A DNA stretch of 64,000 nt from a bacterium (GTDB lineage: Bacteria; Zhuqueibacterota; Zhuqueibacteria; Residuimicrobiales; Krinioviventaceae): assembly GCA_963674595.2 (NCBI GenBank), contig CAXXFV010000016.1:192001-256000 (forward strand), in the 5' to 3' direction. The notes below the pieces were generated by a model. That model worked only from the letters and a program-made list of their open reading frames with translations, had not been told where the DNA came from and made no database searches. A program made the translations under genes and the position numbers. Shown piece by piece: positions 1 through 64,000 of the stretch. Numbering within the stretch: position 1 is the stretch's first letter; each line of letters begins with the position of its first letter.

Positions 1-2
1 TT

Positions 3-554
3 ATTATGAGCCTTTTGACACTACAATCAAGAAATATTGCCGATCCGACAATACTTGATCTTTTTAGTGAAAGCCGGAACCGAATTTTTTCCATGGCCCT
101 GGTTCATGAAAAGTTATATGAATCCAGTGATCTGGCTAAAATTCAATTTGGTGAATATATCAGGACAATGGCACATGAATTATTTTCTACTTATAATGTG
201 ACGGGAAAATGTCAATTAGAATTAGATATGGAAGATGTTGAATTAGGTATTGATAAAGCAATTCCGTGTGCTTTAATTGTTAACGAACTGATGACAAATG
301 CCTTAAAATATGCTTATCCGGGTAACAAAAAAGGCAAGATTTTAGTCTGTTTGAAAAAATTATCGAATGGTAAATTAATGCTTGTTGTTTCCGATAAAGG
401 CGTTGGTCTCCCCGATGGGTTTGATATAAATCTGGTCAAATCTCTTGGAATGCAGTTGATTAAGGTTTTATCAAGACAGATTGATGGTGATTTAGCCTGG
501 AATGGTAAAAAAGGCACCGAATTTAAAATAGAATTTTCAAGCGAGTTTGATTAG
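3..554 (+). CDS. Sensor histidine kinase, HisKA_2/HWE-type, C-terminal part (5'-truncated by the window edge)
   Basis: SLLTLQ...SRNRIFSMALVHEKLY helix, N box NELMTNALKYAY, G1 box DKGVGLP, G2 box SLGMQLI; the frame is open to the window start. Confidence 0.9.
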   Translation: MMSLLTLQSRNIADPTILDLFSESRNRIFSMALVHEKLYESSDLAKIQFGEYIRTMAHELFSTYNVTGKCQLELDMEDVELGIDKAIPCALIVNELMTNALKYAYPGNKKGKILVCLKKLSNGKLMLVVSDKGVGLPDGFDINLVKSLGMQLIKVLSRQIDGDLAWNGKKGTEFKIEFSSEFD

Positions 555-563
555 GAGAATTTT

Positions 564-3500
564 TTATTCTGAAACAGCCTTTGATGGCCATAAAACGAGT
601 TTATGTCCGGAAATTTCATATCCTTCATTTTCAAAAACAGGGGCCCAGGCTGATTGGCCGGCAGGAATATTATCGATAGATAAAATTTCTATCTTGTTTT
701 TCGGCCTTAGCTGAAAAGGCAATTTTAGCCATTGTTTGATCATTTGTGCTGTTATTTGAACCAGCTCATCGGAAAAATATTCTGTTGTATAAATTCGTGA
801 ACTCTGGTTTTCAAGATAGACAACAGGTTTGTTGTTGAAAAATAACAGATGATTGTTAGCTGTTTTAACGACAGAAATGTGTTCCTGATTTTTATTTTTC
901 AAATTCCACGGGATATACCCTCCAAAAGGTAATGCCGGATCGCAAACTGAAATTAAAAGCGGAGCGTTTTCTGTTATAGTTACATCCTCTTGAATGTGCT
1001 CCAACATTTTTAATGCATCCGGCAGAGCAAACTGAATGCCGCCCAGTTCTTTAATGAAATAACCTCTTTTAATTTCTCCCGACCATTCCATTTTTTTCAA
1101 GGCTTGAAAAATTTTATACCAGGGTAAAAGCCCCTGTTCATGTCTGTAAAATTCTTTTACAAGAATTCCATACCGTTTTAATAATATTCTGGCCTGTTGT
1201 TCTACCTGTTCTGTTTCAGTTATCAATTTTCCGAAAACAGCAAAGGACGTTGTCGTAAACCACTGTCCATTGAGCGTCAATTGACTTTCTTTCAGTAACG
1301 GGCGGTTTTTTCGTGCAATTCGCCGGTTTGAGTGATACCCGATTCGTGCCGGATTTAGTTCTTTATGCCAGGATGACTCTATTGATTTTGATTGCCTGGT
1401 TGTTACCGGTTTGTATTCCAGAATTTTTTTATATGTAGTAAAAGAATCACAACTGACAAGTCCTTTTTTTACTAGTTGTGACAGGCTAAATTGAATCTGA
1501 AGCGGTGTCAGAGACGTACCCTGTACAATATCTCTTACCGGACTGGTTCCGTTTTCCTGTAAAAAGGAAAACACTGTTTTTGTGTTTTCATCCAGGGTGT
1601 TTACAACCTGCATCAGGGTTTCTTTGTTTATAAAACAGGCGCCTTGCCCTCGTTCGAAAAATTTGAAACAGGGTAACTCTTTTTGATTGTTATAATCTCC
1701 GGTGATGATTATGTCGCCGTTTTTTATCAATTCGGATAACCGGTCATCATTTGATCTGTTTTGTGTTCTGGAACCAATGATTTCTCTTTCAAAAAAATCA
1801 AGAGGTGCCAGGTATCCTGCATATCTGCTGATAATCTCGAACAGATTTTCATTTTTACTATAGAATCGGTGCCGGTTCAAAAGGAACGAGTAAAAAACTG
1901 TTCGGTCGGCTGGTTGGGCAAAATGGCGCTGTTCTGCAATGGACTGACGGTACAAGACACCAAAATTAAATCTGTCGCAATAGTGTTCATCCAAACTGTT
2001 TTTTAAAAGAGTGCCGTATACTATTTTTTCATCCTGATGCAGAGTGTCCAGCGCGTTTTTTATCAAGTTTTTATCCAGCGGCAGAGCTGCTGTTATTTGC
2101 TCAAAGGTTTGCGGACCGTGTGACCGTAGATGCTTTTGTGTTATTGATTTTATGTTTTCGGGAGAAAACGGAGCAATATACAGATTGCGTTCTTCTGTTA
2201 TGACCCAGCCCTGAAATTCGGTTTTTATATAATGAATTCGGTTTTGCTTTTGTAATGTTTGTAACCATAATTCCGGGTCACTCGCCGACCTTTGTTGTAA
2301 TTCAACAGCTTCAATCGGCCCCGTTTTTTCGATAATGTCATACAGTTCCTGTGGATTTTTTGCCTTATATTCAGGGGCTAAAAATTGCCATTTATCCAGA
2401 GATTTTTTTATTTGTTTTTCCGTAATCATGGCCGGAACAGATTCGCGGGATAGAACGTGGGCCAGCATGTCATCATTTATTTCAGCCGCTAAACCCGGCG
2501 TTCGTAAACGGTCTTCTTCATACATGTGCTGGGACAAAAACCGGAAAAGAACACCGGAAGCCATAGGTGATGGCGATGGCGTTTGGATACTGGTTATTTT
2601 GATGGAATTATTGTGGATACCCTCAATAGCTTTTTCAAGTGACACCATATCAAAAACATCCTGAAGGCAATCACGATAGGTTTCGATGAGAATCGGGAAA
2701 TCCGGGTATTTTTGCACTGTTTGTAACAGGTCCGCTGATCTTAAACGCTGAAGCCATAATGGAATACGTTTGCCGATTCTCGATCGCTGTAGTAAAAAGG
2801 CCCGGGTCGCATTTTGACGGAACCGAACTGAAAACAGGGTCGAGTTTGTCAGCACATGTGTTAACTTTATTTTTATTTCACTGAATGGCAAATGAACCAG
2901 GTTTTCGATATCCTGAATTGAAACTTTATCCGGTACCCGGAACAGTAAGGCGTCATTGTCATAAGTAAATTGGATCTGTTCATTAAACTGGTCTTCCATT
3001 ATTGCCGCCAAAGCTGTAGCCCAGGCACCATTTACTTTCCCGCCGAACGTGGTGTGAATGACGAGATGTGGCTCGTTTGTTACATCCTGAAAATATTCGA
3101 TAACAATTTGCTGGTCAGTTGGTAATACACCGGTATGTTTGATTTGTCTGTTAAGATAAGCATAAAGATTCAAGGCAACAGTTTGGTCTGCATGAAATCC
3201 GGAAATAAATGCTGTTTCTTTGCTGTCTAAAAAGGGCAATATTTTTCTGCGAAACCGGCCTGTTTTTATACAAGTCGAATAGTCCTGAAAAGCGGGTTCG
3301 GCTTTCCAGAAAGGCGCACGCGGTCGTTCCGAACTGCGTGGCGTTACAATTATCCGGTCTTGTTTAATTTCTTTGATTTGCCATTCGTTATTACCTAAAA
3401 AGAATATGTCACCGGGTTTGGATTCAAAAACAAACTCTTCTTCCATATCGCCAAGCCGGCGATTTTCCTCCTGAAGATACACGCCGTAATAGGCCCTGTC

Positions 3501-5054
3501 GGCTATCGTGCCGCCGTTCATCACAGATAGCAGCTTTGTACCTCGTTTGGCATAAAGAACATCGTTTATCTTGTCCCAGCTTAATCTGGGTTGCAGGGCA
3601 CGTAATTCGGTTTCTGCATATTTCCCTGTCAGCATTTCAAGGATATTGTTGAACACATTTTCCGAAAGATCACGGTAACAATAACTACTACGGACCAGAT
3701 GAAATAAACCTGGCCGGGAACAGGGCTGCATGCTTGTTTCGGCAGCAATTTGTTGCGAAAGAACATCCAGACAATTTTGGGGAATATGGGTTTCTTCAAT
3801 GTCATTCTTATAGATACTTTGGGTGATGGCAACCGCATCGTCAATATCAGAAGAATAGAGCGGAATAATTCGTCCTTTACTCGTGGAATGGAGTAAATGA
3901 CCGCTGCGGCCGATTCGTTGCAAGGCTGAACTGACGGTTTTCGGCGCCTCCAGATTAATCACAAGGTCAATGCTGCCGATATCAATTCCAAGTTCCAGTG
4001 AGGCGGTCGCAATAGCGGCGGGTATTTTTCCGTTTTTTAGTTTATTTTCTATTTCATAGCGGCTTTCACGTGAAATGGAGCCATGATGCGCCAGGGCGAT
4101 GATCTCTTCTTTATTACCTGTCATTTCAAAATGATGTTCGTTTAGCTGGCGTGCAATTTTTTCTGCCTGAGCACGCATATTAACAAAAACAAGTGTTGTT
4201 TTATGCGTTGTGATATGTTTGTAAAGTGTTTCAATAACAGCAGGCCAAACAGTTGCCTCCGGCAGATCGCTAAAGTCCTGGATGGGTGATATAACTTTTA
4301 CATCCATGTTTCTTCGGTAACCGCAGTCAACAATTTTAACCGGTCTGGGACTTGGTTCTGAATTTTTATCTGAAAAGGATTGACCTCCCAAAAAGGAGGC
4401 TATTCGTTCCAGAGGGCGTTGTGTTGCTGAAAGACCGATTCTGACAGGTGGATTTTTGCAAAGCCCCTCTAAACGTTCCAGGGATAAACTTAGATGCACC
4501 CCGCGTTTGTTGTTACATACGGCATGAATTTCGTCAAGAATGACATATTGAAGGTTTTGAAATAACAATCTGCCCTTGACCGAGGTTAACAGCAAATACA
4601 AAGACTCTGGTGTTGTAATTAAAATATGAGGGGGTTTACGAATCATCGCCTGACGGACATTAGACGGAGTATCTCCTGTTCGAACCGCTGTTCGAATTTC
4701 CGGTATGTCCTGGCCCATCTCCGTTGCTGTTTGTCGAATTCCTTTAAGCGGTGTTTGTAAATTATAATGGATATCGTTATTCAGGGCTTTTAATGGAGAA
4801 ATATACAGTGTGTGAACACCGTTGTGGTTTTTTTCAAAGGTGTTTTTTTCTGTTTCCAGGGCGGTGCATACCAGTTTGTTTATACACCATAAAAAGGCTG
4901 CCAGCGTTTTTCCCGAACCTGTTGGTGCGAAAATTAAACAGTGCTGACCAGCCGCAATAACCGGCCAGCCTTTTTGTTGCGGTGGACTGGATTGTGTAAA
5001 GTGTGATGTAAACCACCGTGAAACTAACGGGTGGAATTTTTTATCGGTCGGCAT
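564..5054 (-). CDS. lhr: Lhr-family SF2 DNA helicase, long form with C-terminal winged-helix region
   Basis: APTGSGKT, YISPLKALNNDI, TTPESL, DEIH, GLSAT, HHGS, ATASLELGIDIG, QRIGRSGH, GGTIADR; C-terminal LLKRYGILVKE and RGYFIKELGGIQFALP match long Lhr. Confidence 0.92.
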   Translation of the reverse strand: MPTDKKFHPLVSRWFTSHFTQSSPPQQKGWPVIAAGQHCLIFAPTGSGKTLAAFLWCINKLVCTALETEKNTFEKNHNGVHTLYISPLKALNNDIHYNLQTPLKGIRQTATEMGQDIPEIRTAVRTGDTPSNVRQAMIRKPPHILITTPESLYLLLTSVKGRLLFQNLQYVILDEIHAVCNNKRGVHLSLSLERLEGLCKNPPVRIGLSATQRPLERIASFLGGQSFSDKNSEPSPRPVKIVDCGYRRNMDVKVISPIQDFSDLPEATVWPAVIETLYKHITTHKTTLVFVNMRAQAEKIARQLNEHHFEMTGNKEEIIALAHHGSISRESRYEIENKLKNGKIPAAIATASLELGIDIGSIDLVINLEAPKTVSSALQRIGRSGHLLHSTSKGRIIPLYSSDIDDAVAITQSIYKNDIEETHIPQNCLDVLSQQIAAETSMQPCSRPGLFHLVRSSYCYRDLSENVFNNILEMLTGKYAETELRALQPRLSWDKINDVLYAKRGTKLLSVMNGGTIADRAYYGVYLQEENRRLGDMEEEFVFESKPGDIFFLGNNEWQIKEIKQDRIIVTPRSSERPRAPFWKAEPAFQDYSTCIKTGRFRRKILPFLDSKETAFISGFHADQTVALNLYAYLNRQIKHTGVLPTDQQIVIEYFQDVTNEPHLVIHTTFGGKVNGAWATALAAIMEDQFNEQIQFTYDNDALLFRVPDKVSIQDIENLVHLPFSEIKIKLTHVLTNSTLFSVRFRQNATRAFLLQRSRIGKRIPLWLQRLRSADLLQTVQKYPDFPILIETYRDCLQDVFDMVSLEKAIEGIHNNSIKITSIQTPSPSPMASGVLFRFLSQHMYEEDRLRTPGLAAEINDDMLAHVLSRESVPAMITEKQIKKSLDKWQFLAPEYKAKNPQELYDIIEKTGPIEAVELQQRSASDPELWLQTLQKQNRIHYIKTEFQGWVITEERNLYIAPFSPENIKSITQKHLRSHGPQTFEQITAALPLDKNLIKNALDTLHQDEKIVYGTLLKNSLDEHYCDRFNFGVLYRQSIAEQRHFAQPADRTVFYSFLLNRHRFYSKNENLFEIISRYAGYLAPLDFFEREIIGSRTQNRSNDDRLSELIKNGDIIITGDYNNQKELPCFKFFERGQGACFINKETLMQVVNTLDENTKTVFSFLQENGTSPVRDIVQGTSLTPLQIQFSLSQLVKKGLVSCDSFTTYKKILEYKPVTTRQSKSIESSWHKELNPARIGYHSNRRIARKNRPLLKESQLTLNGQWFTTTSFAVFGKLITETEQVEQQARILLKRYGILVKEFYRHEQGLLPWYKIFQALKKMEWSGEIKRGYFIKELGGIQFALPDALKMLEHIQEDVTITENAPLLISVCDPALPFGGYIPWNLKNKNQEHISVVKTANNHLLFFNNKPVVYLENQSSRIYTTEYFSDELVQITAQMIKQWLKLPFQLRPKNKIEILSIDNIPAGQSAWAPVFENEGYEISGHKLVLWPSKAVSE

Positions 5055-5111
5055 ATCTGGAATCCGGATGTTTTTTCAAGATGTGAAATTGTAATTCCCA
5101 AAAAATACACA

Positions 5112-5762
5112 TCAGGGGGTTGTCCAGGAAACCTGATCTGATGTAATATACCCATGATTGGTGATTTTTACATTATGATCATATCCAACAACAACGGTAT
5201 CACTGTCAGATGCTACATAATAAGTTTCTGTTTGAAAAAATGAAGATAATGATGAATCATTTGCCAACGAAACCATTTCAAGGCCTGTTATCCAGGCGTC
5301 TACCTTCTCCGCTTGTCCTTCATGAGACACCTGTATGACAGAACCGATTTGTACCGTATTTCCGCCATAAGCCGGGAAAAAGAGAGTTTGGCTGCCATTC
5401 AGATTCGGACTTTCAATGGAAAGTTCCCGAATAACGAGCAGATGTAACGTCTCATCCATATTAATTTCTACATCTTTAATATAGGATAATTTTCTTGTTT
5501 CAGTATTAAAAGTATAGGCATAGTTCGGATTGCTGAGTTGTAATTCCGGCAGCAGCGTGGAATCTCCTTTAATTACTTTGCCGATGCTGTTTTGATTTAT
5601 TTCTACAAAAACAAACCGGGCACTTTTTTCAGGTTGAACGATAGGCCCAAATTCACATCCGGATAAAAGAATAAATAACATCAGTAAAAACAGGTTTTTT
5701 TTGAACAGCATAAGCATCCTCTGGTTTGTTTTTGAAAGTATTAACAATTTTTTGCGGATCAT
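5112..5762 (-). CDS. Hypothetical lipoprotein
   Basis: Basic N-terminus, hydrophobic stretch and lipobox LLSG-C; true start may be a downstream Met. Confidence 0.6.
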   Translation of the reverse strand: MIRKKLLILSKTNQRMLMLFKKNLFLLMLFILLSGCEFGPIVQPEKSARFVFVEINQNSIGKVIKGDSTLLPELQLSNPNYAYTFNTETRKLSYIKDVEINMDETLHLLVIRELSIESPNLNGSQTLFFPAYGGNTVQIGSVIQVSHEGQAEKVDAWITGLEMVSLANDSSLSSFFQTETYYVASDSDTVVVGYDHNVKITNHGYITSDQVSWTTP

Positions 5763-5779
5763 TTAAATTATAACGAGGC

Positions 5780-6298
5780 TTAAACATCTCTTTTTTCAAA
5801 TGTTCCTTTTTCTTTGTTTTTGTAAACCCCGGGCATTTGATGGACTTTACCGTGCATGGATATATAAATACCGGTGCTTAACAAGGTTGAAGCAAGAAGC
5901 GCTTCGGTAAAGTTTTGTAAAGCGTCTGAATTTTCAAAGCCAAAGGGTTTCATGGCGCCTGTCATAACTATGGGACTGGATAAACCTTCCAGATTATTAT
6001 ATAAATATTGTGCCGTCAATTCCATTGTATCTGTCCCGTGAAGTATGATAATCGGGACTTTGTTGTCTAAAAAATATTCAACACCCAAAAGGATCATCTG
6101 CCGGTCTTTATCCGTCATTTCTAATGAATCCTTGCACAGCAGATCATGGTGCTGAATTTGTAAATAGGGCAGACGTAATCTTTTCAACATTTCTTTTAAC
6201 TGAGAACCACGATTCGACAGTGTTCCGCTGTCTTCATCGTAGGTTTTTTCAATTGTCCCCCCGGTCGTCATAATTATTACTTTATGTTTTGTCATCAC
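5780..6298 (-). CDS. Short, single-domain L-asparaginase-family protein
   Basis: TGGTIEK, KDSLEM, HGTDTM, TGAMKP and SDALQN motifs; 172 aa with no C-terminal domain. Confidence 0.85.
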   Translation of the reverse strand: MMTKHKVIIMTTGGTIEKTYDEDSGTLSNRGSQLKEMLKRLRLPYLQIQHHDLLCKDSLEMTDKDRQMILLGVEYFLDNKVPIIILHGTDTMELTAQYLYNNLEGLSSPIVMTGAMKPFGFENSDALQNFTEALLASTLLSTGIYISMHGKVHQMPGVYKNKEKGTFEKRDV

Positions 6299-6424
6299 TC
6301 TATTTTAGTTAAATGTTTTTGTTTTAATTTAATTATCTAAACTGAAATAACAATAATTTTTTTTAAAAGCAACTTAATCATTGCGTGGGACGATTTTTTT
6401 ATATTAATTATAATTCAAGATTGT

Positions 6425-7099
6425 TTGAAAACAAAAAGGATCTTTATTATGTCATATATTCGTAACACTCTTTTTTTTTCAATTATTCTGAATCTTGCAT
6501 TTTTAACCTCGATTTTTGCTCAGACTTTAACAAATCAACCTGTCAACCTGTTTAACGGTCAGGACCTTGCCGGCTGGAATATATCTGATTTTGGAACACA
6601 GGGGCCTGTTTATGTTTCCAATGGAAAAATAATTCTTTCTGCCGGTGACGGGTGCACAGGTATTGCTTATAAACAAGATTTTCCGGTAAAAGAGTATGAA
6701 ATTTCATTACAGGCCATGAGACAGCAGGGGAGTGACTTTTTTTGCGGATTAACGTTTCCTGTTGAAAATAGTTTTTGTACTTTTATTGTAGGAGGCTGGG
6801 GCGGAACGGTTGTTGGTTTAAGCAGTCTGGATGGTTTGGATGCCTCTGATAATTTTACAGGGCGATTCAAAAAGTTTACCAACAATCAGTGGTACTCTAT
6901 CCGCGTGAGAGTATTAGAGAATAAAATTACCGCCTGGATAGATGATCAGGAATTTGTCGATGTGGAATATAAAAATTACAAATTATCCGTTCGTTCCGAA
7001 GTGCTGCTCTCCAGACCATTCGGAATTACCTCCTGGAAAACGACTGCGGCCTTACGTGATATCAAATTGACCATTTTAAATAAAGAACTAAAAGAGTAG
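6425..7099 (+). CDS. Secreted DUF1080 (3-keto-disaccharide hydrolase-like) protein
   Basis: Signal peptide ending IFA-Q; LFNGQDLAGW; GSDFFCGLTFPV; GGWGGTVVG; likely start ATG 6449. Confidence 0.8.
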   Translation: MKTKRIFIMSYIRNTLFFSIILNLAFLTSIFAQTLTNQPVNLFNGQDLAGWNISDFGTQGPVYVSNGKIILSAGDGCTGIAYKQDFPVKEYEISLQAMRQQGSDFFCGLTFPVENSFCTFIVGGWGGTVVGLSSLDGLDASDNFTGRFKKFTNNQWYSIRVRVLENKITAWIDDQEFVDVEYKNYKLSVRSEVLLSRPFGITSWKTTAALRDIKLTILNKELKE

Positions 7100-7103
7100 T
7101 ACC

Positions 7104-8468
7104 ATGTCTTTTGTATCCATAAATCCGGCGACCGGCAGAATTTCAAAATCCTATGAAACATTAACGTTATCCCAAATTGATACGACGTTAAATAAAGTGC
7201 ATCATGCCGGTTTGGAGTGGAAAAATACTTTATTCCCTCAACGCAGCAGGTATATGAATAACATTGCCGGAATTTTAAAAGACAGGGCTGATGAGTTGTC
7301 CCGCCTGATGGCGCAGGAAATGGGGAAACCTGTGGGTGAAGGACGAGCCGAAATACTCAAATGTGCCTGGGTTTGTGAATATTATGCAAACAACGCCGAA
7401 CAGTTTTTAAAAGACGAGATGATTGGGACAGACGCCCGTTCCAGTTATGTTCGTTTTGATCCATTAGGAACCATACTGGCTATTATGCCCTGGAATTTTC
7501 CCTTTTGGCAGGTGTTTCGATGTGCCGCCCCGGCGCTTATGGCCGGTAATACAATTGTATTAAAGCATGCTCTAAACGTCCCGGAATGTGCACTGGAAAT
7601 TGAGAAAATGTTTTTACAGGCCGGATTTCCTGACGCCTGTTTCAAATCCATGTTTGTGGAAAATAAAATCGTTGATTATATTATTCAAAATCCTGTCATC
7701 AAAGCTGTTACCTTAACGGGCAGCACCCGGGCTGGCAAATCTGTTGCTGCCAAAGCCGGATCACTGTTGAAAAAAACAGTTATGGAATTGGGCGGGAGTG
7801 ATCCGTATATTATTCTGGATGATGCAGACATAGAGTCTGCTGTGGAAATTTGTGTAAAAAGCCGAATGTTAAATTCCGGACAAAGCTGTATTGCCGCAAA
7901 ACGATTTATTGTTGATGACGCGATTAGAAATGATTTTAAAGAATTGTTTGTTGAGCGGATGAAAAAAATTAAAATGGGTGATCCATTTGATCCGGATGTG
8001 AATATAGGTCCTCTGGCACGTTTTGATCTGCGAGATGTGCTCGAATCCCAGGTTAAAAAGAGCATTGAAAAAGGTGCAAAATGTCTGTTAGGCGGTGTTG
8101 TTCCGAAAAGTGCCGGTGCCTATTATCCGCCTACAGTTTTGAACGATGTGGAAAAAGGAATGCCTGCTTTTGATCAGGAGTTGTTCGGCCCTGTGGCGGC
8201 ATTGATTTCTGCGGCTGATGAAACGGAAGCTGTTATAAAAGCAAATGATTCGGCTTATGGACTTGGTGCTGCTGTTTTTACCAAAGATATCGAACGAGCG
8301 GAATTGCTGGCGAAACAACTGGAAAGCGGATGTTGTTTTATTAATGATTTTGTTAAATCCGATCCCCGTTTACCCTTTGGCGGCGTTAAAGAAAGCGGGT
8401 ATGGACGGGAACTTTCGCATTATGGAATTAAAGAATTTGTGAATATAAAAACGGTATACGTTAAATAA
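7104..8468 (+). CDS. gabD: NAD(P)-dependent succinate-semialdehyde dehydrogenase (Sad/GabD-like aldehyde dehydrogenase)
   Basis: SINPATG, EMGKP, MPWNFPFWQ, LTGS, ELGGSD, NSGQSCIAAKR (catalytic Cys), ELFGPV, PFGGVKESGYGRELS. Confidence 0.85.
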   Translation: MSFVSINPATGRISKSYETLTLSQIDTTLNKVHHAGLEWKNTLFPQRSRYMNNIAGILKDRADELSRLMAQEMGKPVGEGRAEILKCAWVCEYYANNAEQFLKDEMIGTDARSSYVRFDPLGTILAIMPWNFPFWQVFRCAAPALMAGNTIVLKHALNVPECALEIEKMFLQAGFPDACFKSMFVENKIVDYIIQNPVIKAVTLTGSTRAGKSVAAKAGSLLKKTVMELGGSDPYIILDDADIESAVEICVKSRMLNSGQSCIAAKRFIVDDAIRNDFKELFVERMKKIKMGDPFDPDVNIGPLARFDLRDVLESQVKKSIEKGAKCLLGGVVPKSAGAYYPPTVLNDVEKGMPAFDQELFGPVAALISAADETEAVIKANDSAYGLGAAVFTKDIERAELLAKQLESGCCFINDFVKSDPRLPFGGVKESGYGRELSHYGIKEFVNIKTVYVK

Positions 8469-8493
8469 CTTTATGATTTTCAGGAGACAAATC

Positions 8494-9405
8494 ATGAACA
8501 GAAGAGATTTTTTTACAGCCGGACTTGTCGCCGGAACAGCAGCGGTAACCCTTTCACACAAAACTGCAAAGGCAGAAGAAATGGAAAAACATAATTTTAA
8601 ACTAAAATATGCCCCTCATTTCGGCATGTTTAAAAATCTTGCCGGGGAAGATTTGATTGATCAGATTAATTTTATGGCAGATGTTGGATTTCGTGCTATG
8701 GAAGATAACGGTATGAAAGGGCGCTCCATAGAAACGCAGGAAAAAATTGCCAGGGAAATGACAAAACGCAACATGGATATGGGAGTGTTTGTTGCCCATA
8801 AAATATACTGGAAAGAACCAAATCTGACCAGTGGTGACGTTGATAAACGCAACGAATTTTTAACACAAATCAAAGAATCTGTTGAGGTCGCAAAACGTGT
8901 CAATGCCAAATGGATGACGGTTGTACCCGGGCATGTGGATTTGCGTCTGCATATAGACTATCAGACGGCAAATGTTGTGGAAGCGCTCAGATATGCCAGC
9001 GACATTCTGGAGCCTCATGGTCTCGTTATGGTTTTAGAATCATTGAATTTTTATAATCACCCCGGGCTGTTTTTAAAGACAATACCACAAGCCTATAATA
9101 TATGTCGGGCTGTCAATAGTCCTGCCTGTAAAATATTGGATGATCTTTACCACATGCAAATTCAGGAAGGAAATTTGATCCCCAATATTGATATGGCCTG
9201 GGACGAAATTGGATATTTTCAGGTCGGTGATAACCCCGGACGTAAAGAACCGACTACCGGGGAAATTAATTATTTAAATGTTTTCAAACATATCTATGAA
9301 AAAAATCCGGAAATAATCATTGGTATGGAACACGGAAATTTTGCTCCCGGTAAAGAAGGTGAACTGGCGGTTATAAAAGCTTATGCGTCTGTGGACAATT
9401 TTTAA
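8494..9405 (+). CDS. Tat-exported hydroxypyruvate-isomerase-like / sugar phosphate isomerase-epimerase TIM-barrel protein
   Basis: GGAG RBS before MNRRDFF twin-arginine signal ending AKA; LESLN, DLYHMQ, QVGDNPGRKEP, GMEH metal-ligand motifs. Confidence 0.85.
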   Translation: MNRRDFFTAGLVAGTAAVTLSHKTAKAEEMEKHNFKLKYAPHFGMFKNLAGEDLIDQINFMADVGFRAMEDNGMKGRSIETQEKIAREMTKRNMDMGVFVAHKIYWKEPNLTSGDVDKRNEFLTQIKESVEVAKRVNAKWMTVVPGHVDLRLHIDYQTANVVEALRYASDILEPHGLVMVLESLNFYNHPGLFLKTIPQAYNICRAVNSPACKILDDLYHMQIQEGNLIPNIDMAWDEIGYFQVGDNPGRKEPTTGEINYLNVFKHIYEKNPEIIIGMEHGNFAPGKEGELAVIKAYASVDNF

Positions 9406-9426
9406 TATTTTTTGCCCCGCTGTTAT

Positions 9427-12400
9427 TTAACGGTGGGGCAATTCCAGTTTAATCTCGATAAACTCTGCTGATACCTGATATTGTTCCTGCCTGACCATCG
9501 GCAATGCCAGAATAGCTTTTTTATACTCTTCCAACTGTTCCGGTTGGTAATGCTCCCCGGTTTTAAAATCAATAATAAGAATTTGTTTCTTTTGCTGGTC
9601 GATCAGCAAACGGTCTATTCGCAGCTCCCGTCCGGTAGTAGAAAAAATAGTATATTCTGTAAAAACCTGCCACCGGGAAGAAAACAAATCAGAGTTTTGG
9701 TCTATAAAGCTGTTTATTTGATCCAGTAATTGGGTGATTTCCTGAGGAGGTATTAACGTACCATAATAACTGGTGGTTTGGTTTTTAGCCTCCTGTCTTT
9801 CCCGGTCATCCGCATAGGTCAGAAAAGACAGATAATAATGTGCAATATTACCTTTGTCAATGGATTTCTTTTTGAGAAACAGGGACTTGAAATCGACATA
9901 ATTTTCCTGCTCAATTCGCTCAACATCCGTTTTTAAATAACGCTCCCGGTCAGGTTGGAAAAAATCCGGTACGAAATCCAATTTTTTGTCGGATTGATCT
10001 TTTTCCTTATAATCTTGGTCTTTATAGGTGCCGATATAACCAATATGGGTATCATCTTCATTTACCTGCCACACACCAAATTGTGATATATTATTAAAAG
10101 TGACATGTGCCAACAGCCGTTCGGCTGACGGATTGTTCTCGGGCGAAGCTGCTTCAAATAGTTTTTCCAATCCGCCGGATTTTTTATAGGAAAATCCCAG
10201 AAACAGGTTCGTTTTTGCACGTGTTACTGCGACGTAAAAAGTATTTAGAGCTTCTATATATTCACGGTTTTGCTGCATTTCTCCCAGTTCTTTTTCCTCT
10301 GTCCTGTCCAGCAAATAATCATAATTATATGTAAGCAGGTATTTTTCAAACTGCGAATAATCTTTTGCGTATTTTATATAGTGTTCCAGTTTTCCTGTTT
10401 CATTTCCGCCGGTTGAGGACAGGTTTATATAAAGATAAACATTTTCAAATTCCAGACCTTTTGATTTGTGGATGGTCAACAAATTTATGGCGTTTGTTGT
10501 TTCCAAACCGATTTGCTGTAGGTTTTCGTTATCTTTGTTTTTGTCGCAATATTCCAAAAATCCTTTTAAAGAGTGGTCTTTTTCACTGGATGATTTTTCA
10601 AACGTTGAAATGATTTCAAAGAAATAATTAAGATTTTTCAGGTCGTTTTCCTGTGAAAAAATGTGACCCATGTTAAATGTTTCAACGATTTTTTTAATCA
10701 GAATAAAAATTGAGGAACCGGATGCTCCTGCAAGGGCAGAGGTGTATATATCCAACAGCTCGTTGACCTTTTTAACCGCGTTTAAATGTGAAAAAGCAGA
10801 TAAAATATTTGAACGATTTTTTCCATCCGTGTCTCTGGTGTAAAGCAGGATTTGTTTCAGTTCATCGGGATGGAGGAGAACAATATCGGACCGGAGAAAT
10901 TTTAAAAAGTCAATAATGTCATGATATACAAAATAATTCAAAAGGTAAAATATCGGTTTTATGGCACGGTACTCAACGATAGAGTTGGAAGATTCCAGAA
11001 TATAATCAAATCCGGATTCATCAAGAATAAATGCAATGCGCTGCAGGTCGCTGTTTTTTCTCGCCAGGACCACTGTTTCAGCCGGATTAATGGTGTTTGA
11101 GTTTAAAAGCGGAATTAAATCCGAATTGATGAATTCACGAATGGCCTGTTCTTCTGTTGATGGCGTGTCGTTATCCGTTCCTGAGGCTGAAAAATTATGA
11201 AACCGGGTATGTATGTATCCCTGTTTTTTGTCATGCACGGTTTCTATCGGGTCATAGGGCCAGTTTATTTTGTTTTCTTCAAACATCTGATGTAATTGAG
11301 GATTTGAGAAAATATTATTGATAAAAGAGATAATATTGCTGTCACTTCTGTATGAAACGTTTAACACCTCGTGCAGTGCATGTCCCAGAATGTCGGGCAT
11401 ATTCAACAGCAGGTCTCTTTCGCCGCCCCGCCAGCCGTATATGGATTGTTTTTCATCACCCACTAAAATAGCGCCGCCATAGTTTCGAACACCTTCACCA
11501 CTGATTACCTCCTTGATAATCGGCCACAAAATTTTGTATTGAATAATGCTCGTGTCCTGAAATTCATCAATAAGGATAAAACGTATAACGGTGGACAGAT
11601 ATTCATAAAAGGCATTTGAAACGGTATCGTGATCGATGAGGGAAAGGTCCGGATTGTAAAGATATTTAAACGTATAATAAGAAATATCGTTATAGGCGAA
11701 TCGCCGGTCTCGGAATTTTATTTCATCGTAGCGGTCCAATACCAGATCGGCAATTTTTAAAATTTCATTTTCTTCCTTTAGCAGTTCGCTGTAAAAGAGA
11801 TATTGCCCTGCTCCGTTTAATGCATTGTCCATGCCGTTTTTCAGCTCATCCAGCAAATCTTTTTCTGCCTTTTTGCGAAACAGTTTACTGCCGTTCCAAA
11901 ATGTTTCCAGGGTTATCAGGCTTTTATGGTTTTCCAGAATAAAGTTTTCATCTTTAATCTTTTTGAATAGTGTATTACAAAATTCATCGAGTGTGGCAGG
12001 GTCCTGATTGTTGAAAAACAGTTCCTTTGTTTGCTTTTTTAAAAGTTCGCAAATTTCTTTTGCCGGGTGTTCGGTTTGGACATAATTTTTAAATATACCC
12101 AGCACTTTACTATAGTGCGTTTCAAGCGCCATTAATCCGGCGGTTTGCTGCTCCTTTATAAATTCAGTCGTCATTGTTTTTGGCGTCTGTTTTATAAAAT
12201 GAAAAACCCAGCGATTGTATAAAATCGACGAAATCAGTTTTTCATAATCCTGGATTTTTTTTCGTCCCGAACGCAGAAAAAAAGACTCGAAGGATTTCAG
12301 GTTTTCTTCCTTACCGAGGGTTGTCTGGAAAATATCGGCAAACAGGTCCTCATCCTGGGAATTGTCAATTTGATATTCCTGCAATCCCAGATAAGGGGCG

Positions 12401-12780
12401 ATGATTGTTTTGAAAATGGTGTTTGTAAAAGAATCGATGGTGCTTATTTGTACCTTGTTTTTGTTACGCAGCATATCCTGATAAATGCTTTTTAAATAGA
12501 TGAGATCGCTGTCTGTAAATTCCAGATGGAGTATTGATTCCAGGTTTTGTACCAATTCTTTTCCGTCCGGTGTTGACGTGGTAATGTCCAGCAAATGGCG
12601 GAAAATACGTTCTCTAATTTCGGCAGTTGCTTTTTTTGTAAAAGTGATGACCAGAATTTCACTGAAATGAATACCCTGGTCTTTAAATTTTAAAAGCAGT
12701 CCTATAAATTCAAGGGAAAGCCGATATGTTTTACCCGTTCCGGCGCTTGCTCTGATGATTTTATTGATCGTATTTTCCAC
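9427..12780 (-). CDS. addA: AddA/RecB-type UvrD helicase with C-terminal PD-(D/E)XK nuclease
   Basis: ASAGTGKT, TFTKKATAEIRERI, TIDSF, DEFQDTS, VGDEKQSIYGWRGG, TIHKSKGLEF, YVAVTRA; nuclease RIDRL-IIDFKTG-QLEEY; GTG start. Confidence 0.88.
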   Translation of the reverse strand: MENTINKIIRASAGTGKTYRLSLEFIGLLLKFKDQGIHFSEILVITFTKKATAEIRERIFRHLLDITTSTPDGKELVQNLESILHLEFTDSDLIYLKSIYQDMLRNKNKVQISTIDSFTNTIFKTIIAPYLGLQEYQIDNSQDEDLFADIFQTTLGKEENLKSFESFFLRSGRKKIQDYEKLISSILYNRWVFHFIKQTPKTMTTEFIKEQQTAGLMALETHYSKVLGIFKNYVQTEHPAKEICELLKKQTKELFFNNQDPATLDEFCNTLFKKIKDENFILENHKSLITLETFWNGSKLFRKKAEKDLLDELKNGMDNALNGAGQYLFYSELLKEENEILKIADLVLDRYDEIKFRDRRFAYNDISYYTFKYLYNPDLSLIDHDTVSNAFYEYLSTVIRFILIDEFQDTSIIQYKILWPIIKEVISGEGVRNYGGAILVGDEKQSIYGWRGGERDLLLNMPDILGHALHEVLNVSYRSDSNIISFINNIFSNPQLHQMFEENKINWPYDPIETVHDKKQGYIHTRFHNFSASGTDNDTPSTEEQAIREFINSDLIPLLNSNTINPAETVVLARKNSDLQRIAFILDESGFDYILESSNSIVEYRAIKPIFYLLNYFVYHDIIDFLKFLRSDIVLLHPDELKQILLYTRDTDGKNRSNILSAFSHLNAVKKVNELLDIYTSALAGASGSSIFILIKKIVETFNMGHIFSQENDLKNLNYFFEIISTFEKSSSEKDHSLKGFLEYCDKNKDNENLQQIGLETTNAINLLTIHKSKGLEFENVYLYINLSSTGGNETGKLEHYIKYAKDYSQFEKYLLTYNYDYLLDRTEEKELGEMQQNREYIEALNTFYVAVTRAKTNLFLGFSYKKSGGLEKLFEAASPENNPSAERLLAHVTFNNISQFGVWQVNEDDTHIGYIGTYKDQDYKEKDQSDKKLDFVPDFFQPDRERYLKTDVERIEQENYVDFKSLFLKKKSIDKGNIAHYYLSFLTYADDRERQEAKNQTTSYYGTLIPPQEITQLLDQINSFIDQNSDLFSSRWQVFTEYTIFSTTGRELRIDRLLIDQQKKQILIIDFKTGEHYQPEQLEEYKKAILALPMVRQEQYQVSAEFIEIKLELPHR

Positions 12781-15654
12781 TTATGCCTCGGTTTCTGCGT
12801 TGTTTTTGTGCAAGGATAAGAACAAATCTTTTCTCGTAATCTCAGGCCATTCTGTTAATTGACTTTTTTGCGACGGAATAAAAAAGCCGTTATTTGTTAG
12901 CTTTTGCAAAGTGACAAGCGTATCAGCTTTGAACTGGTCGAATATTTGTTGTTTGCTCATGTTCCGTTTTTTAGTGTTTAAAAGTTCTGTCTCTTTTGCG
13001 TCAAATAGCTGGTAGAAAAAAGATTTTACCTGGTCTGTTTTTTCGGGATGTGTCAGCAGAAAATAAAACAATTCATAAAAAACAAGCTGATCACCATCAA
13101 AGCCGCCGGTCTTGTAATCTATAATATAATGCTGCTGTTTTTCGGGAATGTTGATGCGCAGGTCCGCACGGCCCCGTATTTTGATATCCATGACGAGTGC
13201 GTTTTCATCTGCTTTTAAAAAAGCTTTTGCGCTCTGTTCATCCCTTTGGGCATACTCTTTTTCCGGCAAAATCTCCATCGCTGCATTTGCCGGTTTTAAT
13301 CTGTTCATAAATTGAAAAAAGGAAACGATTCCATCGGTGAGAGAGGGGACGAGTATTTTTTCAAAATAGATTTTAGCATGGTTGTGCGGCAGTTTATAAA
13401 AGTAATGTATCTGTTGAATCGTTTTGAAAATTGTTTTACTGATAAAATCCGCTTTAATGGAACCAAAATCATAACCAAATAACGGACCGGCGCATGTTTC
13501 ATCCAAATTGTTCCATACTCTGGTAATAATATCATGGGCCAGATTACCGATCAGTTTGTTTGAAAAATCATTTTCAGCTTTTTTGAGCTTGTCCTGCAAG
13601 CCGCATATATGTTTTATATAAAAGATAAAAGGGTTTTCTTTAAGAGATTTGTATCGATAGTGAGTCAGCAAAAAGTCATTTTGCGGGAAATCGGTTTTTT
13701 TGTCCAACGGTATTTTGTAAAAGGATGGGCTTGTCGTATCTGATATAGTGTTATAGGATGAATCCTGAGATAGAAAACGGTTATAAAATCCTTTGTAATT
13801 CTCCTCCGTTAAAATGTTATAATGGACCCGTTCTTTCGGAAGGATTTGAACCAGTTCTTCCACAAAAGAGCTCGAGTCAATATTTTTATCCATGTTTTTC
13901 AACGTATATAAAGAAACATGTTCCGAGTTTGCAACCAAACGGAAAAAGTAATATTTTTCCCGTAATTTAATGTCATCATAGGTTTTGAGACCGAGGATTT
14001 TTCGCTGTTTTTCTGTAAATAAAAACGGCACCTGACGTGCATAGGGAAGTTTGCCCTCGATGACATTCAAGATAGAAAGATTATTATAGGAGAGGTTGCG
14101 GGTGGCAAACAGGTCTGTTATATTCATTTTCGAACCGGACCCTGCATCAAAATTTACTTTAAGGGTCCGGGATTTCATATATTCAAGAAATAATTTGAGC
14201 AGGCCGACAGCATCTTTATAGATAAAAGCAGGACTGTATGGATTTAAAGCAGCAGACCAATCATTGATTAAATTTAAATTTTCCAGGGATTGAAAATCGG
14301 ATAAAAGATTGTAAAAAACTTCCCGAATATTTGTGTGTTTCTTTTCATGTTCCGTTATTATCGGTTCAATTTCAATATAATCCGGGTTATCAATCCATTC
14401 GATAAAATCGGAAATTCGATGCAAACGGCCGGCTTTTTTGCAAAATTCCAGTATGGATTCGATTGTTGCTTTTTCATCGCTCTGAGCAAGCTGTTTTAAA
14501 AATTCGCCTTCAAGATCAAAGTATTTATAATCGGATTCCACCTGTTTGTATAAAAAGTTAAGGACATTTTCCTGCTGTGTATATTCCCGTCCATCCGGTG
14601 TGTTTGATATGAATTTAAAAAAAGGCACACATAAAATTGATTTAATTAAATTATTAATCGGCAGGAGGTTTTTTCTTCTGTTTGGTTCATAAATGATACT
14701 CTGCAGCAGGTCAAAACAGGTGTTGAAAAACTGGTAAATAGATGTATCCGGGAATTTAAAACCCGGTCGGATATTGAATTTTTCCGGTGATAAAAATGCA
14801 GAGTAGGGGTTGTGGAAAAAATCAATGTCAACAATTTCATCTGTCTGTGTTTTGTCCAGGTTGCCCACAAGAGTATTCATCATTGTAAAATTGTTCGGGC
14901 ATTCATAAATATAAAGATTTTTTAATTCAAGCGGCTCGTGTTTTTGAATTGTAAAATCTTTTATGTTCAGGTTTTCCCTGTCTACATAGTGCGGAGATAA
15001 CTGGTATATAACTGTTATGTTTTTATGCTGCTGATCTAAAAAATGAAGGACCGCTTTTTCAAGGTTTGTATAATAAAATTGATTGACAAAAATAAAATCT
15101 TTAAAAGAATCTATATAAAATGATTCAAGGTTGTTTTTGGTATGTGTAAAAATTTTATCGTTTAGATTATTCTTTTCTAAAAAAGATTTATATCGGCGTT
15201 TCAAGTTTAAAAGATGTTGAAATGTTTCCTGCTGCCAGCCCAATAACTCTGAATCGTTTTTGAGAAAATAGTCAGAGTTGATCTTTTCAGGAACACATTC
15301 CTGATTGAATTCTTCCCACAAGCTGAAAAAGTTTTGTGCGAGTTCGATAAACTGGAAATAGTTGTTAATTTTGAAAAACTTTTTTTCTGTTTCTGAAAGA
15401 CAGGCATAAAGGGCCAGGGTTCGTTTTTCTTCTTTCAGCAATGGTTCTTTGGGTAAAAAAAGCCGGTTTGTAAATTCTTCCATTGTTAAAAACAGGGTTT
15501 TGCTGAATGTCCATGTTTTATGGAACTGTCTGACGGCTTTTAACTTACCGGCTTCAGATGGAAATACAAGTATGGTCGGATTTTTTGTAATCCTGCCAAG
15601 GGCTGTTTCAACCACTGATTCTTTATATGTTAAAAATTGCAGGTTAATTGACAT
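12781..15654 (-). CDS. addB: AddB-like partner: degenerate helicase fold plus PD-(D/E)XK nuclease
   Basis: C-terminal GNLAH, RGRADL, IIDYKTG, QLVFY; its stop directly abuts the addA start. Confidence 0.75.
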   Translation of the reverse strand: MSINLQFLTYKESVVETALGRITKNPTILVFPSEAGKLKAVRQFHKTWTFSKTLFLTMEEFTNRLFLPKEPLLKEEKRTLALYACLSETEKKFFKINNYFQFIELAQNFFSLWEEFNQECVPEKINSDYFLKNDSELLGWQQETFQHLLNLKRRYKSFLEKNNLNDKIFTHTKNNLESFYIDSFKDFIFVNQFYYTNLEKAVLHFLDQQHKNITVIYQLSPHYVDRENLNIKDFTIQKHEPLELKNLYIYECPNNFTMMNTLVGNLDKTQTDEIVDIDFFHNPYSAFLSPEKFNIRPGFKFPDTSIYQFFNTCFDLLQSIIYEPNRRKNLLPINNLIKSILCVPFFKFISNTPDGREYTQQENVLNFLYKQVESDYKYFDLEGEFLKQLAQSDEKATIESILEFCKKAGRLHRISDFIEWIDNPDYIEIEPIITEHEKKHTNIREVFYNLLSDFQSLENLNLINDWSAALNPYSPAFIYKDAVGLLKLFLEYMKSRTLKVNFDAGSGSKMNITDLFATRNLSYNNLSILNVIEGKLPYARQVPFLFTEKQRKILGLKTYDDIKLREKYYFFRLVANSEHVSLYTLKNMDKNIDSSSFVEELVQILPKERVHYNILTEENYKGFYNRFLSQDSSYNTISDTTSPSFYKIPLDKKTDFPQNDFLLTHYRYKSLKENPFIFYIKHICGLQDKLKKAENDFSNKLIGNLAHDIITRVWNNLDETCAGPLFGYDFGSIKADFISKTIFKTIQQIHYFYKLPHNHAKIYFEKILVPSLTDGIVSFFQFMNRLKPANAAMEILPEKEYAQRDEQSAKAFLKADENALVMDIKIRGRADLRINIPEKQQHYIIDYKTGGFDGDQLVFYELFYFLLTHPEKTDQVKSFFYQLFDAKETELLNTKKRNMSKQQIFDQFKADTLVTLQKLTNNGFFIPSQKSQLTEWPEITRKDLFLSLHKNNAETEA

Positions 15655-15956
15655 AAACTGTCCTGGTGAACACGTGATGTTATAAATAAGATGTTTATAT
15701 GTTTAAGAGAAAAGTAAATTATAGGGGGAATAATTTCAAGTAAAATTAATTTAAGTATGTTTTTATTTTGCCGCTTGTGTATAAACGTTATCAAGTTTTT
15801 TAATAACAGTTGTTAATTTTTGTACGCATGAAAAATGACTGTTGTATTCTGGTTCCACGAGTTTTTTGTGTTATTTTGTGACCACTGTTTTTATTGTGTT
15901 TATTTGGTGCTTTTATGGGTTTATTTGCATCTGTTGTTTTGGTTTATTTAAATATT

Positions 15957-15973
15957 AAGGCATAAGGTTTGCT
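15957..15973 (+). promoter_or_regulatory. Putative sigma54 (-24/-12) promoter
   Basis: aaGGCATAAGGTTTGCt: GG(15959-60)-N10-GC(15971-72) with TTGC, about 40 nt upstream of a small ORF. Confidence 0.5.
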
Positions 15974-16013
15974 TTTGTTATGAATAAAGTTTCAATTAGC
16001 AACGGAGTTAGTC

Positions 16014-16097
16014 ATGACAAATAAAGAAAATATAATATGGGCCATGTTTTGGTTCGGAATCATTCTGCTGTCGGTCTATATTATATTGACATTATAG
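16014..16097 (+). CDS. Unannotated 27-aa single-helix membrane peptide MTNKENIIWAMFWFGIILLSVYIILTL
   Basis: GGAG RBS 6 nt before ATG; about 21 consecutive uncharged, mostly hydrophobic residues; lies in an otherwise empty 520-bp intergenic region. Confidence 0.55.
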   Translation: MTNKENIIWAMFWFGIILLSVYIILTL

Positions 16098-16174
16098 CAA
16101 CCTGGAAAAAACACAAAACAGTTATATGAAAATATCGTGCGATTACCTTTTAAATCTGTTGGTTAGAATTTAAA

Positions 16175-17902
16175 TTATTTTTTTCGCCGGGGAACTGCTT
16201 TTCGAATATGCTTTTTACTTTCTTTTGGGTGTTCATTTTTCATAAAAAAAACATTGTGTTGTTTTCGCTTTTTATTGATGTCCCGCTCTACATAATATTT
16301 TTTATTTGTTAAAGGGTCTGTCCCGGTATAATAAATAACGGATGAAAGTGTCATGGGGAGTGGAATAAAAGATTGTACCTGTTCCGGAATGGTGTGGAAT
16401 AATTTGAAAATTTTGTTTTTCATTTCAACCATATCATGCATTGTGCTTCCGGGGTGGTTGGACATCAGGTAGGGAAGGGGATATTGCTTTTTACCCATCC
16501 GGTTTGTGGTGTCATTAAAATTTTGAATAAATTGTTCGAGTTCGATCAGCGGTGTTTTTCTCATGGCTGTGAGAACATTTGGATTGGTGTGCTCGGGTGC
16601 GATTTTTAATTGACCGCTGATAAACGATTTGACGAGTTTTTTGAAATTCGCTTTTGCATTTTGAGATTTAAAAAACAAATCAAACCGAATGCCCGAACCG
16701 ACCGTAACTTTGGAAATTCCTTTTTGGTTTTTTACTTTTTCCAATAGAGTTAACCAGCCGTTATTGTCCAACATCAGGTTTTTGCAGAGATTTGGAAAAG
16801 TACAACTTTCTCTCGGGCACTGCCAGTTAATTTTACATTGAAATCCATACATGTTGGCTGAAGGGCCGCCGATGTCGGTAATGTGCCCCTTAAAATAACC
16901 GGCCTGACTGATTTTTGAAACCTCTTTTAAAACGGATGACTCGCTTCGACTGATGATTCGTTTTCCCTGATGCAGCGATAATGAACAAAAAGAACAACCG
17001 GAAACACAGCCACGGTGTGCTGTAATGGAATTTTTTATCATATCAAATGCAGGAACCGGTTTTTCATAAGAAGGATGAGGCTTTCGCTGAAAAGGAAGAT
17101 CGTATATGTTATCCAGTTCGTTTGTCGTTATAGCAGGCGGTGAATTATGGACCAAATATCGTGTGCCGGATTTTTGTACCAGTGTTTTTTGCTGGTGGCG
17201 AAAGAATTTTCGATAGAATTCCAGAAATGTTTCTTTCGATTCGATGACTTGCTGTTCAGAAGGCAAATCCAAATATGTATTTTTAAGTGAATTTAAATCT
17301 TTGGAAAAAACAACGGTTCCCGGAATAGCTGTTAAAGGTTCCTGGTTTTTTAGCCGTTCGGCGATTGTTGCAATTTGCATTTCTCCCATACCGTAAACAA
17401 GAATATCCGCTCTGGTGTCGGCAAGTATGTTTCTTCGGACTTTGTTACTCCAGTAATCATAATGAGCAACCCGACGCATTGACGCTTCAAGGCCGCCAAT
17501 GACAATGGGGACGTCGTTAAAGGCCTGTTTGATCAGGTTACAGTAAACAATCAGAGCACGGTTCGGGCGATGTCCGGATTTTCCGCCCGGTGCATAGGGA
17601 TCATCGGACCGGGGTTTTTTAAACGCGGTGTATTTGCTTATCATGGATTCGACATTTCCCGACGTCACACCGAAAAAAAGTTTTGGTTTACCCAGGATTT
17701 TTACGGATTCCGGGTTTGTCCAATCCGGCATGGAGATAATACCAACCTTGTACCCCTTGCTTTCCAAAACCCTTCCGATTACCGCTGTTCCAAAGGCCGG
17801 GTGGTCTACATAAGCGTCACCGGTGACGAGGATTATATCCAGTTCGTTCCAGTTTTTTTTCTGCATCTCCCCTGGGCTGGTCGGTAAAAAATTGAAACTC
17901 AT
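16175..17902 (-). CDS. ygiQ: YgiQ/UPF0313-family radical SAM protein
   Basis: DIILVTGDAYVDHPAFG, GGLEASMRRVAHYDYWS, RGCVSGCSFC (CxxxCxxC), DIGGPSANMY, SGQLKIAPEH. Confidence 0.9.
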   Translation of the reverse strand: MSFNFLPTSPGEMQKKNWNELDIILVTGDAYVDHPAFGTAVIGRVLESKGYKVGIISMPDWTNPESVKILGKPKLFFGVTSGNVESMISKYTAFKKPRSDDPYAPGGKSGHRPNRALIVYCNLIKQAFNDVPIVIGGLEASMRRVAHYDYWSNKVRRNILADTRADILVYGMGEMQIATIAERLKNQEPLTAIPGTVVFSKDLNSLKNTYLDLPSEQQVIESKETFLEFYRKFFRHQQKTLVQKSGTRYLVHNSPPAITTNELDNIYDLPFQRKPHPSYEKPVPAFDMIKNSITAHRGCVSGCSFCSLSLHQGKRIISRSESSVLKEVSKISQAGYFKGHITDIGGPSANMYGFQCKINWQCPRESCTFPNLCKNLMLDNNGWLTLLEKVKNQKGISKVTVGSGIRFDLFFKSQNAKANFKKLVKSFISGQLKIAPEHTNPNVLTAMRKTPLIELEQFIQNFNDTTNRMGKKQYPLPYLMSNHPGSTMHDMVEMKNKIFKLFHTIPEQVQSFIPLPMTLSSVIYYTGTDPLTNKKYYVERDINKKRKQHNVFFMKNEHPKESKKHIRKAVPRRKK

Positions 17903-17955
17903 AATATTGTTAATGTGATTTATCGTTGTTTTTTAAATGCTTTGTCAAGGTAAGC

Positions 17956-17990
17956 AAAAATAAAAGCCGATCAAAACAAAAATGATCGGC
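17956..17990 (-). terminator. Intrinsic terminator downstream of trxB
   Basis: GCCGATCA/TGATCGGC stem (17966-73, 17983-90) followed on the minus strand by TTTTATTTTT. Confidence 0.65.
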
Positions 17991-18024
17991 CAATAAAGTT
18001 TAATATAAATATTCGGTTTTTTGT

Positions 18025-18960
18025 CTATTTTCCCGGATAACTTTTTCCTTCCATTGCGGCGACATATTTTTCAGACTCCATACCTGCCTGGCAGCCGCTT
18101 CCGGCGGCAGTAATCGCTTGTCTATAAGTTGAATCCTGAACGTCACCACAGGCAAAAACACCTTCAATATTGGTGCGGGTCCTTCGGTCGGTTATAATAT
18201 AATTACTGTCATCCAGTTTAATCTGGTCCTTGAAAAGATCGATATTGGGGTAATGACCGATAAAAATAAACACGCCGTCAATCGGCAAATTGGATGTTTC
18301 TCCTGATTTTACGTTTTTCAGGTCCAGAGATTCCACAGCATCTTTACCGACAACTTTATCAACAACAGTGTCCCATATAAATTCTATTTTTTCATTTTTC
18401 ATGGCACGTTCCTGCAAAATAACATCGGCCCGTAACCGGTCTCTACGGTGAATAATAGTTACTTTTTTAGCATAGCGTGTTAAAAAGAGTGCTTCATCCA
18501 GTGCACTGTTTCCTCCGCCGACAACGACAACATTTTTGTCGGTAAAGAAAAAGCCGTCACAAGTTGCACAATAGGATACACCCCGCCCGATAAGTTCGGA
18601 TTCACCGGGAACACCCAATCTTCTTGGATTTGATCCGGTAGCAATGATCACGGATTTTGTTTCATGTACTTTATCGGCTGTTATAATCTTTTTAATCTCA
18701 CCGTCAAGTTCGACACCGGTGACAACATCATATAAAAGTTTTGTTCCGAATTTTTGGGCTTGTTTTTCTAAAAGCTGATACATTTCAAACCCGCCCAGTC
18801 CTTCCGGGAAACCGGGGAAATTTTCCAGATCATCTGTCAGTGTAACCTGTCCACCACGTTCCATTCCACTTATAACTAAAGGATTAAGATTGGCACGAGC
18901 CGCGTATATAGCAGCAGTTAATCCTGCCGGTCCTGATCCAATTATAATAACATTTTCCAT
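18025..18960 (-). CDS. trxB: Thioredoxin reductase
   Basis: IIGSGPAGLTAA, CATCD, GGGNSA, HRRD, GDVQD, RQAITAAG; GGAGG RBS places the start at MENVII (18960). Confidence 0.96.
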   Translation of the reverse strand: MENVIIIGSGPAGLTAAIYAARANLNPLVISGMERGGQVTLTDDLENFPGFPEGLGGFEMYQLLEKQAQKFGTKLLYDVVTGVELDGEIKKIITADKVHETKSVIIATGSNPRRLGVPGESELIGRGVSYCATCDGFFFTDKNVVVVGGGNSALDEALFLTRYAKKVTIIHRRDRLRADVILQERAMKNEKIEFIWDTVVDKVVGKDAVESLDLKNVKSGETSNLPIDGVFIFIGHYPNIDLFKDQIKLDDSNYIITDRRTRTNIEGVFACGDVQDSTYRQAITAAGSGCQAGMESEKYVAAMEGKSYPGK

Positions 18961-19050
18961 TTTTTCCTCCAAAACTCCTTGTCTGCAATAATTTTTTATA
19001 ATCAACTAAATGATTAGATTCACGTGCAGCGATTTTTCTTCAAAATATTT

Positions 19051-20025
19051 TCAGGTTGGATTGCCAAAATCTCCGGGAATCAGGTCCTGAATTTGTTCTA
19101 TAACATCCTGCGGCAGTTTTTCATTTTTGGATGCGAGGCAGTTTGCTTCAGCCTGGGCAACGTTTTTTGCTCCCGGAATGGTTGTATGGACCAGGGGTGT
19201 TTGCAATACGTACCGTAAGGCCAGTTCGGGCAAAGTGATCTGTAATTGTTCGGCAATTGGTTTTAACTGTTCAACCTGGGCTATGGCTGTTTTCAATTTT
19301 TCTTCTTTGAGCCAATTTGAGCGATGGTCCGTGTTGTCAAAGGTTGTCGAGGACGTGAATTTGCCGCTTAACAGTCCGGAAGAAAGCGGCACCCTGGCAA
19401 TAATTCCCACATTGTGTTCCTGTGCCAGATTCAGGATTTTTGTTTCAGACTGACGGTCAAGAATGCTGTAATGAAGCTGAATAACATCAACCTGACCGGC
19501 AACAATATACTTTTCAGCTTGTTCCACTTTGTTTACGGAAACACCATAAAATCTGATTTTTCCACTGGTTTTTAATTTTTCCAGCGTTTCAAAGACTTTA
19601 TCGGTTGCCGGATGTTCGGCTGTCGGGCCGTGTAATTGATATATATCGATTGTTTCTTTACGTAATCGGGTCAGGCTGTTTTCACAAGCCTGTTGTATGT
19701 AGGCCGGGTCTAAATTTTTTCGTCCCGGTAAAGGGTCTCTGCGTTCATTACCGACTTTGGTGGCTAAATAGACATTGTCCCAACGATGCTGCATTGTTTT
19801 ACCGATAACATTTTCACTGTGTCCGGCACCATAGGCGTCTGCTGTATCAATCAGGTTGACACCCATGTCCAGGGCTTTTAAAAGGGCCTGGACGCTGTCA
19901 TTGTCATTTACTCCGGCGTAACCTATACCTGAACCGGCAATGTTCCAGCCCCCGCCCATGGCCCAGGCACCAAATCCAATTTCTGATACTTTTAACTTTG
20001 TTTTTCCTAAAATTCTATAATGCAT
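19051..20025 (-). CDS. Aldo/keto reductase
   Basis: SEIGFGAW, DTADAYGAG, LATKVG, SLTRL-IDIYQLH, PLSSGLLSGK, IPGAKN. Confidence 0.92.
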   Translation of the reverse strand: MHYRILGKTKLKVSEIGFGAWAMGGGWNIAGSGIGYAGVNDNDSVQALLKALDMGVNLIDTADAYGAGHSENVIGKTMQHRWDNVYLATKVGNERRDPLPGRKNLDPAYIQQACENSLTRLRKETIDIYQLHGPTAEHPATDKVFETLEKLKTSGKIRFYGVSVNKVEQAEKYIVAGQVDVIQLHYSILDRQSETKILNLAQEHNVGIIARVPLSSGLLSGKFTSSTTFDNTDHRSNWLKEEKLKTAIAQVEQLKPIAEQLQITLPELALRYVLQTPLVHTTIPGAKNVAQAEANCLASKNEKLPQDVIEQIQDLIPGDFGNPT

Positions 20026-20112
20026 GTTTTCCCATTCTATTTTTTTAGTATTGTTTTAAAATAAAAGAAAATTGCCGTTAAAATCAAGTTTGGATTTTTG
20101 AAATAGAAAAAA

Positions 20113-20682
20113 TTATTTTACCAAATTGGATATTTTTTTAAAATTTTCGTTTTCGGATGTTTCTAATAATTCAAATAAGGCGGCTTCAGTTGTTGTCAGG
20201 GTTATCCCTAGTTGCTGCATGCGTTTTAATGCAATTTCTTTATCATTCGTCTTCCGTGAACATACGGCATCCGTTGCAATATGGATTTGAAAACCGGCAT
20301 GTGAAAGGTCAAAAGCTGTTTGTAAAACACATACATGTGCTTCCATTCCGGAAATAATAATTTGTTCTAATTCAAATTTTTCCAATTGTTTCATTAAATC
20401 AGAGTTACAACATGTGGAAAAGCGTGTTTTTTCAATGGCTTGGTCGGTGAGAATTGTTTTTAGTTCCGGTACTGTTTCACCAAGCCCTTTCGGATATTGT
20501 TCTGTGTAAAATACAGGGATTTTTAAATGATTACACCCTTTAATAAGCTTTGTAGCGTTATCAATAATAATGTTTCTATCCGGCATTACCCTGGCTAATT
20601 TTTCCTGGATGTCGATAACGAGTAAAGCTGACTGTTCCCTGTTTAATAAATTTGGATGTCTGGGCATGTTGTTTTCTAACAT
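20113..20682 (-). CDS. Isochorismatase-family (YcaC-like) hydrolase
   Basis: LLVIDIQEKL, TEQYPKGLG, EKTRFS, GMEAHVCVLQT, DAVCSR. Confidence 0.9.
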   Translation of the reverse strand: MLENNMPRHPNLLNREQSALLVIDIQEKLARVMPDRNIIIDNATKLIKGCNHLKIPVFYTEQYPKGLGETVPELKTILTDQAIEKTRFSTCCNSDLMKQLEKFELEQIIISGMEAHVCVLQTAFDLSHAGFQIHIATDAVCSRKTNDKEIALKRMQQLGITLTTTEAALFELLETSENENFKKISNLVK

Positions 20683-20855
20683 AATTTACTCTTTCCAATA
20701 ATAATTAATCTGTGGTTAATTCTCATGTAACGCGAGAGATATTACATGTTTTTTAATTAGTTATTGTACTGAAAAGACATCAAAATGTTTAAGGAAAGAA
20801 AGTTTTTTAAATTTAATGGTAATATTAAATATGTTCAAATAAAATGAGACCGAAA

Positions 20856-21326
20856 CTACATGATTTCTACAATTTTATAAGATAATGTACCTGCCGGCAC
20901 TTGAATTTCAACAAGATCGTCTACTTCTTTACCTACCAATGCTTTTCCTACCGGCGAATCGATTGAAACGGCATCCGGGTCAAATGTGTTAAATTCTGCT
21001 GTTGGAATGATTTCATAAATAATTTCTTCTTTGTTTTTTGTGTCTACAATTTTTACACGGCTTCCAATATGCACTTTGGAATTGTTCAGCATTTCTTCCG
21101 TCATAACACGGGCTCTGGAAAGTGTTTCTTCCAAACGGGCAATTTTGCGTTCAACAAGAGATTGTTTCTCTTTTGCAGCATCATATTCCGCATTTTCGCT
21201 CAAATCTCCATGTTCTCGTGCTTCAGCAATCGCATTAATAGCTTTTGTTCGTTCCTCTTTTTTTAAATAGTTTAGTTCATTATGAAGCTTGTCAAATTGT
21301 TCCTGAGATAGATACATTGCCTTCAT
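20856..21326 (-). CDS. greA: Transcription elongation factor GreA
   Basis: AREHGDLSENAEYDAAKE, SIDSPVGKALVG. Confidence 0.96.
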   Translation of the reverse strand: MKAMYLSQEQFDKLHNELNYLKKEERTKAINAIAEAREHGDLSENAEYDAAKEKQSLVERKIARLEETLSRARVMTEEMLNNSKVHIGSRVKIVDTKNKEEIIYEIIPTAEFNTFDPDAVSIDSPVGKALVGKEVDDLVEIQVPAGTLSYKIVEIM

Positions 21327-21390
21327 TTATCAGCCTTTCATAATATATTATAAATTTTATATTTATTCTGTTTTCTTTGAGCTAATTTAT

Positions 21391-21439
21391 AAAAAAAACA
21401 AACCGAGTCAGAAAAAAAGATTTTCTAACTCGGTTTGTT
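21391..21439 (-). terminator. Intrinsic terminator within the greA 5' leader
   Basis: Minus strand AACAAACCGAGT-TAGAAAA-tcttt-TTTTCTG-ACTCGGTTTGTT-TTTTTT: 19-bp stem with one U-G pair and a U tract, 65 nt upstream of the greA ATG. Confidence 0.75.
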
Positions 21440-21444
21440 GAATA

Positions 21445-21473
21445 AAACTACTAAAAATTAACAAACAAGTCAA
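21445..21473 (-). promoter_or_regulatory. Putative sigma70 promoter of greA
   Basis: TTGACT(21473-68)-17 nt-TAGTTT(21450-45), immediately upstream of the leader hairpin. Confidence 0.6.
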
Positions 21474-21575
21474 GTAAAATCGGCTTTATTTCTGATTTTT
21501 CAAAAACCTTTGTTTTTTTCTCTAGTTCTATTATATTGCATGCTACTGATTTAAAAAAATTATGAAAGGTTCCCC

Positions 21576-23630
21576 ATGAAGCACCCAAAAAAAACCATCC
21601 CAAACTCCACAATTATGTGGACGCTCACCGATAAGGTTATTGAAAACAGTGAGGTTTTGGAACAACAATTTTTTGATATTATAAATGCCGGATTTGACGG
21701 TATAGCCCCGTTTGTACGATGCAGCCGGTATAATTGGGCTGCAAAACCTGCGCGCCAGGCAATTGCTCATGTTCGCAGTTTGTGCGAGAAACATGAAATT
21801 AAATTGTGGCTTTTTCCTGATCCTCGTTTTATTTCCCGAACAATTGTGCAAAAATCAAAAGGACTGCCTGTCCTTTTGTGCGGAGAACAGGTAATTGCCG
21901 AAAAGGTACCTCAATTATGCGATATTTCAAATGGCTCTTTTAATATACGCTGTCATGTCCCGCCGCGTAAAGGGCACATGATCAACGAGGTCGGCATAGA
22001 GTTTACACCCGTTAAACTCGCGGCTGTCTATGCCGTACGTGATAAAGATGTTATTGCTGATGATGATATTGTGGATATAACCTCACAAGCGCAGTTATTT
22101 TATAATGCTTTTGAACATTACGCAGAAGCTTTTGGAAAAATTAAAATTGAAGATGAGGAAAACTGGAAAGTCATGGCTTTTTTTGAGACGGTAGCTATAC
22201 ATTTTGATTTTTCCAATCCGCAACATTTAACGGATTATATTTCTATCCTTGTTGATTTTGCAAAGGAAACCGGCCAGGCAGATGCCTTTTTATGGGATGA
22301 ACCCGGATATACCTGTGTGTATGGGGCTTTTCCATTTTCCGAATACCTTCAGAATAATTTTTTAAAAAAGACCGGCATGTCCTTACAGGACAATTTATGG
22401 AAACTTGTTAGTAAAACGCAGGACAATTCGCATATCAGAGTCCGTTCTCATTATTTTAATGCTGTTCAGCAAAGTGTCAACAATGCTCAGAAAAAATCCT
22501 GGGATGCTGTTAAGAAAATATGGGGCGAACAAACCGCCTGTGGTATTCATGATACCTGGCATTTTGAAATGGGTGACATGGCGGATATGAATCACGGAAG
22601 CATGGATTTGTGGAAAGGCCTTATCTCCAAGGACGGCGGATATGTTGACCTGGGCGCTATTAATTATTTAAAAGAGCCGGATTCATTCTATTATAAAAAT
22701 TTCGCCGCATTATCCATGATGTGTAAATCTCTGGGTGTTTTTAGCCAGGATAAATATGCATTTAACAACATGTGGACAATAGGCGATGACGACGGTGAAG
22801 GCTGGCAGGTTACTGTTATGGATTATTGTGTCAATGCGATGATTATGCTTGGACAACGGTGGCTGGCACATATTTACGGTCCGGTTGGTGTTATAGGTGA
22901 AGAAGCCGGCTTTTTAGGCTCTCCTCCAATGCCAGGGCATCCGGACCACAGCACCTGGCCGCATTACCCGGAATGGAATGAAAGGTATGAAAAGCATTTG
23001 AACGATGTGCAACACAAACTGCCGGAAGCGAATGTTCTTGTCGTTTTTCCGGCGGAAACAATGTATGCGGCTGCAAATGCTGCATGTAACAAAACTGCAC
23101 TGGAGGTATTTGATATCATTCTTGATTTAATGGACCGTCATTATCAGATTGATGTTGTCTCTTCAGTTATTTTAGAAAAAGGAAAATGGCAGATGGGACA
23201 ATTTGCTGTAAATGATAGTAAATATGATTTGATTCTTTTGCCGTTTGCAAATATTTTACCGGACCATATTGTTAGCATATTAAGTGAGAATAAAGATAAA
23301 GTAATGTTTGTCGAATCTGTTCCTGAAACCAGTACAAATGGAGAAAAAATTGAGGCTGATATACAACATTATGCAAAGGACAGGAAAACCATGATTGATT
23401 TATTAGACCAAATGGATCTAAAAACAGTACAAGCTCCTGACAATTGCTGGGTATCTGTGACACAAACTGGTCAGGGACGTGTTATTTCCCTTTGTCCTGC
23501 GCGGCATACATATTGCTATGAAGGGAATGTCTCTTTTAACGGACAACAAATGAATATAGATCAATCGAAAGGTTTAACCAGAATATTGTTTCCTGAAAAT
23601 GGTCAACCACAAATTCTTTTTCATACTTGA
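21576..23630 (+). CDS. Hypothetical cytoplasmic glycoside-hydrolase-like protein (resembles GH106/GH42 architecture)
   Basis: TIM-barrel-like N-terminal part with AGFDG, FDFSNP and FLWDEPG; C-terminal NVLVVFP...YDLILLP glutamine-amidotransferase-like domain; no signal peptide. Confidence 0.45.
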   Translation: MKHPKKTIPNSTIMWTLTDKVIENSEVLEQQFFDIINAGFDGIAPFVRCSRYNWAAKPARQAIAHVRSLCEKHEIKLWLFPDPRFISRTIVQKSKGLPVLLCGEQVIAEKVPQLCDISNGSFNIRCHVPPRKGHMINEVGIEFTPVKLAAVYAVRDKDVIADDDIVDITSQAQLFYNAFEHYAEAFGKIKIEDEENWKVMAFFETVAIHFDFSNPQHLTDYISILVDFAKETGQADAFLWDEPGYTCVYGAFPFSEYLQNNFLKKTGMSLQDNLWKLVSKTQDNSHIRVRSHYFNAVQQSVNNAQKKSWDAVKKIWGEQTACGIHDTWHFEMGDMADMNHGSMDLWKGLISKDGGYVDLGAINYLKEPDSFYYKNFAALSMMCKSLGVFSQDKYAFNNMWTIGDDDGEGWQVTVMDYCVNAMIMLGQRWLAHIYGPVGVIGEEAGFLGSPPMPGHPDHSTWPHYPEWNERYEKHLNDVQHKLPEANVLVVFPAETMYAAANAACNKTALEVFDIILDLMDRHYQIDVVSSVILEKGKWQMGQFAVNDSKYDLILLPFANILPDHIVSILSENKDKVMFVESVPETSTNGEKIEADIQHYAKDRKTMIDLLDQMDLKTVQAPDNCWVSVTQTGQGRVISLCPARHTYCYEGNVSFNGQQMNIDQSKGLTRILFPENGQPQILFHT

Positions 23631-23637
23631 GGTTATA

Positions 23638-24705
23638 ATGAATCTTGATGAACATATTAACGGCGTTGTTAAACGAAGCCGCAATTTTTATATTAAAAAG
23701 GATAATGGACATATTTTATTAAATGTTCGGGTCCCCTATGGAAATATTTCCACACCACCTCTTTACTATTTTGATCTCGAAAGTCAACTGGATGAATATC
23801 TTGAATATCAGTTGAATGTATCGCGGGAAAAATGGAATGCCAAGGAGGGTTTGGAGGACGACTATATCCCTGCTATTTGTCCCCGATTTGGTGTAGCGGA
23901 ACATTCAGCCTGGCTGGGTGCCGAAGTGTTGTTGCAGGAAGATACGTGCCTGCCGGTTCCGTTTATAGAAAATATTGCTGATATTGACAGGCTTTTATTA
24001 AATAAAGAATCCTCATGGTTTCAACTGATGAAAAGAGGATATGAATTTTTACGCAGCAAAAAAGACGGTAGTTTTGTTTTGTCGGTTCGTGGTACCATGG
24101 CCCCTATGGACATTGCCAATGCCATACGTGGTGATTCCATGTTTACGGATTTTTTATTAAATCCTGAATTTGCTCACAAGCTTATGCAAAAATTGGTTGA
24201 GGCCATTCAGTGGTATTATAATCATATTCTGTCCTGGGCCGACAAGGTGCATGACGGACATGTTTATTATATGATGGACAATTGGATGGGACCCGATAGC
24301 CTTGGGCATTTGTCAAATGATGCTGCCATGCTCTGTTCTGCTGCTGTATACGAAGAGTTTGGATATCCCTATGAAGTAGAACTGGTTAAAAACTGGAAAA
24401 ATATTTTTTACCATGTTCATAACGAAAAGGTCCATTATTTTCCCAAACTGGTAGAATTACCGGGGCTGGCGTTGCTGGAAGTTTCTCAGGACCCGAAAAC
24501 AGTCCCGCCGATTGAAGATTTGGAAAATATATTCAATGTTACCGATTCGGTAAACCTGATGTTACACGCAACCAGTCAACAGGTCAGAGACCAAATTGAG
24601 ATGTTGAAAAAGAGAAATGTTTATCTAGATGTGACATGTGCCGATAAAAAAGATGCCCAGGATATTATCCAGTTTGTTCGAAAACATTCAAAACCGCTGG
24701 ATTAA
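23638..24705 (+). CDS. Uroporphyrinogen-decarboxylase/MtaA-CmuA-like TIM-barrel protein
   Basis: FGVAEHSAWLG, APMDIANAIRG-SMFTDFLLNPE, SND-AMLCS-YEEF-PY, YHVH; GAGG RBS before ATG 23638. Confidence 0.65.
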   Translation: MNLDEHINGVVKRSRNFYIKKDNGHILLNVRVPYGNISTPPLYYFDLESQLDEYLEYQLNVSREKWNAKEGLEDDYIPAICPRFGVAEHSAWLGAEVLLQEDTCLPVPFIENIADIDRLLLNKESSWFQLMKRGYEFLRSKKDGSFVLSVRGTMAPMDIANAIRGDSMFTDFLLNPEFAHKLMQKLVEAIQWYYNHILSWADKVHDGHVYYMMDNWMGPDSLGHLSNDAAMLCSAAVYEEFGYPYEVELVKNWKNIFYHVHNEKVHYFPKLVELPGLALLEVSQDPKTVPPIEDLENIFNVTDSVNLMLHATSQQVRDQIEMLKKRNVYLDVTCADKKDAQDIIQFVRKHSKPLD

Positions 24706-25788
24706 TTAAAAACGGGAATCTATAATCCCGCCGCCGATTAATAATTCATCCTGATAAAGAACCAGTGATTGTCCCGGTGTAACGGCCGGTCGTGGTTCGA
24801 CAAAATGGATTTTAACAGAATTATCTGTAAATTCTTTAATAACTGCCGGATATCCGGGGTCCCGGTATCTGATGCGGGCTTCTACCGGCATATCTGGTTC
24901 CGGCTTTTCAATGGACACCCAGTTTGTGTTTTTAGCAATGAGGCCATCGGATAATAAATCTTTTTTCAAGCCGATTCGGACCTCATTGTTTTTCGAATCA
25001 ATTTTCGTCACATAAACAGGGTGGCCCAAAGCAATGCCTAGTCCTTTCCTTTGACCAATGGTATAAAAAGGAAAGCCTTTGTGTTGTCCGATTGTTTCCC
25101 CTTCCTGGTTGACAATGTTCCCCTTTTCTATGGCAATGTTTTTTGTTTTAAACGTTTCTGTTAAATAATTATAAAGATCATTTTCCGGAATGAAACAAAT
25201 GTCCTGGCTTTCAGCTTTTTGAGCTATGTCGAGCTGTAAAGAAGCTGCGATTTCCCTTACCTTGTCTTTTTCAAGGTTTTCCAATGGAAACAGTGTATGG
25301 CTTAATTGCTCCTGTGACAGGCGCCATAACGCATAGGACTGGTCTTTTTGTTTGTTTGATGATTTTAAAAGCTGGTATCTGTTTAGATCTTTGTTGAACT
25401 GTAAATTCAGGTAATGTCCTGTGGCAATAAAATCAGCTCCCTGCGATTTTGCCAGTTCCAGCAACGCACCCCATTTAATTGTTTTGTTACATTGAACACA
25501 CGGATTTGGTGTGCGTCCTGCCAGGTATTCATCTACAAAATTGTTAATAACATGTTTTTGAAATTGATTTTTTATATCAAAGACAAAATGCGGGATGCCC
25601 AGCTTTTTGCAGACACCAGCCGCATCTTTGGCGGCCTTTTGTGCAGGATTCCCGGACGCATCAAAATGCATCATGGTTACACCAAAAACATCATGTCCTT
25701 GTTGTAACAGCAATGCCGCCGCAACGGAACTGTCAACTCCGCCGCTCATGGCAACGGCAATTTTTTTGTGATGTGAGTTTTTTGTCAT
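24706..25788 (-). CDS. mnmA: tRNA 2-thiouridine(34) synthase
   Basis: AMSGGVDSSVAA, TPNPCVQCN, ATGHY, KDQSY, ESQDICF, TIGQRKGL, TPGQS. Confidence 0.97.
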   Translation of the reverse strand: MTKNSHHKKIAVAMSGGVDSSVAAALLLQQGHDVFGVTMMHFDASGNPAQKAAKDAAGVCKKLGIPHFVFDIKNQFQKHVINNFVDEYLAGRTPNPCVQCNKTIKWGALLELAKSQGADFIATGHYLNLQFNKDLNRYQLLKSSNKQKDQSYALWRLSQEQLSHTLFPLENLEKDKVREIAASLQLDIAQKAESQDICFIPENDLYNYLTETFKTKNIAIEKGNIVNQEGETIGQHKGFPFYTIGQRKGLGIALGHPVYVTKIDSKNNEVRIGLKKDLLSDGLIAKNTNWVSIEKPEPDMPVEARIRYRDPGYPAVIKEFTDNSVKIHFVEPRPAVTPGQSLVLYQDELLIGGGIIDSRF

Positions 25789-27239
25789 AGTTTTTTTGCT
25801 AACGTAAAATAAAAATTCGAACCTTTATCTATTTTGCTGGTTACCTGTATTTTACTCCCGTGGGCTTCAACTATGTGTTTTACAATAGCCAGTCCCAATC
25901 CGGTACCTCCCACAGCTCTGGATCGTTCTTTATCTACACGATAGAAACGTTCAAATATGCGGGAAAGATGCTCCTCAGCTATCCCTTTGCCGGAATCTTT
26001 GACATAAATTGTTACATTTTTTTTGTTTTCCTCATAGCCGATTTCAACCGTACCGTTGGGTTTATTATATTTTATAGCGTTGGTTACCAGGTTTGTAATG
26101 ACCTGATTAAGACGTTGCTGGTCACCCAGCACTTCCAGTGGTTTGGAGTCTTGATTTTTATAATAAAGTTTGATATTGTTTTCAGTCACCATGGCTTGTA
26201 AATCTTCTACGAGTTTTTGCAGCCAGTCATGAATATTGAATCCGTAAAATGTCATTTTCATTTCACCGGATTCAATCCTTGAAATGTCAATCAGGTCCGT
26301 CAACAGCGTATTTAACCGAACGGCTTGCCGATAGGCTTTGGTAATGAACTTTTTTTGTGTAATAACATCACAATTATCATAATCAAGCAGGGTTTCCAGA
26401 TATCCCTGAACAGCAAATATCGGCGTACGAAGTTCATGAGATACATTACCGAGGAATTCAGTTCTCATTTTTTCCAGTTTCCGGAGCTGAACCAAATCAT
26501 CGCCAACTTTATCCATTGTTTCGTTTAATAAGGAAGCCAGTTTCCCGATTTCATCTTTTGAGTTGTGGTCAAATCGCTGCTTGAGGTTTCCGGCTTTAAT
26601 TTGTTCTGCAACTTTACTCATTTTAAATATCGGGTAGGTCAGTTTTGTTGAAATACGGTAACTTAGAATCGCTATAATAAGCCACGCCAGCCCACCGGCG
26701 CCAAATATTTTCCACCTAACCTGATTCAATATATGATTAACATCATGTAACGGCAAGGCAAGCCGAATAAACTGAACATCTTTTCTCCCCTCTGCCGTAT
26801 CAATATAGCTGTCTGTTTTTTGCGCTACATAAAACATTGACTGATTAATCGTGGCGCTTAGCCGGGAATTTTGCCCTGTACCCGAATTTAAAGCTTGCTG
26901 GATTTCCGGTCTGTCGAGATGATTTTCAATATAAATTATTGAATCCGGCATTACATTTGAATCAAAAACAACACGACCCACCGAATCGATGAGAGTCAGC
27001 CGTGTGCCCGAAGTTTTAACGAATGAAGACAAGAGGTTATGGTGTGTGTTATAAGAAGCAATATTTGTGTTTTTTAATAAAAAATCGAGTTCGTTTATCT
27101 GCACGTATAGTTGATTATATAATCTTGATTTAAAATATTTTTGAATTTCAAAGGAAGATATCAAACTTGAAACAATGGTGACAAATATAAGAAGTGATAA
27201 TGTTAATAAAATTAATTTTTTGCGAAGAGAAAGTTTCAT
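25785..27239 (-). CDS. phoR: Membrane sensor histidine kinase, PhoR-like (2 TM, HAMP, HisKA, HATPase)
   Basis: ENHLDRPEI periplasmic motif, NVSHELRTP, NLVTNAIKY, IFERFYRVDKERSR, GGTGLGLAIVKH; phosphate transporter next door. Confidence 0.85.
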   Translation of the reverse strand: MKLSLRKKLILLTLSLLIFVTIVSSLISSFEIQKYFKSRLYNQLYVQINELDFLLKNTNIASYNTHHNLLSSFVKTSGTRLTLIDSVGRVVFDSNVMPDSIIYIENHLDRPEIQQALNSGTGQNSRLSATINQSMFYVAQKTDSYIDTAEGRKDVQFIRLALPLHDVNHILNQVRWKIFGAGGLAWLIIAILSYRISTKLTYPIFKMSKVAEQIKAGNLKQRFDHNSKDEIGKLASLLNETMDKVGDDLVQLRKLEKMRTEFLGNVSHELRTPIFAVQGYLETLLDYDNCDVITQKKFITKAYRQAVRLNTLLTDLIDISRIESGEMKMTFYGFNIHDWLQKLVEDLQAMVTENNIKLYYKNQDSKPLEVLGDQQRLNQVITNLVTNAIKYNKPNGTVEIGYEENKKNVTIYVKDSGKGIAEEHLSRIFERFYRVDKERSRAVGGTGLGLAIVKHIVEAHGSKIQVTSKIDKGSNFYFTLAKKL

Positions 27240-27242
27240 AAA

Positions 27243-27929
27243 TTATTCGGTTTTGAATCGGTAGCCTACACCTTTAATTGTTTCAATATTGTCCATGTAA
27301 TTAACCCCAAGTTTTTCACGAATATTCCTGATATGAACATCGATTGTTCTGTCTACAACAACCACATTGTAACCCCAAATTTCGTTAAGCAATATTTCAC
27401 GCGTGATGACCCGACCCGGTCTTTGCGCCAGGTAGGTAAGAATTTCAAACTCTTTTTTTGTCAAGGTGAGTGGTTTACCGGCTATTTTAACTTCATAGCT
27501 GTCAGGATCAATAACAATATCACCAAACTGGAGTTTGCTTTCAATGGGAGGTGTTGTCCGGGTCTTTCGGAATACATTTTTTACCCGTGCCAATAGTTTT
27601 CTCATGCTTATTGGTTTTACAATATAGTCATCTGCACCCAGTTCCAAACCAACCACTTCATCTATTTCACTGTCTTTGGCTGTGAGAAATATAACAGGAA
27701 TATTTTCGGTTTCATTGTTTTTTCGTAGTTCTTTAATGACCTGAAGGCCGTCTTTACCGGGAAGCATAATATCCAAAAGAATGAGGTCCGGTTTAATTTC
27801 TTCAGCCAAATCCAATGCCTGTTCACCATCCATGGCCGTGAAAATTTTATATCCTTCTGCTTTTAAATTAAATTTTAATAACGAAAGGATATCTTTTTCA
27901 TCATCTACTATGAGAATTTTTTCAGTCAT
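27243..27929 (-). CDS. phoB: OmpR/PhoB-family response regulator
   Basis: ILIVDDE, LLDIMLPGKDG, GLELGADDYIVKP, LTKKEF, RTIDVHIRNIREKL, IETIKGVGYR. Confidence 0.85.
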   Translation of the reverse strand: MTEKILIVDDEKDILSLLKFNLKAEGYKIFTAMDGEQALDLAEEIKPDLILLDIMLPGKDGLQVIKELRKNNETENIPVIFLTAKDSEIDEVVGLELGADDYIVKPISMRKLLARVKNVFRKTRTTPPIESKLQFGDIVIDPDSYEVKIAGKPLTLTKKEFEILTYLAQRPGRVITREILLNEIWGYNVVVVDRTIDVHIRNIREKLGVNYMDNIETIKGVGYRFKTE

Positions 27930-28011
27930 TTTTTACCAAATATTTTTTTAAAAATGTTTGTTTACAATGTAAATGTAGCATCAATGATTGTCGAAATCAA
28001 GGTTTTTTATC

Positions 28012-28050
28012 TTAACAATTTCTTAACATTAAATTTATCCTGGCTTTATA
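28012..28050 (+). promoter_or_regulatory. Pho-box-like direct-repeat array with 11-bp period upstream of the PiT gene
   Basis: TTAACA(28012), TTAACA(28023), TTTATC(28034), TTTATA(28045). Confidence 0.65.
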
Positions 28051-28132
28051 AGAAATTACTAATATAACAACATTTTTATTTTTAATTGGTTTATTTTACA
28101 TTAAGGAAAGAATGGACCATAAATTTTTATAG

Positions 28133-30364
28133 GTGAAGAGAATGGAACTTTATTTTTTTATTATTATCGTGCTTTTTGGCCTGGCAATTTCTGATTTGAT
28201 TGTCGGTGTAAGTAACGATGCTGTGAATTTTTTAAATTCTGCTGTCGGCTCGCGAGTGGCACCGCGCTGGGTTATTATGATTATTGCCAGTATTGGAATG
28301 TTTGTTGGTGTGATGTTTTCCAGCGGTATGATGGAAGTGGCCCGTAAAGGTATCTTTAATCCATCAAATTTTGTAATGTCAGAGCTTGTTATTATCTTTC
28401 TTGCGGTTATGATTACAGACATTATTCTGCTGGATTTGTATAACACTTTTGGCTTACCAACTTCTACAACTGTTTCCATCGTGTTTGAGCTTTTAGGAGC
28501 TGCGCTTGCTGTTTCTATTATTAAAATTAAACAAAGCGGGCAGGATATGCAAGAGCTCATTAATTACATTAATACCGGGAAGGCGTTGGCAATCATAATG
28601 GGAATTTTGCTTTCCATTGTCATTGCTTTTACGGTTGGGGCCATAATTCAATTTTTTACACGCTTATTGTTTACTTTTGATTATAAAAAATCATTAAAAA
28701 GATATGGCGCTATTTGGGGTGGGCTGGCACTGACGTTTATAACATATTTTATACTTATTAAAGGTGCAAAAGGCGCTACCTTTATGAGTGATGAAACAGT
28801 TGCTTTTATAAAAGGAAATACGCTTTTAATTTTGGGTATGAGTTTTGTTGTTTGGGCTGTTATTCTTCAATTAATTGTATTGTTTTCAAATTTTAATATT
28901 TTAAAAATTATTGTACTTATTGGAACAGGGGCCCTGGCAATGGCCTTTGCGGCAAACGATCTGGTCAATTTTATCGGTGTGCCGTTAGCCGGTTTTCATG
29001 CTTTTAAATTTGCCTCTGCTAATCCTACAGACCCTTTAAATACAAATATGGCTGCTTTGGGCAAGGCTGTCAACACGCCAATGTTATTTTTACTTATTGC
29101 CGGTGCCATTATGGTTATAACTCTATGGATTTCGAAAAAAGCCCAAACTGTTACAAAAACCGAGGTGGGATTAGGCAAACAGGCGGATGATGGTGTAGAA
29201 CGATTTGAGCCATCACCACTATCCCGTACTATTGTGGGTATGATGTTAAACCTTTCTAATGGTATAGCATTTATTATCCCTTCTTCCTTGCAAAAGAAGA
29301 TTGGTAATAGATTTAACATTGTCAATGTAACATCGGACAATAAGAACGGCAAACCTGCTTTTGATTTAGTGCGTGCATCTGTTAATTTGGTGGTTGCCAG
29401 TGCTTTAATATCATTTGCAACTTCTTTAAAATTGCCTCTTTCAACAACCTATGTAACATTTATGGTTGCGATGGGGAGTTCTCTTTCTGACAGGGCCTGG
29501 GGACGGGAAAGCGCTGTTTATCGTGTTGCCGGTGTTTTAACAGTTATCGGCGGTTGGTTTTTTACAGCTTTTATGGCATCTACTGTCAGTATGTTGTTTG
29601 CCGTTTTAATTTATTTTTTCCACTTACCGGCTATTTTAGTTCTACTTTCATTGGCGGTATTTTTAATAGTTCATTCTTACCGTGTTCATAAAAATCGTGA
29701 ACAAGTTGAAGAAAAAAGTCAGGTTGTTGAAGTTGAGCAGAGCCCAATACAGTTTTCAACAGCATTAAGAAAACAATTTATCGAGTTCTATGAGCAATTA
29801 CTATCCATTTTTGAGTTGACTTTTGATGCAACATTTAATGAAAATAGAAAAAAACTTGGCATTGCATTAAAAGACTCGAATAAATTGAATAAAGAAGGAA
29901 AACGTTTGGTAACCAGTTTAATACAGCATATGCAAAAAGCTGAAGATAACCTTGAATTTAGCCCCAAGATGATTTGGCCTCTTCGGGAATCAAGCCGTCG
30001 TTTACGAATTTTGGTTGAGTATTGTCATAGTCACGTCGAAAACCATCATCGCGGATTAATTGATGAGCAAAAGGGGGAGTTGCTGGAAGTAAAAGCAGAA
30101 TTTGTTTTGTTAATGAAAAATGGAATTGAATCATTGGGAAATTCTGATTTTAAAGCCCTGGAACAATCTTTTGTTTACAGCGATACAATAACACAGCAAG
30201 TGGCCAAACTTAAACGACAACAGTTAAAAAGTGTTAAAAAAGGTCAAGTAAAAACACGCCAAAGTTTGTTATATTTGGCAATGATTGAACAGACAGAAGA
30301 TATTATGGAACAAATTTTGGAATTTTTTAGCGGTTTTAAAGATACATTTTCCACAATTAAATAG
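28133..30364 (+). CDS. Inorganic phosphate transporter (PiT/PHO4 family) with C-terminal PhoU-like helical domain
   Basis: GVSNDAVN, GLPTSTT, AFAANDLVNFIG, LPLSTTY signatures; soluble helical tail of about 200 aa. Confidence 0.9.
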   Translation: MKRMELYFFIIIVLFGLAISDLIVGVSNDAVNFLNSAVGSRVAPRWVIMIIASIGMFVGVMFSSGMMEVARKGIFNPSNFVMSELVIIFLAVMITDIILLDLYNTFGLPTSTTVSIVFELLGAALAVSIIKIKQSGQDMQELINYINTGKALAIIMGILLSIVIAFTVGAIIQFFTRLLFTFDYKKSLKRYGAIWGGLALTFITYFILIKGAKGATFMSDETVAFIKGNTLLILGMSFVVWAVILQLIVLFSNFNILKIIVLIGTGALAMAFAANDLVNFIGVPLAGFHAFKFASANPTDPLNTNMAALGKAVNTPMLFLLIAGAIMVITLWISKKAQTVTKTEVGLGKQADDGVERFEPSPLSRTIVGMMLNLSNGIAFIIPSSLQKKIGNRFNIVNVTSDNKNGKPAFDLVRASVNLVVASALISFATSLKLPLSTTYVTFMVAMGSSLSDRAWGRESAVYRVAGVLTVIGGWFFTAFMASTVSMLFAVLIYFFHLPAILVLLSLAVFLIVHSYRVHKNREQVEEKSQVVEVEQSPIQFSTALRKQFIEFYEQLLSIFELTFDATFNENRKKLGIALKDSNKLNKEGKRLVTSLIQHMQKAEDNLEFSPKMIWPLRESSRRLRILVEYCHSHVENHHRGLIDEQKGELLEVKAEFVLLMKNGIESLGNSDFKALEQSFVYSDTITQQVAKLKRQQLKSVKKGQVKTRQSLLYLAMIEQTEDIMEQILEFFSGFKDTFSTIK

Positions 30365-30372
30365 CTGATTTG

Positions 30373-30407
30373 AAAGCTCTTGTATAATTTTTACAAGAGC
30401 TTTTTTT
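30373..30407 (+). terminator. Intrinsic terminator after the PiT gene
   Basis: AAAGCTCTTGTA-loop-TACAAGAGCTTT followed by a T tract. Confidence 0.8.
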
Positions 30408-30408
30408 A

Positions 30409-30469
30409 TTTACAAAAACTTATTCCCTTCTTAACACCTTCTTTACACACCTTTTATTTTTACCTAATC
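30409..30469 (+). promoter_or_regulatory. Pho-box-like direct-repeat array with 11-bp period upstream of the TonB-dependent receptor
   Basis: TTTACA(30409), TTATTC(30420), TTAACA(30431), TTTACA(30442), TTTATT(30453), CTAATC(30464). Confidence 0.65.
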
Positions 30470-30534
30470 TTTGCTTTTTATCTTTTACCAATATTTTAAC
30501 GGCAGAAACTGTTTAAAAAAATGAGGTAAAAATA

Positions 30535-33396
30535 ATGTATAAAATCAAATTCAGGACCATTTTATTTAGTCTGGTATTTTTAATTCCATTTTCCCTTTGG
30601 AGTCAAACAACTGGTAAAATTAGCGGACATGTTGTAGATGGAGAAACCGGTGATGCTCTTTTTGGCGTTAATATCCTTATCCAGGGAACCACTCGCGGGG
30701 CTGCAACCGACCTGGACGGCGTCTTTACAATACGCGCTGTTCCCCAGGGTCAATATACACTCGTCGTAACATATATGGGTTATAATAAAAAAGTTATTGA
30801 GAATATCGAGGTGAAATCGAACGAAACGACCACACTCGATTTTTCCATGGAAATGCAAGTTTTAAAAGGTCAGGAAGTTGTTGTTACAGCCAAAGCATTG
30901 AAAAATACAGAGGCTGTTTTGCTTAAAGACCGGCAAAAAGCTTCTTCTGTGAGCGATGCCGTAAGTGCGGAAGCTATTTCAAGAGCAGGCAGTGGTAATG
31001 CCGCTGAGGCTATGAAACAGGTAACCGGTGCATCAGTTGTCGGTGGTAAATATATTTATGTTCGCGGTTTGGGCGACCGTTATACAAGTACACAGTTAAA
31101 CGGTGCAGAAATTCCCAGTACCGATCCGTACAAACGTGCCGGCTCAATTGATCTTATCCCTTCTAATTTAATTGATAACATTGTTGCCGTAAAAAGTTTT
31201 ACACCGGACAAACCCGGAAATTTCAGCGGCGGGGCTGTGGATATTCGGACCAAAGATTTTCCGCAGGACCTCACGATCAAGTTTTCAGCATCTTCTTCAT
31301 TTAATCCCGATGTTAATCTGAAAAATGATGGGGCCATTTCATATTCCGGCGGTAACCTGGATTGGCTGGGAATCGATGATGGAACACGTGAAATTCCGGA
31401 TGTTATTCAATCCATTGGCCTTGATGATTTTAAACAAATGGCAAGCAATGCCAGAAAAAGTAGCGAGCAGGCTTTGGTATATGATTCCTTTATTAAAAGT
31501 TTCAGTTCCACAATGAAACCCGTGACAACCACCTTTCCTTTAAACCAGAGTTATTCTTTTTCTGTGGGTAACCAAATAAATTTTCTGGGAAGACCGTTGG
31601 GCTTTTTGACCAGCCTCTCTTATAATCACAGCTATTCATCTTATCAAAATGGTGAAAAAAACAACTGGTATTTAGGTGCCTCTTCAATTGACGCTGTTGA
31701 CGAGTTAACTTATAATTATAAATATCAGGAAAATAAAAGCAGTGATGAAGTGTTATGGGGCGGTTTGTTTAAAGCAACTTATAAATTAAATCCCAGTCAT
31801 TTTTTTGGATTTGATTTTGTTTATAACCGAAATGCTGAAAGTTATGCTCTTACCTTAGAGGGACAGAATCCCTATGATTATGAAAATGAAATTGTTCAGT
31901 CGAGCACGATTGGTTATAATGAACGCGAATTATATTCTTTTCAGCTAAACGGAAAACATCAGTTCCCGTCTTTATTTAATTCTAATCTGGAATGGGCCGG
32001 CACCCTGGGTCGTTCTTATCAGGATGAACCGGATATTCGTTATTTTACCAACGGGTATGCACCTGAAGGGAACCCGCAATATGAAGTTAAACATAATGCC
32101 AAACCCCGTCGGTTTTTTAGAACATTAGATGGAGATCGAAATGAATTAAAAATTGACTATACCATTCCTTTTAAACAATGGCAGGGCAAGCCCGGTTCTT
32201 TTAAAATGGGTGGCATGCTGGCTCAAAAGAAAAAGGATTTTAGTGAAAGAAATTTTTATTATCGACCTGCTACCGGAAATTTTGAATATAATGGTAATGT
32301 AGACGATTTTTTGGCAGAATTGGGTTTTACAAGTGATCAGATTACGGAAGGCACCAATCGGTATTATGATATGGGATTGGTGTTGGAGGAACTGGCGCCT
32401 CAAATTGGCTGGTATAAAGGTGAACAAAATATAAATGCCGGTTATGCGATGGTCGACTTGCCGCTTTCCAGGAAAATACGTTTTATCGGTGGAGCTAGAC
32501 TGGAAACAACAGAAATGAAAGTTGAGACGGATGATGTGGGCAAACAAATGAATTTTACGGAGCACGATTTACTTCCATCTTTGAATTTTATTTATCAACT
32601 GAATCCTGATATGAATGTTCGCCTGGCTTATGGAAAAACCCTGGCCTTACCTACATTTCGTGAAGTGGTCCCTTTTGAATCTTATGAATTTATTGGCGGT
32701 GTTAATTATTTTGGAAATTCAGAGCTTAAACGCACATTGATCGATAATTATGATATACGATGGGAATGGTTCTCCCGTCCCGGAGAAATTTATGCGGTAA
32801 GCTTGTTTTACAAGTCTTTTCAGGACCCGATCGAGAAACGTTATCGTGCTAAAGAAAAGGAAATGACATGGGTTAATGTTGACCATGCTTTGACATACGG
32901 AATTGAATTTGAACTTCGTAAACGCCTTGATGTTGTTTCACAAAAACTGACTAATTTTATGGTTGGTGGAAATTTAGCACTTGTTCATTCTCAGGTTGAT
33001 ATTCCCGAATATGAAATGATGTTTATAAAAGCTATCGACCCGAATGCTTCGGACAAACGACAGTTTGAAGGCCAGTCCCCATACATTTTAAATGTAAACG
33101 TAAATTATGAAAACGCCAAAGCCGGTATATCTTCGAGTTTGTATTATAATGTGTTCGGTGAAAGACTTGCTTTTAGTACGGGTACGGCCACACCGGATGT
33201 TTTTGAGCAGCCCTTTCATTCATTGAATTATTCTTTATCCTACAAGTTTATGCCGTCTATGGGCGCCAAGTTTGCGATTAAAAACATTTTAAACTCTGAA
33301 TACAAAGAAATCCATGAGTTTAAAGGTATAGAGTATGTGTATAAAAATTATAATTCGGGGCGTACTTTTACGCTTGGTTTAGATTACAGTTTATAA
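30535..33396 (+). CDS. TonB-dependent outer-membrane receptor with N-terminal carboxypeptidase-regulatory-like domain
   Basis: Signal peptide; GKISGHVVD-ETG domain; plug YIYVRGLGDRY...LDLIPSNLID...KSFTPD-PGNFSGG; beta-barrel ending GRTFTLGLDYSL. Confidence 0.93.
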   Translation: MYKIKFRTILFSLVFLIPFSLWSQTTGKISGHVVDGETGDALFGVNILIQGTTRGAATDLDGVFTIRAVPQGQYTLVVTYMGYNKKVIENIEVKSNETTTLDFSMEMQVLKGQEVVVTAKALKNTEAVLLKDRQKASSVSDAVSAEAISRAGSGNAAEAMKQVTGASVVGGKYIYVRGLGDRYTSTQLNGAEIPSTDPYKRAGSIDLIPSNLIDNIVAVKSFTPDKPGNFSGGAVDIRTKDFPQDLTIKFSASSSFNPDVNLKNDGAISYSGGNLDWLGIDDGTREIPDVIQSIGLDDFKQMASNARKSSEQALVYDSFIKSFSSTMKPVTTTFPLNQSYSFSVGNQINFLGRPLGFLTSLSYNHSYSSYQNGEKNNWYLGASSIDAVDELTYNYKYQENKSSDEVLWGGLFKATYKLNPSHFFGFDFVYNRNAESYALTLEGQNPYDYENEIVQSSTIGYNERELYSFQLNGKHQFPSLFNSNLEWAGTLGRSYQDEPDIRYFTNGYAPEGNPQYEVKHNAKPRRFFRTLDGDRNELKIDYTIPFKQWQGKPGSFKMGGMLAQKKKDFSERNFYYRPATGNFEYNGNVDDFLAELGFTSDQITEGTNRYYDMGLVLEELAPQIGWYKGEQNINAGYAMVDLPLSRKIRFIGGARLETTEMKVETDDVGKQMNFTEHDLLPSLNFIYQLNPDMNVRLAYGKTLALPTFREVVPFESYEFIGGVNYFGNSELKRTLIDNYDIRWEWFSRPGEIYAVSLFYKSFQDPIEKRYRAKEKEMTWVNVDHALTYGIEFELRKRLDVVSQKLTNFMVGGNLALVHSQVDIPEYEMMFIKAIDPNASDKRQFEGQSPYILNVNVNYENAKAGISSSLYYNVFGERLAFSTGTATPDVFEQPFHSLNYSLSYKFMPSMGAKFAIKNILNSEYKEIHEFKGIEYVYKNYNSGRTFTLGLDYSL

Positions 33397-33467
33397 AAAG
33401 TCCAAATTTATTTTTGGTAATGAAATAAAAAACAACAGTTAATCCTAATTAAACACAGGAGAAGCGA

Positions 33468-36422
33468 ATGAAAAAGAGGTTTACAGTCCTACTAATGTTA
33501 CTATGGCTTCCTGCATTATTGCTGGCTGTAGAAATCCCGGTAACCGAGAATGTCAGTTCAGATGTTACTTGGACGGCAGATAATACCTACATTTTAAAGG
33601 GTCGAATTTATGTTGCCAACGGCGCGACTTTAACCATTGAACCCGGTACTGTTATCAAGGCTGAGAACGGAACCGGAGCAGACATAAAATCTTTGATAGT
33701 GACCCGTGGTTCAAAGATCATGGCAGTCGGGACCAAAGATAATCCGATAATTTTTACGTCAGTAAATGATGATGTAAATGATCCTGATGATATGCCCTGG
33801 AACACGACGAATGAATGGGGTGGCATTGCAATTTTGGGTAATGCACCGATCAATGTAACAGGCGGCGAAGATGTATTTGAAGCGATCCCGGCAGGGGATG
33901 ATCAAGAGTTGGGTAAATACGGTGGTGATGATGAGAATGACAGTTCCGGTCGTATGGAATATGTATCGATACGCCATGGTGGAGCAGAAGTCGCAACAGA
34001 TAAAGAGATGAACGGATTGAGTTTGGCCGGTGTAGGTCGTGGCACAAAACTGTCCCATATAGAAGTATTCAGCAGTTCGGATGATGCTTTTGAATGGTGG
34101 GGCGGTACCGTGAATGCAGACCATTTGGTAGCGGCTTTTTGTCAGGACGAGAGTTATGATCTGGATGAGGGCAACCAGTCGAGGTTACAGTTTATCTTTG
34201 CGATACGAAACAGTGTAAAGCAGCACATTGGTGAGCATGATGGTGCTCCTGCTGATACTCCCGGTAATGAGCCAAAAGCTTACACGCAGATATACAATGC
34301 TACTTATTTAGGTGGTGGTATTGAAGGAACAGATGAAAAGTCCATGTTTCGGTTACGCGAGAACTGGGGTGGTGCTTATAAAAACTGTATATTTGGAGAT
34401 TATCACGGAACGGCCGTCAAGATCGACAGTGGTGTAACAACACCGGATTCCTATGATCGCTTAATGGCAGGCGAGTTGCTGTTTAATAATAATTTGTTTT
34501 TTAACTTTTCCGTAGGCAGTGACTGGACTTCCTTGTGTGAAGGCGGACAGTTTGTGGTTGATTACTTTTCAGATGCATCAAATGGTAATACCTTTGGTGA
34601 TCCGTTGTTCATGAGCATCAGTCGTGCAAATGATGATAATCTCACATTGGACCCACGGCCAAAAGTCGGAAGCCCTGCATATGAGAACCTGGCAGCTTAT
34701 CCTGAAGATGACGAGTTTTTTACACCAGTTGATTATAAAGGCGCTTTTGATTCAGAGAACTGGATGGTTGAATGGACAGCCCTGGAACATTATGGCTTTT
34801 TAGACGGTGAAATTCATGCCGGTGGTGAAGAAATTGCAGTGACAGAGAACATAACCTCTGACACTAGATGGATGGCAGGGAACACTTATATCTTAAAGGG
34901 TCGAATTTATGTTGCCAACGGCGCGACTTTAACCATTGAACCCGGTACTGTTATTAAAGCTGAGAATGGAACCGGAGCAGACATAAAATCTTTGATAGTG
35001 ACCCGTGGTTCAAAGATCATGGCAGTCGGGACCAAAGATAATCCGATAATTTTCACATCAGTAAATGATGATGTAAATGATCCTGATGATATGCCCTGGA
35101 ACACGACGAATGAATGGGGTGGCATTGCAATTTTGGGTAATGCACCGATCAATGTAACCGGCGGCGAAGATGTATTTGAAGCGATCCCGGCAGGGGATGA
35201 TCAAGAGTTGGGTAAATACGGTGGTGATGATGAGAATGACAGTTCCGGTCGTATGGAATATGTATCGATACGCCATGGTGGAGCAGAAGTCGCAACAGAT
35301 AAAGAGATGAACGGATTGAGTTTGGCCGGTGTAGGTCGTGGCACAAAACTGTCCCATATAGAAGTATTCAGCAGTTCGGATGATGCTTTTGAATGGTGGG
35401 GCGGTACCGTGAATGCAGACCATTTGGTAGCGGCTTTTTGTCAGGACGAGAGTTATGATCTGGATGAGGGCAACCAGTCGAGGTTACAGTTTATCTTTGC
35501 GATACGAAACAGTGTAAAGCAGCACATTGGTGAGCATGATGGTGCTCCTGCTGATACTCCCGGTAATGAGCCAAAAGCTTACACGCAGATATACAATGCT
35601 ACTTATTTAGGTGGTGGTATTGAAGGAACAGATGAAAAGTCCATGTTTCGGTTACGCGAGAACTGGGGTGGTGCTTATAAAAACTGTATATTTGGAGATT
35701 ATCACGGAACGGCCGTCAAGATCGACAGTGGTGTAACAACACCGGATTCCTATGATCGCTTAATGGCAGGCGAGTTGCTGTTTAATAATAATTTGTTTTT
35801 TAACTTTTCCGTAGGCAGTGACTGGACTTCCTTGTGTGAAGGCGGACAGTTTGTGGTTGATTATTTTTCAGATGCATCAAATGGTAATACCTTTGGTGAT
35901 CCGTTGTTTATGAGCATAAGTCGCGCAAATGATGATAATACCATGCTGGACCCACGGCCAAAAGTCGGAAGCCCTGCATATGAGAACCTGGCAGCTTATC
36001 CTGAAGATGACGAGTTTTTTACACCAGTTGATTATAAAGGCGCTTTTGATTCAGAGAACTGGATGGTTGAATGGACAGCCCTTGAACATTATGGCTTTTT
36101 AAGCGGTGACAATTATACCAATGTTGAAAATGATAAAGGTACCGCATCTCTTCCGACATTATATGGTTTGTCTCAAAATTATCCGAATCCATTTAATCCG
36201 ACAACAACGATTAATTATTCAATAAAGTCAGAAGGTCATGTAAACCTTGTTGTCTTTAATCAGCTTGGACAAAAAGTGGTTGATCTTGTGAATAATCAGC
36301 AATCAGTCGGTAATTACCAGGTTTCCTGGGATGCAAGTTCCTTCCCGAGTGGTATTTATTTTTATCGCCTGAACGTAGACGGACAAAAAATTCAAACACG
36401 TAAAATGTTGCTTGTAAAATAA
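33468..36422 (+). CDS. Secreted protein with two near-identical approx. 430-aa beta-helix-like domains and a C-terminal sorting domain
   Basis: Signal peptide LLA-V; domain W-NTYILKG-ATLTIEPGT...WGGIAILG...EMNGLSLAGVGRGT...DDAFEWWGG present twice; YGLSQNYPNPFNP C-terminal domain. Confidence 0.85.
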   Translation: MKKRFTVLLMLLWLPALLLAVEIPVTENVSSDVTWTADNTYILKGRIYVANGATLTIEPGTVIKAENGTGADIKSLIVTRGSKIMAVGTKDNPIIFTSVNDDVNDPDDMPWNTTNEWGGIAILGNAPINVTGGEDVFEAIPAGDDQELGKYGGDDENDSSGRMEYVSIRHGGAEVATDKEMNGLSLAGVGRGTKLSHIEVFSSSDDAFEWWGGTVNADHLVAAFCQDESYDLDEGNQSRLQFIFAIRNSVKQHIGEHDGAPADTPGNEPKAYTQIYNATYLGGGIEGTDEKSMFRLRENWGGAYKNCIFGDYHGTAVKIDSGVTTPDSYDRLMAGELLFNNNLFFNFSVGSDWTSLCEGGQFVVDYFSDASNGNTFGDPLFMSISRANDDNLTLDPRPKVGSPAYENLAAYPEDDEFFTPVDYKGAFDSENWMVEWTALEHYGFLDGEIHAGGEEIAVTENITSDTRWMAGNTYILKGRIYVANGATLTIEPGTVIKAENGTGADIKSLIVTRGSKIMAVGTKDNPIIFTSVNDDVNDPDDMPWNTTNEWGGIAILGNAPINVTGGEDVFEAIPAGDDQELGKYGGDDENDSSGRMEYVSIRHGGAEVATDKEMNGLSLAGVGRGTKLSHIEVFSSSDDAFEWWGGTVNADHLVAAFCQDESYDLDEGNQSRLQFIFAIRNSVKQHIGEHDGAPADTPGNEPKAYTQIYNATYLGGGIEGTDEKSMFRLRENWGGAYKNCIFGDYHGTAVKIDSGVTTPDSYDRLMAGELLFNNNLFFNFSVGSDWTSLCEGGQFVVDYFSDASNGNTFGDPLFMSISRANDDNTMLDPRPKVGSPAYENLAAYPEDDEFFTPVDYKGAFDSENWMVEWTALEHYGFLSGDNYTNVENDKGTASLPTLYGLSQNYPNPFNPTTTINYSIKSEGHVNLVVFNQLGQKVVDLVNNQQSVGNYQVSWDASSFPSGIYFYRLNVDGQKIQTRKMLLVK
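33594..36101 (+). repeat. Intragenic direct repeat: 33594-34802 and 34893-36101 (1209 bp each, period 1299 bp)
   Basis: Direct comparison by eye found about 16 mismatches, concentrated near the ends; shadow ORFs recur at offset 1299. Confidence 0.97.
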
Positions 36423-36441
36423 GTTGGATGGCAGTTCAAAT

Positions 36442-36477
36442 AAAAGTACAGTGTATTAACGTACACTGTACTTTTTT
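36442..36477. terminator. Bidirectional intrinsic terminator
   Basis: AAAAGTACAGTGTA-ttaacg-TACACTGTACTTTT-TT, a perfect 14-bp stem. Confidence 0.85.
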
Positions 36478-36694
36478 AGATTGCATGTCCACACTCCTCA
36501 CTGACCCTGTTGCCAAATTTATCAGTTTTCTGCCGAAGACTCTTTACCTCATTGCAACAGGGCAGTGTGTTTTTAACTCCTTTTTATCCGTGCCAAAAAA
36601 AATGTAACATGTGATTTTTTAATGAAAAATTATTTGTTTTTTTTTATTTATTCATTATACTAAATGATAAGAAGTATAAAACAAATGGTTTTTT

Positions 36695-37651
36695 ATGATC
36701 CAAATCCGAAATATGGAAAAAAGCGATCTTCATCGCGTTAATATGCTGTTATCAAAAGCATTTACACAAGCACGAATTGATGATGGTTATAAAAACACCT
36801 CTGTGCCGATGTGTCGAAATGATTTCCTGGAATTTTATTTTGATGAATGTGGAAAAGGTGCTTTTGTTCTTGAGGATGGACGCTATATTATTGGAGTTTC
36901 TTTTTGCCATACCTGGGGCAAAACAGGCTGGATTGGTCCTTTAGCTATTCTTCCGGATAAGCATTTTTTAGGTTATGGAAAACAGCTCGCTTCCTACTCG
37001 ATAGAGTATCTGAAAAGCAATAACTGCGCAACTATCGGTCTTGAAACCAATCCCCGAAGTCAAAAAAATATGGGTTTTTATGGGAGATTAGGATTCCATC
37101 CTTCTACCTTAATGCTGGACCTTATTAAACGTGTAAAACCGCATGATCCGGATTCTATCCCTCATCAACATTTATTATTTTCTGAACAAAATGAAAAGAA
37201 TAAAGATTCATTTTTAAAACAGATAAAAAAATTAACAAAACTGGTTTGCCAAAATATTGACTATACCGAATTAATCCAAAAGTTGGGGGCACACCAATTT
37301 GGTGATACTGTTTTGTTTTATCGGAATAAAACGACAATCGGGTGTGCTGTTTTTCAGGCCATACCAACCACGGCTGAAGAAAAAAATAAAGTTTTACGTT
37401 TAATATGTTTTTTTATTCATCCTCAAACTCCCCGTTCTTACTTGAATTATTTTATTCAGGATCTTGAAAATATTACCTTAAAAATGAATTTGGAACAAGT
37501 ACATTTTCGTGTACCCGCTTATTGTCCTGATATGCTGGATATATTGTTTGAAAATAATTTTCGTGTTGCTTTTAGCGATATCCGGCTTGTTTTTGAGGAT
37601 TATGGTGAAAAAGTGGGAAAAGATATTATTTTTACAAACAGATGGATTTGA
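36695..37651 (+). CDS. GNAT-family N-acetyltransferase (probably two GNAT folds)
   Basis: MIQIRNM, GWIGPLAILP-GYGKQL acetyl-CoA motif, NMGFYGRLGF. Confidence 0.8.
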   Translation: MIQIRNMEKSDLHRVNMLLSKAFTQARIDDGYKNTSVPMCRNDFLEFYFDECGKGAFVLEDGRYIIGVSFCHTWGKTGWIGPLAILPDKHFLGYGKQLASYSIEYLKSNNCATIGLETNPRSQKNMGFYGRLGFHPSTLMLDLIKRVKPHDPDSIPHQHLLFSEQNEKNKDSFLKQIKKLTKLVCQNIDYTELIQKLGAHQFGDTVLFYRNKTTIGCAVFQAIPTTAEEKNKVLRLICFFIHPQTPRSYLNYFIQDLENITLKMNLEQVHFRVPAYCPDMLDILFENNFRVAFSDIRLVFEDYGEKVGKDIIFTNRWI

Positions 37652-37652
37652 C

Positions 37653-38483
37653 ATGTCCAAAACACAATTAAAAATAATATCTGCAAGCAGACGAGTAGAT
37701 CTCGTCGCAAGTTATCCTGATCTGTTAATAGAACTGTTAAAAAAAAAGTGTCCACCCGAACGTGTTCATTCTTTGGTGCTTTGGACTAAAAATGCTGAAA
37801 ATATATTACAATACAAGCCGCTGATAAAAGCTCTTGAATTGTATGAAAATATTTATGTGCATTTTAGCATTACCGGACTGGGACAAACAATTCTTGAACC
37901 GAATATTCCACCTGTTGCCGTATCCCTTCGTTTTATCAAACCGCTGATTCAATTTTTGGGGAATCCGAAAAATTTAAGGATACGGTTTGATCCGATTGTG
38001 CATTTGAGAATGCCGTGTTATGGGGAAATATGTAATATCGGCCAGTTTGAAACCATAGCAGAAAAACTGAATCAATATAAAGTTATTGATGTGTCCACAA
38101 GCTGGATGCAGGTATATCCAAAGGTTGAAAAAAGATTGTTAAAGAAGGGTATTAAAGCGTTACCAGTCTCCTCAGAGCTTTTTTATAAAGAAACAGCTTT
38201 TTTAAATAAAATTGCAAACAAGTTTGGATTAATATTACATGGTTGTTGTGTCCCTGAATGGCCCGTCTCAAAATGTATTGACGGTGATTTATTGAATGAT
38301 TTACATCCTGCGGGAAAGGTCGTCCCTGTTACCAGGGCGAACGGACAACGAACCGGTTGTGGTTGTTCAAAAAGTTGGGATATCGGCTGGTACTATCCTT
38401 GTCAGGGTGGTTGTTTATATTGTTACGCTAACCCAATAGAAAAGAAAAATGTTATTTCATCTGTCTGTGAATTGAACTCGTAA
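37653..38483 (+). CDS. DUF1848-family protein with C-terminal radical-SAM-like Cys cluster
   Basis: IISASRRVD, LWTKN, LEPNIP, RFDPI, CIDG, QRTGCGCSKSWDIG, CQGGCLYCYA; start at ATG 37653 rather than 37509. Confidence 0.85.
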   Translation: MSKTQLKIISASRRVDLVASYPDLLIELLKKKCPPERVHSLVLWTKNAENILQYKPLIKALELYENIYVHFSITGLGQTILEPNIPPVAVSLRFIKPLIQFLGNPKNLRIRFDPIVHLRMPCYGEICNIGQFETIAEKLNQYKVIDVSTSWMQVYPKVEKRLLKKGIKALPVSSELFYKETAFLNKIANKFGLILHGCCVPEWPVSKCIDGDLLNDLHPAGKVVPVTRANGQRTGCGCSKSWDIGWYYPCQGGCLYCYANPIEKKNVISSVCELNS

Positions 38484-38486
38484 TTT

Positions 38487-38975
38487 TTGGTGGAGTATAT
38501 GATTTTTTTAATAATTATCGGTCTGATTATTTCAATATTAGGACTAATCGGTTGTATTTTACCGGTCTTACCGGGACCGCCGCTAAGCTTTATTGCATTA
38601 ATTGTTTTATCTATTGCAAAAGCATGGGAACCTTTTAGTCCCGAGTTTTTGCTGGGTATGGCCATTCTAGCTATTGTTGTTACTGTTTTGGATTTTGTTG
38701 TGCCATTATTTGGTGCAAAGAAATATGGCGCATCGAAAATTGGTATGTGGGGAAGTGTTGCCGGAATGGTAATCGGATTAATTTTTTTTCCTCCCTGGGG
38801 AATGCTGATTGGGACATTTTTAGGTGCCCTGGGTGGTGAAATACTTGCCGGTAAAAGAAATGAAAAAGCCCTAAAAGCAGGATTTGGCGTGTTTGTTGGA
38901 ACTATTTTTGGAATAGGGTTTAAAATAGCTGCTTCCGGTATCATGTTGTTTTATTATATTAAGGAAATGTTTTAA
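38487..38975 (+). CDS. DUF456-family membrane protein
   Basis: GCILPVLPGPPL, GAKKYGASK, GTFLGALGGE; very hydrophobic. Confidence 0.85.
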   Translation: MVEYMIFLIIIGLIISILGLIGCILPVLPGPPLSFIALIVLSIAKAWEPFSPEFLLGMAILAIVVTVLDFVVPLFGAKKYGASKIGMWGSVAGMVIGLIFFPPWGMLIGTFLGALGGEILAGKRNEKALKAGFGVFVGTIFGIGFKIAASGIMLFYYIKEMF

Positions 38976-39182
38976 CCGGAGGGAAAAAATTCGTAATATT
39001 TAATAGGAAAAATGATAAAAGCTGGTATTACTATTAATTTATATGTTGATACTCGTTAGAAAGATACGCGAGTTTTGTGTATATTTGATATTAATTTGCT
39101 ATTAACTTTTATGTTGCAATTTTTATATTAGTTTTCTATCTTGGATAGCTTGCGATAGATAGAAAATATATTGGAGAATTAT

Positions 39183-39506
39183 ATGGGAAATGCAATAGAA
39201 ATTACTGATGCCAACTTTGAAACAGAAGTCATCTCATCGGATATCCCTGTTTTAATAGATTTTTGGGCTGTATGGTGTGGCCCTTGTAAAATGATTGCAC
39301 CGATTGTTGAAGAAGTTGCCGGCGAACTTGCCGGAAAGATCAAAGTCGGTAAAGTGGATGTTGACGCTCATAAACAGAATGCCATGAAATATGGTATTCG
39401 CAGCATCCCGACTTTACTTGTTTTTAAAGGCGGCAATGTTGTTGAACAGATTATCGGAGCAGTTTCTAAAGCACAGCTTGTGGCAAAATTGGAAAAGCAT
39501 ATATAA
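39183..39506 (+). CDS. trxA: Thioredoxin
   Basis: DFWAVWCGPCK, YGIRSIPTL; GGAG RBS before ATG 39183. Confidence 0.96.
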   Translation: MGNAIEITDANFETEVISSDIPVLIDFWAVWCGPCKMIAPIVEEVAGELAGKIKVGKVDVDAHKQNAMKYGIRSIPTLLVFKGGNVVEQIIGAVSKAQLVAKLEKHI

Positions 39507-39789
39507 TTAATACCTAACAGCTTTTTAAAACAATGATTCATATTAGAAATGAATTCAGGTTTTTTATTATTTAATTTAGACTATATAACCTACAAATCGA
39601 TGGTTCCAAATATTTTTTTACCTTCCCTTATATCTGCTTTAATAATAAGGTCCTCAGAATATGTGAATTTTGCAACTTATTTGAACTCTATTGGTGATAT
39701 TCAAAAATTCTGGTTTGAGGAACATTGATGAGTAATCAACTAAAAATAGAAAAAAGATTAATTTCATATAAAGCACCAGGGGGTTTTTA

Positions 39790-40869
39790 ATGTCAAATAC
39801 CTATGCTGTAATTATGGCTGGTGGTGTTGGCAGCAGGTTTTGGCCTAAAAGCCGTAAATCGTTACCGAAACAATACCTGAACCTAATCGGTGATGAAACA
39901 ATGATTCAGATGGCTGCAAGACGTCTGAAACGCCTTGTTGCTGAAGAAAACGTACTGATTGTCACAACAGAAGATCAGGCTGATCTTGTTAAAGATCAAC
40001 TCCCCTGGATTCCAGAGGACAACCTGATTTTCGAACCTTTTGGTAAAAATACGGCCCCATGCATCGGATTATCTGCGATTCATATTAAACATCTTGATCC
40101 GAATGCTGCAATGATTGTCTGTCCCGCTGATCATTTAATAAGCAATTCCGAAAAATATCTTTCAATTCTTGCAGATGGTGTCAAATTGGTCAAAAGTGAT
40201 CCGAATTCATTGGTGACAATAGGTATTGAACCCACCTACGCCTCAACCGGATATGGTTATATCCAATCCGGTGAGCCGGTAGCCGGTGAAATTAAAGGCG
40301 CTTATAAAGTTCAGGCTTTTGCTGAAAAACCCACAACCGAAGTTGCCCGGCAGTTTTTTTCCAGTGGAGAATTTTTATGGAATAGCGGGATTTTTATATG
40401 GAATGTTGAAACAATTCTTAACTATATTGAAGAATTGATGCCGGACCTTTACGACGGACTTTTAAAAATACAAAAAGTTATAGGTAAACCGAATTATAAT
40501 AAAGTAAAAGAGACGGTTTACAAACAAATATACTCTGAATCAATTGATTATGGTGTATTGGAACAGGCCAGAAATGTTTTGGTTTTGGAAGGTGATTTTG
40601 GTTGGAGTGATTTGGGAAGCTGGGAAGAAGTTTATAAAATTTTGCCGAAAGATGAAGATGGAAACGTTGTAAAGGGCCAACCTCTGTTACGGAATGTTAA
40701 AAATAGCTATATTGAGTGTGATAGCAGACTTGTTACACTGGTCGGAGTCGAAGATTTAATTGTTGTCGATACTCCGGATGCCTTGTTGATTTGTAATCCT
40801 AAACATTCTCAGGATGTAAAATGGATCGTAGAAAAGTTAAAACACAACAAACAAAACAACCTCCTGTAA
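39790..40869 (+). CDS. manC: Mannose-1-phosphate guanylyltransferase (no PMI domain)
   Basis: IMAGGVGSRFWP-SR-PKQ, EPFGKNTAPCI, PADH, TGYGYI, FAEKP, WNSGIF, SIDY, WSDLGSW. Confidence 0.92.
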   Translation: MSNTYAVIMAGGVGSRFWPKSRKSLPKQYLNLIGDETMIQMAARRLKRLVAEENVLIVTTEDQADLVKDQLPWIPEDNLIFEPFGKNTAPCIGLSAIHIKHLDPNAAMIVCPADHLISNSEKYLSILADGVKLVKSDPNSLVTIGIEPTYASTGYGYIQSGEPVAGEIKGAYKVQAFAEKPTTEVARQFFSSGEFLWNSGIFIWNVETILNYIEELMPDLYDGLLKIQKVIGKPNYNKVKETVYKQIYSESIDYGVLEQARNVLVLEGDFGWSDLGSWEEVYKILPKDEDGNVVKGQPLLRNVKNSYIECDSRLVTLVGVEDLIVVDTPDALLICNPKHSQDVKWIVEKLKHNKQNNLL

Positions 40870-41150
40870 TTCCGGGAAGTGACGAGAAATATCTTCTGGA
40901 AGAACTTGAAAATATTGCTCGTACATTAAACATACAGGTCAGGACCGAAAAGGGAGACTTTACCAGCTCACTTTGCCGTTTGGGAAAAGAGCACATTATG
41001 TTCCTGAAAAAAGATGAACCTGTTTCGAAAAAGGTTGATGTACTTGCCCGTGAACTTGCGTTACAAAATTTGGAAAATATTAATATTATACCAGCTGTTC
41101 AAAAAATTTTAGATGAAGCAGCTTCTGTTGAAAAAAGACATGCCCATTAG
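40821..41150 (+). CDS. Small hypothetical protein
   Basis: Fills the gap between manC and ptsN; LEELENIA-IQVRTEKGDF-C pattern looks like a real protein; start uncertain because it overlaps manC. Confidence 0.6.
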   Translation: MDRRKVKTQQTKQPPVIPGSDEKYLLEELENIARTLNIQVRTEKGDFTSSLCRLGKEHIMFLKKDEPVSKKVDVLARELALQNLENINIIPAVQKILDEAASVEKRHAH

Positions 41151-41164
41151 TAGGAGAAAAATAT

Positions 41165-41626
41165 ATGAAAAAAATTGAGCTGGAAAATTATTTTAAAGAA
41201 AAGCTTTTTATCACGGAAATGAAGGCCTCAAACAAAGAAGAGGCGCTTAGTGAATTATTGGACCTGTTTGTAGAGGGAAAGTATATAAGAAATCGCGAAA
41301 TTGTTTTAGAGATGTTGCACCAGAGAGAGACCCTTGGAAGTACAGGTATCGGTAAAGGTATTGCAATCCCTCATGGTCGTACAACAGCCGCTGCTGATGT
41401 AACCATTGCATTTGGCCTGTCTCAAAAAGGAATCGAATTTGATTCTATCGACAAAAAGCCTGCACATCTTTTCTTTATGGTAATTGCACCTCCGCATGAT
41501 GAAGGTAATACTTATCTACCGGTTTTGGGGTCTCTTGTGACAATTTTAAATGAGAAAGAAAATCGCGAAAAATTAAAGAATGTAGGATCTTTTTCAGAAT
41601 TTTTACCTATTATTTCTGGAGAATAG
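41165..41626 (+). CDS. ptsN: PTS EIIA (Ntr/fructose-mannitol type)
   Basis: RETLGSTGIGKGIAIPHGR (phospho-His), FDSIDKKPAHLFF. Confidence 0.8.
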   Translation: MKKIELENYFKEKLFITEMKASNKEEALSELLDLFVEGKYIRNREIVLEMLHQRETLGSTGIGKGIAIPHGRTTAAADVTIAFGLSQKGIEFDSIDKKPAHLFFMVIAPPHDEGNTYLPVLGSLVTILNEKENREKLKNVGSFSEFLPIISGE

Positions 41627-41629
41627 TGA

Positions 41630-41965
41630 ATGGTTAAAAAAGATTTAGAATTACTCGTTTCTTTACAGGATATTGACTTGATGATAGAAGAGGCGAATGA
41701 CGTTGCAAAATTAGGTTTTGCAATCACCGGATGTGATGAATTAAAAAAAGCCCGACAAGAACTTGCGACAAATATTAGCAAGCCTTTATTGTCCCGCTAT
41801 GAAAGATTACGAGCAAAATTGAAAAGAGCTATTGTGCCTGTAAAGGATGATATTTGTTTGGGATGTTTTTTGCGGCAACCGACATCGATTGGCGCTAAAG
41901 GAAGAGAAGACGAACAAATTTTTACTTGTGAGAATTGCGGTAGAATGCTTTATTGGTTGGATTAA
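41630..41965 (+). CDS. Short C4-type zinc-ribbon protein (DUF164/zf-RING_7, HP0958/CT398-like)
   Basis: LVSLQDID N-terminus; YERLR-AIVPV-CLGC...CENCGRMLY. Confidence 0.8.
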   Translation: MVKKDLELLVSLQDIDLMIEEANDVAKLGFAITGCDELKKARQELATNISKPLLSRYERLRAKLKRAIVPVKDDICLGCFLRQPTSIGAKGREDEQIFTCENCGRMLYWLD

Positions 41966-41996
41966 AAAAAAGCTACCAGATGATGGTAGCTTTTTT
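41964..41996. terminator. Bidirectional intrinsic terminator between convergent operons
   Basis: AAAAAAAAGCTACCA-gatga-TGGTAGCTTTTTT. Confidence 0.85.
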
Positions 41997-42000
41997 CATA

Positions 42001-43194
42001 TTATATAATACCAATTTGTTTTCCTGTTTTTTCAAAAATATCCAATACCTGGTCTAAAATATCGTCAGTGTGGGTGGCCATATAGCTGGTCCTTATTAAA
42101 CCCATCCCCGGAGGAACAGCCGGGCTGATAACCGGATTGGCAAATATCCCATTTTCATATAATAATCGCCAGAAAGCAAATGTCTTTTCATCCTCGCCTA
42201 TGATAATCGGAATGATGGGGGTCTGACTGTTTCCGGTATTAAATCCCAATTCTTTAAATCCATTTTTCATTTTATGATAATTTGACCATAGTTTTTCACG
42301 TCTCTCCGGCTCGGACTGTAAAATTTCAAGGGCTTTTATTACAGTCGCCACGGCAGCCGGTGGAGGGCTTGCAGAAAATATCAGTGCCCTTGAATTATGC
42401 TTTATATGATGAACAACATCTTCAGTTCCGGCAATAAACCCGCCTATAGAGGCAAATGATTTACTAAAAGTACCCATAATTAAATCGACTTTGTCATTTA
42501 AACCAAAATGTTCTGCCGTTCCCCGACCATTGTTTCCGAGGACACCGATAGAGTGAGCGTCATCTATCATCACACGTGCATTGTGTTTTTCAGCGACTTT
42601 GATTAATTCCGGCAGATCGACGATATCTCCGCCCATACTGAACACACCGTCACTGACGATGAGTATCCCGCCGCTTCCATTTTTATTTAATGTTATTACC
42701 TTGTCAAGATCTTCCATATTATTGTGATGGTATTTTAACGATTTTCCAAAACCTAATCGTGTTCCATCCACAATACTGGCGTGGTTTTCGTTGTCTCCGA
42801 CAACCAAATCTCTACGCCCGATAATAGTCGAAATTGTACCCTGATTTGTTTGAAAACCGGTCGAAAAAATTAAAGCAGCTTCTTTATTCATAAATTCTGC
42901 CAGTTTATCTTCCAGTTCTTCATGTAATGAAAGAGTTCCATTCAGAAACCTGGAACCCGTACAACCTGCCCCAAATTTATCAATCGCATCTTTTGCTGCT
43001 TTTATTACCCGTTTGTCCTGAGTAAGGCCCAAATAATTATTTGAGCCAATCATAATCATATTTTTTCCATCTATTCTAACTTTGGTATCAGCTCCGGATT
43101 GTATGGCCTTAAAATATGGATACCAACCATCCTCAATTGCCTTTGCAGCCCGTGCCGATGTCCCTGTTGAACACTTTGCGAATAAATCTACCAC
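42001..43194 (-). CDS. spt: Alpha-oxoamine synthase, most similar to bacterial serine palmitoyltransferase
   Basis: N-terminal G-YPYF-I-S, GSNNYLGL, GCTGSRFLNGT, NHASIVDG, DDAHSIG, GTFSKSFASIGG (PLP lysine); GGAGG RBS and GTG start. Confidence 0.7.
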   Translation of the reverse strand: MVDLFAKCSTGTSARAAKAIEDGWYPYFKAIQSGADTKVRIDGKNMIMIGSNNYLGLTQDKRVIKAAKDAIDKFGAGCTGSRFLNGTLSLHEELEDKLAEFMNKEAALIFSTGFQTNQGTISTIIGRRDLVVGDNENHASIVDGTRLGFGKSLKYHHNNMEDLDKVITLNKNGSGGILIVSDGVFSMGGDIVDLPELIKVAEKHNARVMIDDAHSIGVLGNNGRGTAEHFGLNDKVDLIMGTFSKSFASIGGFIAGTEDVVHHIKHNSRALIFSASPPPAAVATVIKALEILQSEPERREKLWSNYHKMKNGFKELGFNTGNSQTPIIPIIIGEDEKTFAFWRLLYENGIFANPVISPAVPPGMGLIRTSYMATHTDDILDQVLDIFEKTGKQIGII

Positions 43195-43267
43195 GTTAAT
43201 TCCTCCACCAAATCCACTAATACGCTAAAGGCTTGACATTTTAAATTAATAGATGTCAATTTCGTTA

Positions 43268-43296
43268 AATATAAATATTGTAGAGTATTTTGTCAA
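43268..43296 (-). promoter_or_regulatory. Putative sigma70 promoter of spt
   Basis: TTGACA(43296-91)-17 nt-TATATT(43273-68). Confidence 0.65.
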
Positions 43297-43468
43297 GTTT
43301 TAACTAATTATTGTTAAGGTTTGTTTTTATTTGGGTTGTGATTTTTGTGTCAAAATCAATTGCAGAGTGTTCAAATTTCTGAGCCTTTTATCAGTTTTTT
43401 GAAATATTTTATTTTCTATTTATTGTTTTTAACATTGAAAATATTGCATTTATATCGTTTTATGGCAA

Positions 43469-43484
43469 TGGTACGATTGTTGGT
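43469..43484 (+). promoter_or_regulatory. Possible sigma54 (-24/-12) promoter of the secreted-protein cluster
   Basis: TGGTACGATTGTTGGT compared with consensus TGGCACG-N4-TTGC(A/T): correct spacing, two mismatches. Confidence 0.4.
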
Positions 43485-43542
43485 AATAAAAAACTATGTT
43501 TAACTCTGTTATTTTTAAAAAGCCTGATTTGGAGGTTTTATT

Positions 43543-46281
43543 ATGAAAAAATGTTTTTTTTATGGAATCTTTTTTTGTTTAATAAATACTAGTTTTGCAA
43601 TCGATATGATTGCCGATATTTCCAATCCGGTTGAAACTGAGTTCGGTATTTATCAACCCTTTCCGGTTTTAATTACACCGCAAATTATTGACCCCCAGCC
43701 TGGAGGAAATCTGGAGAATGTTGTAAATTTGGGAGATTTTGAATTTGATCCTAAAAGTTTACAGATGTTAAAAAGTAATCAGTTTGTAGTGACATCTGCA
43801 ACATATTCCAAACCCGGCAGTGAAGCCACAGGTTTTAAAGAGATGTTTGATGTATATAATGATTGCCGGGAAAACGGGATTCCTGCATTTGTAACAACCG
43901 ATGCCATGCTTCATACTTTCCACCTGTGTTTTGATTATATTTTAAAAACCTGTGAAGAAAAAAGATTTTGTTCATTGTTGAATACGCTTTTGGACTCTTT
44001 GCTGATTGAAACTCAGCGTCAATATTCCATCACAAATAACGATGTGATACGGTCTGCAATTATCAGCAATATGGATTATCTCATTGTTGCAAAAAAACTG
44101 TTGGACAGCACCTATGTAGAGCCTGTTAATGGCGGAAAGTACCTTGAAGAGCTTGAGCTTATCCGACAGGCAAATGGTTTTTCTTTATCCCCAATATTTG
44201 ATTATGATGAAGATTATTCTCAATATATTGTTCGCGGGCATTATACAGACAGCGAACAGCTTTCTGCTTATTTTAAATCAATGATGTGGCTGGGGAGGAT
44301 GACCTTTGCCTGTGTAGCGCCGGATGATGAAGCAAGCCGGCAAGCCACTCAACGGGCTATTTTACTGGTACAGGCATTAATGAATGTCAATATAAACGAT
44401 CGGACGGCACTGGAAATTTGGGATGAAATTTATCAGCCGACTGTGTTTTTTGTCGGAAAAAGTGATGATATAAATTTTTACCAGTACATTACAATTGCAC
44501 AGCAAGTCTATGGCGTCGAGTTTTCATCTCTTTATCCGGATGCTTTTGCAGATGATGACAATTTGACTGAATTTTTAAATCATACAAAAGAATTTCCTGT
44601 TGCGGCCATTACTTATCCGGGGCAGCCGATTAAAGGCTTTCGATTTATGGGACAGCGTTTTATTCCGGATTCCTGGGTGCTTGATGAACTTGTTATGACA
44701 AAAATACCGGGCCGTGCTATGCCAAAAGGATTGGATGTGATGATAGTGCTGGGTGATGAAAAAGCTTTTGATTATTTGCCACAGGAAGACAGGAACAATC
44801 CATTTTATACGGAAAAGCTTGATTCCCTTGTTAATATTTTTAAAAATTATGCACCTGAGATTTGGGCGCAAAATGTTTATTGGAACTGGCTTTATTCTCT
44901 CATGCCGATGCTGGCTTTAAAAGGAGAGGGCTATCCGTTTTATATGCGGACCGATGCCTGGGGCGACAAGGATTTGCTTGCTGCTTTAGCATCCTGGGCC
45001 GAGTTACGGCATGATACTATTTTATATGCAAAACAAAGTGGTTCAGAAACCAGTATGCCGCCGACAACAGGATTAGTTCAGGGATATGTCGAACCAAATC
45101 CGCATTTGTTTGGCCGGCTAGCCGCTTTGGCCAGTTTTTTACAAACAGGACTGCAAAATAAAGGTTTGTTGTTTGAAGAGTTTGAATTTTCTTTGAACAG
45201 TTTTTATGAAACAAGTAAGAGTTTAAAAACAATAGCTGAAAAAGAGTTAACAAATGAATCGCTGACAGCAGAAGAGTATAAACTCATTTTTGATTTTGGA
45301 AAAACGATTTATAGAATTATAGGATTTGAACAATATGCTGAAGGCCCCAGTAATTATGATGATGATATTGAACCCATGCCGGTCGTCGCGGATGTTCATA
45401 CGGATGGAAATAGCTTAACCGTATTGGAAGAAGGTGTCGGCTTTCCCTATGCCATTTATGTTATCTGTAATATTGAAGGCCGCCCTGTTTTAACAAAGGG
45501 TGCCGGGTATTCTTATTACGAATTTACCAAACCGCTTACTGAACGTATGACCGATGAAAAATGGCGGGAAACATTACAAACAGAGCCGCCGTCACCGCCG
45601 ACATGGTCTCAGTCTTTTTATGTAAATCAGGATTCATGGATCAACTCGAATCCGGAGTTTAGCTATGGTTATAAAAATGAAACAAAATATTTAACATGTG
45701 ATGTAACTCCGGAATCACCGGCCCAGGGCGACTCGGTTGAAATTAAAGTAGAACTGTTTGGATATAACCTGGAAGATGATGTTGCTATAAAACTGACATT
45801 TGAAAACGGTAGTGAAATGACAGTTGATAATTTAAACCATTCATCATATAATTTATGGACGGCCAAAATTCCGTCGACAAATTTTGTGCCCGGCCAGGTT
45901 TATATTGATGTAAATATTTCCGGTTCCGGTAATTCGCCGGATTATCGCACCAGTTTTATACTCAATAGCAGTTCTATTATTGTCGATAAATCCGTCTCAC
46001 CTGCGATATTTCAATTATACCAGAACTGGCCCAATCCTTTTAATTCGCAAACGAAAATTCAGTTTGATTTGAAAAAACAGTCATATATTTCTGTTGTCAT
46101 TTTTGATGTAAACGGGCGTCGTTTAAAAACCGTATATCAAGGCAACCAGGGACCGGGGCAATATTCGCTTGTATGGGACGGCAAAGATGAAAATGGATCT
46201 GTCGTTTGCAGCGGTGTTTATTATTATCGGTTAGAAACAGACTATTTTAATGACATAAAGAGTATGGTTCTTTTGAAATAG
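43543..46281 (+). CDS. Secreted DUF3160-domain protein with Ig-like region and C-terminal sorting domain
   Basis: Signal peptide SFA-I; FVTTDAMLH, EDYSQYIVRGHYT, YFKSMMWLGR, FRFMGQRF, ASWAELRHDTILYAKQS, GYVEP, SYYEF; LYQNWPNPFN. Confidence 0.88.
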   Translation: MKKCFFYGIFFCLINTSFAIDMIADISNPVETEFGIYQPFPVLITPQIIDPQPGGNLENVVNLGDFEFDPKSLQMLKSNQFVVTSATYSKPGSEATGFKEMFDVYNDCRENGIPAFVTTDAMLHTFHLCFDYILKTCEEKRFCSLLNTLLDSLLIETQRQYSITNNDVIRSAIISNMDYLIVAKKLLDSTYVEPVNGGKYLEELELIRQANGFSLSPIFDYDEDYSQYIVRGHYTDSEQLSAYFKSMMWLGRMTFACVAPDDEASRQATQRAILLVQALMNVNINDRTALEIWDEIYQPTVFFVGKSDDINFYQYITIAQQVYGVEFSSLYPDAFADDDNLTEFLNHTKEFPVAAITYPGQPIKGFRFMGQRFIPDSWVLDELVMTKIPGRAMPKGLDVMIVLGDEKAFDYLPQEDRNNPFYTEKLDSLVNIFKNYAPEIWAQNVYWNWLYSLMPMLALKGEGYPFYMRTDAWGDKDLLAALASWAELRHDTILYAKQSGSETSMPPTTGLVQGYVEPNPHLFGRLAALASFLQTGLQNKGLLFEEFEFSLNSFYETSKSLKTIAEKELTNESLTAEEYKLIFDFGKTIYRIIGFEQYAEGPSNYDDDIEPMPVVADVHTDGNSLTVLEEGVGFPYAIYVICNIEGRPVLTKGAGYSYYEFTKPLTERMTDEKWRETLQTEPPSPPTWSQSFYVNQDSWINSNPEFSYGYKNETKYLTCDVTPESPAQGDSVEIKVELFGYNLEDDVAIKLTFENGSEMTVDNLNHSSYNLWTAKIPSTNFVPGQVYIDVNISGSGNSPDYRTSFILNSSSIIVDKSVSPAIFQLYQNWPNPFNSQTKIQFDLKKQSYISVVIFDVNGRRLKTVYQGNQGPGQYSLVWDGKDENGSVVCSGVYYYRLETDYFNDIKSMVLLK

Positions 46282-46295
46282 GGATTGAGAATAAA

Positions 46296-46535
46296 ATGAT
46301 ACGACCAAAATTAGTCTGTTTTCTAATGATAGCAAGTGCGTTACCATTATATGCCCAACTCGTTTCTGTTAAAACGGTTCCGGTTGTAACAGGAGACCAG
46401 TTTGTATTGTATCCATCACAAAATATGGCAATGGGAAATGTCCGTTATATTAATCCGGCCTTAAAAACCGGTGATAAGACTTTTGAAAAATTACGTGTTT
46501 TTACAAATCAATTAACACTTTCAGTTTCGTTTTAG
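46296..46535 (+). pseudogene. Probable internally deleted remnant of a secreted/outer-membrane protein
   Basis: Signal peptide LYA-Q, conserved-looking LVSVKTVPVVTGDQFVLYPSQNMAMG, then an abrupt beta-signal-like end NQLTLSVSF; only 79 aa. Confidence 0.4.
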
Positions 46536-46537
46536 TT

Positions 46538-47515
46538 TTGAGTAAAGAGATGTTTAAAGTTATGAATATATTATTATTATACTGGGTGGTTGTTTTAATG
46601 TCCTGTTCCAGTCCTTTTGAGCAGGAGCCTGTTAATGCCGGGATTAATATTTATTTGTTGCAAGATCAACAAGATACATCAAATCTAAATAATGAACCGC
46701 TCGTTAACCTGAAATTAAATGAAAAACCCTGGATTGCTTCCAACAATATAGAAAGATATGATTGGTCTACGCATACCATATATTTAAAATCTGCTGTCCA
46801 GCTTCCTGATAATTATAATAATATTTTGGGAAAATATTTTGTTGTTACTGCAAACGGTGTTGCCTGTTATGTGGGGCAATTTTGGGGATACCATTTATCC
46901 TCAATTCCTCAAAATCCGGTGTATAATGTGCCCAGTGAACGTTCAGAAATTACTTGTTTGCCTATTGATCCATCAATTGGAACGCTTTTAGAGCTAGCCG
47001 TCATGGATCCCCGGTACGATGTTCGAGTTAAGCAAGCTCTTGTCTCTTCAGGATTATTTTTTGCCGGAATAGATTGTGTTTTGGATAGTGTATCTGTTTT
47101 TCAGCAATCTGCCAACAAAACAACGGTCTCATATTCATTTAGTATCATCAATCAAACAGATAAAGATATTTTTGTGTTTGATCCTTTGAAAATGGGAACG
47201 GACATTTTTCACTATTATACGAATGGTATTCAATTCAATGCAGGACGAGAATCTATTGTGCGGGGACGGACCGATTCCATAGATTTTTCTCCGGAAGCTT
47301 ATATTAGTATGGATTGGTTTGTTAAATTGGGGAACAAGGAAAAAATAACACGAACGGTTAATTTGTCCGGTTACCCGGAAATTCCGGAGGAGCAATATTC
47401 GTGTTATTTTTATTATGAAATGCCCTATAGATTATTAGATATGTTGAACGTTTCCGAAGGAATTTTATGGACCGGACGTATAAAATCATCTGTTTTGTCT
47501 GTTGCTGTTAAATGA
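46538..47515 (+). CDS. Hypothetical lipoprotein
   Basis: Hydrophobic stretch and lipobox VLMS-C; start probably ATG 46550 or 46562. Confidence 0.65.
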   Translation: MSKEMFKVMNILLLYWVVVLMSCSSPFEQEPVNAGINIYLLQDQQDTSNLNNEPLVNLKLNEKPWIASNNIERYDWSTHTIYLKSAVQLPDNYNNILGKYFVVTANGVACYVGQFWGYHLSSIPQNPVYNVPSERSEITCLPIDPSIGTLLELAVMDPRYDVRVKQALVSSGLFFAGIDCVLDSVSVFQQSANKTTVSYSFSIINQTDKDIFVFDPLKMGTDIFHYYTNGIQFNAGRESIVRGRTDSIDFSPEAYISMDWFVKLGNKEKITRTVNLSGYPEIPEEQYSCYFYYEMPYRLLDMLNVSEGILWTGRIKSSVLSVAVK

Positions 47516-47572
47516 GGTTTAGTAATTATTAAAAAAGTGTATTTTTAGTTTGATTTTTAGAGAGGATTTGTT

Positions 47573-50500
47573 ATGAAACGATTTTTAAATTTCGTTTTTA
47601 TCTTTATGTTATTGTTTGTTGTATCAAATGTAATGGCAGCATCAGAAATTACACAATCACAAAAGCAGATAGCGAAATTTATAAAAGCCAAGCTGACGCT
47701 GCAATCCGGTGGAATGCTAAAAAGTGTGTATTCTACGACTCTACAGGAAAAAACGGAACAAACCGGCAGTATTTCCGGAACTATTTCCGGAGTGAGCTCC
47801 GACATGCCTTATGGAAATGTTTTTGTTGAGGCAATTTGTGCGGATTCTTTGCAAAATTTAGATGATCCGGCCAATCCAAAAGGCCTTGCCGTTGTTAATG
47901 AAGACGGTACATTTTTAATAGAAGGTCTTGCGGAGGGACATTATATTGTAGTTGCCTGGGCTGACGGATATGAGTTGCTTTATTATAATAACACAACCAA
48001 TAGGGGTGATGCTGAGCTTGTTTTTGTACGAGAGGGTGTTGAAACAAGCGGAATAGATTTTGATATGACACCTGTTGTTCCCGGCTCCGGCATTATTTCC
48101 GGACGTGTTGTCAACAATGCCGATCTTCATCCCATTGGCCATGCCTTTGTTCAGGTCTCTTCTCCAACGTTATTAGATAGATACGGTTGGGCCCAGGTCG
48201 ATCAGGATGGGTATTATGAAATTACCGGCCTGAAAAGCGGTGATTATCTGGCCGTTGCCCGTGCTGATGGATTTCTGGAACAGTATTATGACAATGCGGC
48301 TTCCAGGTCCGATGCTTTGCTTATTTCAGTGACTGATTCTCAACAGGTCGAAAACATTGATTTTTCCTTAAAGATGGGCGGCAGTATCAGCGGAACAGTA
48401 ATCGATTCAGAAGGGAATCCCGTTTTTGAGTCGGCCGTTTATGTTATGATGGCTTTTCAGGATTCCATTTTTAATGAAAACGGTGATTTAAAGCCAGGTG
48501 GTTATTATGATTATGCCAAAGCTGTTACAGATGAAAATGGCTACTATATAATTAGCGGTTTAGTTCCCGGTGAATATATAGTACGGGCCGCAATTTGGGA
48601 CAGATATGGATATGAAGAAAAATGGTATGATGATGTGTTAACATGGGAAGAGGCTACGCCGGTTTCTGTACAGGAAGAACAAAACGTCACTGGTATTGAC
48701 TTTACCATGTCTTTAAAAATTTCTAATGGCCTGATTTCGGGCCGGGTAATTAATGCTTACAGTAATCCGGTTGAGAATGCTAATATTCAGGTACGGTCTG
48801 TGTATACCGGGGATAATAGTCAACGTGTTTGGTCCTATGCAAAAACAGATTCACAGGGTTTTTATGCTGTTCGTGAATTGCCGGATGATGAATATTATGT
48901 TTCTGTTTATGCTCAGAACGGCTGGCAAAGCGTTCAACAATGGTGGCCCGGTGTTGATGATATGGCAAGTGCTACGCCTGTTTCTATTGTTAACGGAAGG
49001 ACGGAGCAGCCGATTGACTTTCAGCTCCCGATTGTTCCCGGAACGGCTATTTTGTCCGGTACCGTCCGAAAAATGGATGGAACGCCGATAAGCTCCGCTA
49101 ATATTCAGGTCAGTCCGGCAGAGGAAAAACAAACACCCGGATTAAATGTCTGGGCATGGGCATCTACAGACAGTAACGGCTTTTATCAGGTAAGTAAATT
49201 ACCGGCAGGTGATTATGTGGTAGCCGCCAGCAAGTGGGAAAGTGAGAATTTTGGTCAACAATGGTACGATCACGCCGACAGTCTTTCTTTGGCTACCGTT
49301 GTCACCCTGGGTGCCCGTGAGCATGAACCGAATATTAATTTTGATTTTGATCCACGGCCCATGTACGGATCGATAGCGGGTATGGTTTCTGACTCTTTAA
49401 CCGGTACGGCAATAGATCGAGCTTTTATTGAGGTTAAACCTGTTTACGCATCACGTTGGTATATGTATCCCGGGTTTGCGGCCTGGTCATTTTATGATAT
49501 TACCGACGAAAATGGACTGTTTTCCATAGATTACCTGTGGGAAGGTGAATATTATATTACGGTCCATGCAAACGGAAGTTTTGAATATTATAATGATGCT
49601 GTTGTTGAGAGTATGGCGCAGCCTGTAAAGGTGACAGGTGGTGAAAAAAGTGAAATAGATTTTTCTCTTGTAAAAAGAAATGACGGAACAGGGGCGATTA
49701 GTGGAAATGTATTGTCTGAATGGGATGATACACCTTTTGAAATCGCAATAGTAACAGCCAAACCTGCTGTAACAATCGCTCAATGGCCCTATTCGGAATT
49801 ATATTATACAGCCGTTACGGCTGTTGACGGCTCTTATAAACTTGAAGGCTTGCCGCCCGGTGAATATCTTGTAAAAGGGTCCAGTTATTTTGCCATTTCC
49901 GAGTATTATGACAATGTGTTCGATCCGGCTGAAGCCGAACTTGTTCAGGTTGCTGAAAACATTACAACGGAAAATATAAACTTTATGATTTCACCTGCCT
50001 ATTGGTTGTTCCTCGATTATGGCTATCCTGAAAAAAGTGAAACTATGATCAGCGGGAACATTTCTGATAGTGACGGAAATCCGTTACCACAAGCCAATGT
50101 GTATGTTTTTGATCAAGCCGGCCAAGCCATTTTCAGTTGTCAGGCAAATGCTCAGGGAAACTATCAGGTGAACGGTCTGCCGCCCGGAAACTATGTCCTT
50201 CAGGTGACAAAAGAAGGTTTTTCAAGTTTGTTTAACGGAAATGTCAGTGTATTGGAACAGGCCGTACCCATAGAACTGAATGGTATGGTAAACATAAATT
50301 TTACATTGCCGGAAATAGGTTCTACTCATGTTTCCGATGAAGATAAATCGTTGTTGCCGAAATCTGTAACACTGCTGGGTAACTATCCCAATCCTTTTAA
50401 TCCGGAAACAATGATAACTTTTTCTATCCCGGAAATGATGGATGTAACGTTAAAAGTCTACAATATTTCGGGTGAACTTGTTAAAGTGCTTGCTGACGGC

Positions 50501-50638
50501 CCAGTAAGTTCCGGTATGCACCGGGTTACCTGGGACGGCAGAAACAGTGCCGGGCAACCGGTTACCAGCGGACTTTATTTTTATCGATTATCAAGTCCAA
50601 AGGGTGTTTTTGTCGGAAAAATGGTGCTTGTGCATTGA
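47573..50638 (+). CDS. Secreted protein with eight carboxypeptidase-regulatory-like/Cna-B-like beta-sandwich repeats and a C-terminal sorting domain
   Basis: Eight approx. 105-115-aa units starting G-ISG-V with G-Y-I-GL-G-Y-V-A, YYD and IDF motifs; LLGNYPNPFNP...WDG-N-G-V-SG-YFY. Confidence 0.85.
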   Translation: MKRFLNFVFIFMLLFVVSNVMAASEITQSQKQIAKFIKAKLTLQSGGMLKSVYSTTLQEKTEQTGSISGTISGVSSDMPYGNVFVEAICADSLQNLDDPANPKGLAVVNEDGTFLIEGLAEGHYIVVAWADGYELLYYNNTTNRGDAELVFVREGVETSGIDFDMTPVVPGSGIISGRVVNNADLHPIGHAFVQVSSPTLLDRYGWAQVDQDGYYEITGLKSGDYLAVARADGFLEQYYDNAASRSDALLISVTDSQQVENIDFSLKMGGSISGTVIDSEGNPVFESAVYVMMAFQDSIFNENGDLKPGGYYDYAKAVTDENGYYIISGLVPGEYIVRAAIWDRYGYEEKWYDDVLTWEEATPVSVQEEQNVTGIDFTMSLKISNGLISGRVINAYSNPVENANIQVRSVYTGDNSQRVWSYAKTDSQGFYAVRELPDDEYYVSVYAQNGWQSVQQWWPGVDDMASATPVSIVNGRTEQPIDFQLPIVPGTAILSGTVRKMDGTPISSANIQVSPAEEKQTPGLNVWAWASTDSNGFYQVSKLPAGDYVVAASKWESENFGQQWYDHADSLSLATVVTLGAREHEPNINFDFDPRPMYGSIAGMVSDSLTGTAIDRAFIEVKPVYASRWYMYPGFAAWSFYDITDENGLFSIDYLWEGEYYITVHANGSFEYYNDAVVESMAQPVKVTGGEKSEIDFSLVKRNDGTGAISGNVLSEWDDTPFEIAIVTAKPAVTIAQWPYSELYYTAVTAVDGSYKLEGLPPGEYLVKGSSYFAISEYYDNVFDPAEAELVQVAENITTENINFMISPAYWLFLDYGYPEKSETMISGNISDSDGNPLPQANVYVFDQAGQAIFSCQANAQGNYQVNGLPPGNYVLQVTKEGFSSLFNGNVSVLEQAVPIELNGMVNINFTLPEIGSTHVSDEDKSLLPKSVTLLGNYPNPFNPETMITFSIPEMMDVTLKVYNISGELVKVLADGPVSSGMHRVTWDGRNSAGQPVTSGLYFYRLSSPKGVFVGKMVLVH

Positions 50639-50690
50639 TCCACATGATGTGTTAAATGAAATATTAAATTGAATCGTTAAAAAAAAGAGT

Positions 50691-52889
50691 ATGATCATGG
50701 AATTAAAAAATATTGCAGTTCTGGATTTTGATTTGGCCTACCTGGCGTTATTGTCACGAGAAGGATTAAAACCTCTCTGCCGATGGGAAAAATCCATCAA
50801 AAAGTCCCATCTGGATGTTTTGAATTCCATGGGATTAAAGACCCGTTGTATAAAACGAAAATTAAAAAACGGTGATTCTTCGGAAGAGGTTGTGTTTAGC
50901 GCTTCCGGCGCCTGGGTTGATTTTTATCAGGCTCAATTTCAAAATACACCATTGATCAAGTCAGACAAAAATATCAGACTAGAAGGTTATTTGTTTGGAT
51001 TTCCGTCCTGCTGTATTGAAAATTTTATACAACACGGCTATTCGTCAAACTTTTTGGCCCGGGAAGATCAACATATTCTTTTTCATTGGTGCTGTCCGGA
51101 TTGCAATATAACCCCGCTTTTGGTGCCTGAATATCGTAAAATATATAATATATGCCGGCACCTTTTCGGTGAAAAAGGTACGATTAAAAATAACTTTTTC
51201 GCCGGTGAAAATGTAAAAAGCCGTTTAAAAACGGCTGCGACATTGTCGCTGATTGTCGGCACATCGTGTCTTGTACCGATTTCAGGCCTTGCGGCGCCTC
51301 ATAATGATGATCCACATTTAACACCTTTTTATGAATACGATGATCATGATCAGGATTATATTAAAGACTTTTTTGAAACAATATTGGGCCTTAATCCTGA
51401 ATTGTTCGATTCGGATGGAGATGGTGTCGCTGACGGCGTTCAGGCGGCAAAAAGTCTTTATAAACAGCTTGCACAATTACCACATGAGCCCCGTACTGAC
51501 GGCCCCTATATAACAGATTATATGATGTATGGGCTTGAAACCTGTTCGAAATGTGATTCGGTTGTAAATATGGGATACGCCGTTATTGTCAATCCGATGG
51601 AAAACCTGTCGATGGATATACCCTATATTGCTTTTCACCATTATCTTTTGCACGGAAGTCTGTCTTATGAAGGTGATGTTCACAGCAAGGATGATATTAA
51701 TCCGGCACTGCTGGATGTCATTCTCAATGGTAAAGGTTCCTCTCACATTTATTCAGTAAATGGTGATACGGATGAGGATGGATTGACTGATTTGGAAGAA
51801 CCTTTTTGCGGAACAGACCCGACTCAAGCAGACAGTGATCAGGACGGTGTTTTGGACGGCCGGCAGACTGCCATCAAAATAGCAGAGCTTGTGGAAAGTT
51901 TGCCTCTTGTGCAAAAGCAAGATTCTCTTTATGCTCAAGATTATTCGTATGATGGTGTAGAACGCTGTTATATTTGCGGACAAACTTTTAATATGGGATA
52001 CCGAAAAATTATCAATCCTGTTAAAAATCTGACCTATGACCTTTCATATATTACCATTCATTATTTAAAATGTGGTGGTTTTACCTATAATGGAGAAGTC
52101 CATTCTGATCGTATTGATATCAAAGCTTTATTAAATGTCATTAGCTTGAATAGTGATGACCACGAATTATTTGTATTGACAGACAATGACCAGGATGGCT
52201 TGAATAATCAGGAAGAAAGTGAGCTGACGCTTGATCCGCAATGCTGGGACTCTGATATGGATGGAATCGGAGACGGCGCGGAACTGGCTCACCTTTTATA
52301 CGATAGAATTCAGCAGTTACCGATTGTGAACCCGGCTGATCAAATTTACAAAATTGATTATGCGCAGCGAGGCATAGAAGCCTGTGGTGTTTGTGCCCAA
52401 GATGTTAACATGGGGTATATTGAGCTCGTAAATCCGGTGACTGCTGAATCTCTCAAAATCGATTATATTGCACTGCATTATTTGCAGCATGGTTCTTTTT
52501 CCTATTTCGGAGCCATTCATCAGGGGAGGGTTGATCCTGTGCAGTTGGCAACGTTTTTTAACGAGCTTGTAACAAATGTGGACGATGAAAATGATCCAAC
52601 GCCGGTACAATTGCTGCTGGGTCAAAACTATCCCAATCCCTTTAATCCTGAAACGGTTATTCCGTTTCAGGTTCATGGTGATCAGGTATTATCTCTTTCT
52701 GTGAAAATTTTTAATGTTTTAGGGAAGGAAATTTGTACCCTCTTTGAAGGGCAAAAGGAAAAAGGGCAATATTCACTTTTGTGGAACGGTCAGGATGATC
52801 AGGGTGAGATAATGCCGTCCGGCGTTTATGTTGTGCAAATAAAATCAGGACACTTTAAACAGTCGCGTTTTATATCTCTTTTAAAATAA
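50691..52889 (+). CDS. Multidomain protein: Cys-rich DUF483-like N-domain, internal signal/TM segment, three DxDxDG + CxxC/HxxxH repeats, C-terminal sorting domain
   Basis: EGYLFGFPSCCIENF and HWCCPDC; RLKTAATLSLIVGTSCLVPISGLAA; three G-E-CxxC-NMGY-NP-HYL-(H/C)G units; LGQNYPNPFNP. Confidence 0.75.
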   Translation: MIMELKNIAVLDFDLAYLALLSREGLKPLCRWEKSIKKSHLDVLNSMGLKTRCIKRKLKNGDSSEEVVFSASGAWVDFYQAQFQNTPLIKSDKNIRLEGYLFGFPSCCIENFIQHGYSSNFLAREDQHILFHWCCPDCNITPLLVPEYRKIYNICRHLFGEKGTIKNNFFAGENVKSRLKTAATLSLIVGTSCLVPISGLAAPHNDDPHLTPFYEYDDHDQDYIKDFFETILGLNPELFDSDGDGVADGVQAAKSLYKQLAQLPHEPRTDGPYITDYMMYGLETCSKCDSVVNMGYAVIVNPMENLSMDIPYIAFHHYLLHGSLSYEGDVHSKDDINPALLDVILNGKGSSHIYSVNGDTDEDGLTDLEEPFCGTDPTQADSDQDGVLDGRQTAIKIAELVESLPLVQKQDSLYAQDYSYDGVERCYICGQTFNMGYRKIINPVKNLTYDLSYITIHYLKCGGFTYNGEVHSDRIDIKALLNVISLNSDDHELFVLTDNDQDGLNNQEESELTLDPQCWDSDMDGIGDGAELAHLLYDRIQQLPIVNPADQIYKIDYAQRGIEACGVCAQDVNMGYIELVNPVTAESLKIDYIALHYLQHGSFSYFGAIHQGRVDPVQLATFFNELVTNVDDENDPTPVQLLLGQNYPNPFNPETVIPFQVHGDQVLSLSVKIFNVLGKEICTLFEGQKEKGQYSLLWNGQDDQGEIMPSGVYVVQIKSGHFKQSRFISLLK

Positions 52890-52940
52890 CAGCCTGTTAA
52901 AAAGATATTTGCCGGGAAAATATTCTGTGGGAGGATTTAG

Positions 52941-53936
52941 TTGAAAAAAATTGTCGGGTATTTGTTGATTGCGATTGTAATGACACTAAGCGCCTGTCAT
53001 GACAATTCCGTGACGTCCTCATTTCAATTCGGGGAGCCGGAGCATATTCTGACCGGTTATTTTGTTCAATCCATAACATTTGACCATGAAGGAACGGCCT
53101 GGATTGGGACGCTGAAGCAGGGCCTGTTAAAATATGATACTAAACCCTTTCATTTTGACTCGTCAAACTCTATTTTACCGGATTCATTTTCTGTCGGAGC
53201 AATGGATATCGACAATTTGGGTCGTGTATGGATAGGATCGAATATTGGTCTGATGAAGTATGATAATAACAAATTCACAAAATTTGACAAATCCAATTCT
53301 CCTATCAAATATTATATATACGCATTATCCGTTGACCATAATAATTCTGTGTGGTTTACCAATGGTAATATTTACAATGGCGGCCTTGTACAATATGACA
53401 ATGAAAAATGGAACGTTTATACACCTGAAAATTCGCAACTCACAACTACAGTTATTTATGATATTGAAGTTGATAACGAAAATAATAAATGGTTTGTTTG
53501 CTTTGGCGCTGTCATAAAATATAAGGATAATCAATGGACATATTACAGGACTGAAAATGCCGGTATCAAATTGGATTATTCGTATCAACTGGCATTTTCA
53601 AATTTTAATGAATTGTGGGTGTTGTGCGATTATTCCTATTCTTCCCTTGCATATTCTGCTAAAGATCCAACTGTTTTAAAATTCGACAAGAGCAAATGGA
53701 GCATACAGAACCCGCCTGATTTTGATGGTGAAAGAACTATGGCAACGGAAATATACAGCGATAGTAAAGGATGGGTGTGGCTGGCACGGGGAAACGAGTT
53801 GATTTATTATTATCTCGGAAAGTGGAATTATTGCTGCAAGGTGCCGTCTACTATTTTTGACATTAAAGAACGTAACAATAATCAGATATGGCTGGGCACT
53901 GGTAATGGTATTTATATTATAAATGAATTTTTATAA
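52941..53936 (+). CDS. Lipoprotein with two-component-regulator-type beta-propeller repeats
   Basis: GGAGG RBS and TTG start; lipobox LSA-C; repeated D-x-G-x-W-(I/F)-G-T blades. Confidence 0.8.
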   Translation: MKKIVGYLLIAIVMTLSACHDNSVTSSFQFGEPEHILTGYFVQSITFDHEGTAWIGTLKQGLLKYDTKPFHFDSSNSILPDSFSVGAMDIDNLGRVWIGSNIGLMKYDNNKFTKFDKSNSPIKYYIYALSVDHNNSVWFTNGNIYNGGLVQYDNEKWNVYTPENSQLTTTVIYDIEVDNENNKWFVCFGAVIKYKDNQWTYYRTENAGIKLDYSYQLAFSNFNELWVLCDYSYSSLAYSAKDPTVLKFDKSKWSIQNPPDFDGERTMATEIYSDSKGWVWLARGNELIYYYLGKWNYCCKVPSTIFDIKERNNNQIWLGTGNGIYIINEFL

Positions 53937-53948
53937 AGTTATTTCTGG

Positions 53949-54566
53949 TTATTTATTTTTTATTACAAAAATCGCCAGATCGGAAAACAGGTTTGTGTTC
54001 AGGCAGCATAAAGCTCCGGCTTGTTTTTCTTTCAACATATTTATCTGCTTTACGATGGAAATATTTTCTTCTCTACAAAAATTTACAAAGTCCTTCAATG
54101 TCGATAGGTGGATGTTGGGTGTGTCATACCATTCATAGGGTAAAAGTTTGGACCCCGGCATAACGCCTTTAAAAAACAACTGTGAGCGCAGACGCCAGTA
54201 ACCGAAATTCGGCAAACTGATGATACAGGTTTTACCGACGCGCAGCATTTCTTTTATAACAAGGTGGGGGTGATAGACCACTTGTAACGTCCGGCTGAGG
54301 ATAACATAATCAAAGGATTTGTCCGGATAATCGCTCAGGCCTTCATTCAGGTCGGCATGCACCACCGGGACGCCGTTGTTGATACATTCATAAATATATT
54401 CATGATAAAGCTCTACACCATGTCCCTGGACTTTTTTTTCTGTAATAAGCTGTTTTAATAATTCTCCGGTCCCGCACCCCAAATCCAAAACAGAACTGTT
54501 TTCCGGAATCAAATCGGCGATAAGCTTGAGGTCTATACGTATGTGTTGAATTTTATCTTGTGTCAT
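53949..54566 (-). CDS. metW: Methionine biosynthesis protein MetW
   Basis: VLDLGCGTG, FDYVILSRTLQ, SLPNFGYW, LPYEWYDTPNIH; directly after metX. Confidence 0.95.
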   Translation of the reverse strand: MTQDKIQHIRIDLKLIADLIPENSSVLDLGCGTGELLKQLITEKKVQGHGVELYHEYIYECINNGVPVVHADLNEGLSDYPDKSFDYVILSRTLQVVYHPHLVIKEMLRVGKTCIISLPNFGYWRLRSQLFFKGVMPGSKLLPYEWYDTPNIHLSTLKDFVNFCREENISIVKQINMLKEKQAGALCCLNTNLFSDLAIFVIKNK

Positions 54567-55712
54567 TTAACGTCCTTCATAAACGTGTGTCAAAAAGCCG
54601 GAGATCATACGTTCCATTCCCTCATTGGGTAATAAAAATGCATCATGACCATAGGGGGATGGAATTTCGCAAAAGGAAACATCTTTTCTGTTTATTTTAA
54701 GCGCTTTGACCATTTTTTTTGAATCTGATGTGCGGAACAGCCAGTCTGAAGAAAAAGAAAGTATTAAAAATTTTGCTGTTACATTTTTAAAGGCTTCTTC
54801 CAAAGAACCGTGCTCCCGCTTCAAATCAAAATAGTCAATGGCTTTGGTAATATAAAGATATGTGTTGGCATCGAAGCGGCGAATAAAAGTTTCTCCCTGA
54901 TGTCGCAAATAACTTTCCACCTGAAAGTCGGTTTCAAAATCAAATCCATAGCGTTCTTTTTCCTGGAGACGTCTGCCGAATTTTTTATGCATGGATTCTT
55001 CGCTGAGATAGGTAATATGGGCCAGCATTCTGGCAACGGACAGGCCCTGAGATGGTATCGTGTTTTTTTGCGGATAATCTCCATTGTGCCAGTTTGCGTC
55101 CGCATATATTGCCTGACGACCGACTTCGTCAAAGGCAATTCCCTGGGCACTGAGACGACTTGTCGTTGCAATGGGGATGGCCGATAACGTCCTTTCGGGA
55201 TATTCAATGGCCCATTCGAGCACCTGCATGCCGCCCATGGACCCGCCGATGACGGATAACAGTTTTTCAATACCCAGTGAATCGATCAGTTTGACCTGCG
55301 CTTTGACCATGTCACCGATGGTAATGACCGGAAAATGAAGATTGTATGGTTCGCCGGTTTGCGGATTGATCGAAGAAGGACCGGTCGATCCTTTGCAGCC
55401 GCCGAGAACATTTGAACAGATTATAAAATATTTGTCCGTATCAAAAGGTCTGCCGGACCCGATCATAAAGTCCCACCAACCCGGCTTGGCGTCCTGTTCG
55501 CTGTGATAACCGGCGACATGGGCGTCTCCGGAAAGGGCATGGGTGATTAAAATGGCATTGTCCCGCTTGTCGTTTAATGTGCCGTATGTTTCATAGGCAA
55601 GCGTAATCGGGCCGAGCATTTCTCCGCTTTCAAGCTGCATTTTATCCGGTGGTTCGGCAAACGTTATAGATTGAGGTTCGACAATGCCTACGGACCCTGT
55701 TTTGTCTGTCAT
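54567..55712 (-). CDS. metX: Homoserine O-acetyltransferase
   Basis: [49 protein letters not shown]. Confidence 0.95.
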
Positions 55713-55747
55713 CCGTTTACTCCTGAATTGGAATGTTATGGTTATCT

Positions 55748-56722
55748 CTATAATCCGGTTTTTTCATCATAAATTCCTTCATAAAGTGTACTGGAAAGAT
55801 AGCGTTCGCCGGAATCCGGTAAAATGACGACAATGGTTTTTCCGGCAAATTCGTCCAGGTTTCCCAAACGTATGGCGGCTGCTGTCGCCGCTCCGCTGGA
55901 AATACCAGCCAGGATACCTTCTTCACAGGCCAGTCGTCTGGCAATATCAAAAGCCTCTTCGTTTGATACCTGTTCAACCCTGTCAATAACTGACAGGTCA
56001 AGATTTTTCGGGACAAATCCGGCCCCGATGCCCTGAATTTTATGAGGACCCGGTTGAATGGATTCATTATTTAATGTTTGTGAGATGACCGGACTTGCTG
56101 CCGGTTCTACAGCTACTGAAAGTATATTTTTCTTTTTTGTGTTTTTTAAAAACCGGCTGATGCCTGAGATGGTCCCGCCGGTACCCACGCCTGCGACCAA
56201 CACGTCAACAGCGCCGTTTGTGTCATCCCAAATTTCAGGACCTGTTGTGGTTTCATGGATTTGTGGATTTGCCGGATTTTCAAACTGCTGCAAAAGCACA
56301 TATTTTTTCGTGTCGCCCTCATAAATTTGTTTGGCTTTTTCAACCGCTCCATTCATGCCTTTTGAGCCTTCTGTTAAAATAAGGTTCGCTCCAAGGGCCT
56401 TGAGGATTTTTCTGCGTTCAATGCTCATACTATCCGGCATGACCAATGTACATCCATAACCCCTGGCGGCAGAAACAAAAGCCAGGGCAATACCTGTGTT
56501 GCCGCTTGTCGGTTCAATGATTTCTTTTCCCGGTTTTAGAAGACCCTTTTTCTCCGCATCCCAGATCATGGAAGCCCCGATACGGCACTTTATGGAATAG
56601 GCCGGGTTTCTTCCTTCCGTTTTTGCCAGAATCAGCGCTTTGCTGTCTCCGGTAATTCGGTTGAGCTTGACAAGGGGGGTACGCCCGATTGACAAGCTGT
56701 TATCTAAATAATAAGAATTCAT
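55748..56722 (-). CDS. cysK: Cysteine synthase A (O-acetylserine sulfhydrylase)
   Basis: [56 protein letters not shown]. Confidence 0.95.
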
Positions 56723-56735
56723 AATAACTCCAAAT

Positions 56736-58025
56736 TTATAATTTATTCAGGGCCTGATCAATATCAGCAATAATATCGTTGATATTTTCAATGCCGATGG
56801 ATAAGCGGACAAGCTCCGGTGACAGGCCGGCTTCTTTTTGCTGTTCTTCAGAAAGCTGAGAATGGGAAGTGCTGGCCGGGTGCAGGGCCAGGCTTTTAGC
56901 GTCGCCAACGTTTGCCAGATGGGAAATTAATTCCACATTGTTAATAAATTTTTCACCGGCCGCGCTGCCGCCTTTTGGGCCGAAAACGACCATGCCGCCG
57001 TTTCCCTTTTTCAGATATTTTTGTGCCAGGGTATAGGAAGGGTCCTTTTTCAAACCCGGATACCGGACCCATGCAACTTTGGGGTGGTTTTCCAGATATT
57101 CGGCAACTGCCTGCGCATTTTGGCAATGCCGCTCCATACGCAACGGCAGCGTTTCAATGCCCTGCAGGAAAAGCCAGGCATTGTCCGGCGAAATACAGGC
57201 ACCAAGATTTCGCAGGGGAACGAGCCGTAACCTCATAATGAATGCCAGCGGATTCAAATCTCCCAAATCGTGTGCGTAACGAACACCATGATAACTGTCA
57301 TCCGGTTCGTTAAATAATTTAAATTTTTTATCGGTCCAGTCAAATTTGCCGGAATCGACCACAATACCGCCGATACCTGTTCCGTGTCCGCCAATCCATT
57401 TGGTCAAAGAATGGCAAACAATGTCGGCCCCGAATTCTATGGGGCGCAGCAGGTAGGGTGTCGTAAATGTGGAATCGACAACAAGCGGCAAGTTGTGTTT
57501 TTGGGCGATTTTTGCAACTGCCTCGATATCTACGACCTGCAAAACAGGATTACCGATCGTCTCCAAATAAATGACTCTGGTTTTTTCAGTAATAGCCTTT
57601 TCAAAAGAGTCGATGGAACCCGGGTCCACAAATTTTGTCGTAATACCAAATTGCGGTAAAATGGAATCAAACATGGTATAGGTGCCGCCGTATAAATTGT
57701 TTGCCGAAACTATTTCGTCGCCTTGGGAACAAATATTAATAATCGTATAAAATATGGCCGAAGTTCCGGAAGAGAGGGCCAGGGCGGCTGCTCCGCCTTC
57801 CAGGGCGGCAACCCGTTGTTCAAGCACATCCTGTGTCGGATTCATAATTCTTGTGTAAATATTTCCCGGTTCTTTAAGAGCAAAAAGATTTGCCGCATGC
57901 TCTGTGTTTTTAAAGTTATAGGAACTTGTTCTGTAAACCGGGACGGCCCGTGAAAGCGAATCGGTGTCCGGTTTTTGTCCGGCATGTAATGCCAGCGTTT
58001 CAAAAGAATATGTGTTTTGGCTCAT
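56736..58025 (-). CDS. metY: O-acetylhomoserine (thiol)-lyase
   Basis: [52 protein letters not shown]. Confidence 0.93.
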
Positions 58026-58037
58026 TTTATCTCCTGA

Positions 58038-58493
58038 TTAGATATAATAAATATAATTACTCTCTTTTTCTTTTAATGCAATTGTCCTTTTCATTATTTC
58101 AGCAAATGTAACGGAATCGACGATTTGTGAAATGGCATTATTAACATCAAGCCATATTTCACGAAAGGCACATGTGTTTTCTTCGCCGCAAGTCGAGTCG
58201 TGTATTTTTTTACCACAGGCAATGGGCTCTATCGGACCTTCAATCAGACGAACAATTTCACCGATTGTAATATTTTCCGGAGATTTGAGCAAAAAGAAAC
58301 CTCCGCCGATACCCCGTTTGCTGTCAACAAATCCCGCGCCTTTTAATATCAGCATAATTTGTTCGAGATATTTAACGGGTATGTTTTGTCTTTCAGAAAT
58401 TGCTGATAAAGGGATGACCTGATTATCGCCGTAATAGAATGAAAGGTCCAGAATTGCTTTAAGTGCATAATCGCCTTTGTATGTAATTTTCAC
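58038..58493 (-). CDS. cymR: Rrf2-family transcription regulator, CymR-like
   Basis: KGDYALKAILDL, YLEQI, SKRG-GGG, three Cys, C-terminus NYIYYI; first gene of the cys/met operon; GTG start. Confidence 0.75.
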   Translation of the reverse strand: MKITYKGDYALKAILDLSFYYGDNQVIPLSAISERQNIPVKYLEQIMLILKGAGFVDSKRGIGGGFFLLKSPENITIGEIVRLIEGPIEPIACGKKIHDSTCGEENTCAFREIWLDVNNAISQIVDSVTFAEIMKRTIALKEKESNYIYYI

Positions 58494-58511
58494 AAAAACC
58501 TCAAATGTTAT

Positions 58512-58536
58512 AAATATGACTATATTACTGGTATTT
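58512..58536. promoter_or_regulatory. Imperfect palindrome, candidate Rrf2/CymR operator
   Basis: AAATATGACTATATTACTGGTATTT: 16 of 24 positions self-complementary, 18 bp upstream of the regulator start. Confidence 0.45.
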
Positions 58537-58675
58537 TAATGTTTTCATTTTTTAAATGCAATAAAAAAATTCAATTTTTTAAAATTGTTTTTAAATTTGC
58601 CGGGAATAAAAATAATTGTTTTTTGTTTTCTTATTACTAAATTATAGTATATAAAGCCAAATTAATCGTTTTTTT

Positions 58676-58751
58676 AGTGTATTCCCCCTTTTTCCGTGTC
58701 ATTCTCTCGATTTTTTAGAGCCGTCGAGATGACATTTCCCCCGAATACACT
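58676..58751. other. Long interrupted inverted repeat (candidate structured RNA)
   Basis: AGTGTATTC/GAATACACT, TGTCAT/ATGACA and CTCGA/TCGAG nested stems. Confidence 0.5.
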
Positions 58752-58847
58752 TTTCCTCGTCCAGAGTTTCCATTTTTTAATTACTTGTTTTCTGTTCGTC
58801 ATAAATCGATTAAAATATATACTATAATAATTAAAAAGGTGTTTAAA

Positions 58848-60524
58848 ATGAGATCAGATAGTGTAAAAAAAGGAATTGAAAGATCTCCGCATAGAAGTCT
58901 TTTAAAGGCAACCGGAGTTAAAGATGAAGATTTTAATAAACCTTTTATAGGTATTTGTAATTCTTATATTGATTTAATACCGGGGCATGTACATCTGCAG
59001 GAATTTGGCCGAAAGGTAAAAGAATCTGTCCGGCAGGCTGGTGGCGTCCCTTTTGAGTTTAATACAATTGGTGTGGATGATGGTATTGCTATGGGGCATG
59101 TCGGCATGAACTATAGCCTGCCTTCACGAGAGCTTATTGCCGACTGTGTTGAGACCGTGGCGGAAGCACACCGGCTGGATGCTTTGGTATGTATTCCCAA
59201 TTGTGATAAAATTGTTCCGGGAATGTTGATGGCCGCTGCCCGTATGAATATTCCGACAATTTTCATTTCCGGCGGACCCATGAAAAAGGGAATTGATTCA
59301 AAAGGAAAACCTGTTGATCTTATTTCTATTTTTGAAGGAATCGGTGAATTTAAAGCCGGCAAAATTTCTGAAACGGATTTGAAAGATTTGGAAGACCATG
59401 GTTGTCCTACATGCGGCAGTTGTTCCGGTATGTTTACAGCCAATAGCATGAACTGTTTGTGTGAAGCGCTTGGAATGGCCTTGCCCGGTAATGGTACTGT
59501 TTTAGCTGTTGATCCGAAGCGGGATGAGCTTATCAAACAAATTGGTACGCGAATAATGGACTTGCTGGAAAAGGACATTAAACCGCTTGATATTATGACA
59601 ACTGAAGCATTTATGAATGCCTTGGCCCTAGATTTGGCCATGGGCGGATCATCCAATACGGTTTTACATACCTTGGCAATCGCCAATGAAGCAGGTGTGC
59701 AGCTCGATTTGGCCAGTTTTAATCCGTTGGCTGATAAAGTGCCCTATTTGTGTAAAGTTTCACCGGCAACCAAAACAGTTCATATTGAAGATGTGGACAA
59801 GGCCGGCGGTATTTCTGCGATTTTGAACGAGTTGTCAAAAATATCCGGTTTACTGAATTTGGATCAGATTACGGTTACAGGAAAATCATTGGGTGAGAAT
59901 ATTAAAAACAGTCCGATTCAGGATAATAATATTATCCGACATCTCGATAATCCCTATGCACAAAAGGGTGGTTTATCGATTTTGTTTGGTAATTTGGCGC
60001 CTATGGGCGGAGTTATAAAAACAGGTGCTGTGGCTGAAAAAATGTGGGATTTTCGAGGACCTGCCCGAATATTTAACAATGAGCAGGATGCTATTGATGC
60101 TATCTATGATGATAAAATTAAACCCGGTGATGTTGTGATAATAAGATATGAGGGACCCAAAGGCGGACCGGGTATGCCGGAAATGCTCTCACCGACTTCT
60201 GCGATTATGGGACGTGGTTTGGGTGATTCTGTTGCCCTGATAACCGACGGACGTTTTTCCGGCGGAACGCGCGGCGCTTGTATTGGTCATGTTTCTCCGG
60301 AAGCTGCTGCGGGCGGCCCAATCGCCGCATTAAAAGAGGGCGATATTATTCATATTGATTTATATAACCGAACGTTGGATATAGATATATCTGAAAAAGA
60401 GTTGAATGAACGGATGGCAACATTACCATCCTTTGAGCCTAAAATTAAAAAAGGTTGGCTGGCACGTTATATTGTTCATGTAACTTCTGCCAACACGGGT
60501 GCAATTTTAAAAATACAAGAGTAA
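58848..60524 (+). CDS. ilvD: Dihydroxy-acid dehydratase
   Basis: [69 protein letters not shown]; start MRSD (58848) after AAGG. Confidence 0.97.
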
Positions 60525-60527
60525 GTT

Positions 60528-62252
60528 ATGACGGCTGCACGAAAAACCAAAATTAGCGGTGCAGAAATATTTTTTGAATGTCTGCGTCAACAAAATGTTG
60601 ATACCATTTTTGGATATCCGGGTGGTGCTGTTTTGCCGATTTATGATCATCTTTATGATGTGGATTTTTTAAAGCATATTCTTGTTCGCCACGAACAGGG
60701 CGCCACTCACATGGCCGAAGGTTATGCCAAGGCAACGGGCAAGCCCGGTGTTGTGCTTGTAACATCCGGTCCGGGTGCGACAAATACAATCACTGGTATA
60801 ACCGACGCTTACATGGATTCCATTCCGATTGTGGTCTTTACAGGTCAGGTGCATAGTCATCTTATTGGTAACGACGCCTTTCAGGAAGCAGATACAACCG
60901 GAATTACACGGTCCATTACCAAATGGAGCACCATTGTTAAAAAAGCCGAGGATATTGCACCAGCTATTCGTAAGGCTTTTTATATTGCTACAACCGGTCG
61001 TCCCGGACCGGTTGTGGTGGATATTTGCAAAGACGCCATGATCAACAAAGCTGTGCATGAATGTCCAAAAGAAATCGTGATTAAAGGCTATAATCCGCCG
61101 GTTGAAGGACACTCGTCCATGGTCCAAAATGCAGCAGACGTTATAAAAAACTCAAAACGTCCTTTAATATATGCCGGCGGGGGTGTTATTCTTTCAAACG
61201 CCGGCAAGCAATTAACCGAGTTTGCAGTTAAAACAGGTATTCCTGTGACACTGACTTTGCATGGGCTCGGTGCTTTCCCTGGTTCTGATGAACAGTTTTT
61301 GGGTATGCTCGGTATGCACGGCACCTTTTCGGCCAATCAGGCTGTAAATGATTGTGATTGTCTCATCGCCATTGGGGCCAGATTTGACGACCGGGTTACC
61401 GGCAAGGTTGACACTTTTGCCGCCAACGCTGAAAAAATTCATATTGATATTGATCCGGCATCGATCAATAAGAACATCAAGGTAAAATACCCCATTGTTG
61501 GCGATGTTAAAGTTGTTTTGCAGCAGTTGGATGTTTTGTTTTCTGAAAAATTGGATTTAACGGATTGGTGGAATAAAATTAATGAATGGCGACAGCAATG
61601 TCCTTTGCAAGTGCCGGATGTGGATGAATTTATCAGGCCACAAAATGTTTTGAAAAAAATATCCGACAGGGTAAAAGGGAATGCAGTGGTTATTTCGGAT
61701 GTCGGGCAAAATCAAATGTGGACGGCCCAGCATATTTTATTTGATAACGAACGTTCGCATATTACATCCGGCGGATTGGGTACAATGGGATTTTCTGTTC
61801 CGGCAGCCATTGGTGCCGCATTTGGCGTGAAAGACCGGCCGGTTATTTCCATTAGCGGCGACGGTGGTTTCCAAATGAATATGCAGGAACTTATTACGGC
61901 TGCTTTTTACAAATTGCCCGTCAAATTTATTATTTTTAATAACAGTTATCTTGGCATGGTCCGTCAGTGGCAGGAACTTTTCCATGATTCGCGTTTTTCC
62001 TATACCGACTTGTCTCACAGCAATCCGGATTTTATCAAAATTGCGGATGGAATGGGATGTCAGGCAAAAAAGGTCGATTCTTCCGCACATGTGGATGAGG
62101 CTTTGGATTGGGCATTTAGCATCAACGATGGCCCTGTTGTTTTAGAGTTTGTGACCGTAAAAGAGGAAATGGTTTTTCCAATGGTACCGAGCGGCGCCCC
62201 GGTTAGTGAAATGATATTAAAACGTCTGGACCCTGAAAAGTTTGACGTTTAG
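60528..62252 (+). CDS. ilvB: Acetolactate synthase, large subunit
   Basis: FGYPGGAVLP, RHEQG, TSGPGATN, DAFQEAD, GMLGMHG, RFDDRV, GDGGFQMN, LGMVRQWQ. Confidence 0.96.
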   Translation: MTAARKTKISGAEIFFECLRQQNVDTIFGYPGGAVLPIYDHLYDVDFLKHILVRHEQGATHMAEGYAKATGKPGVVLVTSGPGATNTITGITDAYMDSIPIVVFTGQVHSHLIGNDAFQEADTTGITRSITKWSTIVKKAEDIAPAIRKAFYIATTGRPGPVVVDICKDAMINKAVHECPKEIVIKGYNPPVEGHSSMVQNAADVIKNSKRPLIYAGGGVILSNAGKQLTEFAVKTGIPVTLTLHGLGAFPGSDEQFLGMLGMHGTFSANQAVNDCDCLIAIGARFDDRVTGKVDTFAANAEKIHIDIDPASINKNIKVKYPIVGDVKVVLQQLDVLFSEKLDLTDWWNKINEWRQQCPLQVPDVDEFIRPQNVLKKISDRVKGNAVVISDVGQNQMWTAQHILFDNERSHITSGGLGTMGFSVPAAIGAAFGVKDRPVISISGDGGFQMNMQELITAAFYKLPVKFIIFNNSYLGMVRQWQELFHDSRFSYTDLSHSNPDFIKIADGMGCQAKKVDSSAHVDEALDWAFSINDGPVVLEFVTVKEEMVFPMVPSGAPVSEMILKRLDPEKFDV

Positions 62253-62273
62253 TTTTTAGAAATTGAGGTTGTA

Positions 62274-63698
62274 ATGGACAGTCATTCCAAAACAATGTTT
62301 GAAAAGATTTGGCAACATCATATTATAAAAGAAAAAGCCGGGGAACCCGGTGTGCTTTATATTGATTTGCATCTCGTACACGAAGTAACCTCTCCTCAGG
62401 CATTTCAGGGTTTGCGAGATAAAGGCCTTAACGTCTCCCAACCTTCGCAAACGATTGGTACAATTGATCATTCCATACCAACCACTGATATTGCGCTGCC
62501 GATTTCCGATGTTTTGGCCGCAGCACAAATGAAAAAGCTGGTTGAAAATTGCCGTGAATTTGGGATTCCTGTGTTTGATACAAAATCCGAAAATCGGGGT
62601 ATTGTACATGTCATTGGCCCTGAACTAGGATTAACACAGCCCGGTATGACCATTGTTTGTGGTGACAGCCATACCAGCACGCACGGTGCCTTTGGGGCAT
62701 TGGCATTTGGAATCGGTACAAGTGAAGTCGAACATGTGCTGGCAACCCAGTCGCTTTTGCAAACCAAACCCAAAACCATGCTGGTTCAAATAGATGGTAC
62801 TCTCCAGCCGGGTGTGACTGCCAAAGACATTATCCTTGCCTTAATTGCCAAAATAGGCGTAGGCGGCGGTACCGGACATGTTATCGAATATGCCGGTTCG
62901 GCAATAAAAGCGTTGAGTATGGAAAATCGTATGACCATTTGTAATATGAGTATTGAAGCCGGCGCCAGGGCCGGAATGATTGCGCCCGATGAAAAAACAT
63001 TTGAATATTTATATGGAAGAAAATGTGCACCAAAAGATGACCGATGGGAAAAAGCGATCCAACAATGGCAAACGCTTCCGAGTGATCCTGACGCTAAATT
63101 TGACAAAACTGTTAATCTGGATGTTTCTCAATTAAAACCCATGATAACTTTTGGAACGAATCCGGGAATGGGCATTGCGATTGATGAAAATGTTCCGTCA
63201 CCGCAAAATCTCCGGGATACAAATCAGCGAAAAGCTTTGGAAAAAGCCTTGAATTATATGGGATTAGAGGCCGGGCAGAAACTGTTGGGCCAACCGATTG
63301 ATGTTGTTTTTATTGGTAGCTGTACAAACGGCCGGATTCAGGATCTGCGAGCTGCCGCTGAAATATTTAAAGACAGAAAAGTTGCAAAAAATATTCGTGT
63401 TTTGGTTGTTCCCGGATCACAGCAGGTTAAAAGAATGGCCCAGGAAGAGGGTCTGGATAAAATATTTATAAACGCCGGTGCAGAATGGCGCGAATCCGGA
63501 TGCAGTATGTGTATTGCCATGAATGGCGACGAGATTCAGCAGGGGCAATATGCAGTGAGCACAAGTAATCGGAATTTTGAAGGACGACAGGGCAAAGGCG
63601 GACGAACACTGCTGGCGAGTCCTTTAACGGCGGCGGCAACTGCGGTAACCGGGAAAATTACCGATGTTCGTACGCTTTTATCTTCGGCAGGAGAATAA
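62274..63698 (+). CDS. leuC: 3-isopropylmalate dehydratase large subunit
   Basis: [49 protein letters not shown]. Confidence 0.97.
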
Positions 63699-63702
63699 AT
63701 CT

Positions 63703-64000
63703 ATGGAACCGTTTACAACTTTAAAAAGTCGGTTTTTATCTTTACCTGTAAATGATATCGATACTGATCAGATAATTCCGGCCAGATTTTTAAAAGTAAC
63801 GGATAAAAATGGTTTGGGAGACAATCTGTTTTATGATTGGCGATATTTTTCAGATGGGTCTGTTCGGCCTGATTTTATCTTAAATCAAAAAACGGCTCAG
63901 AATGCAAAAATTTTAGTGGCAGGTGATAATTTTGGTTGCGGTTCAAGCCGCGAGCATGCACCCTGGGCATTATATGCTTTTGGATTTCGGGTTATTATCA
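63703..64000 (+). CDS. leuD: 3-isopropylmalate dehydratase small subunit (3'-truncated by the window edge; not in the ORF track)
   Basis: Translated by hand: MEPFTTLKS...[15 protein letters not shown]...LFYDWRY...[15 protein letters not shown]. Confidence 0.95.

Follow-up and report, generated by a model that had tools for sequence, protein, structure and literature searches.

A cysteine-rich domain lies ahead of the predicted export signal of a putative secreted repeat protein in a single bacterial open reading frame

The window analyzed here is a 64,000-nucleotide stretch of DNA from a bacterium of the Zhuqueibacterota (contig CAXXFV010000016.1). On its forward strand, a single open reading frame of 732 amino acids (P0001; 50691..52889) encodes a Cys-rich domain ahead of the predicted export signal of a putative secreted repeat protein, which confirms the layout described in the original prediction. 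An alternative ATG at position 50697 of the same strand gives a 730-residue form (P0002). The first 160 residues (50691..51170), hereafter the N-domain, carry the motifs GFPSCC (residues 103–108; 50997..51014) and HWCCPDC (residues 132–138; 51084..51104). A linker that is variable and gapped in the alignment of homologues (51171..51215) leads to an internal segment resembling a signal peptide (residues 176–202; 51216..51296), which consists of KSRLK plus TAATLSLIVGTSCLVPISGLAA. The residue positions first given for both motifs and for this segment were correct. Shortly after the hydrophobic segment lies a DPH motif (51309..51317) that is kept in both the fused and split forms of the family described below. 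[quoted passage not shown] The gene is not set apart from its neighbors by terminator-like sites (9, versus 8.9 in shuffled sequences) or by promoter-like sites (52, versus 36.9 with a standard deviation of 6.0 in shuffled sequences).

The three repeats align with one another over approximately 140 amino acids and, as originally described, each has two D-rich loops of the Ca2+-binding type followed by a CxxC...NMG signature. The six D-x-D-x-D loops are found at residues 218 and 240, 359 and 381, and 498 and 520, and five of them read D-x-D-x-D-G. The C-x2-C...NMG signatures are located at residues 285, 426 and 565, each with HYL-x-(H/C)G after it, and the cores of these putative Zn-type modules span 51435–51728, 51858–52151 and 52275–52568. 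Repeat 2 holds the only match in the window to the bacterial TSP3 repeat family (TSP3_bac, PF18884), at 20.9 bits relative to a 25-bit cut-off. Precomputed annotation places PF18884 or the dockerin family PF00404 on some homologues, and a Pfam scan of the whole protein at E ≤ 1 returned a zf-C2HC_2 match in the repeats (E 0.18). The repeat module is modeled as a compact structure (pLDDT 90.4), and its only invariant residues are G, C, C, N, M, G and H. When a module alignment (A2) was compared with PDB sequences, only insignificant zinc-knuckle likenesses to eL43 were returned (E ≥ 0.22). Foldseek searches with the module found no fold at E ≤ 0.001, the best VIA-align Z was 3.5, and the ESM Atlas gave no usable match (best score 0.79). 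The repeats define what appears from sequence to be a new Cys2-His2-type extracellular module that matches no solved fold.

The sorting domain, also recognized at the outset, scores above the cut-offs for TIGR04183 (33.1 bits versus 23) and FlgD_ig (32.9 versus 27), and reaches 24.9 bits relative to a cut-off of 27 for Por_Secre_tail. The host genome has PorU (NF033707, 879.7 bits versus 420) and SprA_N (136.5 bits versus 27), as well as more than 40 further sorting-domain matches. In its sorting domain and host machinery, the window protein is like any T9SS type A cargo (TIGR04183 / PF18962). In contrast, ordinary cargo starts with a Sec signal, whereas the N-terminus of this protein is within a folded domain and 175 residues come before the signal-like segment. 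The adjoining genes also encode cargo with sorting domains, and such proteins are the sole recurrent group of neighbors at loci with the fused gene. This recurrence is probably due to the sorting domain alone.

The N-domain is rich in Cys. In an alignment of 31 sequences (A1, numbered from ORF residue 3), invariant columns include K25, R29, E31, C105, C106, H130, C133 and C136. The second Cys motif reads HWACPxC in most homologues and HWCCPDC in the window protein. An AF2 model (pLDDT 94.4, pTM 0.87) predicts a compact fold for the domain. The motif G(Y/F)PxCC typifies the family DUF483 (PF04467), and GFPSCC at residues 103–108 conforms to it. The domain had been called DUF483-like on this account, a label that holds as a distant likeness in the motif region and fails as family membership, since the protein scores 13.7–14.1 bits (14.1 for residues 1–160) and the gathering cut-off is 25 bits. 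A six-frame search of its own genome gave 13.5 bits. The match is confined to the G(F/Y)PxCC region (profile positions 37–55). The DUF483 model is matched at E ≤ 1 by 28 of the 31 N-domains (best 2e-4) over about 20–35 of its 122 positions, and no N-domain among the proteins scanned matches it at the 25-bit cut-off. The highest score among relatives, 21.8 bits and thus still under 25, belongs to the stand-alone protein P0251, which also has a weak match to DUF2023 in Pfam (E 0.17). A search with P0251 as a bridge to true DUF483 members returned P0251 alone. In the ESM Atlas, the best clusters for the N-domain (0.92) are without names, and 27% of the members of another, at 0.89, carry DUF483, which we regard as a lead only. 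Our literature search for DUF483 yielded one paper, on Thermus phages, in which DUF483 is reported beside radical-SAM and methyltransferase genes (PMC11437467). The context reported there is these phage genes and not secreted repeat proteins.

The nearest solved fold to the N-domain is 2GUK (VIA-align Z 9.5, rmsd 4.4, 109/112 residues, model residues 6–118), where best Z values of 7–8 are common for models that have no true structural match. Foldseek gives the same structure a probability of 0.97 but an E of 0.25. 2GUK is a Porphyromonas gingivalis protein of unknown function, which we take to be the prototype of DUF2023. It matches the core of the N-domain without sequence similarity and lacks the C-terminal H-x2-C-x2-C helix hairpin present in the N-domain. 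In Bacteroidetes, DUF2023 genes are reported to adjoin flavodoxin and to respond to iron starvation by induction (PMC10434189), a context that differs from that of the N-domain. A further likeness is to the NleE/OspZ cysteine methyltransferases (NleE, Z 5.4, rmsd 4.6, 113 residues aligned; Foldseek E 0.59). On the predicted model, the likenesses to 2GUK and NleE point to no function for the domain. Comparison of A1 with PDB sequences gave no match at E ≤ 10, and a search of a viral fold library with the N-domain gave none at E ≤ 0.001. The JGI label ‘UPF0212 family’ on the proteins P0012 and P0079 was not reproduced by Pfam scans of both.

An odd layout of this kind might be produced by a frameshift, an assembly chimera or chance read-through that joined unrelated genes, and single odd records do exist in the family: L059/P0133 seems to carry a frameshift, and the C-terminal parts of P0239 and P0196 are different ones. 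This explanation is refuted, and its probability is negligible, given that 48 of 80 related genome loci, spread over many phyla, have the same in-frame layout, as do 19 of the 167 genomes from the window's own phylum. At each of the 48 loci, a single ORF combines the N-domain with a hydrophobic segment and one or more modules. The records are labeled KSB1, Neomarinimicrobiota, Verrucomicrobiota, Latescibacterota, Eisenbacteria, Zixibacteria, WOR-3, Cloacimonadota, Gemmatimonadota and Ignavibacteria, and G[FYW]PxCC is found in 75 of 82 family rows, mostly near residue 101. Judged by these sequences, the recurrence of the layout is far more than chance. It had been proposed that homologues always encoded as two separate genes would argue against a genuine fusion; because the fusion is common to many phyla, this is not the situation.

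Split and permuted forms of the layout also occur. The N-domain is encoded by a stand-alone gene for about 165 amino acids (range 155–235), without a signal peptide, in 28 of the 80 loci, nearly all of them labeled Planctomycetota. A gene for a module protein lies directly upstream on the same strand in 26 of the 28, often abutting or overlapping. All but one of these upstream proteins (25 of 26) begin with a basic N-terminus, then an A-rich hydrophobic stretch and then a D-x-H motif, the exception being a gene pair without a signal (L082). Two other proteins, P0212 and P0206, likewise have a module beside the N-domain and no signal, and in forms lacking a signal the module likeness is weak (BLASTP E 0.024 for P0212). 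Forms of this type argue that the two domains work together directly. In P0174, an N-terminal signal precedes both the module and the N-domain and places them together on one side, which counts against an action of the N-domain ahead of export; this protein is possibly truncated or decaying, since it stops where the domain does and one of the two CxxC cysteines is missing.

The original prediction that the window protein has no N-terminal signal agrees with the model, in which residues 11–21 form a helix within the compact domain (block pLDDT 97). Hydrophobicity instead peaks within residues 176–202 (Kyte-Doolittle 1.71 in a 19-residue window), where a stretch of 22 uncharged, hydrophobic residues ending in ...SGLAA comes after the basic KSRLK. 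Inspection by eye finds G-L-A ahead of A-P at the end of the segment. As had been noted, no start codon is present just before this stretch (ATG, GTG and TTG are absent, and the V preceding KSRLK is encoded by GTA). An internal start was therefore rejected, no Met being conserved there in homologues. An equivalent segment is present in all 48 fused forms, and it is the positional counterpart of the N-terminal signal peptide of the split-form repeat proteins. The shared position suggests that the internal segment of the window protein corresponds to a true N-terminal signal peptide. The topology first proposed, with a cytoplasmic N-domain and exported repeats, fits the split forms, in which a soluble N-domain without a signal accompanies a repeat protein that has an ordinary one.

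To go by its sequence, the 22-residue uncharged stretch is long enough for a membrane anchor that is not cleaved. The product might then be a type II inner-membrane protein whose cytoplasmic zinc domain signals like an anti-sigma factor in response to sensing by the repeats. We consider this unlikely. The H-x2-C-x2-C motif does recall zinc-binding anti-sigma domains, but the motif of those (ZAS) domains is H-x3-C-x2-C, and the N-domain has no anti-sigma Pfam match. ECF-sigma-like ORFs are present within 6 kb at 10 of the 80 loci; however, seven of the ten are split-form loci of the planctomycete type, which gene order shared by descent may explain, and no sigma factor gene is beside the window gene. 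The presence of a T9SS sorting domain indicates release at the cell surface. Moreover, the soluble N-domain and separately signaled repeat protein of 28 loci indicate that a covalent link through the membrane is dispensable. These unlinked, soluble N-domains also weaken, rather than support, the earlier idea of a sensing or export-control device.

It is also conceivable that the N-domain recognizes the signal-peptide region and controls delivery to Sec, as dedicated chaperones of Tat substrates do for theirs. Such a role would be consistent with the position of the N-domain directly ahead of the signal in fused forms, and with the unusual but conserved, highly basic stretch of ∼20–28 residues (MRRLRRAHQR...) before the hydrophobic core of split-form repeat proteins. 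The signal-less P0212, P0206 and L082 pair nonetheless combine module and N-domain, and a twin-arginine motif is not consistently found next to the hydrophobic core, making this role quite improbable. Export by Tat was rejected on the latter ground.

The N-domain and the modules are strictly coupled. In the genome that contains the window, profiles for each match the window gene alone. Modules are present in 19 of the 167 genomes of the window's phylum, each time with the N-domain in the same ORF; among 151 genomes of a planctomycete class, one (G167) has both, and it is the only genome with either. The pairing is obligate. The N-domain and its repeat protein, fused or adjacent in related bacteria, are an undescribed two-part system.

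Strict one-to-one co-occurrence is reminiscent of an immunity protein. By the logic of barstar and barnase, the N-domain, predicted to be cytoplasmic, might neutralize some harmful property of the modules, such as metal scavenging, until export. The placement of the split-form gene immediately downstream of the module gene, often overlapping it, would accord with this arrangement. Conversely, the modules are short tandem repeats between Ca-type loops with few invariant residues, and appear structural or binding rather than catalytic; stable signal-less fusions of module and N-domain exist; and profile scans matched no toxin family. Inhibition of this kind thus seems improbable.

We favor, with a probability of roughly 0.45, a reading in which the cytoplasmic N-domain acts on the modules before Sec export, after which cleavage by signal peptidase releases the repeat protein for display by the T9SS. 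Residues 1–160 would fold compactly in the cytoplasm and probably bind zinc through CC...H-x2-C-x2-C. Residues 176–202 would serve as an internal Sec signal peptide that carries the downstream part across the inner membrane, with signal peptidase I cutting near ...SGLA/A. The freed part, comprising three repeats that each have two Ca-type loops and one putative C2H2/C2HC Zn-type module, would be exported by the T9SS through its sorting domain and displayed on the cell surface. The N-domain would be an obligate cytoplasmic partner. As it would meet the modules only before export, it most likely binds or modifies them when they are newly made. One possibility is a holdase or anti-metallation chaperone dedicated to the zinc modules, which would keep these fast-folding units in an exportable state; another is a modifying enzyme. 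If a cytoplasmic domain is to be fused to an exported protein, it can only be placed ahead of the signal. A chaperone discarded with the signal peptide, one copy per substrate, would be costly. Complex prediction for the N-domain (A1) and module 1 (A2) gave a score of 0.03 relative to a mark of 0.32, a result that is neither for nor against binding.

A more specific proposal, which we offer tentatively and with some doubt, is that the DUF483-like domain is a new pre-export maturation factor that acts in cis on zinc modules and is then cut off, and that the module is a new extracellular metal-binding fold. If so, the domain might carry out Cys modification or metal handling, with the signal peptide separating the enzyme or chaperone from its product.

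Cytoplasmic partners that are encoded next door and act before Sec export include HMW1C, which acts with HMW1, and the glycosyltransferases of serine-rich repeat adhesins. To our knowledge, partners of this type are never fused ahead of a signal peptide. They are known glycosyltransferases, whereas the N-domain matched no enzyme family. Cleavage at an internal signal sequence separates the N-terminal part of the Bradyrhizobium fbcH cytochrome b-c1 precursor from an exported C-terminal part. Unlike the soluble cytoplasmic domain proposed here, that N-terminal part is a polytopic membrane protein and belongs to the same enzyme complex. The signal extensions of autotransporters are short, unstructured and about 25 residues long, in contrast to the 160-residue folded domain of the window protein, which is also found as a separate gene. 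Long signal sequences with extra residues before the basic and hydrophobic core are described for autotransporters and two-partner secretion proteins (PMC2805444). Literature searches on internal signal peptides with polyproteins, on T9SS proteins with N-terminal extensions and on fbcH returned nothing on the window family.

A signal peptide is expected at the start of bacterial Sec substrates. A conserved, folded domain of 160 residues, predicted to be cytoplasmic, ahead of the signal is a rare layout, and the fact that another phylum has the domain as a separate, adjacent gene provides a natural pairing of fused and split forms of a cytoplasmic protein with a secreted one. This layout may indicate that one class of surface proteins passes through a dedicated pre-export step, be it holding, modification or the control of metal. 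Proteins of this class occur in numerous uncultured phyla, including KSB1, Latescibacterota, Zixibacteria, Verrucomicrobiota and Planctomycetota, and they would give distant relatives of DUF483 a first functional context.

Window positions 50691-52889 (+) hold one uninterrupted ORF of 732 aa. Its Cys-rich N-terminal portion (residues 1-160, the N-domain) carries two motifs, GFPSCC (residues 103-108) and HWCCPDC (residues 132-138). A signal-like segment follows (residues 176-202, nt 51216-51296, + strand), in which KSRLK leads into a 22-residue uncharged hydrophobic stretch running to SGLAA. This segment contains the strongest hydrophobic window of the whole protein, and no ATG, GTG or TTG lies directly 5' of it, the Val codon there being GTA. 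Three repeats of ~140 aa come next, each with two D-x-D-x-D(G) loops and a module comprising C-x2-C...NMG and HYL-x-(H/C)G, and then a C-terminal sorting domain (TIGR04183, 33.1 bits versus an NCBIfam cut-off of 23; FlgD_ig, 32.9 versus a Pfam cut-off of 27). A TSP3_bac match of 20.9 bits falls under the Pfam cut-off of 25. The motifs, internal segment, repeats and sorting domain of the original prediction are thus all in place. Its proposed likeness to DUF483 survives as distant kinship by motif, but not as family membership: the match is confined to the GxPxCC region and, at 13.7-14.1 bits, lies below the cut-off of 25. An excerpt of one paper links DUF483 in Thermus phages to radical-SAM and methyltransferase genes (PMC11437467), and our literature search on DUF483 found no other paper.

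The fusion of N-domain and repeats is genuine and conserved, and an origin as an artefact is exceedingly improbable. Searching 5.8 billion proteins returned 136 matches, of which the first 82 (E <= 1e-55) constitute the family; beyond these, similarity is limited to Ca loops or the sorting domain. G[FYW]PxCC occurs in 75 of the 82, mostly near residue 101, and is followed by two to four CxxC-NMG modules. Across 31 sequences the N-terminal 160 residues average 57% column identity, with C105, C106, H130, C133 and C136 among the invariant columns and C153 kept in at least 90% of sequences (alignment numbering, starting at ORF residue 3). Only 193 of 1.84 billion representative proteins match the N-domain profile at E <= 0.001, nearly all with the architecture of the studied gene or pieces of it. 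Across 185,579 species genomes there were 206 pattern matches, 163 of them confirmed as loci. The best 80 of these 163, which we analyzed, all derive from metagenome-assembled genomes and are labelled KSB1, Neomarinimicrobiota, Verrucomicrobiota, Planctomycetota, WOR-3, Latescibacterota, Cloacimonadota, Eisenbacteria, Zixibacteria, Gemmatimonadota, Ignavibacteria or Armatimonadetes. One low-complexity tandem-repeat protein of 690 aa (P0247; …FAFPSCCVNAVLAQHQLGKELSSLL…) gave seven profile matches, all in the CC-motif region only, and is probably unrelated.

Parsing of ORFs in the best 80 of the 163 loci revealed two main arrangements. Forty-eight loci are fused; a single ORF runs from the N-domain through a hydrophobic segment rich in A and a D-(P/S/A)-H motif to at least one module. 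In 28 others, labelled almost entirely Pirellulales, Sedimentisphaerales or Phycisphaerales, the N-domain is a gene of its own (155-235 aa) without a signal peptide; the remaining four are cut by a contig end and are not classifiable. In 26 of the 28 stand-alone loci, the immediately preceding same-strand gene, often abutting or overlapping, codes for a module protein; 25 of these 26 proteins have a basic stretch at the N-terminus, then an A-rich hydrophobic core, and share the D-x-H motif of the fused forms. The two loci outside these 26 are L068, in which a contig edge interrupts a module-bearing ORF, and L059, apparently frameshifted. Given these arrangements, we take the internal segment of the studied gene, as judged from sequence, to be the counterpart of a true N-terminal signal peptide. 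A cytoplasmic domain can be fused to an exported protein only ahead of its signal, and the fused forms match this expectation exactly. The proposed topology, with a cytoplasmic N-domain and exported repeats, is therefore supported. Conversely, the suggestion of a sensing or export-control device found no support; signaling through an uncleaved anchor is unlikely, being weakened by the soluble split forms of the N-domain.

Signal-less forms also exist. In an Armatimonadetes locus (L082), the gene for a 128-aa protein that has a single module and lacks a signal peptide overlaps the start of the N-domain gene, and two single proteins (P0212 and P0206) carry a module-like C-x2-CG...GMG...HY N-terminal to the N-domain, without a hydrophobic segment. 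One repeat protein (P0083) lacks the N-domain and bears an ordinary signal at its N-terminus. In planctomycete split-form repeat proteins (upstream genes of L006-L076, e.g. L072:5785-7935), the hydrophobic core of the signal peptide is preceded by a conserved and very basic stretch, MRRLRRAHQR..., ~20-28 residues in length. Such a stretch is unusual for a Sec signal and might serve in recognition. It suggests that the N-domain is a targeting factor for the signal region, but the signal-less forms speak against this role, which we consider very unlikely. Rare alternative partner combinations comprise an N-domain with a URO-D-like C-terminal part (P0196, 572 aa; E 6e-4), a DUF1801 domain with module and N-domain (P0206, 393 aa), and half an N-domain, the first, joined to a Golvesin_C domain (P0239, 433 aa), which may be a chimera. 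In P0174 (333 aa), a signal peptide, one module and the N-domain share a single frame; the protein ends at the domain edge, D replaces the first Cys of CxxC, and it may have arisen by read-through across tandem genes or be a copy in decay.

The pairing of N-domain and modules is obligate. In the 6.6-Mb, 37-contig genome of the window, the N-domain profile matches the studied gene only, and the module profile only its three modules. Modules occur in 19 of 167 genomes of the same phylum, all 19 with the N-domain in the same ORF. Among 151 sampled genomes of the class of one planctomycete carrier, both profiles match that carrier only, and the modules of five carriers, spanning three labelled phyla, are confined to the N-domain locus. 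We report counts and not statistics because related genomes are non-independent samples. A same-class genome without modules retains a 46-residue N-domain remnant with an in-frame TAG (G149:C33:61318-61455 (-), 30.6 bits), probably a decayed copy.

The predicted N-domain structure (pLDDT 94.4, pTM 0.87) comprises an alpha/beta core and, after it, a helix hairpin bearing H-x2-C-x2-C. Its best solved match, over model residues 6-118, is 2GUK from P. gingivalis (Z 9.5, rmsd 4.4, 109/112 residues), presumably the DUF2023 prototype; NleE ranks second (Z 5.4, rmsd 4.6, 113 residues), and Foldseek returned nothing at E <= 0.001. Because best Z values of 7-8 are common by chance, we rate 2GUK no higher than a probable fold relative, uninformative on function. 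DUF2023 genes in Bacteroidetes lie beside flavodoxin and are induced by iron starvation, according to an excerpt of PMC10434189. The module model (pLDDT 90.4) has no convincing solved-fold match (best Z 3.5; Foldseek without match). Invariant module residues (G33, C37, C40, N45, M46, G47, H69, and H or C four residues past H69) fit a Cys2-His2 or Cys2-His-Cys metal site, and conserved residues suggest metal binding by both N-domain and modules.

The genome encodes PorU (879.7 bits versus a cut-off of 420) and SprA (136.5 bits). The sorting-domain part at the C-terminus of the PorU model matches at more than 40 other places, scattered across many contigs, and therefore a large T9SS secretome is predicted. 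Two more long PorU-like ORFs are present (C16:414305-418399 and C4:130388-134515). Building on what is directly established (the layout, its variants with fused parts, split parts or no signal, the strict co-occurrence and the presence of a T9SS), we propose that the N-domain folds in the cytoplasm, that residues 176-202 would initiate Sec export of the downstream part, with signal peptidase cleaving near SGLA/A, and that the repeat protein would reach the cell surface via the T9SS. The N-domain would then meet the modules only before export. Since purely cytoplasmic proteins also combine the two, the most likely role of the N-domain is to bind or modify modules as they are made (probability roughly 0.45); it may keep fast-folding zinc modules metal-free and export-competent, or it may modify them. 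That it serves instead as an immunity-like inhibitor is improbable.

Our literature searches found no description of the N-domain/repeat family. The pair forms a conserved two-part system, hitherto undescribed, in which a cytoplasmic domain has an unusual place ahead of the signal, and we rate it as extending a known theme, that of T9SS cargo served by a cytoplasmic partner of its own. One nearest precedent for sequence before a signal is the fbcH precursor, which is cleaved internally but, unlike the studied gene, is not known to have a folded soluble domain there. Long autotransporter signal sequences (PMC2805444), the other nearest precedent, likewise place sequence ahead of the signal and are not known to have such a domain either.

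The studied gene belongs to a same-strand row of five mostly T9SS cargo-like genes (43543-53936 (+)), with gaps of ~50 nt on each side of it. In order, these are a gene for a DUF3160 protein that has a sorting domain (43543-46281), an ORF of 325 aa lacking any Pfam match (46538-47515), a gene for a protein of 1021 aa in which seven CarboxypepD_reg repeats are combined with a sorting domain (47573-50638), the studied gene, and one encoding a 331-aa Reg_prop protein (52941-53936). Verrucomicrobiota and Planctomycetota homologues have different C-terminal ends, so N-domain and modules form the constant core, with a C-terminal anchor that differs between phyla. Downstream lies a minus-strand sulfur amino-acid block (53949-58025 (-)) of MetW (53949-54566, by Pfam), homoserine O-acetyltransferase-like (54567-55712) and cysteine synthase-like (55748-56722) genes, both recognized by eye, and a 429-aa ORF (56736-58025), followed by IlvD, TPP enzyme and aconitase-family genes (58785-63698 (+)).
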